This document shows, in pieces, positions 1 to 64,000 of a stretch of 64,000 nucleotides of DNA. This DNA comes from Rhodosorus marinus CCMP1338. Its lineage: Eukaryota > Plantae > Rhodophyta. The stretch covers positions 62,001 to 126,000 of the forward strand of contig JAMWBK010000005.1 in NCBI GenBank assembly GCA_029953675.1, written 5' to 3'. The translations under genes were made by a program, and so were the position numbers. The notes under the pieces were generated by a model. It was not told the origin of the DNA, did not search any database, and saw nothing but the letters and a program-made list of their open reading frames with translations. Each line of letters begins with the position of its first letter. Within the stretch, counting starts at the first letter, position 1.

Positions 1-99
1 CTGGGTTTATGTTTGGTTAGTGGCTTGCCACGCCCGTATACCACGCTTTGCTCAGATTTTGGACTTCTTTCTGTTGCGGAGCCACCTCTTTTACTCCCC
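1..99 (+). ncRNA. U2: U2 snRNA 3' half, diverged and cut by the window edge (probable pseudogene)
   Basis: Aligns by eye to the 3' half of the U2 copy at 63527-63730 (gtggcttgccac stem III tip; ends ttttactcccc). The loop IV TTGCACT is mutated to TTGGACT. Confidence 0.75.
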
Positions 100-258
100 A
101 AGTCCTAGGCTAAAGCTGGAGAGGAGGATTGGGGTTTTGTTTCTTTTTCGGTCGCGAGCGTGTTCGTTTACGGGAAGCGCTTCCTCTGGTACGCCTTCCC
201 CTCGATTTTCCGCGGTGCGTTGTTTGCAATTGCAACTACTTTTTTCTTCCGGGATGGT

Positions 259-1614
259 AGCGATATCTCCGCGCTCGACGGAGCCTCATCCCAAGGAGGC
301 ACTGCCAGGTGGGGGACTCCGTGTTCGCCTCAGCAGCGGCACCTTTTCTTCCGAGGTTGACTTGGAAGGCGCTTCTGGCACCCAGGCGCGTGCACTTATC
401 TCCGCTGTCACCAGCCTGATCACGGCTGCGAGTGATCGTGGAGTGCTCCCTCAGCTCACCCAGAAGCCAGGTGGGCTGGAATCGGGATTGCTGGCCAGGT
501 CAAATTCAAATTCGGACGAGAATTTGAATTGCACCAGAGTGGCAGCGTTGGCTGAAGGCAGTCAACATCAGGTCAATCAACATGAACCTGTCCCGGGACA
601 GGCGAGGGCGCTTGCTGCTGCGCGGGACAGTACGACGTTGGGGAGCGGCAGGCAGGGCCAAAACGCGCTTCAGCGCTCGGGGACTCGAGGCAATGGTGGT
701 GGTGACTGTGCGGCAACCGGTGTGGAGGAGACTGGAGCTGTGGAGTTCCCTCTGGACTTCCCTCTCTTGGACCAGCCCTCAGGTGGTCACCAGCTCCCGG
801 CTACTGCGGGGGCACGTGGTGGCCGCAAGGGGGGCCCTTCGTACGCATCAGTCTTGCGGAAGGGCACCACTGCCACACGTACGACGGCTATGCTCCGTTT
901 CCTACCATCTCGCGAGCCTCAGGGTGGACCTGTGGAGACCACTCTCCAATTTCTGTGGGTGCGAAATGTCCGGCGCAAAACTACACGAGGCCAGGTTCCG
1001 TCTATGCGAGATTTCCGGGACACTTTTGCGGAATCGTTAGGGTGCAGCCGGGGTGATTTCTTCTTCGCAAAATATGAGGGCCGCGATGTGCTGTTTTTGG
1101 TCTCCGCAACCGCCGCCAAGTACCTGGAGGCTTTGCTGGCGAAGCCTAGCAGTGGCCTGAGAGCGCCCGGTGGCTGCGCTGCAACTCGCAGGTGGTTTTG
1201 CATTTCGATTTTGTCCGTTTCTCGGGCAATTTCCTGTCTCCGGGAGAAACGGCAGGGCTCGCTGAGCATGAGAGCAGCGTGAAGGCGGCAGCGATCCATT
1301 GGCTACGGATTCAGCGCCTTGAGAGGATCTTGTTGGAGCGGTTCCGGTCGGGCCCTCGTCACCTGCGCATGGCGGTGTCCAGCTTCTTCGATCTGGAGAG
1401 GCGACTTGTGCTGACTTCGCGCTACAAGACAGAGCTGCAGCGGTTGGGGATTTTGGAGGGCTCTGCTTCCAGCAGCACTTCCAGCGAGAGTGGTGAGGCA
1501 GGGGAGCATACTGAGGGCATGTCGGTGGAGGACGCCCAGGTTACTTTGCTGCAGCCCGGGGATCCGTTCCGCGAGCCTCGCGGAGTGGGCGGCTCACGAC
1601 TTTGGTGCGGATAG
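259..1614 (+). pseudogene. Family A ORF1-like protein, frameshifted (frames 20..1282 and 1192..1614)
   Basis: The segment WVRNVRRK...DFRDTFAESLG resembles family B ORF1 TLRNVRPP...DFTTVLCRALG. It lies upstream of the RT ORF. Confidence 0.5.
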
Positions 1615-2096
1615 GAGGTAAGAGAGCGAGGACCGACTCCCCCGGGTCTAAGGGGGAGAAGCACGATTAGCGCTCCAGGCACGGCTGCGAGGTCGCAGCC
1701 TATGGATCTACAGTCTTATGTCCTGAAGGAGGGCGGAGACTGGGGCATTTGGCGTACGCGTTTTCGGAGTTGGCTCCGGCGTGGATTTCTTTGGAAGGAG
1801 GCTCGCTTCCCCTCCGTGGGGATTCCCCCAGTCGTCCTCCCTCGTGGAGACCTTCTAGTGGCTGGAACCATTCTCGATTTCATCTTCACGAGCCTGGCTC
1901 GTAACATTCGGGACACAGTCATTTGGGTTTTTCTGGGGGTCATGCCGCGGCTGATTCTGGCCCCCACACACATCGGAGCGCAGATGGCGAGTACGAGACC
2001 GACTGGCCCGGGGCTAGCCTCTCCGTCATCGGCAAGAACTCGGTCGAGGGGAGAATCCTCAATCGCTTCGGCTCGTCCCCATAACTGCTCCCTCCA

Positions 2097-2750
2097 GTAA
2101 CCGTAAGCTTTACTGGGCAGCTGCCTACTGCAGCGCAACACTACGTCTAATCCTATCTAGGGAGAAACTTACTGGAACCCCGCTACCGGGGTCTCATGCT
2201 ATGTTCAAAAGAAAAAACACGCACCAGCGGATTCTCCAACTGCTCCACGCGCAAAGCGCCTACTGCTATCTCTGCGTTACCTCGCCATAGTTGCCGGTTT
2301 ATCTGCGATCTCACGTCTCTCAGCTCCTCACTCCTGTGCAGTAAGTGTTTGCAGCTGTCCCGGAGGAACTCTTGTGCCATTTGCCCCGTACGCCCAAACG
2401 TCTCTATCGCTATCGGGATGAACTTGTCATCCGGTTTCTCCATCACCATCGCTTCCTTGTAGTGAGCGATTTTCCACTTCTCCGCAGCCCTCGCCGCGTA
2501 TCCGCTATCATCTTGGCTCCGCCGAAAATATTTTCCCTGTAATGGTGACACCACCGTCACATCCAGCGCATACCTTTGTTTGGTCCTCGGATGCCTAGCA
2601 ACGATATCAGGTCGCAGTCCGTAGTTCTCGAAGTACCCCTCAGGTTCTTGCTCTACGTCCATGAAGTTCCATCGCCTTAGCCACCGTGCCAGCTCTCTGC
2701 AGATTTCGTCGTGCCTACGTTGCCACAGTCCAGTTGATGTTGGGCAGTGA
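2097..2750 (-). mobile_element. Family B 3' fragment (RLE domain plus 3' UTR) inserted in family A
   Basis: ORF 2183..2755 has HC..RRHDEI, RPDIV, ALDVTVVSP and AEKWK RLE motifs. The 3' UTR matches the other B copies. Confidence 0.9.
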
Positions 2751-2926
2751 TGCAAGTTTTATCATCTTTTTAGTTACCTTATTGAATGAACTTTGTTTTT
2801 GGTTTCGTGAGGGTGTATGGTGCTGGCTTTTGGTGGTTTTGAGTAGCAATTGTGTTCTTCGGTGGGAGGTGCTTCTTTCTGCAGCCTTTCCCCCGCATCT
2901 TCTAGTGGTGTGGTGCGTGCTGGGGG

Positions 2927-5818
2927 TTGCTAGCGCCCCTTGGAGGTCGTGGTGGTTTTTCTTTGGTTGCAAACGTTGGGAACAAGTTTTCTTTTTGGGG
3001 GTTTCGTGGGGGAATAGGTTTTTCACACCTTCCAATCGTTATGGTTGGGGTTTCCCCACCCATTCCGTCGGACGGAGCCGTTCTCTCAGCGCGCGTGGAG
3101 CTCAGCGTGGGCGGGTTTAGTACCGCGGCCACCCTCACGGACTGCGCTGACGAGTTGGCCCATGGGATCTGCTCGAAAATGACGAGTCTTCTTGTGACTG
3201 CTTCCCAGGAACACCGCCTGCCGCTGCTGATCGCCTATTTGGAGCGCTTCTCCGCCTCCGCGCCTGCCCCATACCCCCCGGTGCCCGTCCCCGCGGATCC
3301 GCACAGTACAACGGGGCCTGCCTCCAACCGACCCGAGCGCTCCGCTCCGGTCATTCCTGATTCCGACTGGCCTAAGGGCCGTTCCCCAGGGCCCTCGGGG
3401 CTGCGGGTGGAATATCTCCGTTTCTTAAGTGATGAAGGTTTGCAGGCGTTGGCGTGGGTGGTCGAAGCGCTTGTGAATGGTGATCCCCTGTGTGAGTGTG
3501 CGTGGTTCTTGGTCGGGCGTTCGCAGTTGTGTCTGTTTTCGAAGCCCGGTCACACGGCCTCGAGCCCTGCTATTCGCCCTATTGGCCTGGTTGAGGTGGT
3601 CCGCAAATTGGCGGCGCGATGGTTAGTGAAAATCCTGGTTCCCGACTCCCGCCGTTTCTTTGGGCACGTGCAGTTAGGCGTGGGCTATCGTGGTGGCTGT
3701 GAGTTGTTGTCTGTTTCACTCCGTTCGGAAATGGCGTACTCTCCAGATTCTGGGCTCCTCTCTGTAGATTTTACCAATGCGTTCAAGCGCGTCTCTCGTC
3801 CGGCTCTCATGCACGTGGGGCGCGAAGTTTTCCCTGTAGGCTTTCCCTTTGTTAATAGACTTTATTCTCCGCTTGGTCGTGGGGCTACCTTTGACACCCT
3901 TGGCGCTTCCTCACACACGTTTGCGTCGCGCACAGGGGTACAACAGGGTGATCCCTTGTCCCCTTTCCTACATGCCTGTGGACTACAACTCGTCTTGCTT
4001 TGTCTTCGCTCCGAATTCCCGCAGGTTCGTACGGTTGCATACCACGACGACGTGTGCCTCCTGGGGCCCCCCGATACTCTAGCGCTCGCTTATGATCGTC
4101 TCCGCTCCTTGGCTTCGCGGGTTGACTTGGAGGTTAATCATCACAAATCGTTCTACTGGGGAGGTGTAGCTGCACAAGAGCAGCAGGTACCTGCGTCGTT
4201 CCAGGATATTTGGAGACCGGATGGTTTTGTCCACTTAGGCATCCCCTACGGGTCGCCGTCCTTCGTTGAAGGCGAGTTCCTGCAGCTCCTCGGTAAGCAC
4301 AGACAGCTGGTTGCAGAGCTTCGCCGGCTACCTCCGGGCTTTCTCCAGTGCTCGTTGTTGCTGTTTCGGTATTGTTGCAGTCAGCGGTTAACCTATTGGC
4401 TCCGCTCACTTCCAACTCATTGGGGCCGGTGGTTGGCCACTCGTGCGGATGCTGAAAGTTTCCGTGCCCTTGGGTTTTTTCTCGATGAGGAGCTGAGCGC
4501 TCTGTCGCGACCCACCTGTGATGTTGTGCGCGCCCAGGTAGGCCTCCCATTGCGATTGGGGGGACTGGGCCTCTGCAACCGTGTTGTGGTCCAACCCGCA
4601 GTCGCAGTAGGGGCCTGGGGAACCGCACTTCCCACTTTGAGCAGTTTGGGTATCTCGAAGTTCCGCAATTTGATGGCGAGCCTCTCGCGGGGTGTCTTGC
4701 TTCCCAGCGTACCGGAAAGCGCCCAAGACTTATTTCTGGAGCTCCAAACCGCCCTGAATTCCTGTACTAGTCTCCCCGAAACCGTTCAACCCCGTCTTCC
4801 TGACTGGCGAGCTGTATTTGACCGCTCTCGAGGCTCCGCCCCGGGGATTCGTCCTGCGCCTGAACCTGTTCTAGGGGAGATTGACCCAGTGGTTGCCGCA
4901 GAAGAAGAAGTTCCAGTTGATCCTCCTGATGATTCCCAGCGCGCTGGGAGCCGAGCTCAAGCACGCACGGATGCGCTGCAAAATATCCTTTCTTGGGACT
5001 TGCACCGTGCTGCATATGGCAGACTCTTCGCGCAGATGGTCTCATCTTCTCGCGCTCGCGCCCGCCTACGTAGTCTTGGAGGGGTTATTAGCTCTCAGTG
5101 GCTCATGACCGTACCAGCCTTTCCGCCACTCACACTGTCGGATTTCGAAGTGCGTACTTCACTGCGCTTATACCTCGGCTTACATCAGCCCCCTTGGCCG
5201 TACGAGATGGGTTCGTCGTGCCCTCTCTGCTCTCAGACTGAAGACAACGCAGATTTTGGCGCCCACCTGCTCGCTAGTTGCCCGGCGGTGAAAGGTGCTC
5301 GAACCCGCCGCCATACACGGATCTTGAACCTGTTATACCGGGAACTTCGGCCTATAGTCCGGCAAGCCGGTCTGGAAATCGAACGTGAGAAACCTTTACC
5401 CGTCGCGGACTTTCAAAATGATGAACGCCGTGTAGCCGACCTGGTGATAACCTGTGACGACAGCCGCCGTACCACATACGTTGATCTTGCTGTTCCTAAC
5501 CCTCAAGCTAGTCGTTATCTTCCGGCTGCGGGGGAGCGCCGTGGATCTGCCGCCGCCAGCATGAGACGCCGCGAAGAGATCAAATACGCGGGGGCTTTGT
5601 CTTCCCCTGGTGTTCGTGCTTCGGCACTAGCACATCGCTTGGTACCCCTGATCATTGAGTGCTTTGGGTTCATGGACTCTGTTGGTTCTCGCTGGCTTCG
5701 GGAGTTGTTCCGCGAACGCCCTGACCGTCTTCAATCGTTGTTTACCCGCTTAAGTTTCCTGCTGTGGCGCATGAATGCCGCTTTGATGTTGGAGGCGCGA
5801 GTTCTTCGCCGCACTTAG
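2927..5818 (+). CDS. Family A RT-RLE polyprotein (true N-terminus probably at 1702, separated by the B insertion)
   Basis: RT motifs PGPSGLR, RPIGLVEVVRKL, QLGVG..GGCE, VDFTNAF, GVQQGDPLSP and YHDD; thumb LPLRLGGLG; CPLC..H...C knuckle, RRH, ADLVI and YVDLAV. Confidence 0.92.
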   Translation: MLAPLGGRGGFSLVANVGNKFSFWGFRGGIGFSHLPIVMVGVSPPIPSDGAVLSARVELSVGGFSTAATLTDCADELAHGICSKMTSLLVTASQEHRLPLLIAYLERFSASAPAPYPPVPVPADPHSTTGPASNRPERSAPVIPDSDWPKGRSPGPSGLRVEYLRFLSDEGLQALAWVVEALVNGDPLCECAWFLVGRSQLCLFSKPGHTASSPAIRPIGLVEVVRKLAARWLVKILVPDSRRFFGHVQLGVGYRGGCELLSVSLRSEMAYSPDSGLLSVDFTNAFKRVSRPALMHVGREVFPVGFPFVNRLYSPLGRGATFDTLGASSHTFASRTGVQQGDPLSPFLHACGLQLVLLCLRSEFPQVRTVAYHDDVCLLGPPDTLALAYDRLRSLASRVDLEVNHHKSFYWGGVAAQEQQVPASFQDIWRPDGFVHLGIPYGSPSFVEGEFLQLLGKHRQLVAELRRLPPGFLQCSLLLFRYCCSQRLTYWLRSLPTHWGRWLATRADAESFRALGFFLDEELSALSRPTCDVVRAQVGLPLRLGGLGLCNRVVVQPAVAVGAWGTALPTLSSLGISKFRNLMASLSRGVLLPSVPESAQDLFLELQTALNSCTSLPETVQPRLPDWRAVFDRSRGSAPGIRPAPEPVLGEIDPVVAAEEEVPVDPPDDSQRAGSRAQARTDALQNILSWDLHRAAYGRLFAQMVSSSRARARLRSLGGVISSQWLMTVPAFPPLTLSDFEVRTSLRLYLGLHQPPWPYEMGSSCPLCSQTEDNADFGAHLLASCPAVKGARTRRHTRILNLLYRELRPIVRQAGLEIEREKPLPVADFQNDERRVADLVITCDDSRRTTYVDLAVPNPQASRYLPAAGERRGSAAASMRRREEIKYAGALSSPGVRASALAHRLVPLIIECFGFMDSVGSRWLRELFRERPDRLQSLFTRLSFLLWRMNAALMLEARVLRRT

Positions 5819-6463
5819 TCTTTTTTACCCCTCGGGGTTGTTTTTTTTCAGCCTCCGATTAAACCATTCGTTCGATAGCAACCTTGATCAGATTTATACT
5901 CTCCTAGCCGGACGGGTTGGTCCAGTTTCGACTTGTCCAATCTTCAAGTCTACCTTTTAGCATCACGATCGCGGACAACTCGAGAGAATCTGAGCCCCTT
6001 TTAGAGAATCCGCCTAGGCTTGCCTACTGTAAATAGCCCATGAAAACCCCCTTATGGAGTCGAACTCGAGGTACTGCTCGCTGTTCTCTCCTTCATGAAC
6101 GTGAAGGCGGTACTCATATCGCCGCTCGTTCCCAGCACTTCAACTTAAGACGTTTTTTTGTGATGGTGTGCAGCCTTGGCCGCGTCTTGGACGAGACTAA
6201 AATCTCCTCCAAACCCCATTCCAAAAACACAAAACCGGGCGCTTACTCGGTACCCACCACAACCCAGACCGTAAGTTGGTTTCTAATCTCTCCGAGTAGC
6301 CCTGGCAACATATCGGTATATACGTTATCTAAGCAAAACTGATATTTGCAGAGGCTGTCATAGGCATATTCCTCCTCCAATTCATGATTAGATTGAAATC
6401 CTTAGCTCCTCTATTCAATCGTTCTACCAAGACAGGTTCGACCAACCCTCCCCCTCTCCCAAG

Positions 6464-6664
6464 TCCGAACGAATGGTTTAATCGGAGGCTGAAAAAAAAA
6501 CCCCGAGGGGAAAAAAAGACTAAGCGCGGCGAAGTACTCGCGAGTCCAGCGCATTGATGTACGTTCGCTTTGATGTTGGAGGCGCGAGTACTTCGCCGCG
6601 CTTAGTCTTTTTTTCCCCTCGGGGTTTTTTTTTCAGCCTCCGATTAAACCATTCGTTCGTTCGA
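6464..6664. repeat. Two family A 3' ends in inverted, divergent orientation
   Basis: About 6464-6543 (-) and 6566-6664 (+) are reverse complements of the A terminus, separated by about 20 nt. Confidence 0.9.
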
Positions 6665-7076
6665 TGAATATGTCTATCTGACGGGCTTACACCATCGGTG
6701 GTTATCCCCATGGCTCCCACTCATTTTTTAAAGTTTCTATTCGTCCATCCAGTAAAGCTTTTTCTTTAACTTCTTAGACGAAAAAGGGTTTTTTATTTCT
6801 CATACGATAATCTATCCCTGTAATATTGGAATACTTTCCTACCCTTTTCTATTTTACCAAAATATTGCGATATTGCTCATTGAGTTGGTACTACAATCTG
6901 TTTTGATTGCAAATAAAGTCAATGATGTGTTTCAAAAAGAGACGCTTTGAATTTATTTTGCAATCTTTTTGTGAGCAGCCTATGAAATTGTGAGATGAGA
7001 ACAATTTAATTGGTCTTCTGTTTACGTGGAATGTCCAGACACGTCCAACGCAGGCAGCGCGATCAAGATCGTCGTC

Positions 7077-7237
7077 GAATGAATGGTTTAATCGGAGGCT
7101 GAAAAAAAAACCCCGAGGGGAAAAAAAGACTAAGCGCGGCGAAGTACTCGCGCCTCCAACATCAAAGCGGCATTCATGCGCCACAGCAGGAAACTTAAGC
7201 GGGTAAACAACGATTGAAGACGGTCAGGGCGTTCGAT
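7077..7237 (-). mobile_element. Family A 3' fragment fused to U2
   Basis: Encodes ERPDRLQSLFTRLSFLLWRMNAALMLEA, followed by the A 3' UTR and a cattcattc tail. Confidence 0.92.
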
Positions 7238-7397
7238 GGGGAGTAAAAGAGGTGCTCCGCAACAGAAAGCAGTGCGAAATCTGAGCAAAGCGCGGTAAAC
7301 GGGCGTGGCAAGCCACTAACCAAACATAAACCCCTCCAGAAAAATATTTGTAACAAAAGCATCTAAAATTTAGATGCATCAAGTTGTTACACTTGAT
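7238..7397 (-). ncRNA. U2: U2 snRNA retrocopy, 5'-truncated (starts at stem IIa)
   Basis: atcaagTGTAACAActtgat (stem IIa), gcatctaaattttagatgc (IIb), TTGTTACA (IIc partner), Sm-like AATATTTTTCTGG, then stems III and IV. Confidence 0.88.
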
Positions 7398-7454
7398 CGT
7401 CGTCAGGGTCAACATCATTTATTCCAGCCGTGCGGATGTCAACCGATGATGTTG

Positions 7455-7620
7455 AATTGTTTAGTAGGAGACTGCAACAAAAAAAAACAGAGTGGAACAG
7501 AGACGAATTGCCACGAAGGTTGCGCGCCTCAAAGATCAAAACAGCGTTAATACGCCACAACAAGAACTCAATCGAGTAAACAAGGATTGAGACGGTCCGG
7601 GCGTTCGAGGAAGAATCAGC
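7455..7620 (-). mobile_element. Old, degenerate family A 3' end
   Basis: Diverged match to the ERPDRL...WRMNAAL coding segment and the T-rich 3' UTR. Confidence 0.6.
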
Positions 7621-8389
7621 GACGTGCCGCTTTGATCAATCATATTGACTGGGGACTTTCATGTTCTCCTTGCCTCGGTCTGTGGGTGCAGACAGAGTAC
7701 AGGTCCATCACCAAGTGTTCCAAGAGCAACGTCACGATAAGAGCTTTACCTACTCCGTTCAAGCCCTTTGGGTTCGGTTGATAGCTTGTTCTGTTCTTGT
7801 CGCTCTCGTATGTAGCACTGTACCATCATCCACTAGGCGTTCCGCAGCTGTGGACCACGCGGTCTAAGACATCGCCGCCATACGCTAGTCAGAAACTGAG
7901 ATGCACGTTGAGCTTTTGCGAGTTGAGGGTTCGTTTCTGTCGCTGGCATACGGGAGGTGCGAAGTAGTCGGCCTAAGGGGTTGCGCTGCAGACGATGAAG
8001 TGTTCCCACACCATGGCGACCCTTCCGTACATAATAGCGGTCATCTGCGAAGAAGAGACCAGGTCGTCTGTAACCAAGTACAAGACTAGGGAGTACAAGG
8101 CGAGTAAAGTCCAGACTAGGGAGAGCGGATATGAACAGGCATGACAGGTCCGCCATTTACGTGAAAGGCCTTGCATTGGCTCCTCAGGGCTCACTGGTGC
8201 GCCACTAGCATTGGAGGGTCAAGTTCCGAGGCTAATCGACCACGGTCTAACACGACAGGCGTCTTGGCGTGTTGTCCTCCTTCGCGGCTTGGACTTGGGC
8301 GGAGGCAGTGCTGGCCGTTGTCTCGGTGAGGGGTTCCGTTCTCTCCCGCTCCAGTGTGTGGGGTTGGGCATTTATCATCGTCGAGGGCG

Positions 8390-8680
8390 GCACAAGTTCA
8401 AGATTTTCGAAGGGTACCCGAGTGCCCGAATCAAGCCCCCGTTGAGCGTGCCTCTTTCCGTACTGTGTGGGTCCGTTGCTGGACTATTATCATCTCCGGT
8501 GCCTGGCCCCTCCTTTGGTTCTCTTCTTTCTACTGAGGCGGACACAATGACAATGCACGAGTTGGATACGTTGTGTGGAAGTCTGCTTGTTCTCCAAGGG
8601 CTCTTACAGGTGGAGCCGGATATTGTGAATGCCCAAATTCGTTGACCTAGCAAGTGGGGTGGGCTTGGCTCCGGCACCAG
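8390..8680 (+). pseudogene. Diverged family D RT thumb fragment
   Basis: TEADTMTMHELDTLCGSLLVLQGL...AQIR nearly matches ORF 35558..38095. Confidence 0.8.
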
Positions 8681-8709
8681 ATTGTCCAAAAAATCGTGGC
8701 GATTCACGA

Positions 8710-10030
8710 ATCTTCTATATTTAGTTTCCAAATGAAAACCCGTGCTGATTGTTTGTACAGAAACGAGGAACGAAGATAGTACGGTCCATCCCTTATTTTG
8801 AAAGGAAAAGGATAATTCTCGCCTTGAGCGGGGTCTTCTGGGAGTTTTCTAGAGCTCTCTGCGCATTTTTTTTTATTTTCTAGGACAATCATTTTCGAGT
8901 GAAAGACGATGTGCTGACTGCTGAATTTTGGCTCTGGCATTGAATGGAGGTTACTTTTGAGTATGGCAGGCTGTCACTCTTGATTATTCTTTGCGAGAGC
9001 AATGAACCGCCGATTGGCGGCAAGTGGGTACGATATGATGTCGAAAATCCAAATAGTGAAAGTGGATTGAAGAAAAAACAAGAGAGGATTTGTGTTTTGA
9101 GCTTCACCATCGAATCGTATAGAACGATTATCGGGAAACCGTATCAAGAAGAGAAATTGTTGATGATGATCAGTTTATTCAGAGCCTAACTACCCTGAGA
9201 AGCGAAAAACAAGACGCTGATGACGAGCGTCGAACGCAGCCGGGGTTGTTAGTTCTCTAGTAAATCGAACAAGAGAGCCGCGTTGGAACGCCACAAGGTC
9301 AAGGACAGCTCCATGAGGAGGCTATCAAGACGACTATCTTCAACCGTTCCCATCGCTTTCGCAATCGAAACGCTCGTTCGCTCCTACTTGTCGTGGATTG
9401 TTCGTGTCGAACCCTCTTTCTCGGGCGATTTTGGAACAGCAAGCTGCATCGCATATTGCCTGAACGATTCCAACAGCTCTAATAACCATTCATTCATTCA
9501 ATACACTTGAGTTTTATTTCCTATAATCAAGGTGTTAAATATAGATCCGATAGCTCGCGTTTTACATCACCGGTTTATTCCGAGCAACCCTGACAAGGAG
9601 AGAGAAATTGAAATTGAATGCTTGGCTCGGAGACTGAAAGATAATACCTGTTATTATTTTATATATTCTATATAAACTGTAAGCTGCGGTCAACACCGCA
9701 TTAGATATTCACAAATAACTACTGATTATAGTGTTTTATTGTATTTATTACCGTTTGTCTTCGATCTTCAGGTGAAAACCCTGAGCGATAAAAGACTAAG
9801 CGAACGAAGGTCTTCTATATTTAGTTTCAAAACTAAAACCCGCGCAACCCGCTAGTTGTACCTGTAGCAACATGGAACTAAGATAGCACGGTCCTTCCCT
9901 TATTTTGGAAAGAAAAGGATAATTTCCACTTAGAACGAGGTCTTCTGGGAATTTTTGGAACCCTCTACGTATTCTGTGTGTTTTTGGAACAATCAATCAC
10001 TTTCGAGTGCAAGACATTATACTGACTAGG
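8710..10030. repeat. Diverged ~230-bp direct repeat (about 8710-8940 and 9808-10030)
   Basis: Both copies start tcttctatatttagtttc and share aaaaggataatt...ggtcttctggg. Confidence 0.7.
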
Positions 10031-10724
10031 CGGGAGAATTTAACGTGTTTGTTGCAAAGGCCCGGAAAAAGAAACTGAGTCCCCCTAGAGAGCAGGGGTT
10101 CTGCGAGAGAAGACCCCTGTCTATGCGGTTTTGATTCTTGAAGATCTGGATCTTTGAGAGGAAATGCTGATGAGAGAAAACCGTCCGCTGCGCAGGAGCA
10201 GATTCTGCAAGACCGAGGCGCGATGGTTCCTTTATTGGTAGAGAGTGAGGGAAGGGCCATTTTGGTTGTTTTGGAAGGTCTAGATCTTTGAGGGGCAGGA
10301 AACGCAGCTGACAGAAATCCTTCCGGTTCACGGGTGCAGATTCCGGAAGCAGCAAGGCCGAGTGCACGCAGGAAATAAAACAAATTAATGATTGGGAAGT
10401 AGCTAGAGCTCAACATTGCCATTTTCTACTTTTTCTTCTGAGATTTCGACTACTAGATGCAATCTATGCCGCCGCGCAGATTGGCGCCTGGGTGGACGAA
10501 TTTCCACTGCGACAGGAAACAGGTGCTCGTTTGCGCGATTGGGAGTGATGACAAAGGGCTAGTCAAATGTATAAGAAGGATCCAACTAGCTTTTGCGAGT
10601 GAATAATCCCGAAGAGAAGGACTATTCAGAAGACTAAACTGACTTTTCTAGGTAAAAAGATTGGACTAGATCCGTTGAAAGGGTGAGGGGTGGAGACATA
10701 TACTCGTGTTAAAATTGAGATTCA

Positions 10725-13700
10725 ATGAAGAGCTACAAAATCCTTCTGTTGGCGGCGGTATGTGGTACGTGGTTATATGCATGCGCAGCTGCGCACGGAG
10801 TAAGCGTGGTCAATGACGCATGTACTGGGTGGGGTTTACCCGACGAAATATGCGCCATGGCGATGGATGAAACGCAGGAGTTGGTCGAGGCGAAGCCTCA
10901 GAACAAGTTGACGATCTACGCGCCATACTTTTACGTTCTCGACTTCTCTCAGAACAATACTGAAACGACGACGTTGTTCGGGGGCAACACTTTTGTCGAG
11001 ATCTATGGGTTCTACGTTATGATCAAAGGGAAGGCAGGCGTTACAGCCAATATGAAAGGCACTACACTCTTCATTTTTGCCTCGATTATCGATATACAGA
11101 GTGATGGATCGTTTGCGCTGGATGTCAGTGGTCTTCCAGTAGACGTTGCTCCACCGACCGTGCCTCCTGCTCTTCCCCTGCCGGCTCCCGCGCCACGGTT
11201 TTCCGGGCAACCAGGGAAGACGGGTGTAGCCGGTGATGCAGGAGGGAGTGGAACAGACGGGAACCCTGGCGGGAAGTTCATAATGATCACCAAACATTTA
11301 AACCTCACGTCACTTCACTCTGAAGGGCATGATTTCACGATCATCAACGATGGGAGCGCAGGGTCGATTGGTGGAAAAGGTGGACCTGGACAGACCGGCG
11401 GCACAGGAGCTAGTGGAGTGTCCTGCAGCCTACATAGCACGAAATTCGGAACGAACAACGATCCCAACTGCTGTAAGTTCTGCCATGCATCGTTTGGCAA
11501 ATGGGAGCGATGCAACATTTACCAAGCTGGTCAGCCTGGGGCGGGAGGTCCGGGAGGTCCCGGGGGACCTGGTGGCAGAGGTGCAGGCCCCGGATGGGTA
11601 TCTGTGTATTCTAACTCAGCAAGCGGAGCGGAGAACAAGCCGATAGATAATGATACAGTCGAAGGTATGATCCTATCCACGGGCAAGCATGGGGAGGTGG
11701 GGTTGGGAGGGCCAGGTGGTGATGGTGGAGCTGGTGCACACAACGACCCCAACGCGCTATGTACGACGTATACGGAGGGCCTACCTTTCACGACGAAATA
11801 TCAAGGCAAGGCTTCCGTGAATGCCACGGGATTACCTGGCCCTCAAGGGCCCGCAGGAACCAATGGGACGACATTCGGATACGCAAGGCCGAAGTTCATT
11901 CGGGCGACGGTCAATTCGACGGGGAATCCGTACGATGGGAACCACTACGAGTATCCGCAGGACTGGGTTTACCAACAAAACGTCGAACCAGTGGAGTACC
12001 TGGGCTTCGGACTGGAGCTTTCTGAGAACATGCTTAACTCGTTGGCATTCGTTGACGACGACGTCGGTGCTCAGAACACGTACAACCTGATTCTCCAGTC
12101 GGTGAGCGATATGATGTACAACGCCCAGTTAATGGTGAACCGTACCTCCGACTCCACGACCAAGAAGCTCTACGCCTCCTACGTGAACAAAGCGTGGACT
12201 TTGATCAAGAGCATCAACCGGGTGAGCTCGCCGGGTGGGTCGCCTCTTGGACAAGTGTCGATCGCGAGCTTCGAGCAGCAGCTTGATGACCTGGTAGAGT
12301 TTCGAGATCTTGCCGAGGTGGTGGAAGGGTACTATGCCGAGTACGCCAAGGAGGTGAACAACACGGCGACATCGGAGAGGATCCTATTGAATGCCACCAA
12401 TAGTTCGTTGGTCGGAGTTCAACAGCAGACGACTCTACAGCAGCAGATCTACAAGAGCCTGGCGAAGATGAACGAGACGTTGGATGACGTCGCTCTGAAG
12501 ATCCAGATGACAAAATTCGCACTCAACACGGACCAGCAGGAGCTCAATGAGTGTTGGGAGGAGGCTCAAAAGGCCTTGCAGTTCCAAAAGGTCATGGATT
12601 TTGTCTCCTTTGTCGCGGCTGTCGCAGACTTTGGGCTTGGAGCCACCAAGCTCGTAGGTCAGGCGTCCCAAGTGATCAGTAAGGGCGCCACATTCTTTAA
12701 GGGTATCAACGCGGCGTCGGGGTTCAAGTACAACAGTATTCCTGGGCTTATGACCAAGATTCAACAGCTCGTTCCAGGACCCGGGCAGTCCTCAAACTGG
12801 GAACCGTACGCATCGAGTATGGAGCTAGTGGAGGGGGATCAGTCGAGTCTGGCCGGCTACGAGGGAGGGCTCTCCAGCGCTCTTGAAGGGATCTACCACG
12901 CGGACAACTACGAGGATGCTCAAGAAATCTTTAAGAAGATGAACGAGACGGCGGACGACTATAGATCCGCAAGAATAAGTATGGCGAAGACAGAGGTGAC
13001 CAACAAAGTCAACGCGATGAAGTCGGCATGCCCAGGACAAGCCCAAGAGTTTTTCCGAAGTTTTGATACGCTTCAGATGTGGGTCAACCAGCGCAACGAT
13101 CTACTCGCGGTCTACACCGCCCTCGTTTCTTATTTCAACCGCGTTACGGCGAAGAAACTCTACTTGGAGAATGTCGCACAGAACACTCTTGTTGAACTCC
13201 AACAGAACACCATCAATCCAGCTTCTCTCGCCGTACTTAACGTACACCAGGAGACCTACAACATGATGGTTGACCAGTTCTCGAAGAACTTGGGTCTCGT
13301 TCTCAACGCGAGGAGCTACCTGATGATGGGGGCGGGTAGCAGTCCCTCTTCCCTATCGTTTGCCAACTGTCGTTGGGAGACGTCTATTATGAAGGACTCG
13401 AACAACATGTTTTTCAAGTGTGCCGCGAATGCCGTGCTTCAGCTGAAGAACGCGCTTTCGCAGTGGCACACGTCTACCTACTCGAAGAACCAGCTGGTGG
13501 ACTGGATGTCGTACTGGGGTCCAGTTGAGCTCAACGAGGAGTCCATAGGTTCCGATCGATGGGCAGATTTCAAAAAAACGGGCGTTCTCAGCTTCTGCCT
13601 GGATCCCACCGAGCCGAGTTTCAACAAGGGCCCGGGCATGAGCGCCGGGATGTTCTTCCCGCTGATAAGCATGGACAGCATCTACGTTGTTATGGACGGT

Positions 13701-14516
13701 GCACCGGAAGAGGGTGTGCGAGTTGACATTCAACATATGGCATCGTCTGGAGTTGTTCGGGCGATGGAGAACCCGACGAGCGGTGACTCCGCGCATCCCT
13801 ACCTGACAAAGAAGTTTACACATGTTGACAGGGACCTTCGATTCATTTACGCTGGAGAGGCTCCAGCGGACGATAAGGTCAGCATGCTTACCTGGATGAA
13901 GTCGACGAACATCTCGGTGAAGGCGGACGTCGGAGACCCAAGTGAGACACTTAGAATAAGTCCGTTCAGCAACTACCAAATCGAGACCGACGTTGGCATT
14001 CTTGAGGACGTGAACAACGTACGGGTGTATTACACTGGACACTATGTGCCAGCAGCAGACTTTAATATCCCGCCGATCTCCTCTTTATCGGAAACCATCA
14101 TGTGCCCTTCCACTGTTGCGAAACCAGCAGCAACCCCGACGCCAACGACCTCTCCATCAGACACCAGCAAGACGACCGCGGCAGGAAAGGATTTGAAATC
14201 CTACTCGGCATCCGCAGAACTCGTGAGGAGATATGAATTGCCCGACGGATCATACACCAAAGCATGTCGAATCAGCTTTGAATACCCCGTTGGAGGGCAG
14301 CGCCCAGAGCATATCAAACTCGAATGGAAGTGGGAACAGTACCAGGAAGGCACCAACTGGGAGTACAGCAACGAAATTTCAATGGCAATCAATGGAGCAC
14401 AAGCCATCCTCACATTCAACAATACTCCAGAGGCAGTCAACGAACCCACTCCTGCTGTACTGCTAACTGATAGCTGTCCTACGAACCTTCGAGTGGTTAG
14501 CCAGTACCCTCTGTAG
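10725..14516 (+). CDS. Large secreted protein (1263 aa): signal peptide, Gly-X-Y/Gly-rich segments with Cys-rich loops, long helical region, C-terminal beta domain
   Basis: Uninterrupted ORF with a hydrophobic N-terminus; collinear paralog at 24445..28368. Confidence 0.9.
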   Translation: MKSYKILLLAAVCGTWLYACAAAHGVSVVNDACTGWGLPDEICAMAMDETQELVEAKPQNKLTIYAPYFYVLDFSQNNTETTTLFGGNTFVEIYGFYVMIKGKAGVTANMKGTTLFIFASIIDIQSDGSFALDVSGLPVDVAPPTVPPALPLPAPAPRFSGQPGKTGVAGDAGGSGTDGNPGGKFIMITKHLNLTSLHSEGHDFTIINDGSAGSIGGKGGPGQTGGTGASGVSCSLHSTKFGTNNDPNCCKFCHASFGKWERCNIYQAGQPGAGGPGGPGGPGGRGAGPGWVSVYSNSASGAENKPIDNDTVEGMILSTGKHGEVGLGGPGGDGGAGAHNDPNALCTTYTEGLPFTTKYQGKASVNATGLPGPQGPAGTNGTTFGYARPKFIRATVNSTGNPYDGNHYEYPQDWVYQQNVEPVEYLGFGLELSENMLNSLAFVDDDVGAQNTYNLILQSVSDMMYNAQLMVNRTSDSTTKKLYASYVNKAWTLIKSINRVSSPGGSPLGQVSIASFEQQLDDLVEFRDLAEVVEGYYAEYAKEVNNTATSERILLNATNSSLVGVQQQTTLQQQIYKSLAKMNETLDDVALKIQMTKFALNTDQQELNECWEEAQKALQFQKVMDFVSFVAAVADFGLGATKLVGQASQVISKGATFFKGINAASGFKYNSIPGLMTKIQQLVPGPGQSSNWEPYASSMELVEGDQSSLAGYEGGLSSALEGIYHADNYEDAQEIFKKMNETADDYRSARISMAKTEVTNKVNAMKSACPGQAQEFFRSFDTLQMWVNQRNDLLAVYTALVSYFNRVTAKKLYLENVAQNTLVELQQNTINPASLAVLNVHQETYNMMVDQFSKNLGLVLNARSYLMMGAGSSPSSLSFANCRWETSIMKDSNNMFFKCAANAVLQLKNALSQWHTSTYSKNQLVDWMSYWGPVELNEESIGSDRWADFKKTGVLSFCLDPTEPSFNKGPGMSAGMFFPLISMDSIYVVMDGAPEEGVRVDIQHMASSGVVRAMENPTSGDSAHPYLTKKFTHVDRDLRFIYAGEAPADDKVSMLTWMKSTNISVKADVGDPSETLRISPFSNYQIETDVGILEDVNNVRVYYTGHYVPAADFNIPPISSLSETIMCPSTVAKPAATPTPTTSPSDTSKTTAAGKDLKSYSASAELVRRYELPDGSYTKACRISFEYPVGGQRPEHIKLEWKWEQYQEGTNWEYSNEISMAINGAQAILTFNNTPEAVNEPTPAVLLTDSCPTNLRVVSQYPL

Positions 14517-14589
14517 GTGCTAAGAATTTTATTCAAATGAAAGCACTGCGCTTCAACGCAGTCTTAATGTTAAAATTATATTGGTTTTC

Positions 14590-15215
14590 AATGACTTCAC
14601 TGTACTTGCAACCACCGAATGTAGCGCTAGAGAGGCTAGAGGAAAAGAGAAAGGGCTAGGCTAGGGAGACTCCACCTCATCGCAGCCGCGATGAAAAGCT
14701 TTGGACATGTAGACAAGTCGGGTTTGGAGTGGTTGCGGAAATGTTTTGCTGAGCATCCTGCTGAATACTTGGCGCTCTGACGGCGTTTAAGTGTCTCCCT
14801 GTGGCAATATTCCAGCCACGTGCTTTCCGAGGCACGCCATCGGCGCCTGGGGTTGCATGCTTCCCAACCTAGTTCTTAGTTCCTCTTCACGCCTTGCGTA
14901 GCGCGTCAGGCTATGTTAGTAAAGGATATGCTAGTAAAGTCCAGTAAAGGATCACAAAGCGGACGCGCAAACGCTCGTGCGGGTGGACCTTAATCGCGAG
15001 CTATGGCGTGGTACGGCTCGCCTGGCGATCCATGCCATGCGCAAAGATAATCATGTTCGGACGATGTTCCCTGTAGAAACTAGTCTTCTACCCCGCTCCG
15101 GGGTCTCCTTAGCCTAGCCCCTCCTGGTTTTCTCTAGTCCCTCTAGCGCTACATTCGGTAGTTGAAGTAAATGAAGAAGTAAAGGATCAAGTAAAGGATC
15201 AACATGTAAAGGATC
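14590..15215. mobile_element. Cluster of short 3' fragments: D (-, 14590-14672), C (+, about 14690-14948), D (+, about 14950-15215)
   Basis: Matches to the D end (cctagcccctcc...ctacattcggtagttgaag) and the C end (ggctatgctagtaaagtccag); gtaaaggatc tail repeats. Confidence 0.85.
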
Positions 15216-17125
15216 ATGAACCTCGTTTTTCAAGCTATCGATGCTCGCTTGGAGTATTTACGAGGCTTGGACACAACCAATCATACCACGAGTCCTGTTG
15301 ATGACGCCGCTGGGACCGGGAGTGAGGAGCTCGATGGGTCTCCTTCTCCACACCTGGCTAAAGAAGGTGATTCATTGCATGTCTCAGATGCCGGGGTTTC
15401 GTCCACGGATCCTCCAGACGCGCAGGTAGACAGTACAACGGACGTTCGCCAAGGTGCAGCTCCACAGACAACTCGTCACCGGACCCCTTCTTCGCCACCG
15501 TCCACCTCTGAGGCCATGGCCCTTGACTCTGCGAGTGCACCTGAACCTGGTCCGCAGATAACTGAGGATGAGAGCGAGAGCCCGCAAAGCAAGAAACCCC
15601 GTGTTACGATCGCTGAACAAGAGGACCTTTCTCTCCAAGCATGACTGGGCGTCGTCCAAGTTCCAGTTCCCGCACGCGTAAAGAGTCCGCCAACCGCAGA
15701 TGTTCTACATGGACGTGGACCGCTGGGTTACTCGGCTTGACCTGTTCCTGCAAACACACACCGAGAATGGCACCCTTTGGTGGGCTTTGACTCACCCCCC
15801 TACGAATACGCGAGAACACGTCCCTTCGCGACAAGTCCCAGCATGGAGCGCGCTTTTCAAATATGCCCTGGAAGTGGCCCTGGATGACAGCGCCCCGGAC
15901 CTCCGCCGCCTTTTTGTCCAGGTACTGCCTAGTCTGATCCTGAGATATGCTCGTGATCTTACCATGCCTGCCCAAGTCGAGGGTATAACAGCTTGGGAAC
16001 GACTTAGAACCCTTGTGGCGTGCAATTTCTGCCTTGCTACTCGTCAGCGCACAACTGCCGCTTCTTCTGCAACTCGTACTCCGCGCTCGCCGTTTTCCTC
16101 CCCGTCGCGTCCTCCCATAAGGCGAAAAATCGCCGCCTCTCTCAAGCAGCACAGCACATCCTTTCGACCCCGGCACTTTTGAGAACTCAACAAACCTGGG
16201 AGGTCCTCGAAGCGATGTTCCCGGACGTTCCACGACGCGGTCCAACATCCCCAACTGGAGGAGTGTTTGTCTTGCCAGTCTCCATGCTTCTGCACCTCGG
16301 CCGGAGTCCCTTATGGGAAGCTCCGGCTGGCTTCGGATGAATCGCTACTTGCACTTCTACAACGACTCCCGCTGGTATAAGCCCTGGCCCGAGTGGCCTT
16401 CGGGTAGAGCACCTGCAGGCTCTCGAACACCATGTCCGCCCAGCCATGGTCGGTTCCTTCGAATGATGATTATCACGGACCCCGAGAATCTGCCAGAGAT
16501 CCCTACTCCACAGCCTCCGGAGTAGTCGTATCGTGCCTCTGGCTAAGAACCCCACCTCGGAGTCGAGGACTTCTTCACCCCGCCTACGCCTCATTGGCAT
16601 TCCCGAGGTGCTGAGCAAGGTTTGCTTCGCAATGGGTCTTACAGCACGTCGTGCCCCGCGCTCGTGATTTCCTGCTGCCTACTCAACTCGGTGTTGGCGT
16701 CTCCGGGGGCTGTGAAGCAGTCACTCCACACGCTCCAGGCTCATCTACACTATGAACCTGACCACATTCTACTGAAAATCGACCTGGAGAACGCGTTTAA
16801 CCGCATCGATCGCCGTCTTGCAGAAAGCGCATCATCGAGAAGCGCGCTTTCCGGGTTGCCTCCCTCTCTATGTGCTTAAGGTATGGTCGTGATTCGGCGG
16901 ATGGACTTTGCGTACCACTTCGGCTGGCATTCCATAGCAACGATGCGGCATCCCCTTCTTCCGCTCGAAGAGACCGCTTCTTATTCCGCTCGCGTACTGG
17001 CGTTCAACAAGGGATCCATCTCTCGCACCGGTGCTGCATGCCTTGGCCCTTTCGCCTTTTCTTATGGCGAAAACGCACTCTCTTTCCCCGCATCACGGTA
17101 CTCGCGCTCCATGACGACATTAGCG
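15216..17125 (+). mobile_element. Family D copy: partial ORF1 plus frameshifted ORF2, truncated just after the RT HDD motif
   Basis: Near-identical to 34697-36380; ORF1 stop overlaps ORF2 start (ATGA, 15641-15644). Confidence 0.88.
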
Positions 17126-17169
17126 TGCACCACCAATGAAACCGCTCGCGCTCCATGACGACATTAGCG

Positions 17170-17420
17170 TGCACCACCAATGAAACCGCACCGAGAGAAT
17201 AATCGACCACACCCAACCCAAATAGGAAAGGCCCCATAACGCACACCCACCCGGAAGACAGAAGTAGTTGCAAATGCAAACGACGCTTGCCGCGGAAAAT
17301 CGAGGGAAGGCGTACCAGAGGGAAAGCGCTTCCCGTAAACAGAAGACACGCTCGCGACCGAAAAAAGAAACAAAACCCCGAAACCAATTTCGTTCGATCC
17401 TCCTCCTCCAGCTTTAGCCT
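17170..17420 (-). mobile_element. Family A 5' end fragment
   Basis: Reverse complement of about 107-250 (ggggttttgtttctttttcggtcgcgagcg...). Confidence 0.8.
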
Positions 17421-17759
17421 CCCAAAGGTCTATAATGAGGCTTCACTAGGCGCTACCTTATCGGTGAAAAGGGGTGAGATAGGGGCATATATGGCTTAGA
17501 ATGGGGGCATATTTCAGGTGTCTATTCGCTACTAGATTGGGACCCCTTCAGTACTGGTGGATCCATAGTGAAAGGCCTGAGCGGGCTCAGAGGGTGGCTG
17601 GTGAGATTGTATTTGCTGGGTCCTTCTTGTTTACTACCGAGGCTCAGATAAAGCTCAGGGAGCTTGGAATCCCCACGATGGGTTCTAATGTGCGTCTACG
17701 GCCACATACGTGAGCCTCAGGGGCATGTCAGGTTGCGGCTGGTGATGATTGATTGGATT

Positions 17760-18740
17760 TGCGATACAGACCCTTTAGATCCATGCTGAGGACCGTTCTG
17801 GGGCTCCAAGGAAGTCAGAGTGGCCTCTGAGGTTGGCTGGTTGAGTTTGATTGAGCTTTGGAAATGGAGCAATGGAGGGATCCAAGAAAGGGGCCAAGGA
17901 GGCTCCGATTTGGGGCTCCAGATGAGTCATTTCAGGTGGCTGGAAAGTGCTTTGAAAAGGGGTCGAAGGAGGTTCAAAATGAGGGCTCAGATGGGGCTCC
18001 AAAGGGGTCAAAATGGGGGCCAAAAGAGGGCTAATTTGGGTCCCAGGAGGCCCTTCAAATGGTGGCTATTGATTGGTAGCAGATGATGGTTTTGGGGGCC
18101 TTGTTTCCTGCTGTGGCGCATGAATGCCGCTTTGATGTTGGAGGCGCGAGTACTTCGCCGCGCTTAGTCTTTTTTTCCCCTCGGGGTTTTTTTTTTCAGC
18201 CTTCGATTAAACCATTCGTTCGTTCGTTCCAGGTTTCTGTCGATCAGGGGTCAATTTCCGGACATTTTTGCAAGTTTAGCACTGAACAGCCTTTTCACGT
18301 TCACGACTAAAACGTTGGGACCTGTGTAGGTACCGAACGAATGGTTTAAAAAGGTACCGGGGCAAATCGCAATTTAGTACTGTACAGCCCTTTTTTGTAC
18401 ACGGGGTTTCTCAACGGTTTTCGAGGTCCAAGGGGTCAAAATGGGGTCCAAAATGGCTTCGAGATTGGGTGGCTGGTGAGTGGTTTTTGAAGGTCTATTT
18501 TGAGGGCTCAGAGGGGTCCTTTTTGGGGGTCCTCAGGGGTCCGATTTGGCGCTCCAAAGGGGTCTCAAAGAAGGCTCCAAGGAGGCTCCAAGAAGGGGCT
18601 CAGATCGAGATCTCAGAGGTCGCAGGAGACCGTTCGAGGCTCCAGATTTTCGAAGGAGGGGGTGGGGCTGAATGGGGTGGCTGGTTGTGAGCTTTCGTTG
18701 ACGCTCTTTGGATCGAAAGGGGCAAAATGAGGGGATGTGG
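17760..18740. repeat. Degenerate G-rich repeats (ggggtcaaaatgggg, gggctcaga, ggctcc) interrupted by A fragments (18105-18228 +, 18336-18351 -)
   Basis: Short motifs recur with strong strand skew; no convincing ORF. Confidence 0.55.
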
Positions 18741-19035
18741 CTAGGTAAATATTGCTTCGCAGGGTCTGTTCACTACTGATTCAGATTTGTTCACTACTAA
18801 AGTCTTCAGAAGAGGGCACATTTATTGCGAAAACAAGCGGGTTTACCCGGTACCTACACGGCTTTTTCAACGACTTTTATGTCTATGCTGAGCAACGTTC
18901 ACTACTAAAGTTGACCAATCAGCGCCATATTGGGCGAAAAGGGGGCGAAGAGGAGGGCTGGTTTAGGGCTAGATATACCTAGCACTACATGTAGGGTATA
19001 TAAAATGCTACCCATTCTATGAGTCAGGGTCAGGG

Positions 19036-19762
19036 GGGTCATCACTGCCCAACATCAACTGGACTGTGGCAACGTAGGCACGACGAAATCTGCAGAGAGC
19101 TGGCACGGTGGCTGACGAACGAATGGTTTAATCGGAGGCTGAAAAAAAAAACCCCGAGGGGGTTAAGGCGATGGAACTTCATGGACGTAGAGCAAGAACC
19201 TGAGGGGTACTTCGAGAACTACGGACTGCGACCTGATGTCGTTGCTAGGCATCCGAGGACCAAACAAAGGTATGCGCTGGATGTGACGGTGGTGTCACCA
19301 TTACAGGGAAAATATTTGCGTCGGAGCCCAGATGATAGCGGATACGCGGCGAGAGCTGCGGAGAAGTGGAAAATCGCTCACTACAAAGAAGCGATGGTGA
19401 TGGAGAAACCGGATGATAAGTTCATCCCGATAGCAATAGAGACGTTTGGGCGTACGGGGCAAATGGCACAGGAGTTCCTCCGGGACAGCTGCAAGCACTT
19501 ACTGCACAGGAGTGAGGAGCTGAGAGACGTGAGATCGCAGATAAACCGGCAACTATGGCGAGGTAACGCAGAGATAGCATTAGGCGCTTTGCGCGTGGAC
19601 CAGTTGGAGAATCCGCTGGTGCCTGTTTTTTTCTTTTGAACGTAGCATGAGACCCCGGTAGCGGGGTTCCAGTAAGTTTCTCCCTAGATAGGATTAGACA
19701 TAGTGTTGCGCTGCAGTAGGCAGCTGCCCACTAAAGCTTACGGTTACGTTAGTCTGGGGTTA
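19036..19762 (+). mobile_element. Family B 3' fragment containing a ~45-nt family A micro-insertion (about 19114-19162)
   Basis: RLE ORF 19019..19639, B 3' UTR and gttacgttagtctgggg tail. Confidence 0.9.
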
Positions 19763-22700
19763 CGCATCAACTGCTCAAAAGAACTTCAATCAGTGACAGG
19801 ACGTCTGAATGAGCTCGCCAAAAAACCGCATATGTGGCAAGACGGACGAGCCACTACGACCCCGCCTCAACCCCCGCAGCAGCACCCGCGGACGGCCGCG
19901 GTCAATCAACATGCGGCAGAACCCATCATCAATCAACTTGCGGAGGGGACAGGTGTCCTTGCCTCACTGGACTATGCCACGGCCTTCCCTGTTGCCGGTA
20001 CCAGCAGCACACGGCCAACGTACGCTCAGAGGACTGTCCAAAGTACTCCAGCTCGAGAATCAGAGGCTCAACTCCGACCAGCCGGGCGCCCGGGCCCACA
20101 GAGCCAGCAGGCAGCGCTGCGACAGTTGCACGCCACTGTGGGAGGGGTCCTCCTGGGGACCTGAGACCAAGCCGGTACTGGCGACCCTGAGGAATGTAAG
20201 ACCGCCACGGTTGGACGAGGTAGCCCCATCGGATTTCACTACGGTTCTTTGCAGAGCCTTGGGGATTCCGAGCTCTTATGTAGCGCACGTGGACTTCATC
20301 GCTTCCCACGCGTGCTTACTCTCACATCCGGACGCGATTCCGATTCTACAAAGCGCCATCTCTCGGGGCGTTTTCAGGACGGGCATCTTCGGTTCGTTCA
20401 CCCAGAGACACCCCGATCGGCAAGTGACTCTCTACACGGGCCAGGCACTGGACACAGACAACCTGTTGGGCTATAATGAACGTCAGCTCATTGCCCCAGC
20501 GAATATCGGGGCTCAGACCCTGAAACGGGGGATTGAACAGACTATCCGGATCCGCGCGCGGCTTCGCAAAAGGCAACTCTCGTTCAACACACTCGCAGCG
20601 ATACACGAGTACCTGGAGAGCAGGCTCGGAACCCTACAAGCCACACAACGTACTCAAACGGTACCCGGGGAGAGCGCGGAACCCCCAGCGCCTGCCGCCG
20701 CCACGAGCGCAGACCCTGAAGCCTCGTCCCTCACAGGAGACGCACAGGCAGCCCGTGGGACAGTCGACGCTCCGGGTAATCCCTTAGAGACTTCCCAAGT
20801 ACCTGAAGAACCAGCTGCCGAGGATAACCCTCACGCAGAGCTCCTCTGCAACCTCCCCGAGCCTCCTCAACACAAGCGGTCGCGAGTAACCACTGATGGC
20901 ACAGGCCAGGATACCGAGATGATTCTCGCAGCCCCAGAAGCACCTCAGCGAGATACACATGCCCAGACCCACTCCGCAGCCCACGATAATGCGATGGACA
21001 TCCAGACCAGTCAGGAAGACACAACCCAATAATGCCGAGCCGACATAGGGGAATCAAACGCAGACGGGAAGAACCTCTTTTCTTCTCCAAGCGACAGGAC
21101 TGGATTGAACGCTGGAATGTTTTCGTTAACGATATCACGGACAGAGGAAGGTTGTGGACTCGCCTCGCACACTGCCCCGTCCCTACTCGACGCTTCGTAC
21201 CTCGCGCACACGTCAACGACTGGAGCAGACTCCTTCGGGTCGCCCTGGAGCTGACAATGGACCGCAGCGCACCAGTGAATGCTAGCCTCTTCCTCTCCGG
21301 GCTCCCAGGATTGGTTCTCGGGTACACTGCTCTTCCAATCGGCACGCAGTTCACGCACGTACTCGAAGGCGAGTTTCACACGGTCTGGACTGCGCTCGAG
21401 GAATATGCCTCCAACCAGACCCTTCGTACTGCCCTAGGCGGACCTGAAATAGACCAGAAACAGGCGCAAAGGCGGCGAAAACAGGCCCTGAAATTGGCAC
21501 ATCTCGGACGCCTCTCACACGCGGCCCGCAGAGTGCAGGCCACCGAACTCGCTCCATTTACCAACGCTACGTGGCAACAACTGGAGGAACTCTTTCCGGA
21601 CCAGACGGAGTGCTCCCTACCGGTGGATGTCGATCCAGCCCTACAAAACCTGCTCTCCAAGGACACCGATAATCTCCGGAGAAGATGGAATGCCCGACTA
21701 GCAGCAGACGAAGGTATCCTCGCGATAATAGCCCGGCTTCCCCAAGGTACTAGCCCCGGGCCTAGCGGACTCCGAGCAGAACACCTGCAGGGAGCCACCC
21801 AGAACGTCCAAGTGGCTCTAGTCCGCGTTCTCCGGCAACTTGCTACGGCACCAGAGAAGTTTCCACCCCAGATGACCCTGGCAATGCGTAGCAGCAGACT
21901 ACTGCCGTTTGAAAAACCCACGAGCAACACAACCGTTGCAGCGAGACCTGGCATCCGGCCGATCGGAGTCCCCGAAGTCCTCCGAAAGGTGGCCACACAG
22001 TGGATCCTTCGTTCGGTCACCGACCGCGTTAAGAAACTGCTCATACCTCTACAACTGGGCATCGGAGTTAGCGGTGGTTGTGAACGATCACTACACGCGA
22101 TCCAGGCACAGCTCTCGTGCGAACCTGACGCCGTCGTCTTACGGCTCGACCTGGAGAACGCGTTCAACCGCATTGACCGCCGCATCGCAAAGCAAATCCT
22201 GGACCACCATTTCCCCGAGCTGAAAGCCGTGTACCGGCAGCTACAGGAAACGACAGCACGGAAGCTCCTACACTCTTCGGATGGCGTGATAACCACGATG
22301 CAGACCAAGACGACACCCACCGCTTGACACTTCGGGCCAGAACGGGAGTTCAACAGGGAGATCCCCTAGGACCGATCCTACATGCGCTCTCCCTGGCGCC
22401 TTTCTTGGAAGCATTGCACAACAAAGCACCTAATTTAACCATTGTGGCAATCCATGACGATATCACCATCGTAGGGCAGCTACCACTACTGAAAGACGTA
22501 CTACACTGGGGACAGGCACTACTACCCTCACTCGGAGCCCGACTGCAGCTTGCCAAGTGCACATTGTACGGCACCTCGATGACCACGCCACGACTGGTCA
22601 GCCGCGAGATCCCTGGCGTCACGACGACGCGAGACGGAGTTACAATCCATTCCATTCCGATTGGAACTCGCGCTTACATCCAAAGCGAGTGCCGGCGGCT

Positions 22701-23610
22701 ACAAAACAACCACGAGAAACTATTTAAGGAGATAGTGCACCTGCCCCCTGAAGAACTGACTACGAAACTGGCCCTCTTCCGTTATTGTTCTGAACCCCGC
22801 CTGGACTACTTTCTACGCTGCCTCGCCTACCCCTTTGGAAGAACACTTGCACGGGAAGCGGACGCCCTGACGCGTTATCACCTAGATACACTATTTGGAG
22901 GCCTCACTACTACGACCATCGAGGACCCTGACTACGAAAAATCTACGCTAGACCAGATAGCACTCCCCTGTCGCTAGGGAGGACTGGGCTTTGCTACGAG
23001 ACAGCGGATCCAGCCCATCGCCTTCTACTCGGCCTGGTGCGAGACCTTCAAAGGTAATAACGGGCAATGGCCATATGTCACCAGGGTCGAAGAACAATCC
23101 TCTTCGAAAGTGCATGCAGCAACACACGCACTGAGGAGAATCCAAAGGTCAACAGCACAGCTTCCCGACCAGATTTGCGAGTCTGCAGCAGCAACACAAC
23201 GCAGACTGCGACCCGAGGCCCCAGAGCGAATCAAGAATTTGGCCACCCTGAAGCCGAGAACCTAACCCGCCCCGGAGCGAATCAAGAATTTGGCCACCCT
23301 GAAGCCGAGAACCGAACTCGCCCCAGGAGCAGAAGAAGCCGATCCCCCAGCTTGGAAACATGGTTCCATTCAACAAACCCTCTCCAGAGAGGCACACCAT
23401 GCAGCTTTCCAAAGACTGGTTTCGCACGGGCAAATTTCGGCTGAAGATCGGGCCAGAATTCGGTCCGCAGCCGGAGCTGGCTCAGGAGTGTGGTTACGGG
23501 AAATGCCGACGCTCGCGCCGAAAAAAATGAGTACCGCCGAACTGCAAGTGAATGTAAGACAGCTGTTGGGCTTGCCGATACCGGGAATACGGACGTCGGG
23601 GAAATCTACT
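19763..23610 (+). mobile_element. Family B (subfamily B1): ORF1 plus disrupted ORF2 RT, 3' end missing
   Basis: ORF1 19809..21032 and ORF2 from 21032, with RPIGVPEVLRKV, LDLENAFN, GVQQGDPLGP and IHDD; frameshifts and a stop later. Confidence 0.9.
19809..21032 (+). CDS. Family B1 ORF1 protein (5'-truncated)
   Basis: Homologous to the B2 ORF1 pieces at 60767-62505; TAATG overlap with ORF2. Confidence 0.7.
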   Translation: MSSPKNRICGKTDEPLRPRLNPRSSTRGRPRSINMRQNPSSINLRRGQVSLPHWTMPRPSLLPVPAAHGQRTLRGLSKVLQLENQRLNSDQPGARAHRASRQRCDSCTPLWEGSSWGPETKPVLATLRNVRPPRLDEVAPSDFTTVLCRALGIPSSYVAHVDFIASHACLLSHPDAIPILQSAISRGVFRTGIFGSFTQRHPDRQVTLYTGQALDTDNLLGYNERQLIAPANIGAQTLKRGIEQTIRIRARLRKRQLSFNTLAAIHEYLESRLGTLQATQRTQTVPGESAEPPAPAAATSADPEASSLTGDAQAARGTVDAPGNPLETSQVPEEPAAEDNPHAELLCNLPEPPQHKRSRVTTDGTGQDTEMILAAPEAPQRDTHAQTHSAAHDNAMDIQTSQEDTTQ

Positions 23611-24109
23611 AGTTGTGGTAGTTCGGCTGGCGGGGATTCGGTGGATCCGCTCGCTATCAAGCCGAGCCCCCCCGAGGCCTCGGGTGTTCGGCGTCGCGTT
23701 GCCGGCTCTTTGGCGGCTGCTTATGCGTCCCTCTCCTCTCTGCGTCTCCCTCCGCCCAAGCGTCCTCTTTTGAGGCCAGGGGCGGGGGACAATTCTTCTC
23801 CTTCCCACCCTGATTCTCATCCCAATGACGCTTCCTCCGAAGTGAGGGAGCAGGATATCCGAGTCCCTGCGGGATCCTTGCGAGCTCCCTGCTTTTTTCA
23901 CTCTTCCGGGTAGTTTTTGAGGACTGGCGTTCTAGCGCGTTTCCCTTCCCCAGGCTAACCTAAGGCATCGAGACGGTGACCCGGCGACGAAGGCAGAGTG
24001 GCTAACCACAGGTGCCAGAGATGGCCTCACATGCCGCGGTGGCGAGCGGCGGTGGCAGGCGGTGTGAAGTGAGAGTTGAGCAAGATTGCGTGAGCGGCAC
24101 TGTGTCACT

Positions 24110-24420
24110 CGAAACTCGAATTTTCCAGGTGGTCAAAGCCTTTCACAATGAACGGCTGAAACCCGTGAGAAACGAGCCGCAATGCAGGGAAGGCTGGACA
24201 GGTTCTCAGCGTACCGTCACTCCTTCACTCGGCGGAGCTGCCCCTGCCCCTTTCGGCGGAGGGCGGCAGAGCTCAGATGGGCGATTACCACAGGGCATGT
24301 GACAGCATGGTCCCATAGGCATATGCTGAGCACCCTGTTTCTGCTTCGGAGACCAGAATCCACGACGCAGCGGGAGGTCGCTGGTTGTTTTTTTTTTTAT
24401 TAGTGGCTCGAGTCTTCCGC
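24110..24420 (-). mobile_element. Diverged family C-like RLE fragment
   Basis: aaagcctttcacaatgaacggctgaaacccgtgaga resembles the C segment aaagctttccacaatgaatggctggaaccggtgaga. Confidence 0.65.
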
Positions 24421-24444
24421 GGCTAGGTGCGGTACGTGCAATGT

Positions 24445-27400
24445 CTAGCAAGATACTACCTTGATACTTGCTGGGCAGCTCTCGGAGACGACGGTAACTT
24501 TGGCCTCCCTCATATTTTCACTGAGGACGGCGGCTGAGAGGTTGAAGATTACAGATTTCTTGTTGGAGCTCACTGCAACGCCTTCCGGTCTCTTCCACTG
24601 CGTCCTCTTCGGCTTATCGGACCAATCCCAATCCATCTTCATCATCTTTGGCAGATAAACTCCATCGTTTGCTCCGATGGTGATCTCGCACGCGCTGACT
24701 TGACCTACTGAGGATTCTGACACAACTCTTTTTACAGAAGAGCTGTACGAAGCGCAAGCAGTCGATCCTATTTCACTCAACATGGTTTCAGCGGGCACGA
24801 AAGCAGATTTTTCCCTGAATTCCTCGAACAGGGCGGAAGCGCTCGTTCCCTCTTCGTCCGGAGCTGAGGTTGGCGTCGCTTCGACTGACGGCATCGGCGA
24901 GGGAGTCGAGGTTGGCGTCGCTTCGTATACCGGAGTCGGCGAGGGAGTGCTCGTTTCTTCCGGCGAGAACGAGTTGCACATGATCGGTATTTTATCGTCA
25001 AGAGGGTCGGCAAAGTTTGACCTCACATAGCTTCCGGTGAAATAGAGCCGAATATTTGCGATACCTTCGATGTCTATCAACCTCGTATCCAGCCGGTAGT
25101 TGCTGAACGGGCTGATATCGAGGTAATTTTCTTCAGAAAATATGGCGTGCTGTCGAATGAAGTTCGACGCCATCCAATCAGCCAAACTCTGCTCCTCATC
25201 ATCCGGGGCGCTGCCGTAGTACATAAAAGTACGTCGCCTGTTGGTGTGCGAGAACTTCCTCACGTTATACATCGATTCTTCGTCGTCTCCCTCAGCGACC
25301 CGCACAATACCGGAGCTGGCCATGTGGGTGATATCCAAAACGGGCTCGGCGCTATCGCTGACGCCGTCGAACACGGCATATATACTGTCCAAAGAGATCA
25401 GCGGGAAGAAGAGGGGAGATACCAGCCCAGGTAGGCTATTGAACGCCTTATTTGATGGATCTATGCAGAAGTTCATCGATCCTGTTTTCACGAATTCCGC
25501 CCAGTTTTCTTCTCCGATCGTCTCGGCGTTAAGCTCCACGGGGCCCCAGTAGGCGCCGTATTCCATCAACTGGTGGAGCTCGTAGGTGTTCTCATACCAA
25601 TTTTTCAACGACTGCCGAAGCTTAAGAATCGACTCTGAGGCGCACTGAAAGTACAAGCTCTTGGAGATGTCCAGTAAGGACGCCTCCCACTCGCAGTCGG
25701 CGAGGGTGATCGTGTTCAGCCCGGTAGTGGAAAGTCCCATCATTAGGTACTCCCTCGAGGTAAAAACCAACTCGAGATCCCTGTGGAAGTCGTCTACGAG
25801 TGAGTTGTAGTTGCTTTCGTGGGCGATCTTGACCGCCGGGGCAGCGGGATTGATCATGTTGTTCTTGATCTCTATGTTCAGAGCGTCAACGACGTTCATA
25901 AGGTAGAGCTTCCTCGCCGTAACCTGCTTTAGGTAAGCCATGTAGCTCGTGTAAAGCGCGATCAGATCATTCTTCTGCTCAACCCACATGTCTGCCGTAT
26001 CGAAAGCCCTGAGAAAACCGCTTGCCGACGAGTAGCAGTCTTTCTTCATGAAGCTGACGTAGTCCATTAGCTCCTTCCTATCCATTGCCACCATCGCCGA
26101 GCTCATGTTGTCCTGCATCGAGTTCAACTGCGCAGCGATTGCCATAGCCGCTTCGTAGTCATCGGCCTCGTAGAGACTGTCGAGTGGATCTGCTAGGGTA
26201 TCGGAAGCTAGATTTCCAATGTCTTCCATGATTGCGTCCACGCTTGGAGTGTACGCGGACCAGTCCGCTGAATCTCCCGCGGAAGGAAAGAAGCTGTGGA
26301 TCTCCTTAGTAAGGTCGGTTATCGCCTTAAACTTAAACCCGCTGAAGCCGTCGATACCCTTGAACGCGGTTTTTGCCGCATCGGACTTCGAATTGCTCGA
26401 CCAGCCCCCAGCCTTTGACAGCACTCGTGTCACCGAGAATCCCAGGTCGAAGACGCTCATAGCGAAGCTCGTAAACTCCATTACCGTCTCGAACACCATC
26501 TGAGCTTTCACCTTCTCCCAGCACTCGTCCATAGCGACCTGCTGCTGGTCCATCTCCCAGTAGTATTGCCTAATGTTCTCCTCTGCGGTGAGGATAGAGC
26601 GATTTACCTCCTGCATCTGCACCAGGAGCTCCTCCTGCTTCGACCGCTGAGCCAAGATGCCGTTCTGTGCGTTGCTAGTCGCGTTGGTGAGCATCTCCAT
26701 TGAGGCCGCAGCGTCATCGATTGAGTCTCTGAAAATGTCGTAGTAGATCTCCAGCTCGGCTCCGAGTTCACGTCTGTCCTCAAGGTAGTCCAGAAGATAC
26801 TCGAAGCTCATCACGCTGACCTCGTTCACGGGCCTCGTCGTCGAGGTTGTGAGCTGGTTCGCAGCCTGGATGATCGAGATAGCCTGGCCAGCGAGGGAGG
26901 TATACTTTTCCCTGACGGTGTCATCGGCAGTCTGGTTGGCAGCACGCTGCGCATTATAGAGCATATCCGACGTTGAGGCCATGATCATCGCGTAGGCGTT
27001 TTGGTTTTGGTCGATGTTGTCATTGAAGAACATGACCCTCAACATTTTCTTCGAAAGGCTGAGACCGAAGTCAATGTAGGCAGGTGGCTGTATGTAGTCT
27101 ACGTACGCATACTCCTGGGGTTGCTCAAAGTCGTTGTCATCCCAATCCTCCACTTCAGCGCCAACCACCCCCCGGAATGACTTCTCAAGTGGCAAATGGG
27201 AGATCGACCCTCCGCCTCCCCAGCCACCGGACCACCCTTGGTCGCCTTGCGGAGGATATCGGAAATCAAATGACTCATAGTAGTTGACGTTCAGGATGAT
27301 GTTCTTGGTCCATGTTCGAACCCCGCATCTGTTGGTAAGCGTGCCCCCGCTTCCCCCGTCACCTCCACGCCCACCGGTCCCCCCCGAGCCTGAGATCGAT

Positions 27401-28368
27401 TGGCCAATAAAGAGCGCGCTGGCATCTTCACTAGTTAACTCAACGTTCTCGCCACCCACAACAACATTTGAGTAGATCTTCACCTCTCCAGCCTTTCCAC
27501 CGTCTCCTCCGGTACCACCCGTGCCTCCGGGCCCTCCCTGCTGCGGCGCGCCGGGGTTGTAGTACTGACAAATCTTTTTATCGCCATTCCATGCTGCATC
27601 AGTCGGACACTGATTACACCACCAGGCTGAGCACCGGCTTGCTACCCAGTCGTCCTTAAGCCCACAGGGCATACCGTCCACGCCCTGCTGAGCGTTGCCA
27701 CCCTGTCCACCTATTCCTCCCGTTCCACCTTCACCTCCATTTGTCGTCACAGTCATTTTGAAGCCGCCCGAGTACAAGCTCGCAACATCCAGGCTCTTGG
27801 CGATAAGTGTGAAGTTCCCACCGCTCCTGCCCTGGTGCCCTTTGTAACCCGTGAAGCCCCATTTGCCCATGTCGCCATTCGGACTATCGGTGTGTGATTG
27901 TTGCTTCGGAGGACCTGGCACATCCGGCTGTTCCGGAGCCTCAGGAGGAAGGGAGGTGAGTTCATTTGCTGTGAGGTTCACTTCGAAGTCTCCATCCGTC
28001 TTTATCTCCACGACGCTCCCGATGATCGAGAGGTTCGTCCCCTGCATCTTCGCAACCGCCCCCGCGGCTCCTTTGATAAGAATGTAGTATCCGTATACAA
28101 CGACATCTTGATCCGACCCGAAAAGCTTCGTCGAAGACGTCTCGTCCTCCGAAAAATCGATGACGTAGAAAAACGGTGCGTACACGTTGAAAACACCTCC
28201 TTCCTCACCATCGGCGTAGCCAGATGCCACATCTTGTGCCATCAAGCATGCCGTACTCGACAATCCCCAGCCTTCACAAACTTCGGAGTCCTCTGCATTT
28301 ACTGGGCAACTGAAAAGCAGCCCAAAAAGGATGCACAGTCCCCATAACACGACTGTTTTAATGTTCAT
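24445..28368 (-). CDS. Large secreted protein (1307 aa), paralog of 10725..14516
   Basis: Uninterrupted ORF with signal peptide. Shared motifs YAPFFYVIDFS, YWGPVELN.E.IG, FFPLISLDSIY and ISPFSNY. Confidence 0.9.
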   Translation of the reverse strand: MNIKTVVLWGLCILFGLLFSCPVNAEDSEVCEGWGLSSTACLMAQDVASGYADGEEGGVFNVYAPFFYVIDFSEDETSSTKLFGSDQDVVVYGYYILIKGAAGAVAKMQGTNLSIIGSVVEIKTDGDFEVNLTANELTSLPPEAPEQPDVPGPPKQQSHTDSPNGDMGKWGFTGYKGHQGRSGGNFTLIAKSLDVASLYSGGFKMTVTTNGGEGGTGGIGGQGGNAQQGVDGMPCGLKDDWVASRCSAWWCNQCPTDAAWNGDKKICQYYNPGAPQQGGPGGTGGTGGDGGKAGEVKIYSNVVVGGENVELTSEDASALFIGQSISGSGGTGGRGGDGGSGGTLTNRCGVRTWTKNIILNVNYYESFDFRYPPQGDQGWSGGWGGGGSISHLPLEKSFRGVVGAEVEDWDDNDFEQPQEYAYVDYIQPPAYIDFGLSLSKKMLRVMFFNDNIDQNQNAYAMIMASTSDMLYNAQRAANQTADDTVREKYTSLAGQAISIIQAANQLTTSTTRPVNEVSVMSFEYLLDYLEDRRELGAELEIYYDIFRDSIDDAAASMEMLTNATSNAQNGILAQRSKQEELLVQMQEVNRSILTAEENIRQYYWEMDQQQVAMDECWEKVKAQMVFETVMEFTSFAMSVFDLGFSVTRVLSKAGGWSSNSKSDAAKTAFKGIDGFSGFKFKAITDLTKEIHSFFPSAGDSADWSAYTPSVDAIMEDIGNLASDTLADPLDSLYEADDYEAAMAIAAQLNSMQDNMSSAMVAMDRKELMDYVSFMKKDCYSSASGFLRAFDTADMWVEQKNDLIALYTSYMAYLKQVTARKLYLMNVVDALNIEIKNNMINPAAPAVKIAHESNYNSLVDDFHRDLELVFTSREYLMMGLSTTGLNTITLADCEWEASLLDISKSLYFQCASESILKLRQSLKNWYENTYELHQLMEYGAYWGPVELNAETIGEENWAEFVKTGSMNFCIDPSNKAFNSLPGLVSPLFFPLISLDSIYAVFDGVSDSAEPVLDITHMASSGIVRVAEGDDEESMYNVRKFSHTNRRRTFMYYGSAPDDEEQSLADWMASNFIRQHAIFSEENYLDISPFSNYRLDTRLIDIEGIANIRLYFTGSYVRSNFADPLDDKIPIMCNSFSPEETSTPSPTPVYEATPTSTPSPMPSVEATPTSAPDEEGTSASALFEEFREKSAFVPAETMLSEIGSTACASYSSSVKRVVSESSVGQVSACEITIGANDGVYLPKMMKMDWDWSDKPKRTQWKRPEGVAVSSNKKSVIFNLSAAVLSENMREAKVTVVSESCPASIKVVSC

Positions 28369-30185
28369 CGTTGCATCAACGTCTCCTGCTCATTGGTATG
28401 TCATCATTTTGACCTTGCTCGGAACTGCACTCCACAACAACCTCCAAGAAGCGCAAATTTATGTTGTTCAGAATGAACCGAAGGACCGCGGCGTGTTTTC
28501 CTGATGGCTGTGCGTAGTGAACTTGAGGGAGTCGAGTCCCTGCGGATCCACGGCAAGCGCGGCCTCCGTACGAACCAACTTCGCGCCGCATTAATCTATG
28601 ATATTGACTAAAACATGGTCATTCTCATTGCAATCGCGTACACTGCTGGAGACATGACTCGCCGCTTATGTAAACAAATGAAAAATCCGGACTGATGGCT
28701 GGGCGGCTTCCAATTATGGATTGGATACGAAATAATTGAACTTCCCGCCCAGCTTCGGGACCGAACCTCATATGGAGATGTTCAATGAACGCTCTGCTTG
28801 GGAACGTCACCATGTTCACCACGCACAGTCTTTCACATCTTCGAAGGTGATCCTCTCCGCCACGCAAGAATTCTCGTCTAGTTTTGCTACTATCGGGCAT
28901 TTCTTATAAGGTCCTCCAATGCATTGCTTTGGGTCTAATTATGGATTCCTCTCCAGGCGTTGAACCTCGATTCTTGGGAACGAATAATGAAGCCGGGCCT
29001 CCATATTGAACGGGAACTCTGGGATTATCACCATTTTAGATTGAAATCGAACGACAATAACCCCCCGAGATGCTGCAAATTTCCAAACAGGTGCAGCTTC
29101 TAACGGGTAAGCATAATAATCCACTCTAAATGCTTTCAAAATTTCAAGGACTTTAATGTCCATGCATCCTTAAAACGAACTGCGTTAAGCTTTCAGTCTC
29201 ATGCTTGCTCTCCCTAAATAAAGTGCGGCTTTGTCGAAACGGAACCTTCTGTTTTCCTTTTGAATGAGCCTATTTCGTTGTAGAACCTACCATCCTTCTT
29301 GTATCCAATCCTCACAGGGTAGGGCGAACAATCAGACAGAGCTCATCAACATCAACCCACGCAACGCGGAGCAAACACTTCGGCTTTTTTTTTTCTTGTC
29401 CGCAGAATGCGAACTACTCCGCGGATGTTGGATATGAGGAATTTCTGGTATTGCGCAAGAAAACTTGACGGTGGGGGGGAGGTTGACCAGTGTAGCTATT
29501 TGTGACCTCTTACTGGGGAACGCCTGGCGTCAGCCTTCATACGCACACAAACACGAACAAACACTCCAATCGCAACTTGTCGGCCTCGGGCAATCGGTAT
29601 AAAAACAAAACAAAACAGAGTAAAACCACGCCCTTGAGGGATGCTCTTGAATCAGATTCAAGAATTCAGTCCCCACAGCTGTGGCCAGAACCTATCTTCT
29701 CTTCATGCGATCCTCATGTGTAGGTAGTTTCCTACTCATCTGCAGACGCCTCTCGTCGTGGATTTTACTCGCATTTCAGGTTTCACGGATCGAGTTCGAC
29801 GCTCACAACCATCCTTTACACGTAGTAAACCACACACTACGTTATCAATTTCCTTTCAGTCGGAGGGCAAGGTGGGCAACAGGTAGAGCGCCCCCCCCAA
29901 GACTAGATCACCACAAACGTCAGCGCTGTCAGTTTCCTCCAAGCACCATCTCAACGAATGTTGCAGCGTCGAAACGTGCTGATTCATCATCCCTATTAGA
30001 AATGTTTCCGAATTTTTAACAATAAAAGTAGCTTCAAGATGACGTCAGTAACGACAATACATTCTAATTCAACAGTAGCGGGAAAATTACTTATTGCCAA
30101 ATTTATCCGATCTTAAACTTATGTCTTTTCTAAAAAAACAGCTAATCATGCCAATCTGGAAATTCTTCGAAAGATTCCCTTAATT

Positions 30186-32319
30186 GGACTTTACTGGACT
30201 TTACTGGACTTTACTGGACTTTACTGGACTTTACTAGCATAGCCTGAAGCGCTACGCAAGGCGTGAAGATGAACTAATAACTAGGGAGGGAAGCATGCAA
30301 CCCCAGGCGCCGATGGCGCGCCTCGGAAAGCATGTCGCTGGAATATCGCCAAAGGGAGACACTTAAACTGGACTTTACTAGCATAGCCTGAAGCGCTACG
30401 CAAGGCGTGAAGATGAACTAATAACTAGGGAGGGAAGCATGCAACCCCAGGCGCCGATGGCGCGCCTCGGAAAGCATGTCGCTGGAATATCGCCAAAGGG
30501 AGACACTTAAACGCCTCAAGAGCGCCAAATATTCAGTAGGATGCTCAGCAAAACATTTCCGCAACCACTCTAAACCCGACTTATCGACGTGACCAAAGCT
30601 TTCCACAATGAATGGCTGGAACCGGTGAGAGCGACCCTCAGCGCAAGGCAGACTGGCCATGCTCTCAGCATACCGTCGTTCCTTAACTCGTCGAAGGGCT
30701 GAAGCCGCGGCCCCCCGGCGGCGGGCGGCTGCGGTGAGGTGGGCGCTGGCCACGGGGCAGGTAATCGCAAGGTCCACATATGTTGAGCGTCTGGCAGCAG
30801 CGTCGGAGACGAGGAGATCGGCTATACAACGGGGCGGTGCAGAGTCCGAGATGGATCTGGGCAGTTCCGACTCAACCTCAACCGTATGCCCTATCCGAGT
30901 CAAAGATTCGCTGAGGATGTACTTGAGGCGAGTGTGACGCCTCGTACGGAGACCTCGCAACAGTCCGCAGGAACCCAGGAAGTGGTAGCCACAAGCGTCA
31001 ATCCGGCTCTCACATCCCTGACAGAAAGACGGCCGATTAGAGTGCCACGGAGCCTGTGGCAAACCGAGATAGATCCGTGCGGCAGAACGGAACTGGAAAG
31101 CATCGAGACGATGACTCAATGACGACGGTAGAGTGGTTAACCACAAGTGCGAGAGGTTGCCTCCCAGGCCGCGGAGACGAGCGGCAGTGGTAGGCGGCGT
31201 GAGAGGAGAATTGAGCATGACTGTGTGAGCGGCACTGTGTTGGCATGAAGATAACTGGACTTTACTAGCATAGCCTGAAGCGCTACGCAACTAGCATAGC
31301 CTGAAGCGCTACGCAAGGCGTGAAGATGAACTAATAACTAGGGAGGGAAGCATGCAACCCCAGGCGCCGATGGCGCGCCTCGGAAAGCATGTCGCTGGAA
31401 TATCGCCAAAGGGAGACATTTAAACGCCTCAAGAGCGCCAAATATTCAGTAGGATGCTCAGCAAAACATTTCCGCAACCACTCTAAACCCGACTTATCCA
31501 CGTGACCAAAGCTTTCCACAATGAATGGCTAGAACCGGTGAGAGCGACCCTCAGCGCAAGGCAGACTGGCCATGCTCTCAGCATACCGTCGTTCCTTAAC
31601 TCTTCGAAGGGCTGAAGCCGCGGCCCCCCGGCGGCGGACTCTACTAGCATAGCCTGAAGCGCTACGCAAGGCGTGAAGATGAACTAATAACTAGGGAGGG
31701 AAGCATGCAACCCCAGGCGCCGATGGCGCGCCTCGGAAAGCATGTCGCTGGAATATCGCCAAAGGGAGACACTTAAACGCCTCAAGAGCGCCAAATATTC
31801 AGTAGGATGCTCAGCAAAACATTTCCGCAACCACTCTAAACCCGACTTATCCACGTGACCAAAGCTTTCCACAATGAATGGCTGGAACCGGTGAGAGCGA
31901 CCCTCAGCGCAAGGCAGACTGGCCATGCTCTCAGCATACCGTCGTTCCTTAACTCTTCGAAGGGCTGAAGCCGCGGCCCCCCGGCGGCGGGCGGCTGCGG
32001 TGAGGTGGGCGCTGGCCACGGGGCAGGTAATCGCAAGGTCCACATATGTTGAGCGTCTGGCAGCAGCGTCGGAGACGAGGAGATCGGCTATACAACGGGG
32101 CGGTGCAGAGTCCGAGATGGATCTGGGCAGTTCCGACTCAACCTCAACCGTATGCCCTATCCGAGTCAAAGATTCGCTGAGGATGTACTTGAGGCGAGTG
32201 TGACGCCTCGTACGGAGACCTCGCAACAGTCCGCAGGAACCCAGGAAGTGGTAGCCACAAGCGTCAATCCGGCTCTCACATCCCTGACAGAAAGACGGCC
32301 GATTAGAGTGCCACGGAGC
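30186..32319 (-). mobile_element. Head-to-tail chain of family C 3' fragments (about six units), ending in (agtaaagtcc)n
   Basis: Repeated RLE C-terminus ...RRLGLHASLPSY; CQGC..H...C knuckle, ADLLV, YVDLAI. Tail repeats at 30186-30237. Confidence 0.92.
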
Positions 32320-32324
32320 TTCAA

Positions 32325-33985
32325 CTAGCTGTTCACAAAGGTGGTCAGTCGAATGCAGCAGCGGTCTGTGGCGCCATCAGGTCCTGGCAAGTTCGTTGCC
32401 GTGCCGGATTGGAGTAGTTCGTCTAGGTAGGTAGAACCTGTCCAGTTCTGTGCAAGCGATTGTCGCCAGCTGCTGTAGAAAGCGAGAGGTTGGATCCTGG
32501 TGCGCATGGCGAGGCCTGCTCCACCCCATCGGCAGGGAAGCTGGATCTGCGCCTGAACCGCGGCTTTTTCCGCTTCAGAGAGCCCTCGGCTTTCGACTAG
32601 CGAGCCGCGGAGTTTGTCGAGTTCGATGAGAGAGGTATAGTCTGCTTCGCCAGCGAGAATCGCTCCGTAGGGTAGTGCCAATGTGCGCAGGAAGTAGTCA
32701 AGCCGCGGTCCTGCACAGTAACGGAAGAGGCTCAGTTTAGTTTGGAGTTCAGAGGTCGGTAGTCGTAGAATTGCGTGCACAAGTCTTTCGTGTTCTCGTT
32801 GTAGCCGTCGCAGGTGTCCGTTCACGTAGTTCCTCGTGCCAAGGGGAATCGAGTGGAGATGAATGCCATCGCGTGTGAAGTTAACGTCGGGGATGTCGTG
32901 GTTAACCAGTCGGGGCGTGTGGAGATTACGACCAAGGAGTTCAGATTTTGTCCTCTGCAGGTCTGCGCCGATTTCGGGGAGGTGTAGTTCACTCCATTGG
33001 AGCGCTGCGTTGACCTCGGGTAGTGGCCCAACCAGAGTGATGTCATCGTGTATCGCAGTAAGCGTACGCGTTGGATATCGCTTATGCAGAGCGTGGAGAA
33101 ACGGGGAAAGCGCCAGTGCGTGCAGGGCAGGTCCGAGCGGGTCGCCTTACTGTACACCGGTGCAAGCTTGGAGGGTGAGCCAATCGGCGGCGGAGTGGTC
33201 GCACCAGCCGAATTGGTGAGGCGCGCTTTCCCCGTGGAGTCCGTAGCTGAGCGTCATTAGCGGTCGCAGTTCCGGGAAAGCCTGTTCGATGATCCTGTTC
33301 GCGATCCTGCGGTCGATTCGGTTGAAAGCGTTCTTCAGGTCTACTTTCAGGAGGACGTCGTCCGGGCGAGCTCCTTAGTGTGCTTCCACAATGTGTAGGG
33401 CATGTTCGCACCCTCCTGTCGATCCGGTTGAACGCGTTCTCCAAGTCGAGTTTCAGCAGCGCGTGTTGCGGTTCGTAGTATAAGTGGGCTTGAACGGCGT
33501 GTAGGGCTTGTTCACATCCGCTACGAACGGATATTCCCAGTTGCTCTGGAGCGAGAAACGTGCTCAGTCTACTTGAAACACCGCAAAGCACCCACTGGGC
33601 TGCCAACTTTCGTAAAACTTCTGGAACCGCGATCGGGCGAACTCGATTTCGTCGAGGGACTTCGATTTCGGAGGCGTTTTTCTTGTCGGGTTATGAAGGG
33701 CAGCAGTCGGCTGCTACTCAGGGCTTGCCGCAACGTACGTGGAAATATTTCAGGGTTCTTCACGAGACAGCGCATAAACCGTACCAGCAGCTGCCTGTTC
33801 GTTGGAGTCACTGCCTGTAGATGCTCGGCGCGAAGGCCACTTGGTCCAGGACCCGTTTTTGGCGGGTGTCTATTGATCAGTGTGAGGAGTGATTCGTCAC
33901 TCGCGTCAGACGGGTTCCATTTGCGAGGGGGGTGCTCCCTAGCTTCGTCGCCAATTCGGTTCATTTCTTTCGCAACGTCCGGATG
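32325..33985 (-). pseudogene. CRE-like RT fragment of a further lineage (E), frameshifted
   Basis: GPGPSGLRAEHL, QLGISVRSGCE, LDLENAFN, RLDYFLR and LPCRWGG. Its sequence differs from A, B and D. Confidence 0.85.
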
Positions 33986-34688
33986 TAACCGTAAGCTTTA
34001 CTGGGCAGCTGCCTACTGCAGCGCAACACTACGTCTAATCCTATCTAGGGAAAAACTTACTGGAACCCCGCTACCGGGGTCTCATGCTACGTTCAAAAGA
34101 AAAAACAGGCACCAGCGGGTTCTCCAGCTGGTCCACGCGCAAAGCGCCTAATGCTATCTCTGTGTTACCTCGCTATAGTTGCCGGTTTATCTGCGATCTC
34201 ACGTCTCTTAGCTCCTCACCCCTGTGCAGTAGGTGTTTGCAGCTGTCCCGGAGGAACTCTTGTGCCATTTGCCCCGTACGCCCAAACGTCTCTATCGCTA
34301 TCGGGATGAACTTGTCATCCGCTTTCTCCATCACCATCGCTTCCTTGTAGTGAGCGATTTTCCACTTCTCCGCAGCTCTCGCCGCGTATCCGCTATCATC
34401 TTGGCTCCGCCGCAGATATTTTCCCTGCAATGGTGACACCACCGTCACATCCAGCGCATACCTTTGTTTGGTCCTCGGATGCCTAGCAACGATATCAGGT
34501 CGCAGTCCGTAGTTCTCGAAGTACCCCTCAGGTTCTTGCTCTACGTCCATGAAGTTCCATCGCCTTAGCCACCGTGCCAGCTCTCTGCAGATTTCGTCAT
34601 GCCGACGTTGCCACAGTCCAGTTGATGTTGGGCAGTGATGAAACCGTTGTACCCCAGTCCTTCCGTGTTTACCCCAGACTAACGTAAC
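33986..34688 (-). mobile_element. Family B 3' fragment preceded by an isolated tail unit
   Basis: RLE ORF 34173..34727; ccccagactaacgtaac at 34672-34688. Confidence 0.9.
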
Positions 34689-37600
34689 CTCAGATGCTGG
34701 GGTTTCGTCCACGGGTCCTCCAGACACGCAGGTAGACAGTACAACGGACGTTCGCCAAGGTGCAGCTCCACAGACAACTCGTCACCGGACCCCTTCTTCG
34801 CCACCGTCCACCTCTGAGGCCATGGCCCTTGACTCCGCGAGTGCACCTGAACCTGGTCGGCAGATACCAGAGGATGAGAGCGAGAGCCCGCAAAGCAAGA
34901 AACCCCGTGTTACGATTGCTGAACAAGAGGACCTTTCTCACCAAGCATGACTGGGCGTCGTCCAAGTTCCAGTTCCCGCACGCGTAAGAGAGTTCGCCAC
35001 CCGCAGCTGTTCTACATGGACGTGGACCGCTGGGTTACTCGGCTTGACCTGTTCCTGCAAGCCCGCACCAATAATTGCACCCTTTGGTGGGCTTTGACTC
35101 ACTCCCCTACGAATACGCGAGAACACGTCCCTTCGGGACAAGTCCCAGCATGGAGCGCGCTTTTCAAATATGCCCTGGAAATGGCCCTGGATGACAGCGC
35201 CCCGGACCTCCGCCGCCTTTTTGTCCAGGTACTGCCTAGTCTGATCCTGGGATATGCTCGTGATCTTACCATGCCTGCCCAAGTCGAGATGCTGCTTGAG
35301 GACGACTTCGAACCCTTGTGGTGTGCAATTTCTGCTACTCGTCAGCGCACAACTGCTGCTTCTTCTGCAACTCGTACTCCGCGCTCGCCGTTTTCCTCCC
35401 GTCGTGTCCTCCATAAGACGAAAAATCGCCGCCTCTCTCAAGCAGCACAGCACATCCTTTCGACCCCGCTTGCCCCAAGAACTCAACAAACCTGGGAGGT
35501 CCTCGAAGCGATGTTCCCGGACCTTCCCGACGCGGTCCTACATCCCCAACTGGAGGAGTGTTTGTCGGCCAGTCTCCATGCTTCTGCACCTCGGCCGAGT
35601 CCCTTATGGGAACGCTGGCTTCGGATGAATCGCTACTTGCACTTTTACAACGACTCCCCGCTGGTATAAGCCCTGGCCCGAGTGGCCTTCGGGTAGAGCA
35701 CCTGCAGGCTCTCGAACACCATGTCCGCCCAGCCCTAGTCCGGTTCCTTCGAATGATTAGCACGGACCCCGAGACTCTGCCAGAGATCCTACTCCACAGC
35801 CTCCGGAGTAGTCGTATCGTGCCTAGGGCTAAGAACCCCACCTCGGAGTCGGGGACTTCTTCACCCCGCCTACGCCCCATTGGCATTCCCGAGGTGCTGC
35901 GCAAGGTTGCTTCACAATGGGTCTTACAACACGTCGTGCCCCGCGCTCGTGATTTCCGGCTGCCTACTCAACTCGGTGTTGGCGTCTCCGGGGGCTGTGA
36001 AGCAGTCCTCCACACGCTCCAGGCTCATCTACACTATGAACCTGACCACATTCTACTGAAACTCGACCTGGAGAACGCGTTTAACCGCATCGATCGCCGT
36101 CTTGCGAAACGCATTATCGAAGCGCGCTTTCCGGAGTTGCTCCCTTTCTATGTGCTTGGGTATGGTCGTGATTCCGCGGATGGTTCGTACCACTTCGGCT
36201 GGTTTCCTGACGACGGCTCCCCTTCTTCCGCTCGAGACCGCTTCTTCCTCCGATCGCGTACTGGCGTTCAACAAGGGGATCGTCTCGCACCGGTGCTGCA
36301 TGCCCTGGCCCTTTCGCCTTTTCTTATGGCGATGCGCACTCTCTTTCCCCGCATCACGGTGCTCGCGCTCCATGACGACATTAGCTTGGCGGGCCCCTAC
36401 TACGATATTCACGAGGCATTTCAGTGGAGTCAACGAGTTTTAAGCTCGCTCGGCGCGAGACTGCAACCGGATAAATGCGTCCTCTTCGGCCATCGGATTG
36501 AATCGCCAAGGCTTGTCAACCACGACTTCCCCGAAGTTGACTTTACTCGGCACGGCGTCATGCTGCACTCTGTTCCAGTAGGCACCCGGGCCTTTGTCAT
36601 CGGAGCCTGCCGAAAGCTGCAAAACACACACGCCAAGCTCGTCAAAGGGATTCAGAAACTCCCCGAAGGCGAGTTGCAGACGAAGTTGGCGCTCTTCCGC
36701 TACTGTGCTAGTCCGCGGCTAGACTATCATCTCCGCTGCCTGGCTCTTCCTTTTGGCGCGCTTCTTGCTACTGAGGCGGACACCCTCACAATGCACGAGT
36801 TGGATACGTTGTGCGGAAGTCTGCTTCTTCTCCAAGGGCTTCCACAGGAGGAGTTGGAGACCGTGCAAGCCCAAATTCGCTTACCTGGCAAGTGGGGTGG
36901 CCTTGGCCTGGCTACGCGCGTTCGTATTCACCCGATTGCTTTTTGTTCCGCTTGGACTCGCACGCGTCAGACTAACGCCGCTGACAATACCTTTCTGAGA
37001 CGTCTGGGTACGGCGTGCCGCGGGACCGATCCCAATGCCGAACCTATTCTCGAGGATCTCTCCAGCTCAACGGATCTTCTGGACCAGCAGCTCTCGCTCG
37101 CTAGCCGCTGGACCACTTCTCGCCTCAGCTCCCGCACTTCTGCTCGTATTCGCGCCCTCGCTCTTTGGTCCAAGGCGCTTCCAACAGATGATCCCGCTCC
37201 AGCTTCCATCAATCCTCCGCTCGCAGGTCCTCTACAACAAATACTCTCTCAGGAGAGTCACCGTAGAGCGTTTGAGGATATCGTGAATGATTCCGCGCTT
37301 GACGATTGCACTCGTGCTCTTGTCCGCTCTGCTTCTGGTGCTGGCGCTGGTGGCTGGCTTCATGTGGACCTCCCTAGCACAGGGTCTGAACCCCTTTCCA
37401 CCGAAGAAATCCGATGCAGTTTACGCTTGCTTTTGGGACTCCCGGTACCTGGTCTCCGCACTACCCCGGAATGCACAGTCTGTGGCAAACCACACGCTGC
37501 GGATGGGACCCAACGTCTTTTTCACGGTTCCACTTCGGCTGGGAATTGGACTCTGCGCCATAATCGGATTCGTGACGAGCTCGTGAGTCACCTTCGGCGG

Positions 37601-38155
37601 TGGCACCTTCCGGATGTTCAGGTTGAGCCTTATGGGTTTTTTGAGGGTAGTCGTCTCAGCCCTGACATAGTCGTCCGTCATCACCGCACGGGTAAGCACT
37701 ACGTTATCGATGTCAAGGTGGAATCCCCATTGCGGGCCCATCTCCTCGCTCGCGTCGCATGTCAATCGGGTTATGCCGCCGCCAATGCTGAAGCCGGGAA
37801 ACGAGCCAAGTATCGGGATGCCATCGGTGACCACAATGATTTCCACTTTGTACCCTTCGCCATCCAAGGCTTTGGACGACTTGGCCAAGCGGCCCAAGAC
37901 TACATTACAGAAATTACTGATCATCTTGAGCACAAAGCGGACGCGCAAACGCTCGTGTGGGTGGACCTTAATCGCGAGCTATGGCGTGGTACGGCTCGCC
38001 TGGCGATCCATGCCATGCGCAAAGATAATCATGTTCGGACGATGTCCCCTATAGAAACTAGTCTTCTACCCCGCTCCGGGGTCTCCTTAGCCTAGCCCCT
38101 CCTGTTTTTCTCTCGTCCCTCTAGCGCTACATTCGGTAGTTGAAGTAAATGAAAG
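34689..38155 (+). mobile_element. Family D CRE-like element, 5'-truncated in ORF1
   Basis: ORF1 end, ATGA overlap at 34947, RT-RLE ORF, and a 3' UTR ending gttgaagtaaatgaa. Confidence 0.9.
35558..38095 (+). CDS. Family D RT-RLE (N-terminus frameshifted, original start 34947)
   Basis: GVQQGDRLAP, LHDD, LPGKWGGLG, CTVC, RHNRIRD, SPDIVV and IDVKVESP. Confidence 0.9.
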   Translation: MFVGQSPCFCTSAESLMGTLASDESLLALLQRLPAGISPGPSGLRVEHLQALEHHVRPALVRFLRMISTDPETLPEILLHSLRSSRIVPRAKNPTSESGTSSPRLRPIGIPEVLRKVASQWVLQHVVPRARDFRLPTQLGVGVSGGCEAVLHTLQAHLHYEPDHILLKLDLENAFNRIDRRLAKRIIEARFPELLPFYVLGYGRDSADGSYHFGWFPDDGSPSSARDRFFLRSRTGVQQGDRLAPVLHALALSPFLMAMRTLFPRITVLALHDDISLAGPYYDIHEAFQWSQRVLSSLGARLQPDKCVLFGHRIESPRLVNHDFPEVDFTRHGVMLHSVPVGTRAFVIGACRKLQNTHAKLVKGIQKLPEGELQTKLALFRYCASPRLDYHLRCLALPFGALLATEADTLTMHELDTLCGSLLLLQGLPQEELETVQAQIRLPGKWGGLGLATRVRIHPIAFCSAWTRTRQTNAADNTFLRRLGTACRGTDPNAEPILEDLSSSTDLLDQQLSLASRWTTSRLSSRTSARIRALALWSKALPTDDPAPASINPPLAGPLQQILSQESHRRAFEDIVNDSALDDCTRALVRSASGAGAGGWLHVDLPSTGSEPLSTEEIRCSLRLLLGLPVPGLRTTPECTVCGKPHAADGTQRLFHGSTSAGNWTLRHNRIRDELVSHLRRWHLPDVQVEPYGFFEGSRLSPDIVVRHHRTGKHYVIDVKVESPLRAHLLARVACQSGYAAANAEAGKRAKYRDAIGDHNDFHFVPFAIQGFGRLGQAAQDYITEITDHLEHKADAQTLVWVDLNRELWRGTARLAIHAMRKDNHVRTMSPIETSLLPRSGVSLA

Positions 38156-38429
38156 AGTAGCAATACAGGTGTAAAAACCTGGCTAACAGACCTGGCTGTT
38201 TGGGATAGTTTAATGTAAAGGAGGACCGATTTTCCGAGTGGAAAAGTGAAGCGCGCAACAAATCAATGTGTTTAATCGGAGACTTAGAAAAATCCCGAGG
38301 GGAAAAAAAACAGACTAGGGGCGGCGAAGATCGCGTCGCGCCTCCCTCACATAGTGACGGTGTTGATTTAGAAGTGAACCTTGGGATTAAACGGACAATC
38401 GATTGCCAATGGATTATAACAAGCCACAA

Positions 38430-39440
38430 CTTTTCTGCTGTCCTTGAACAGGATTTCCCCCTTATGGCTTACGATCTTCGTTAGAACGATGTAATAAGTA
38501 TTCTCCGGCAGAGTGTACCAGCTCAATGTGGGGCGTGCAGAAACCGCACGACCTGGGTCAACAGAAAATCGCTCCCCCGAAATCATCCCTCGTATGGGAG
38601 ACCATACTTGGACGAAAATCTGACGTGCTTCCTTAGCAGCGCGACTGGTCCTGACCCTCACCCATATTCTATGCCGAAAATCGGAATTTTTCTAGGGGAT
38701 ATGTTCGAGATCAAGTCGACCGAGTATAGCCATATCGTAGTCAGCCACATGGACGGTCTCTTTCTGCATCAATACAGTCTCGCCGTCACGTGTGAGTGTC
38801 ACGGTGCTCTCGTAAGGGCCGTCCTCGAAATTGTGTCAAATTCAAGCCCGTGACATCTATAGAAAACCAAGTGGTTCTTCGGCCTGCTTCCAGCACATAA
38901 TCTGATCTCTCCCGGAGAAGAGTGTTGACCCCTTTCCGACGAAGCGAGATTGTGAGTGCAGCGTGCCTCGTAGCCTCCCAGTGAGTCTTCAGGAAGTAGG
39001 ACCCTCGCGGGATTTTACCGCTGTGGACATGCTGCACTATTTCGAGGGAATCCTTCATCTGGTCAAAGGGGACGTTGGCTTGCAGTAGCACCACCTTCAC
39101 AATGTAGAACTTCCCATTTCTGAGAGGTTTTGTCGAAATATTTCAGGATAACCTTGGCCCTCTTCCTGGTCGGCGCCTCGAGCACATGGATTCGCTTGTA
39201 CTTGTTCCACCCAATGCCTCCCACTTCCTGGACAGAAACGGCTATGTCCGCATTCTCAGTCACCGTATAGTCAATTTTCAGTTCAATACTCTGTAAGGTC
39301 CAGCCTCTACAAAGGCAAACTTTTCTTTTATCGAAATCGTGCCCTCCACAGTTTCAACCCGACTCGCCCCGTCAACCTCCAGGCTCAGAAGCAGGAGAAA
39401 TCCGCAGCTCATTCTCCCCACAGGCCAAGACGGCCATTAA
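38430..39440 (-). pseudogene. Frameshifted ORF remnant of unknown protein
   Basis: Frames 39063..39263 and 38786..39100 join into globular-looking sequence (...KWEVL/HIVKVVLLQ...TWFSIDVT). Confidence 0.35.
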
Positions 39441-39871
39441 AACCCACACGATCACCCAGCGATGCATATCGTCCCAATTCTAACGAAGGAACTCAAAAAT
39501 ACCCTTCTCCACGCTCCACCTCCTACAATAGTCCTCCTCTCTCATACACCGTCCTCAGTCCCCAGTCCTTCCGACTCGGAGCACATATGTAGACAACAAA
39601 ATCTCCCCCCCACGCTCTCTTCGAATAGCACACCACTTTCTCTCTCTCAAATCTCTAGTGGATAGCCACCACCCCCTCTCTTACTCAAAGCCGGGGGCGG
39701 CTCTCCCTAGATATTGTTTCTTACCCAAGTTATAAACTCTGAAAACGAATCACATTTGCTCAGGGATCAACCACCTTTCTCTTCACAAACCCCCCTGCAA
39801 AGTGTAACACGCACCAACCTCGCCCCAAGTGTATGCGCTCAACCAACCGTAACCTTTACTGGGCAGCTGCT

Positions 39872-40990
39872 TAATGAATGAATGGTTTAATCGGAGGCTG
39901 AAAGAAAAAACCCCGAGGGGAAAAAAAGATTAAGGGCGGCGAAGATATCGCGCCTCCAATATCAAAGCGGCATTCATGCGTTGTTTACCCGCTTAAGCAG
40001 GAAACTTAAGCGGGTAAACAACGATTGAAGACGGTCAGGGCGTTCGCGGAACAACTCCCGAAGCCAGCGAGAACCAACAGAGTCCATGAACCCAAAGCAC
40101 TCAATGATCAGGGGTACCAAGCGATATTCTAGTGCCGAAGCACGAACACCTGGCTATCTTCAAGATGCTTAATTCAGCGCAACACGGATACTATCACTAT
40201 CTAAGGAGAAATTGCAGGTAACCTCAAACTGAATGGAAGTGTTTAATCGGAGACTGCAAAAAACCCCGAAGCGAAAAAAAAAAAGACTAGGCCGGCGAAG
40301 ATCGCGCGCCTCTACCATCAAAGCAGCGTTCATGCGCCACAGCAGGAAACTTAGACGGACGAACAACCAGGAAAGACGGTCAGGCAGTTCACGGCGAGTA
40401 CAGTTGAGCTAGCTCAACTGTACTCCTCCACCTTTCCCCCCCCCCACCTCCCCACCACCCCACCACCCCACCACCCCAACAAACTGAAAAAAAGACCAAC
40501 ATCAAAGCAGCGTTCATGCGCCACAGCGGGAAATTTAGACGGGTGAACAACGAGGAAAGGCGGTCAGGGAGTTCACGGGCTTTCTCAACTGTACTCCTCC
40601 ACGGTTTCCTCCCCCTCCCCCACCCCCCAACAAACTGAAAAAAGGTCACGGGGAGTACAGTTGAGCTTTCCCCTAGACCAACATCAAAGCAGCGTTCATG
40701 CGCCACAGCGGGAAATTTAGACGGGTGAACAACGAGGAAAGGCGGTCAGGGAGTTCACGGGCTTTCTCAACTGTACTCCTCCACGGTTCCCCCTCCCCTC
40801 CCCCACCCCCCAACAAACTAAAAAAAGTTCACGGGGAGTACAGTTGAGCTTTCCCCTAGACCAACATTTAGAGCTTTCCCGTAGACCAACATTTACGAAC
40901 GAACGAATGGTTTAATCGGAGGCTGAAAAAAAAACATTTAAAGCAGCGTTACATGCGCCACAGCGGGAAATTTTCACGGATGAAGAACGA
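39872..40990 (-). repeat. Cluster of family A and A-variant 3' ends, including a tandem ~185-bp rearranged unit
   Basis: Repeated WRMNAAL-coding segments; the unit contains gagtacagttgag and ctcaactgtactc as an inverted pair. Confidence 0.8.
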
Positions 40991-41333
40991 GGAAAGGCGG
41001 TCAGGGAGGGCGTGTTTTCCGTCGGCAACCCGGGATTCACTCAGTTGACCTGTCCATGCGCTGGACTGGGTTCCTGTAGTGCAGTCCACTTGAAGCTGCG
41101 TGAAGCTAACCGCTCGAAGATTTACTAGCTCGGCAATCGAGGATCGTTGAGACGTCATGTACGGACAGCTGTCCAGATTAGCATGCTCCAGACTTTTGGT
41201 GTGGTAACGCTCAGTGGGCAGAAGACAAGACGGAACCCAATTCTTCAGTACAGAACATTTTCAGTTAGTCTCCAACCAAGCTGAGCTATCTCCGCAATTT
41301 CTAGCAAATTCTCAAATGTTCTACAGCTTGCTT

Positions 41334-41703
41334 CAGTAGTGTCTCCCTTTGGCGATATTCCAGCGACATGCTTTCCGAGGCGCGCCACCGGCGCCTGGGG
41401 TTGCATGCTTCCCTCCCTAGTTATTAGTTCATCTTCACGCCTTGCGTAGCGCTTCAGGCTATGCTAGCATCAGGCTATGCTAGTAAAGTCCAGTAAAGTC
41501 CAGTAAAGTCCAGTAAAGTCCAGTATAGCTCCAAGGAGACGGAAGAAAAGCAAATTCTGCTAGTGCCGGAAACGCCACATCGAACGAACGAATGGTTTAA
41601 ATCGGAGGCTGAAAAAAAAAACCCCGAGGGGAAAAAAAGACTAAGCGCGGCGAAGTACTCGCGCCTCCAACATCAAAGCGGCATTCATGCGCCACAGCAG
41701 GAA
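41334..41703. mobile_element. Family C 3' fragment (+, 41334-41523) and family A 3' fragment (-, 41581-41703)
   Basis: Terminal sequences and tails match the families; the C tail has four agtaaagtcc units. Confidence 0.88.
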
Positions 41704-42598
41704 CATCAGGGTAGGCAACACAACGTCTATTGACGGCAATGTCAAGGCTTGCAACCGCGGCCCCGATTGGTAGTTTAGTTATGCGTATCTGTTCGCATTA
41801 CGCCCGGCGTAGCACTTAAGGCTATGCTAGTTGCTGTTGTTGTTGTTGTTGTTGTTTTTGTTGTGAGGCTATGCTAGTACCCAGAGCATCTGGAAGCCCG
41901 CGTACACGTTCGCGATGTCCGACCTAGAGCGCAGATTATGAGTTGAGAAGTCTCCAACTGCTACAGTGCTTTCCTCTCTCTTCTCATGTGTTGTACGGTG
42001 AGTTCTGAGTCCTAGTTTCTCCCTAAAGTAGACCGTCAGGGTGGTGATATTCAACGCAATGCAAGGGGCGTTGTCTGTACTCCCCGTGAACTTTTTTCAG
42101 TTTGGTGGGGGTGGGGGGGGGGGTGGGGTGGGTTGAAAGGTGGAGGAGTACAGTTGAGCTTTCCCCTCGGGGTTTTTTCTTTCAGCCTCCGATTAAACAA
42201 TTCATTCATGATAGGCGCTTATTGTCACTCAGCTGATGGTCAGACGCGACCAAGATGGGGGTGCAGAGAATATGGAAGTCGCGGCTCGCAGGGAAATGGT
42301 ATATAAGCGTGGATCCACGGAATATGCTAGTCTTTGTTCGCGTGATGACTGTCGTGGCCGGTTAGGGTTCTTTGATTACACCACCACACTTCGGCCTCCT
42401 GGAAATGGTAGCGAAGAGAGTGGCGACTGTGAAGATAGGGTTCGGGGTACTGAGAGCGCTCATAGTTTGACGACCGGGAATTGCCTCGCGGGCAAGTTGA
42501 GTGAGAACGATCGGGATCGGAGGAGGGAGGCGCAGGAGCGACGTGAGTGTTTTTTACGCTAAAAACAAGCGATCTGTTGAAGTGAAATTTGCTGGGCA

Positions 42599-44530
42599 TT
42601 GTCAAAGATGGTCCGCTTGTTGTTGGTTTTGGGATGGGCACTTTTATCTTTGAGAGCAGTGCTCGGACAGGAAGCCACTTGCAGCGATCAAAGTTTTTTC
42701 GCCCTTCCGGACAAGGTCAAGTTCATCTTCAACTCGAACAAATGGTATATTGGCTCTGAAGAGAGTTACTGCGTACATATGGTGCCAGCGAGCCACGTAC
42801 TTGACGATGTGATCACTGCAAGTAACAAGCTTGGATTCGTCTGCTTCTCTTCAGTGAATGGATGTATGAAGATGAGGTTCAAAGTTTACCCAGGCTTTCG
42901 GTTGAGGGAGGTTTCCGGCACAATGGGGACTAACGATAAAAAAGTGGGAAGTATCTCGCACCCGATGAAGGAACGGGCTGGTAAGCGTCATGTGAAGTCG
43001 TTATTCTTCTGTCCAGATACGATTCTATCGAGTCAGCTTTGCTGCAAAACGAAAATGTTCATGTCGCCCGAGATGCTTGTCGTTGAGGAGGAAACGGGAA
43101 AGTTCCTTATGGCGCTGCCGTGGGCCAAGAAATGCAAGCTACGACGTAAGAGCGATGTTAGTAGTCGTAATCGCCCGGTGTGCGACGGGGTGAGGATGAG
43201 CTGTCGAAAGGCTAATCGGATCTATGGCACTGAAGGATCCGATGTCATCCATGGAACGGAGGAGACGGATGTGATCTTTGCTCTTGCGGGGAGCGACGAG
43301 ATCCACGGGCTAGGTGGTAGAGACTATATATACGGAGGGAGCGGGGACGACAAGCTGTTCGGTGGCGACAATAAGGACACGCTTCGAGGAGAGAATGGAT
43401 ACGACGTCCTCTACGGCGAAAATGGGGGCGACACACTGTTGGGAGGATATCAAGATGATGAACTGTTCGGAGGCAATGGCCACGACTTCCTAAATGGAGA
43501 GGAGGATTTTGACCGCAGCTTTGGAGAAACCGGCGACGATACGATTGTTTCGTTCAATAAAAGATCTGGTGGTTTACCTCACGACGCGTATTCAAGCGAC
43601 TATATCTCTGGAGGGAATGGGGACGACAGGCTGTTTCCCGACTTCAGGTCAAGTGCTTTTGGCGGTGAAGGAGATGACTATATGGTGGGCGGCTTCCGCA
43701 AATTTGGAGGAGGTGGTAACGATACTATGCTGCACGGACATTTCAACAGTGGCGGTGATGGTGACGATTACATCAAAAGCTTCTACGATGATGTTGGATA
43801 TTCTGATCGTGGAGCAGGGATTGAAGGAGGCGATGGTAACGATGATCTCTACATTGGAGGGGCTGGCCCTCAATCTATTTCTGGTGGTGCGGGAGATGAT
43901 AGGATAAGGATGTCGTCATCTGCGGATTATTTTGGCCAGAGTATTGATGCTGGCCCTGGAGACGACAACGTTACGGCTCTCTCCAGGTTTTCGTACTATG
44001 ATCAGCTGACCGTGAATTTGGGCGAGGGAGATGACAACCTTGAGGCGATAAACTTTTTTTATCTCGACCTCAACGGCAACGATGGCAAGGATTACTTCCG
44101 TGTATCAGGCACACACTTTCTCTATGACATTGACCCCTCGAAGAAGCTAGTTGAGATACACGGAGATGGAGATGACGATATCGTCAAGGTATTCGACACC
44201 AAAGCGACCATTTTCGGAGGCGATGGCGACGACGAAATTGTTGCGTACTATGGGGGAACGGTGTTTGGCGAGGGCGGGAGCGATGATATCCAAGGGAGAT
44301 CCGACCAAGATCATGAAGTGCTAGCTGGAGAGGGAGATGACACTGTCAAGCTGGACGGTGGGAACAACACTGTAGCCGGAGAGAGCGGAAACGATGTTCT
44401 CACGAGCGGGGATGGGGACGACAACATCACCGGGGGAGAGGGGAACGATATCATCGAAAGCGGCGGAGGAAACAACATAGTGGATGGAGGACCGGGCATG
44501 AACATCATCGACGGCGTTCCCGACTACTAG
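42599..44530 (+). CDS. Secreted protein with hemolysin-type (RTX) Ca-binding Gly/Asp repeats
   Basis: Signal peptide, Cys-rich N-domain, then many GGxGxDxLx nonapeptides (GGSGDDKLF, GGNGHDFLN, GGEGNDIIE). Confidence 0.9.
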   Translation: MSKMVRLLLVLGWALLSLRAVLGQEATCSDQSFFALPDKVKFIFNSNKWYIGSEESYCVHMVPASHVLDDVITASNKLGFVCFSSVNGCMKMRFKVYPGFRLREVSGTMGTNDKKVGSISHPMKERAGKRHVKSLFFCPDTILSSQLCCKTKMFMSPEMLVVEEETGKFLMALPWAKKCKLRRKSDVSSRNRPVCDGVRMSCRKANRIYGTEGSDVIHGTEETDVIFALAGSDEIHGLGGRDYIYGGSGDDKLFGGDNKDTLRGENGYDVLYGENGGDTLLGGYQDDELFGGNGHDFLNGEEDFDRSFGETGDDTIVSFNKRSGGLPHDAYSSDYISGGNGDDRLFPDFRSSAFGGEGDDYMVGGFRKFGGGGNDTMLHGHFNSGGDGDDYIKSFYDDVGYSDRGAGIEGGDGNDDLYIGGAGPQSISGGAGDDRIRMSSSADYFGQSIDAGPGDDNVTALSRFSYYDQLTVNLGEGDDNLEAINFFYLDLNGNDGKDYFRVSGTHFLYDIDPSKKLVEIHGDGDDDIVKVFDTKATIFGGDGDDEIVAYYGGTVFGEGGSDDIQGRSDQDHEVLAGEGDDTVKLDGGNNTVAGESGNDVLTSGDGDDNITGGEGNDIIESGGGNNIVDGGPGMNIIDGVPDY

Positions 44531-44729
44531 ATGAGTTGATCGTCAACAAAGTGTATACAATCTGCCCTCGTCGAAATGTTCCCCTTGTACGTAAACGTTT
44601 TTGTATGTTGGATGTGCGTGATCTTCGCCTTGAGTAGTTTTGTTTTTCGCCTCGGGGTCTTTTCAGGCTACCGGGACTACGGACGATGGAGCGCTGTACT
44701 AGTTGTCGTAGTACCCCCCCGACTAACGG

Positions 44730-45770
44730 GGTACAAAGGTTCCAGCACTGCCCGACTTCGACCGGACTATGGCAGAGACGACACGACGAGATCTGCTCAG
44801 AGCTGGCACGATGGCTGAACCGTTGGAATTTCCTGGACATCGAACAGGAGCCACAGTCTTACTTCGAGAATTACGGGCTGCGGCCGGATATTATCGCGAC
44901 ACACACAAGGACGTTTCAACGATATGCACTAGATTGCGGAAATGTTTTGCTGAGCATCCTACTGAATATTTGGCGCTCTTGAGGCGTTTAAGTGTCTCCC
45001 TTTGGCGATATTCCAGCGACATGCTTTCCGAGGCGCGCCATCGGCGCCTGGGGTTGCATACTTCCCTCCCTAGTTATTAGTTCATCTTCATGCCTTGCGT
45101 AGCGCTTCAGGCTATGCTAGTAAAGTCCAGATGTGACGGTGATCTCACCGCTGCAGGGCAAGTACCTCGGGAGGAGCAAAGAGGGTATGCGGCTAGGCTG
45201 GCAGAGAACAACAAAATGGCCCACTATAAGGAAGCGATGAGCGTTGAGCAACCCGATGACAAGTTCATCCCGCTGGCGCTGGAGACTTTCGGACGTACCG
45301 GAAAATTGACACAAGACTTTCGTAAGGAAAGTTGTAAACATCGTCTCCACCGAGCGGATGAATTAAGTGATGTACGAGCTGAGCTGAACCGGACTCTTTG
45401 GCAAGGCAACGCGGGGGTGGCATTAGGCACCCTGCGGGTGGACCAGTTGGAGAATCCACTGGTCCCTCTGTTTTCTTTTGAACGTAGCATGAGACCCCAG
45501 TAACGGGGTTGACGTGAGCTTTTCCCTTAGATAGTGATAGAATCCGTGTTGCGCTGCAGTAGGCAGCTGCCTAGTAAAGCTTACGGTTACGTTAGTCTTG
45601 ACGTGGTGGTTGCCCAGGCATGTTTGAAGTAGTGTTGCGCTGCATTAGGCAACTGCCCAATAAAGGATATGGTCCAGTAAGTTTTTCCCTAGATAGGATT
45701 AGACGTAGTGTTGCGCTGCAGTAGGCAGCTGCCCATTAAAGCTTACGGTTACGTTAGTCTGGGGTTAGTT
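44730..45770 (+). mobile_element. Diverged family B (B3) 3' fragment interrupted by family C (44935-45128), followed by short B ends
   Basis: Removing C and one agat copy restores ...RYALDVTV. Confidence 0.85.
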
Positions 45771-46401
45771 ATAACTTCAAAAATGATTGAGATTTTCTCG
45801 TTGAGGTTGATGAGGAGTTTTTAATCAGACATGAGTAAGGAGGAGCCCAAAACACCCTGAGACAGGGGAGGTCACTAACGGCGGAACCGCAAAGCGCGCG
45901 CCTCCAAAGTCAGCCCCGCGTTGTAGACCAAAGCACAAAACTAAGCTGCATCAATTGTTCTGGCACACCTTCCGATTCTTTCTCGAAACGATCAGAAAGC
46001 CAGTCCACACCTTCCAGCTCCACAAAACCTAGACGTTCGCTGACAAGAGTGCCAAACGGATGGGTCAGCGCTGTGGTCTGCACTGATACATTTGTAGGAA
46101 CTTCGCTGTAAATAATATGTTTACGTCAACCCGTAATGGCAAATGTCGCGAAATCGCAAATGTCGCGAAATCGCAAATGTATCGAAATCGCGCGAAATCG
46201 CGACAGTTCCATTAAATGGTTGGTTTCTCTTGTCAAAATTAGTCACTTTTAAAAATATTTTCAGATTTTCTCGTTAAGGAGAAAAGACGAGGGACTTGGT
46301 AGAAAAGCAGCATAGTATTGGGATGGGACTGTTGATTGCTGTTTGCAAACGCTGGAGGGGACTTCGGGGTTTGCGATGTTTGGGGTTGCGATTGTTACGA
46401 G

Positions 46402-57000: not shown

Positions 57001-59398
57001 TGCTCAAAGTGGGAAGTGCGGTTCCCCAGGCCCCTACTGCGGCTGCAGGTTGGACCACAACACGATTGCAGAGGCCCAGTCCCGCCAATCGCAATGGGAG
57101 GCCTACCTGGGCGCGCACAACATCACAGGTGGGTCGCGGCAGAGCGCTCAGCTCTTCATCGAGAAAATACCCCAGGTCACGGAAACTTTCAGCATCCGCA
57201 CGAGTGGCCAACCACCGGCCCCAATGAGTTGGAAGTGAGCGAAGCCAATAGGTTAACCGCTGACTGCAACAATACCGAAACAGCAACAACGAGCACTGGA
57301 GAAAGCCCGGAGGTAGCCGTCGAAGCTCTGCAACCAGCTGTCTGTGCTTACCGAGGAGCTGCAGCAACTCGCCTTCAACGAAGGACGGCGACCCGTAGGG
57401 GATGCCCAAGTGGACAAAACCATCCGGTCTCCAAATATACAACTGGGTATTGGAGTAAGTGGCGGGTGCGAACGCTCCCTTCACGCGATCCAGGCCCATT
57501 TGTCATGCGAACCCGATTCGGTGGTCCTTCGCCTAGACCTTGAGAATGCCTTTAATCGCATCGACCGACGCCTTGCCAAGCAACTGGTGGACGAACACTT
57601 GCCGGAGCTTGCACAAGTGTATAGACTTGGATATGGAAGCGACAACGCGGACTCACCGACGCTCTGTGGCTGGCGATCTTCCCCTGGACAGAACGAAACC
57701 GACACCTCTCGCCTGACTCTCCAAGCAACTACAGGAGTCCAACAGGGAGATCCACTGGGGCCGGTGCTACATGCACTATCCCTGGCGCCCTTTCTAAGAG
57801 CGTTGCGAGCCAAGTTCCCCAACGAAACGATTGTTGCTATCCACGACGATATCACGATTGTCGGGTCGCTACAAGCCGTGAAGGCGTCCCTGGCATGGGC
57901 AAAAACTGTGCTCCCCTCTCTTGAAGCACGCCTGCAACTCGGCAAGTGCACTGTGTACGGGCGAACACTGACTACCACGCGAGTGGTCAACCATGAGATT
58001 CCTGGAGTGCAAGTGACCAGAGACGGAGTCACCATCCACTCGATACCGATAGGCAGCCGAGAATATATCGAACAGGAGTGCCGGGGGTTGCAAAATAAGC
58101 ATGAGAAACTCTTTGAGGAAATCGCCAAGCTCCCACAACCGGAGCTTACGACGCAAATTGCCCTCTTCAGGTTCTGTGCAGAAACGCGACTAGACTATGT
58201 GCTACGATGCTTCGCATACGAGTTTGGAAGAAATCTGGCACGCGAGGCCGACGTGATGACCAGATATCACCTTGAAATTCTATTCGGAGGCCTCGCTACG
58301 ACAGCTGTAGAGGACGATGAGTACGCAGAGCTGATCTCGGACCAAATCGCTCTGCCCTGCCGCTGGGGAGGTTTGGGTTTCGGTACTCGAAAGCGCGTCC
58401 AACCCATCGCGTTTTACTCGTCATGGAGAAACACCTTCCGGAACAATGAAGATGAATGGCCATACCTGACTGAACTAGAGCGGGAGGTTACGGCAGAACG
58501 CTCACCAGACACATACGAGCCGATGGATCAACGATGGTCGACTGCACAGCTGGCGGACCAGATCTGTGCATCGTCGCGAGCAATACAACGTAGGCTCGGA
58601 CCAGAAACCCCTCCGCGGATCTTGGCACTGACAACCCTGCAACAACCGCGAGAAACATGTCTTCGAAGCGCCCCGGGCGAGACTGCAGCTTGGAATAATG
58701 GTTCAATACAACAAACCCTCTCTCGAGAGGAACACCATTGTGCATTCCAAATGCTGTGGCAACGTAGGCATGACGAAATCTGCAGAGAGCTGGCACGGTG
58801 GCTAAGGCGATGGAACTTCATGGACGTACAGCAAGAACCTGAGGGGTACTTCGAGAACTACGGACTGCGATCTGATATCGTTGCTAGGCATCCGAGGACC
58901 AAACAAAGGTATGCGCTGGATGTGACGGTGGTGTCACCATTACAGGGAAAATATTTGCGGAGGAGCCAAGATGATAGCGGATACGCGGCGAGAGCTGCGG
59001 AGAAGTGGAAAATCGCTCACTACAAGGAAGCGATGGTGATCGAGAAACCGGATGATAAGTTCATCCCGATAGCGATAGAGACGTTTGGGCGTACGGGGCA
59101 AATGGCACAAGAGTTCCTCCGCGACAGCTGCAAACACCTACTGCACAGGAGTGAGGAGCTGAGAGACGTGAGATCCCAGATAAACCGGCAACTATGGCGA
59201 GGTAACGCAGAGATAGCATTAGGCGCTTTGCGCGTGGACCAGCTGGAGAATCCGCTGGTGCCTGTTTTTTCTTTTGAACGTAGCATGAGACCCCGGTAGC
59301 GGGGTTCCAGTAAGTTTTTCCCTAGATAGGATTAGACGTAGTGTTGCGCTGCAGTAGGCAGCTGCCCAGTAAAGCTTACCGTTACGTTAGTCTGGGGT
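54007..59398 (+). mobile_element. Family B (subfamily B2) ORF2 and 3' end, interrupted by A (55080-57437), with an internal deletion near 58752
   Basis: ORF2 start at 54055 (TAATG). RT continues ...LVPLQ|LGIGVSGGCE across the insertion. Ends in RLE and tail. Confidence 0.9.
55080..57437 (-). mobile_element. 5'-truncated family A with tacaac TSD, itself interrupted by a family C dimer (56184-56865)
   Basis: tacaac at 55074-55079 and 57438-57443; cggggagact at 56174-56183 and 56866-56875. Confidence 0.92.
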
Positions 59399-59399
59399 A

Positions 59400-62300
59400 A
59401 CCCCAGACTAACGTAACACCGGCCCCAGTGGATCTCCCTGTTGGACTCCTATAGCTGCTTGGAGAGTCAGGCGAGAGGTGTCGGTTTCGTTGTACACGAA
59501 TCAACGCCACTTGCGCCTGTTGAGTTGCACCTTGGAGGTGTTCCGCGCGGAGACCGCTGGGTCCTGGGCTCTTGCCCTAAGGAAGACGTGCCACGATCCA
59601 CATGAGGCCCTCGTCGGCCGCTTTTCTTGAATCCCACCGCCGCTTAATTGTTTCGGTATTCAGAGCGAGCAAAGATTCCAGGGCTTGTGCAATCTCGTCT
59701 GGTAAGTCACCTTCCGCCGGATCGGGAAAGAGCGCTTGTAGTTGTCTCCACGTAGCCGCGGTAAAAGGTGCCATTTCGGTGGCCTGTAGGCTCCGAGCTA
59801 CATCTGAAAGGCGGCCAAGGTGTGCTAGTTACATCTAAAGTCCAGTTACATCTTCACGCCTTGCGTAGCGCTTCAGGCTATGCTAGTAAAGTCCAGTTTC
59901 AACGCCCGCCGCCGGGGGGCCGCGGCTTCAGCCCTTCGAAGAGTTAAGGAACGACGGTATGCTGAGAGCATGGCCAGTCTGCCTTGCGCTGAGGGTCGCT
60001 CTCACCGGTTCCACCCATTCATTGTGGAAAGCTTTGGTCACGTGGATAAGTCGGGTTTAAAGTGGTTGCGGAAATGTTTTGCTGAGCATCCTACTGAATA
60101 TTTGGCGCTCTTGAGGCGTTTAAGTGTCTCCCTTTGGCGATATTCCAGCGACATGCTTTCCGAGGCGCGCCATCGGCGCCTGGGGTTGCATACTTCCCTC
60201 CCTAGTTATTAGTTCATCTTCACGCCTTGCGTAGCGCTTCAGGCTATGCTAGTAAAGTCCAGTTTCAACGCTAGTAAAGTCCAGTTTCAACGCTCGCTTG
60301 TGGCGCCCGAGATGTTGGCGTCGAACCGCTTCAGCTCCTTGCGGTGCGGTAGTATGCGACAGCATAGACGCCTTGTCCTCTAGGGCGCTCCAGACCGTAG
60401 AGAATTCTCCTTCAAGCACATGCGATACCTGAATGCCAACATCAAGTGCAGAGTGTCCAAGGACAAGGCCAGGGAAGTCCTACAAGAAGCAGGCTGGCGT
60501 TTGCTGGTGCGGTGCTGTCCATAGAGAGCTCCAACCATTCATTCATTCATTCAATGCAGCACGGAAGAGGCAGCTCCATGTGTGAACCTGGGCGCGTGGC
60601 ACAAATCGCCGTGTGGGAACCGGGCAGTGTGTAAGGCGCGTCCACTGCCTGCCTCCTTCCGTGACGTCGTCGACGAAGACGCTCCACCGCCTGATCCAGT
60701 CTTGACGATCCGAGAAGAATAGAGGCTCTTCGCGGCGTCGTTTGATTCCCCTACGTCTGCTCGGCATTATTGCGCTGGGTTTTCCTGGCTCTCCTGCGTG
60801 TCCATCGCGTGATGGTTGCCGTCAAGGGCAACCTGTGTCACAGTGGTATCCTGTGGAGTTTCCACGGCTGCCGGAGTCATCTCAGTATCCGGTCCGGTGC
60901 CATCGGCGGATACTCGCGAGCGCTTCTGTTGAGGTGGCTCCGGAAGGTTGCAGAGGAGCTCCGCATGGGGATTGTCCTCGTGTGCTGTGTTCTTAGGTAC
61001 TTGGGAAGTCGCGCTGGTCTCAACCGGGGCGTCAACTGTCCCACGGTCTGCCTGTACATCCCCTGGAAGGGGCGAGGCTTCAGGGTCTGCGTTCGAAGCG
61101 GCTGCAGGCCCAGGGGGTTCCGCGCACTCCCCGGGTACCTCAGGCGGATGTTGTCTGGCTTTTAGGACTTTACTAGCATAGCCTGAAGCGCTACGCAAGG
61201 CGTGAAGATGCTATCTTCAAGAGCTCTAGTCGTCCCTCCAGATACTCGTAGAGCGCTGCGAGAGTGTGGAAGGAGAGTTGTCGCCTGCGGATCCTCGAAC
61301 GAATGCGGATAAGCTGCTCGATGGCCCGCTTCAGCGTTTGGGCAGCGATATCCCCGGGAGCGATGGTCTGCCGTTCGAGGTAACCGTAAGCTTTACTGGG
61401 CAGCTGCCTACTGCAGCGCAACACTACGTCTAATCCTAACCCAGAAGGTTGTCTGGGTCCAGCGCCTGGCCAGTGTAAAGGCTTACTTGTCGATCGGCGT
61501 GTCGTTGTGTGAAGGATCCGAAAATCCCAGTCCGGAAAACTCCTCGGGAGATGCACTTTGGAGAATCGGAATTGCGTCTGGATGGCACAGCAGGCAGGCA
61601 TGGGAGGCAATAAAGTCCACATGCACCACATACGAGCTGGGAATACCAAGTGCTCTGCAAAGAACCGTTTCAAAGTCCGCAGGGGCCACCTCATCCAGCC
61701 TTGGGGGTCGGACATTCCGTAGCGTCGCGAGGACTGGAGCAACATCGGGTCCCCAGCCAGACCCCCCGACCGTAGCGTGCACTTGCCGCAGGGCAGCCTG
61801 CTGGGTTTGGGGTCCGGGGCGTCCAAAAGTTCTGGAACGAGCATCTCCTCCTCTCCCTGGTTCTTTCTGAGCTGCAAACTCGGCGAAGGTTGGCCTTGTA
61901 GGGCCCTCCCCGATGGCTGGGAATGCCTCCGCATAGTGTCCTAGATCCCGGACACCTGTCCCTCCCTGGGGCGCAGGGAGCCGGGTTCCTAAATCATGGA
62001 CGTCATAACTTCCTGGCAGTCGACCGTTACGGTAACCGGTTTCGGGGGCGAGGTGGTTGCCTACGGCCTGGCGCGGGAGATCATGCGGAGATGGTGCAGA
62101 ATTCGTAGTAGCGGCTCCACCTTCCCACATACCCGGTTTCCGGGACAACTCCGTAAGGCGTCCGGTGACGCCTTGCAGCTCTTGCGAGCTGTTGACTCGC
62201 GAGTACAGTTGAAAAACTGCTTTGTAGAAGTCTGTAATTTCGGACGCAGCGATGCCCAGGTCCTGGTAGCATCTGTCGAAGCTACGCAGTTGATGCAAGA

Positions 62301-62545
62301 ATGTGGCTACCGGGTCGGTTGCGGCTGCAGACTCGGTCCGCGTTCTTGCTTGAACATGGCCTGCTTGTGGTTCCGTCGGTGCCTCCTGCACGTCGCCATC
62401 AGACTGGTGCTGGTGCCTTTGCAAAACTGCCCGGGTGCCCGAGGGGTCCGGGCCGTGAATGACAAGAGGTTCGGGGTACGGGCCGCGTACCTCCCTCACA
62501 ATCATCTTCGGACTCTCTTACGAACTTTTCCTTTTGTCTTCACGC
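59400..62545 (-). mobile_element. Family B2 copy with intact 5' region (ORF1 from 62505), internal deletions and C, A and B micro-insertions
   Basis: ORF1 pieces 61483..62505 and 60767..61198; ORF2 start at 60767; C inserts at about 59829-60290 and 61165-61210; B mini-copy 61381-61436. Confidence 0.85.
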
Positions 62546-63526
62546 CAGACTAACCCCAGACTAACGTCAGACTAACGTAACTGTAAGCTTTATTGGGCAG
62601 CCGCCTAACCGTGGTCCCAGACTAACGTAACCGTAAAATTTACTGGGCAGCTGCCTACTGCAGCGTATCAAACCCCAGATTAACGTAACGGTAAGCTTTA
62701 CTGGGCAGCTGCCTACTGCAGCGCAACACTACGTCTAATCCTATCTAGGGAAAAACTTACTGGAACCCCGCTACCGGGGTCTCATGCTACGTTCAAAAGA
62801 AAAAACAGGCACCAGCGGATTCTCCAACTGGTCCACGCGCAAAGCGCCTAGTGCTATCTCTGCGTTACCTCGCCATAGTTGCCGGTTTATCTGGGATCTC
62901 ACGTCTCTCAGCTCCTCACTCCTGTGCAGTAGGTGTTTGCAGCTGTCGCGGAGGAACTCTTGTGCTATTTGCCCCGTACGCCCAAACGTCTCTATCGCTA
63001 TCGGGATGAACTTGTCATCCGGTTTCTCGATCACCATCGCTTCCTTGTAGTGAGCGATTTTCCACTTCTCCGCAGCTCTCGCCGCGTATCCGCTATCATC
63101 TTGGCTCCGCCGCAAATATTTTCCCTGTAATGGTGACACCACAGTCACATCCAGCGCATACCTTTGTTTGGTCCTCGGATGCCTAGCAACGATATCAGGT
63201 CGCAGTCCGTAGTTCTCGAAGTACCCCTCAGGTTCTTGCTCTACTTCCATGAACTTCCATCGCCTCAGCCACCGTGCCAGCTCTCTGCAGATTTCGTCGT
63301 GCCTACGTTGCCACAGTCCAGTTGATGTTGGGCAGTGATGAAACCGTTGTACCCCAGTCCTTCCGTGTTTACTCCGGCAACTAGTGCACTTCTCGGTGGT
63401 CCGCAATCCCGGAATTGGCAGCCCCAGCAGTTGTCGACGTTTACCTGCATCTCAACCGCACTCAATTTTTTCGGTGTCAGCGTTGGTATTTCACGCAGCC
63501 AGACTCCCGACCCGGATCCCGCGGCG
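62546..63526 (-). mobile_element. Family B 3' fragment followed by two further short B 3' ends
   Basis: RLE ORF 62771..63406; tails at about 62672, 62616 and 62546-62580. Confidence 0.9.
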
Positions 63527-63730
63527 GGGGAGTAAAAGAGGTGCTCCGCAACAGAAAGCAGTGCAAGATCTGAGCAAAGCGCGGTAAACGGGCGTGGCAA
63601 GCCACTAAACAAACATAAACCCCTCCAGAAAAATATTTGTAACAAAAGCATCTAAAATTTAGATGCATCAAGTTGCTACACTTGATAGAACAGATACTAC
63701 ACTTGATCTTAGCCAAAAGGCCGAGAAGAT
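63527..63730 (-). ncRNA. U2: Full-length U2 snRNA copy (about 204 nt)
   Basis: ATCTTCTCGGCCTTTTGGCTAAGATCAAGTGTAGTATCTGTTCT is the conserved U2 5' end with the GUAGUA branch-pairing motif. Stems IIa and IIb, Sm-like site, GCTTGC stem III tip and TTGCACTG loop IV follow. Confidence 0.95.
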
Positions 63731-64000
63731 CCCCAGACTAACGTAACCGTAAACTTTACTGGGCAGCTGCCTACTGCAGCGTATCACTAGTGCTACTACT
63801 ATCTAGGGAAAAGCTTACGCTAACCCCGCTACCGGGGTCTCATGCTACATAAGAAAAAACTGGGACCAGTGGACCCTAGACTACTTTCTACGCTGCCTCG
63901 CCTACCCCTTTGGAAGAACACTTGCACGGGAAGCGGACGCCCGGACGCGTTATCACCTCGATACGCTATTTGGAGGCCTCACTACTACGGCCATCGAGGA
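63731..64000. mobile_element. Variant B 3' end (-, about 63731-63870) abutting U2, then a B1 RT fragment (+)
   Basis: ccccagactaacgtaac tail at 63731; ctagactactttctacgctgcc matches about 22800. Confidence 0.85.

Follow-up and report, generated by a model that had tools for sequence, protein, structure and literature searches.

A U2 snRNA copy joined to the 3' end of an RLE-type non-LTR retrotransposon within a single target-site duplication in Rhodosorus marinus, and its probable origin by template switching

We analysed a 64,000-nucleotide stretch of the genome of the red alga Rhodosorus marinus CCMP1338 (contig JAMWBK010000005.1, positions 62,001 to 126,000), hereafter the window, to which all coordinates refer. 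Read along the minus strand from 7404 to 7067, a composite insertion consists of the direct repeat GACGACGATC, nucleotides 45-204 of a U2 snRNA, the dinucleotide AT, the 3' end of a family A retrotransposon with its tail, and a second copy of GACGACGATC. The U2 and family A parts share the same (minus) orientation, with U2 as the 5' partner. A previous description of this locus, made from the letters of the DNA alone (the sequence-only reading), had reported the U2 copy, the AT, the family A tail and a bracketing 10-mer, and all of them are confirmed here. Outside the chimera, the target context contains a diverged A-like 3' end (7449-7640, minus strand), located on the upstream side at about 45 nt from the insertion site.

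The Rfam U2 model (RF00004) matches positions 7247-7422 of the minus strand with 52.3 bits, the gathering score being 46. BLAST and alignment place the true U2 homology at 7238-7397(-). Since this segment aligns with nucleotides 45-204 of a complete U2 copy located elsewhere in the window (63527-63686, 97.5% identity), the U2 part of the chimera begins at stem IIa; it is a 5'-truncated retrocopy extending to the RNA 3' end, ...UUUUACUCCCC. Its terminal sequence is ...CACCTCTTTTACTCCCC, and the captured end lies 9 nt past the end of the Rfam model alignment. The next two nucleotides, AT (7237-7236, minus strand), belong neither to U2 nor to family A when aligned with the other copies of both, and the junction reads ...ACTCCCC-AT-CGAACGCCC. 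This junction was found once in the window.

The family A part (about 7077-7235, minus strand, as delimited by alignment) corresponds to the last ~160 nt of the element, comprising the final ~100 nt of the ORF, then the 3' UTR and one ATTC unit of the tail. Over about 7076-7235(-) it is 98.75% identical to the copy at 55079-55238 and 96.3% identical to the 3' end (5713-5874) of the copy that encodes a reverse transcriptase (RT). It ends with CCATTC+ATTC, and other A copies end with CCATTC followed by one to three GTTC or ATTC units. The boundary of A-like homology at the chimera junction (A position ~2805-2808) was considered as the edge of a module and rejected, as it corresponds to the limit of similarity between diverged subfamilies.

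The RT-encoding copy, at 2906-5874(+), is the longest A copy in the window and contains a 970-codon ORF2 (counted from stop to stop), a 3' UTR and a GTTC tail, as defined by Pfam, translation and PDB comparisons. Its ORF2 matches the Pfam RVT_1 profile (3e-10) and, among proteins in the PDB, the R2 and L1 ORF2 RTs. Near the C-terminus, a CPLC...H...C motif precedes HLLASCPAVKGARTRRH, a stretch that can be aligned with residues 949-983 of a solved R2 protein, and the R2 signature HxLxxCPAVxGARxRRH also finds its match in the family A ORF2. The combination of an RT, a CCHC motif and an R2-like restriction-like endonuclease (RLE) motif within one ORF assigns family A to the RLE-type non-LTR retrotransposons, with the domain order RT, CCHC and predicted R2-type RLE. 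The sequence-only reading had called the element CRE-like; this label is tentative, what is established being the domain composition, RT plus CCHC plus R2-type RLE, and the dispersed copies do not show the insertion into spliced-leader genes that characterises the CRE clade (CRE1, CRE2, SLACS and CZAR). We presume that an element of the type seen at 2906-5874 supplied the RT as well as the A RNA involved in the chimera. The closest database proteins found by protein search share at best 35% identity with the A ORF2. U2 is absent from the three loci (33 kb in all) surrounding the best A homologues in other organisms, a comparison that is little informative, and exact scans of metagenome contigs for the U2 3' end and the A tail gave no match.

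At least 12 3'-anchored A copies are present in the window, with lengths of 34-1105 nt and mostly of just 34-280 nt. Their 3' end reads ...CAGCCTCCGATTAAACCATTC followed by the one to three GTTC or ATTC units, and the last ~165 nt form a module that is conserved across diverged subfamilies. The flanks of these copies are diverse, with no common target, and family A is therefore a dispersed element rather than a site-specific one. The A part of the chimera is typical of these 5'-truncated tails. The 3' flanks of two A copies show a weak likeness (CTTGATC), which is absent from the other copies.

The surroundings of these copies are dominated by retrotransposon debris. Dense nests of at least four or five different RLE-type non-LTR families fill the window, which has almost no recognisable host genes; the families include family A (2906-5874), family B (57317-59398), family C (35417-38092), an element at 19688-23910, and a family with a repeated GGACTTTACTAGCATAGCC end (30226-32376, 52420 and 56194). 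Two A 3' ends lie head-to-head with their tails outward, 17 nt apart, at 6466-6548(-) and 6566-6659(+), in a palindrome reminiscent of twin priming; a sub-threshold snoR125 match on both strands of 6466-6659 is probably spurious. Two family B 3' ends are arranged in tandem (45470-45606 and 45632-45768), and two B tails meet head-to-head around 59398, within 59380-59420 (GTTACGTTAGTCTGGGGT / TAACCCCAGACTAACGTAAC). A tandem array with a period of ~182 nt at 40400-41010 is composed of part of a diverged A-like 3' module and a G-rich spacer; it holds TACTCCCCGTGAAC, whose resemblance to the U2-A junction is probably a coincidence. A 132-nt satellite of ~19 units at 47205-49711 is open throughout and forms a long ORF of 1126 codons composed of 44-residue repeats (46336-49716). 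The ORFs at 10725-14516(+) and 24445-28368(-) encode proteins of 1263 and 1307 aa with 34% mutual identity and no Pfam domain, which may correspond to a repeated gene or to a mobile-element protein. Finally, a 643-aa ORF at 42599-44530(+) strongly matches the Pfam profile of RTX calcium-binding nonapeptide repeats (HemolysinCabind, 1e-29), an unexpected presence amid retrotransposon debris in a window that otherwise looks eukaryotic.

On the plus strand, the 10-mer bracketing the chimera reads GATCGTCGTC and occurs exactly twice in the 64 kb, at 7067-7076 and 7395-7404, where 0.16 occurrences are expected. Using random pairs of boundaries with equal spacing, drawn from the same repeat-rich window, a shared k-mer of at least 10 nt hugging both boundaries was obtained in 2.1e-4 of the trials. 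U2 nucleotides 45-47 could equally supply the final ATC of the upstream copy (7395-7404), and the tail possibly supplies the first G of the downstream one (7067-7076); owing to these overlaps, the unambiguous target-site duplication (TSD) measures 6-10 bp. A duplication of 6-10 bp together with 3 nt of microhomology (ATC) at the 5' junction is the normal picture for a 5'-truncated LINE insertion. The length of the repeat is also in character for family A, given that two short A copies elsewhere have clear 8-bp TSDs: a nested insertion at 39845-40153(-), bounded by ATTAAGCA, which lies in a B-like 3' end and has 12 extra nt at its 5' junction, and another nested insertion at 40900-40933(-), bounded by TAAATGTT. 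At the chimera, one TSD encloses the whole U2+A unit.

These properties bear on the possibility that the locus results from an assembly artefact (a collapse or false join among dense repeats), or from a rearrangement at the DNA level in which a U2 pseudogene and an A tail were brought together by non-homologous recombination, the 10-bp repeat being present by accident. Such an explanation is very improbable. The window is almost wall-to-wall nested repeats and as such prone to misassembly, but the junctions coincide exactly with the RNA 3' end and the tail of the element, a direct repeat of this kind seldom arises by chance (the 2.1e-4 given above), the sequences flanking the chimera are unique within the window on both sides, and a second locus displays the same type of junction.

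The window contains three U2 3' ends, at 86-99(+), 7238-7251(-) and 63527-63540(-), and a single U2 5' end. All three copies stop at the identical base, ...CACCTCTTTTACTCCCC (...ACTCCCC), and continue into three unrelated sequences, with the flanks of a U2 gene absent from each. A common terminal base followed by divergent flanks, none of them from the gene, indicates that these U2 copies derive from the RNA and not from the gene. The complete copy, nucleotides 1-204 without gene flanks, occupies 63527-63730(-), as shown by alignments and by an Rfam match of 140.7 bits at 63536-63732. Within 0-2 nt past its 3' end begins a 5'-truncated family B element of ~856 nt (62671-63526, minus strand), which includes the C-terminal part of the ORF, the 3' UTR and the tail. 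The B protein homology starts at ...P|AAGSGSGVWLREIPTL, where AAGSGSGVWLREIPTL... corresponds to AAGAGSGVWLREMPTL... in another copy, after which the match extends into the C-terminus of the B ORF with 95% identity. This region is a second, independent fusion of U2 to an element, with another family and another junction position: the distance of the junction from the 3' end of the element is ~160 nt in the U2-A chimera and ~856 nt in the U2-B one.

The U2-B fusion is itself part of a longer composite. Directly before U2 nucleotide 1 lies the 143-nt 3' end of a diverged B subfamily (63731-63873, minus strand), whose tail ...GTTACGTTAGTCTGGGG forms the junction ...GTTACGTTAGTCTGGGG|ATCTTCTCGG with the start of U2. 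On the other side, the B copy is followed by two or three short B 3'-end or tail fragments in tandem (62556-62670, minus strand), which include a 55-nt piece with 98% identity to 63732-63786. The resulting B''-U2-B-tail-tail chain (62556-63873) looks like a single cDNA made from several templates, suggesting serial jumps. No TSD was found around the B''-U2-B composite, and a series of nested insertions is therefore possible for its outer links.

The third U2 copy, of which the 3' ~100 nt are present (1-99, plus strand), is cut by the edge of the window and ends with ...CTTTTACTCCCC. It is followed by 7 nt (AAGTCCT) and then by an unclassified repeat of ~150 nt at 107-253, a second copy of which, at 17420-17253 on the minus strand, starts at the same base. 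An ATG-initiated ORF at 254-1282, which has no Pfam match, follows this repeat directly in its first copy, and the arrangement may represent the 5' end of an element. The repeat and the ORF were also compared with family A as a possible 5' end of that element, but they are unlike the N-termini or ORF1 of its homologues, and the window holds no second long A copy. A permissive Rfam scan combined with ARAGORN found no small RNA other than U2 fused to elements in the window.

That three types of element adjoin the same U2 base could also point to two successive events, in which A, like B and G elsewhere, would have inserted precisely at the 3' end of an already existing U2 retropseudogene, a site that its endonuclease would favour. 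Many RLE elements are sequence-specific, and lineages specific for U2 are known (PMC4640811). At the chimera, in contrast, the TSD brackets U2 and A together rather than A alone, and the sequence that precedes the A junction is not repeated past the tail. Furthermore, none of the ~20 other 3'-anchored A and B copies lies beside U2, and their flanks are unrelated. The geometry of the known U2-specific elements is opposite as well: Utopia, an RLE element of the NeSL clade, and Keno, of the Tx1 clade, insert at U2 nucleotides 38/39, so that U2 continues from nucleotide 39 onward after the 3' end of the element (PMC4640811). We thus regard site-specific insertion into a U2 pseudogene as quite improbable. 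Insertion into a U2 gene in the manner of Utopia or Keno was rejected: the U2 part of the chimera begins at nucleotides 45-48 and is preceded by the non-element TSD sequence, the nearest element 3' end lying ~45-55 nt upstream, and U2 does not flank most of the elements, as unrelated sequence surrounds at least 12 copies of A and about 10 of B.

The sequence-only reading had proposed that the two parts were inserted together, in one target-primed event during which the RT copied the 3' end of its own RNA and then switched to the 3' end of U2. The same orientation of the two parts, the RNA terminus of U2, the own tail of the element, the 2 extra nucleotides and the single TSD all support this proposal, and we consider a single target-primed event carried out by the family A machinery, with a template switch from the A RNA onto the 3' end of U2 RNA, to be the most probable origin of the locus, with odds of about three in four. 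In such an event, the target would be nicked, priming would take place on an A transcript at its (RTTC)n tail, and ~160 nt of this transcript would be copied. The RT would then depart from the A template, adding about 2 untemplated bases, and resume on a U2 snRNA from its free 3' end (...UUUUACUCCCC), continuing back to about nucleotide 45. The cDNA end would finally be joined to the break in the second strand, 10 bp away, by means of the 3-nt ATC microhomology. The outcome would be TSD-U2(45-204)-AT-A(3' 160 nt + tail)-TSD, a chimeric retrocopy that is dead on arrival, and the empty allele expected from a single event would read ...GCGATCAAGATCGTCGTCAGGGTCAAC... with one 10-mer. The AT at the junction presumably reflects either an untemplated addition at the template jump or a post-transcriptional tailing of U2, and the U2 species that acted as acceptor may have been the mature RNA, a 3'-extended precursor or a tailed form.

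The recurrence of U2 fusions supports the template switch, as the terminal base is identical in the other U2 copies, of which one is joined to family B. Several observations count against it. The A RNA was left at an internal position and not at its 5' end, while the jumping of R2-type enzymes in vitro is mainly end-to-end; the captured U2 end lies past the Rfam model, so that the acceptor may have been mature U2 or a precursor; the single occurrence of the junction applies to this window, and a SINE-like master may exist elsewhere in the genome; and the 10-bp repeat is reduced to 6 unambiguous bases when those it shares with U2 and the tail are set aside.

The TSD and the 5' truncation would be accounted for equally well if the U2-AT-A junction had pre-existed in an RNA, either as the transcript of an older chimeric locus serving as a SINEU-like master or as a read-through from a U2 gene into an A fragment, the locus then being a 5'-truncated retrocopy of this RNA, mobilised by the family A machinery through recognition of the A tail. 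SINEU families, in which a head derived from U2 is combined with a tail that depends on a LINE, do exist (PMC4494074), and the conserved ~165-nt 3' module of family A is the part that a non-autonomous element needs. This origin is nevertheless unlikely. The junction occurs once in the window, against at least 12 plain A tails; the other U2 fusions have different partners and positions, which fits repeated de novo switching; and, the U2 promoter being external, a retrocopy would not be self-transcribing.

Beyond the single-event template switch, U2 might be a preferred partner of these RLE-type elements and not a chance acceptor. Their RNPs would often capture a specific 3'-extended U2, possibly a precursor or a tailed form, would build multi-link concatemers and would sometimes place U2 upstream of a complete repeat unit (1-253). 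We regard this extension as doubtful. If it were true, mobile elements with a U2 head could originate in this way, and the elements might be functionally tied to U2 biogenesis, akin to the affinity of Utopia for U2; and if the preference holds genome-wide, it would provide a natural system in which to study the reasons for the capture of a particular small RNA.

Chimeric retrogenes, and probably SINEs, arise by template switching during target-primed reverse transcription (TPRT). To our knowledge, this switching has been documented in vivo almost solely for APE-type LINEs (L1, Tx1 and MGL). Template jumping in vitro is a textbook property of R2-type (RLE) RTs, and these enzymes are currently being developed into gene-insertion tools; genomic scars that record their behaviour in cells are therefore useful. 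The present case is mechanistically expected and relevant to R2-based insertion tools: the scars show jumps onto an abundant snRNA, few added bases at the junctions and chains of several templates, and they come with a warning that cellular RNAs can be co-inserted.

The RT of the Bombyx R2 element serves as the biochemical model of this enzyme class, being likewise the RT of a single-ORF RLE-type non-LTR element. Bibillo and Eickbush reportedly observed end-to-end template jumping by this enzyme in vitro. Robust serial end-to-end jumping, with the addition of 2-3 untemplated nt, was described in vitro for R2 RT (Upton et al. 2021, PMC8594491), and this behaviour predicts junctions carrying a few additional bases, as seen here, and concatenated 3' ends. 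The R2 observations concern an in vitro system and a site-specific rDNA element, whereas those reported here are genomic footprints of dispersed elements, with one jump made from an internal position.

Among the chimeras formed in vivo, the closest in structure are the mammalian U6/L1 chimeras and the rarer ones that join U1, U2, U3 or U5 to L1 or Alu (PMC4476161; Doucet 2015); PMC4494074 cites Buzdin 2002 and Garcia-Perez 2007 for mammalian snRNA chimeras, to which Buzdin 2003 can be added. Both precedents on which the sequence-only reading had relied, U6/L1 chimeras (PMC4476161) and template jumping by the R2 RT (PMC8594491), are borne out by the literature. As in the U6/L1 type, a sense copy of an snRNA is followed by the 5'-truncated 3' part of a LINE and its tail within one TSD, a structure ascribed to a template switch during TPRT, and the junction is variable on the LINE side and constant at the snRNA 3' end. 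The enzyme differs, as the LINE here is RLE-type (R2/CRE/NeSL-like) and has no poly(A), whereas L1 is APE-type. The partner differs too, being a 5'-truncated U2, a pol II transcript of the Sm class, instead of U6. The apparent frequency is far higher here, at about 2 of about 20 A and B insertions, counted in one window and thus in a very small and unusual sample.

The sequence-only reading had also asked whether a U2 chimera made by such an element would be new. U2 chimeras in general are already published, as U2/L1 and U2/Alu fusions and as the U2-headed SINEU (PMC4476161, PMC4494074), but our full-text search, which covered open-access papers, found no snRNA chimera made in vivo by an RLE-type element. 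The kind of chimeric retrocopy is thus known, and the locus adds a new twist to it, an RLE-type enzyme with an apparent preference for U2, by virtue of the different enzyme class, of U2 being the sole small RNA captured in the window, and of the apparently high rate in this small sample.

In the SINEU families of crocodilians (Kojima 2015, PMC4494074), U1 or U2 sequence likewise stands 5' of a tail that depends on a LINE, and the proposed origin is a template switch onto U2. These families are amplified, mobilised by the APE-type Tx1 and provided with a poly(A), whereas the structure described here is a single 5'-truncated copy in the window, with no amplification seen there. The bipartite and tripartite retrogenes of the Magnaporthe MGL LINE (PMC2104539) are a further non-mammalian case, in which a cellular ncRNA is joined to the 3' parts of LINEs or SINEs and double jumps have been inferred. 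The B''-U2-B-tail-tail chain at 62556-63873 resembles these chimeras and has more links; the LINE belongs to another clade, and the partner RNA is WEIRD/Mg-SINE in Magnaporthe and U2 in the present window.

As for the physical association of RLE-type LINEs with U2 sequence, it is shared with Utopia, and the arrangement sets the two apart. In Utopia and Keno, U2 is the target and follows the element 3' end. Here, a 5'-truncated element comes after the U2 RNA 3' end, U2 is enclosed by the TSD, and most of the A and B copies are located far from any U2 sequence.

Follow-up and report, generated by a model that had tools for sequence, protein, structure and literature searches.

A young LINE of Rhodosorus marinus with a preference for CT|AG and a target probably regenerated in its own tail

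LINEs (non-LTR retrotransposons) with a restriction-like endonuclease (RLE) are models of site-specific retrotransposition, and their specificity is normally credited to long sites read by N-terminal DNA-binding domains. Targets of the R2 group are typically long unique sites in multicopy genes (28S rDNA, spliced-leader genes, U2 at nt 38/39, tRNA genes) or microsatellites. L1 elements have an AP-type endonuclease, a poly(A) tail, and a nick preference for TT|AAAA. The idea of a target that resembles the element's own tail is classical. Microsatellite-specific LINEs include Dong at (TAA)n, Togen at (TG)n, and some HERO elements (PMC4640811). Utopia-1_NVit is occasionally found in tandem, and at the Utopia site the downstream U2 sequence begins with nt 39; in crocodilian Utopia the specificity for U2 is weakened, and target-site duplications (TSDs) are rare (PMC4640811). 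Work to turn RLE-type LINEs into tools for gene insertion is under way (PMC13580325). The literature that we searched contains no earlier account of how retrotransposons choose their targets in Rhodosorus.

Family C is probably a young, recently active LINE of the red alga Rhodosorus marinus that belongs to the R2-type group, with a CT|AG-preferring nick and a target regenerated in its own tail. All C loci in the window (the entire 64-kb stretch of DNA analyzed here) were inventoried, giving 17 fragments and two tail-only mini-inserts of 7 bp and 19 bp. The copies in the window are 98-99% identical, and every young copy is 5'-truncated, the longest being 887 bp. All 17 searched fragments share one 3' region as their end, and their 5' ends lie at 15 different reference positions. 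C has no LTRs or TIRs and carries the footprint of target-primed reverse transcription (TPRT), which consists of a precise 3' end, variable 5' truncation, and TSDs that are mostly 10 bp long. The element terminates in ...GCTATGCTAGTAAAGTCC, and this 18-mer is found with at most one mismatch on 13 3' ends in the window. AG follows it directly in 9 of the 13; because the upstream TSD copy has AG too, these bases are target-derived and lie outside the element. The tail unit AGTAAAGTCC is 10 bp long and present in 1-5 copies per 3' end, and the usual TSD is equally long, in agreement with the original prediction that the 3' end of C carries a unit of about one TSD.

Other readings of the tail region were considered. 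The AGTAAA of the tail was dropped as a poly(A) signal, as poly(A) follows no C copy. A hairpin of 7 bp (GCGUAGC/GCUAUGC) reaching to the C of the tail CUAG is 91% paired among 10 subfamily sequences; its covariation was no better than that of shuffles (189/500), its folding z-score was -0.75, and we make no claim for it. A Penelope-like or retrozyme reading with a hammerhead ribozyme was also dropped, Rfam having given only two U2 matches in the window.

The RLE assignment of C rests on motif-level similarity, and its endonuclease is a predicted one. The motifs are carried by the following feature.

30421..31290, minus strand: 3' part of the C ORF, 290 codons, with a CCHC knuckle, RRH, and (A)D...D motifs of an RLE domain; it ends ~50 nt before the tail.

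Families A, B, C, and E all conserve the C-x2-C-x9-H-x4-C motif, RRH, (A/P)D, and a second invariant D, and these motifs align to the CCHC/RLE region of R2. In the RLE region, C has weak similarity to solved R2 proteins (E ~0.2), and the same CCHC/RLE region of family A gives 2.8e-06. The ORFs of C and family A share 40% identity at the C-terminus, and the family A ORF combines RVT_1 with an R2-like C-terminal stretch. Young copies in the window are too short to include the RT; RVT_1 is collinear and upstream in older-subfamily copies (L005 and L001, 78-88% identity). Exo_endo_phos was absent from the 963-aa ORF of family A and from the L005 pieces in a Pfam search. Searching with the C protein gave Rhodosorus loci L001-L005, which represent older subfamilies with 74-88% identity (one fragment has 94%) and different tails. 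The 5' junctions of older-subfamily copies in L001 and L004 are without CTAG, one lying in a (GAT)n tract and the other being unclear in a copia RT. In a metagenome contig collection, the exact 23-mer of the young C tail had no match, and a degenerate tail pattern yielded only three unrelated chance matches (L006-L008). A homolog search with family A returned just two proteins, both non-Rhodosorus, and exact look-up of 20 ORFs found none in the protein collection.

Single insertions, arrays, and empty targets in the window are as follows.

44931..45132, plus strand: single C insertion in host B3; reference 693-887 at 44934/5-45128; TSD AGAT at 44931-44934 and 45129-45132; nick caCT|AGAT, CTAG at 44929-44932.
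52409..53006, minus strand: single C insertion in an LTR retrotransposon; reference 313-887 at 52994 to 52420; TSD AGTCAGTAAC(C) at 53004 to 52994 and 52419 to 52409; nick cgCT|AGT, CTAG at 53003-53006.
61165..61229, minus strand: C fragment of 46 bp, reference 842-887 at 61210 to 61165, preceded by CTAG (61229 to 61226) and 15 nt of filler.
8083..8123, plus strand: 19-bp mini-insert TACAAGGCGAGTAAAGTCC at 8094-8112 with a C tail unit at its end; 11-bp TSD AGACTAGGGAG; nick CA|AG.
30186..32328, minus strand: array I, five C copies, all 5'-truncated and arranged head to tail; 5' junction agCTAG + ttgaa at 32328 to 32320; reference 204-887 (32319 to 31636), 533-880 (31637 to 31290), 854-887 (31290 to 31257), 1-887 (31256 to 30370), and 745-887 (30368 to 30226); tail units at 30235 to 30186.
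41335..41524, plus strand: array II; reference 750-879 (41338-41467, the last bases being the tail CTAG), 'ca' filler, reference 866-887 (41470-41491), and three further tail units to 41521; flanks ...gcttC|AGT and AGTatagc, giving TC|AGT and a TSD of at least 3 bp.
56174..56877, minus strand: array III, two C copies in family A; reference 380-887 (56866 to 56359), 'gc' filler, reference 725-887 (56356 to 56194), and an extra tail unit (56193 to 56184); TSD AGTCTCCCCG at 56875 to 56866 and 56183 to 56174; nick taCT|AGT, CTAG at 56874-56877.
59825..60292, plus strand: array IV, four insertions at one site, tgCT|AGT, in host B2; CTAG at 59825-59828; empty paralog at 54510-54521.
4767..4778, plus strand: empty target CTAGTCTCCCCG in another family A copy.
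54510..54521, minus strand: empty target CTAGTTTCAGCG in the B2 paralog.

The original prediction placed four reconstructable C insertions (44929, 53003, 56874, and 59825) at CT|AG. All four are exact, their TSDs begin with AG, and three are backed by uninterrupted host paralogs. Host B3, once C and one TSD copy are removed, gives a gapless alignment with three B paralogs; these have CTGGAT where B3 has CTAGAT. A second empty family A target CTAGTCTCCCCG lies at 16500-16511 of L001, a separate Rhodosorus contig, and the B2 paralog without insertion reads gtgCTAGTTTCAGCG. The LTR host element has ORFs with RVT_1 and integrase. The motif was already in the host, as seen at the empty paralogous sites, and is located exactly at the TSD boundary, so that the proposed short-motif target preference of C is upheld. 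The CT lies outside the TSD, and therefore neither the element nor primer microhomology supplied it. A fifth junction had been proposed at CTAG 32325; bases 32325-32328 indeed form the 5' junction of the five-copy array I, with 5 nt of filler and without a matching 3' TSD. The other imprecise case among the six CTAG sites is fragment 17 (61165-61229), which also has filler and no matching TSD; its 3' flank does not begin with AG, and ~8 bp of host are replaced relative to the paralog at 20440-20720.

The sample behind this preference is eight independent non-self sites in one TE-rich 64-kb window. Six of the eight are CT|AG, a motif with a background frequency of 0.29% per position (binomial 1.6e-14), and the four TSD-exact sites taken alone give 7e-11. 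Junctions could have been chosen that chanced to be near CTAG, given the small sample and a motif that is not rare (184 occurrences in 64 kb, matching the shuffle expectation). However, all C loci were inventoried without selection, and CT|AG sits at an exact position with respect to the TSD wherever a TSD defines the event. The 7-bp insert, a 15-bp insert, and a case in L001, all found later, are consistent with the hypothesis as already fixed. Together with the binomial value, these points leave coincidence or ascertainment with a negligible probability, and this reading is effectively refuted.

CT is strongly but not absolutely preferred by C, as TC|AG and CA|AG are also used. These two exceptions among the eight sites are array II (TC|AGT, 41334/41335) and the 19-bp mini-insert (CA|AG, 8083-8123). 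AG occupies +1/+2 in all TSD-defined events. All seven CTAG sites have a purine at -3 and T or A at +3, which could explain oriented insertion despite the palindromic core. C is absent from nine TGCTAGT sites in the window, indicating that the motif is permissive and not sufficient. The 3' flanks of family A are without an AG or CTAG pattern, and the preference is thus specific to C. We also considered whether CT|AGT of C equals the U2 site of Utopia; this was rejected, as the Utopia junction is elsewhere, at nt 38/39 (PMC4640811). No C insertion was found in U2 genes, and both U2 matches of the window are without one; the first is a chimera of U2 and family A, 5'-truncated and with a TSD of its own, and the second is a full-length U2 amid B sequences.

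Because its own 3' end has CTAG, C also inserts into its own tail and builds head-to-tail arrays. One such host is an older copy.

14695..14952, plus strand: older C copy, reference 655-884, ~91% identity; tail ...gctatgTT|AGTAAAGGAT with a young-C mini-insert.

Within this older tail, the 15-bp mini-insert ATGCTAGTAAAGTCC (14928-14942) stands between 10-bp TSDs AGTAAAGGAT (14918-14927 and 14943-14952). In L001 at ~20486, an older-subfamily C copy sits at CT|AG in the tail of another copy, with a 12-14 bp TSD AGTAAATCCATC(CA). At two junctions, ~31290 in array I and 41467 in array II, the break follows the tail CTAG exactly, and CC|AGT junctions between tail and TSD were hit repeatedly (59895, 60261, and 60283). 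These events substantiate the earlier suggestion that C targets its own tail.

Array IV records four insertions at one site. It starts with the TSD AGTTACATCT (59827-59836), a 7-bp insert AAAGTCC (59837-59843), and AGTTACATCT again (59844-59853). The second AGTTACATCT consists of a 4-bp AGTT host remnant and the 5' end of a 46-bp C fragment that reaches 59894. The 10-bp TSD of the 7-bp insert therefore includes the 5'-terminal bases of a C copy that was already there, which indicates that CT|AGT was cut again and that the second nick is fixed at +10 whatever the sequence. In the middle, the TSD AGTTTCAACG (59895-59904) is followed by reference 530-887 (59903-60260); this fragment begins within the TSD, which leaves 1-2 nt of the junction ambiguous or as filler. 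The array ends with the TSD (60261-60270), a 12-bp C fragment CTAGTAAAGTCC (60271-60282), and the TSD once more (60283-60292); AGTTTCAACG is thus present three times between C fragments.

End-to-end template jumping is established for the R2 reverse transcriptase. Arrays I and III, and partly II, may possibly be single TPRT events with such jumping, their tail-unit numbers coming from slippage, and the outer CT|AG preference would be unaffected; we consider this doubtful as a general account. The internal junctions of arrays I and III fit it equally well, each consisting of one full tail unit, 0-3 nt, and the next truncated copy with no TSD between. Related RTs switch templates in the window, as in the U2 snRNA-family A chimera with its 9-bp TSD (7067-7403) and in the full-length U2 that has a B tail on one side and a 5'-truncated B on the other. 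Template jumping could account for part of arrays I and III. Jumping does not explain array IV, where full TSD copies stand between fragments, or the TSD-flanked tail mini-inserts (14918-14952 and L001 ~20486), or the breaks exactly after the tail CTAG (31290 and 41467). Nor does it predict that multi-unit terminal tails are restricted to arrays. Terminal tail units track array status: single inserts have one, array III has two, array II has four, and array I has five.

We propose a mechanism in which insertion into the own tail accounts for these arrays. The C ribonucleoprotein would nick the bottom strand first, inside the consensus R-C-T|A-G-W, and C RNA would be reverse-transcribed from its 3' end (...CUAGUAAAGUCC) off the nick. 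Early abort of reverse transcription would be usual, leaving inserts of 7 to 887 bp. A top-strand cut 10 bp downstream would then give a 10-bp TSD beginning with AG, with a stagger of occasionally only 2-4 bp. In each new copy, CTAG would lie exactly 10 bp short of the 3' end, and a CC|AGT junction would form where the copy meets its TSD; the element would thereby regenerate its own target. A 10-bp TSD formed at the tail CT|AG would be exactly one tail unit. As a result, copies would line up in head-to-tail arrays, a single site would be hit repeatedly, and the (AGTAAAGTCC)n tail would probably owe part of its expansion to this process. We infer from sequence that the nick would be made by the RLE and that the motif would be read by protein rather than by RNA pairing; tail units presumably arise as TSDs.

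RLE specificity and RNA-DNA pairing cannot be separated by sequence alone. In an RNA-guided choice, the 3' motif of C RNA (CUAGU or the unit junction CCAGU) would pair with melted or nicked target, selecting the site or filtering productive priming, and the endonuclease itself would be little specific. The used targets CTAGT, CCAGT, TCAGT, TTAGT, and CTAGA are all within one mismatch of the tail CUAGU or CCAGU. AG begins the TSD in all TSD-defined events, as expected if a primer 3' end ...CT pairs with RNA AG. C-in-C junctions are all head-to-tail, the sole orientation that makes primer and tail complementary, and bare AG(T) is frequent at junctions within arrays. Set against this, the CT is 5' of the top-strand nick and outside the primer, and pairing over 3-5 bp is weak for site selection. 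The full ...GTCC end precedes the target AG in inserts, and retention of the complete end places priming at or beyond the RNA end and not at an internal CUAG. A non-C (CAA)n insert (41819-41877) has the same CT|AG + 10-bp TSD signature, which argues that the cut is independent of C-tail pairing. RNA-guided choice is unlikely in our judgment. Its strongest form is more improbable still: the motif would be read by the RNA, which would place the nick of an RLE that is itself unspecific; C would be a natural example of a LINE programmed by RNA, retargetable by tail editing; and the (AGTAAAGTCC)n tail would be a TSD by-product of self-insertion and not of RT slippage.

With a restriction-site-like nick motif of 4-6 bp, a fixed second cut at +10, and a self-regenerating target, C would be a simple natural system. 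It would address the shares of endonuclease and RNA in site choice, the expansion of heteropolymeric LINE tails, and the growth of TE islands by self-nesting.

C shares with the R2 group (R2, R4/Dong, NeSL/Utopia, CRE, and HERO) a CCHC knuckle and PD..D-type motifs (in C probably likewise C-terminal to the RT), a precise 3' junction with a variable 5' end, and sequence-selective insertion. Tandem insertions are known for some R2-group families (Utopia-1_NVit, PMC4640811), and the C arrays are similar. Unlike the R2 group, C has a motif of ~4-6 bp with a palindromic core, unrelated hosts, and a regular 10-bp TSD. Crocodilian Utopia, like C, is an RLE LINE found at short sequences, which in Utopia resemble the ancestral target (PMC4640811). 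As in the microsatellite LINEs Dong, Togen, and HERO, the target of C resembles its own 3' tail repeat, the primer can pair with the RNA tail, and copies pile up in each other's tails. C differs from these LINEs in that its 10-mer tail unit is not a pre-existing genomic microsatellite, its tail repeat is possibly TSD-made, and most targets are a single CTAG in other TEs. Its insertions are not confined to own-tail repeat arrays, eight independent ones being in unrelated non-repeat hosts (B3, the LTR element, family A, B2, and others). Like L1, C has a short degenerate nick motif matching the RNA 3' tail, a variable but characteristic TSD, and heavy 5' truncation, and it hits the tails of older copies. 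It differs from L1, with its AP-type endonuclease and poly(A), in having RLE-type motifs and a heteropolymeric tail. C is no new kind of system; it refines existing knowledge of site-preferring LINEs without overturning it.

Transposable elements densely fill this eukaryotic window, which also contains an NB-ARC/ankyrin gene and two U2 snRNA matches. Its principal ORFs and related features are:
2927-5818, RVT_1 ORF
10725-14516 (+), ORF of >1200 codons, nothing significant in Pfam
23962-24331 (minus strand), rearranged C-like fragments of 70-87% identity, directly downstream of the next ORF
24445-28368 (-), ORF of >1200 codons, nothing significant in Pfam
35558-38095, RVT_1 ORF
42599-44530 (+), 643-codon ORF with seven matches to RTX-type calcium-binding nonapeptide repeats (HemolysinCabind, E = 1e-29), unusual for a eukaryotic nuclear setting
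46336-49716 (+), NB-ARC and ankyrin ORF of 1126 codons; the 3' two-thirds (47220-49700) consists of internal tandem repeats in 132-bp register (74-86% identity) and has strong positive GC skew
50963-51925, integrase of an LTR element
53256-53930, RVT_1 ORF
57344-59299, RVT_1 ORF

All copies of family C share the 3' end ...GCTATGCTAGTAAAGTCC, and the 18-mer of this end identifies 13 3' ends in the window at ≤1 mismatch (chance expectation 0.03). No full-length young C is among the copies; the reference was the longest of them, 887 bp, taken from 30370-31256 as reverse complement. A search with it returned 17 fragments in the window with 5' ends at 15 different reference positions, besides which there are tail-only mini-inserts of 7 bp (59837-59843) and 19 bp (8094-8112). 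Identity among copies is 98-99%. The 3' ORF carries the motifs C-x2-C-x9-H-x4-C, RRH, and (A)D...D, which are also conserved C-terminally in LINE families A (40% identity), B, and E (both ~25%) of this window. The CCHC/endonuclease region of solved R2 proteins aligns with these motifs, weakly for C (E about 0.2) and better for A. With the C ORF as query, a protein search led to Rhodosorus marinus proteins (NDN08_000222/223, MMETSP0011) and yielded one 21-kb genomic locus (L001) and four transcript contigs (L002-L005); RVT_1 is upstream and collinear in older C-subfamily copies (L001, L005). From the motifs, the R2 alignment, and RVT_1 in older copies, the most fitting reading of C is a LINE of the restriction-like-endonuclease (RLE) group that is prone to 5' truncation. 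In the MMETSP transcript contig L005 (31-3792), two tandem C pieces lie downstream of a Fea1-like (low-iron-inducible protein) ORF, first a 5'-truncated C-like element and then a second C fragment, indicating that host-gene read-through transcribes C-like copies.

The original prediction that C inserts at CT|AG (the bar marks the insertion point) held at all four reconstructable insertions:
44929, family B host (B3), caCT|AGAT; removal of C and one AGAT gives a gapless alignment to three B paralogs
53003, LTR element host, cgCT|AGTCAGTAAC(C), with the target-site duplication (TSD) on both sides
56874, family A host, taCT|AGTCTCCCCG; uninterrupted CTAGTCTCCCCG in two other family A copies (4767-4778; L001 16500-16511)
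59825, family B host (B2), tgCT|AGTTTCAACG; uninterrupted paralog at 54510-54521

The TSD begins with AG and CT lies directly outside it in 4/4 of these insertions; because of this position, neither the element nor primer microhomology can have supplied CT. The fifth predicted junction, at CTAG 32325, was also recovered, as the 5' junction of array I (agCTAG plus 5 nt of filler), and comparison of the flanks of this C cluster (32328->30186) gave no matching TSD. At fragment 61210->61165, CTAG is followed by 15 filler nucleotides, and comparison with a 76%-identical paralog shows ~8 bp of host to be replaced. The site of array II (41338-41521) is TC|AGT, not CT|AG, and the 19-bp insert at 8094-8112, found in a systematic scan for tail-plus-TSD signatures, has an 11-bp TSD and the site CA|AG. 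Independent non-self sites, all eight from one window, are thus CT|AG in 6/8, TC|AG in 1/8, and CA|AG in 1/8. CTAG occurs at chance frequency (184 vs. 191 in shuffles; 0.29% per position), and given this background the binomial probability of 6/8 is 1.6e-14. Aligned pre-insertion sites have nothing conserved beyond R-C-T|A-G-(T/A), and no CT|AG-type pattern was found in family A 3' flanks. The 5' ends of older C subfamilies say little about the site: junctions in L001 and L004 have no CTAG, one lying in a (GAT)n tract and one, unclear, within a copia RT.

The best reading of these sites is target-primed reverse transcription that would start from a bottom-strand nick at (R)CT|AG(W), with a top-strand nick at +10; reverse transcription would often be abortive, and each new C copy would regenerate the target. 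RNA-DNA pairing, rather than protein, may read the motif, as the variants used (CTAGT, CCAGT, TCAGT, TTAGT, and CTAGA) are each ≤1 mismatch from C tail motifs. However, the primer does not include CT and the full ...GTCC is retained in inserts, and these two facts favor a motif read by the protein.

Array IV (59825-60292) is the most informative C locus. Its 10-bp TSD AGTTTCAACG is present three times (59895, 60261, and 60283), split by C fragments of 358 bp and 12 bp, which shows that the CC|AGT junction of the C tail with its TSD was cut again, twice. In the upstream part, a 7-bp insert AAAGTCC is flanked by AGTTACATCT, a 10-mer made of 4 host bases and the 5' end of an earlier C copy. This composition shows that the original CT|AGT was also re-cut, with the second nick falling 10 bp downstream whatever the sequence.

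The re-cuts at CC|AGT bear out the earlier proposal that C targets its own tail, as do other loci. An older C tail (...gctatgTT|AGTAAAGGAT) holds a 15-bp mini-insert with a 10-bp TSD on each side (14918-14952), two internal array junctions end precisely behind the tail CTAG (31290 and 41467), and in L001, on another contig and in other subfamilies, a ~70-bp copy lies at the tail CT|AG of another copy (TSD 12-14 bp). All C-in-C junctions are head-to-tail. Also in L001 (13200-13830, minus strand), the tail-only units CTAATAAAACCA / CTAGTAAAACTACC / CTAGTAAAAACC / AGTAAAACAACC form the end of an older C-subfamily array and look like stacked 12-14-bp abortive insertions of several subfamilies into one tail. 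Within an old C-like tail at 41819-41877, a 35-nt (TTG)n-like insert lies between 12-bp direct repeats AGGCTATGCTAG. On the minus strand it reads as (CAA)n inserted at CT|AGCATAGCCT, the TSD being 10 bp: the target signature is of C type, the insert is not C, and the orientation at the palindromic CTAG is reversed.

The TSD was also confirmed to be one tail unit long (10 bp, the length of AGTAAAGTCC). The tail CTAG is exactly 10 bp from the C 3' end, and insertion at tail CT|AG therefore duplicates one unit. Single inserts have 1 unit, and the 3'-most copies of arrays III, II, and I have 2, 4, and 5. These counts fit units gained by such insertion, which is suggestive only, since slippage during priming would change the number of units as well. 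Family B 3' tails contain CC(T/C)AGTAAAGCTTACGG, a sequence similar to C's CTAGTAAAGTCC, and occur as tandem partial copies (45520-45760; 61380-61440; 39790-39850); compared with paralog 20440-20720, the stretch at about 61380-61440 carries an inserted 56-bp piece of B tail. A possible 7-bp hairpin, GCGUAGC/GCUAUGC (45097-45117 and equivalents), reaches up to the C of the tail CUAG. Across 10 subfamily sequences pairing is 91%, and one change is compensatory (L001b, GCGUGGC/GCCACGC); in this 10-sequence alignment covariation was not above shuffles and the folding z-score was -0.75.

For the internal junctions of arrays I and III, template jumping is a serious alternative, and template switching by related reverse transcriptases is clear in the window. 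At 7067-7403 (minus strand), U2 snRNA truncated 5' (from about nt 46) is joined to the last ~160 bp of family A and flanked by the 9-bp TSD ACGACGATC (7403->7395, 7075->7067). This looks as if the reverse transcriptase had changed template from A RNA to U2 snRNA, much as in U6-L1 chimeras. At 63536-63760 (minus strand), full-length U2 snRNA (140.7 bits) directly follows the family B 3' tail ...agtaaagtttacggttacgttagtctgggg and leads into a B copy that lacks its 5' part; this is probably a retrocopy from B-U2-B template switching rather than a functional U2 gene. Template jumping, however, can produce neither the TSD-separated fragments nor the TSD-flanked tail mini-inserts.

Specificity for microsatellites or for long sites in multicopy genes is the rule among RLE LINEs, and HERO largely lacks specificity (PMC4640811). 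Utopia-type U2 targeting was rejected for C; the Utopia junction at U2 nt 38/39 differs from the C site, and neither of the two U2 matches in the window contains a C copy. Our literature search found no description of CTAG-preferring LINEs or of Rhodosorus retrotransposons. The target of C resembles its own tail, and in this it follows a logic like that of L1 (TT|AAAA and poly(A)) and of microsatellite-specific LINEs.
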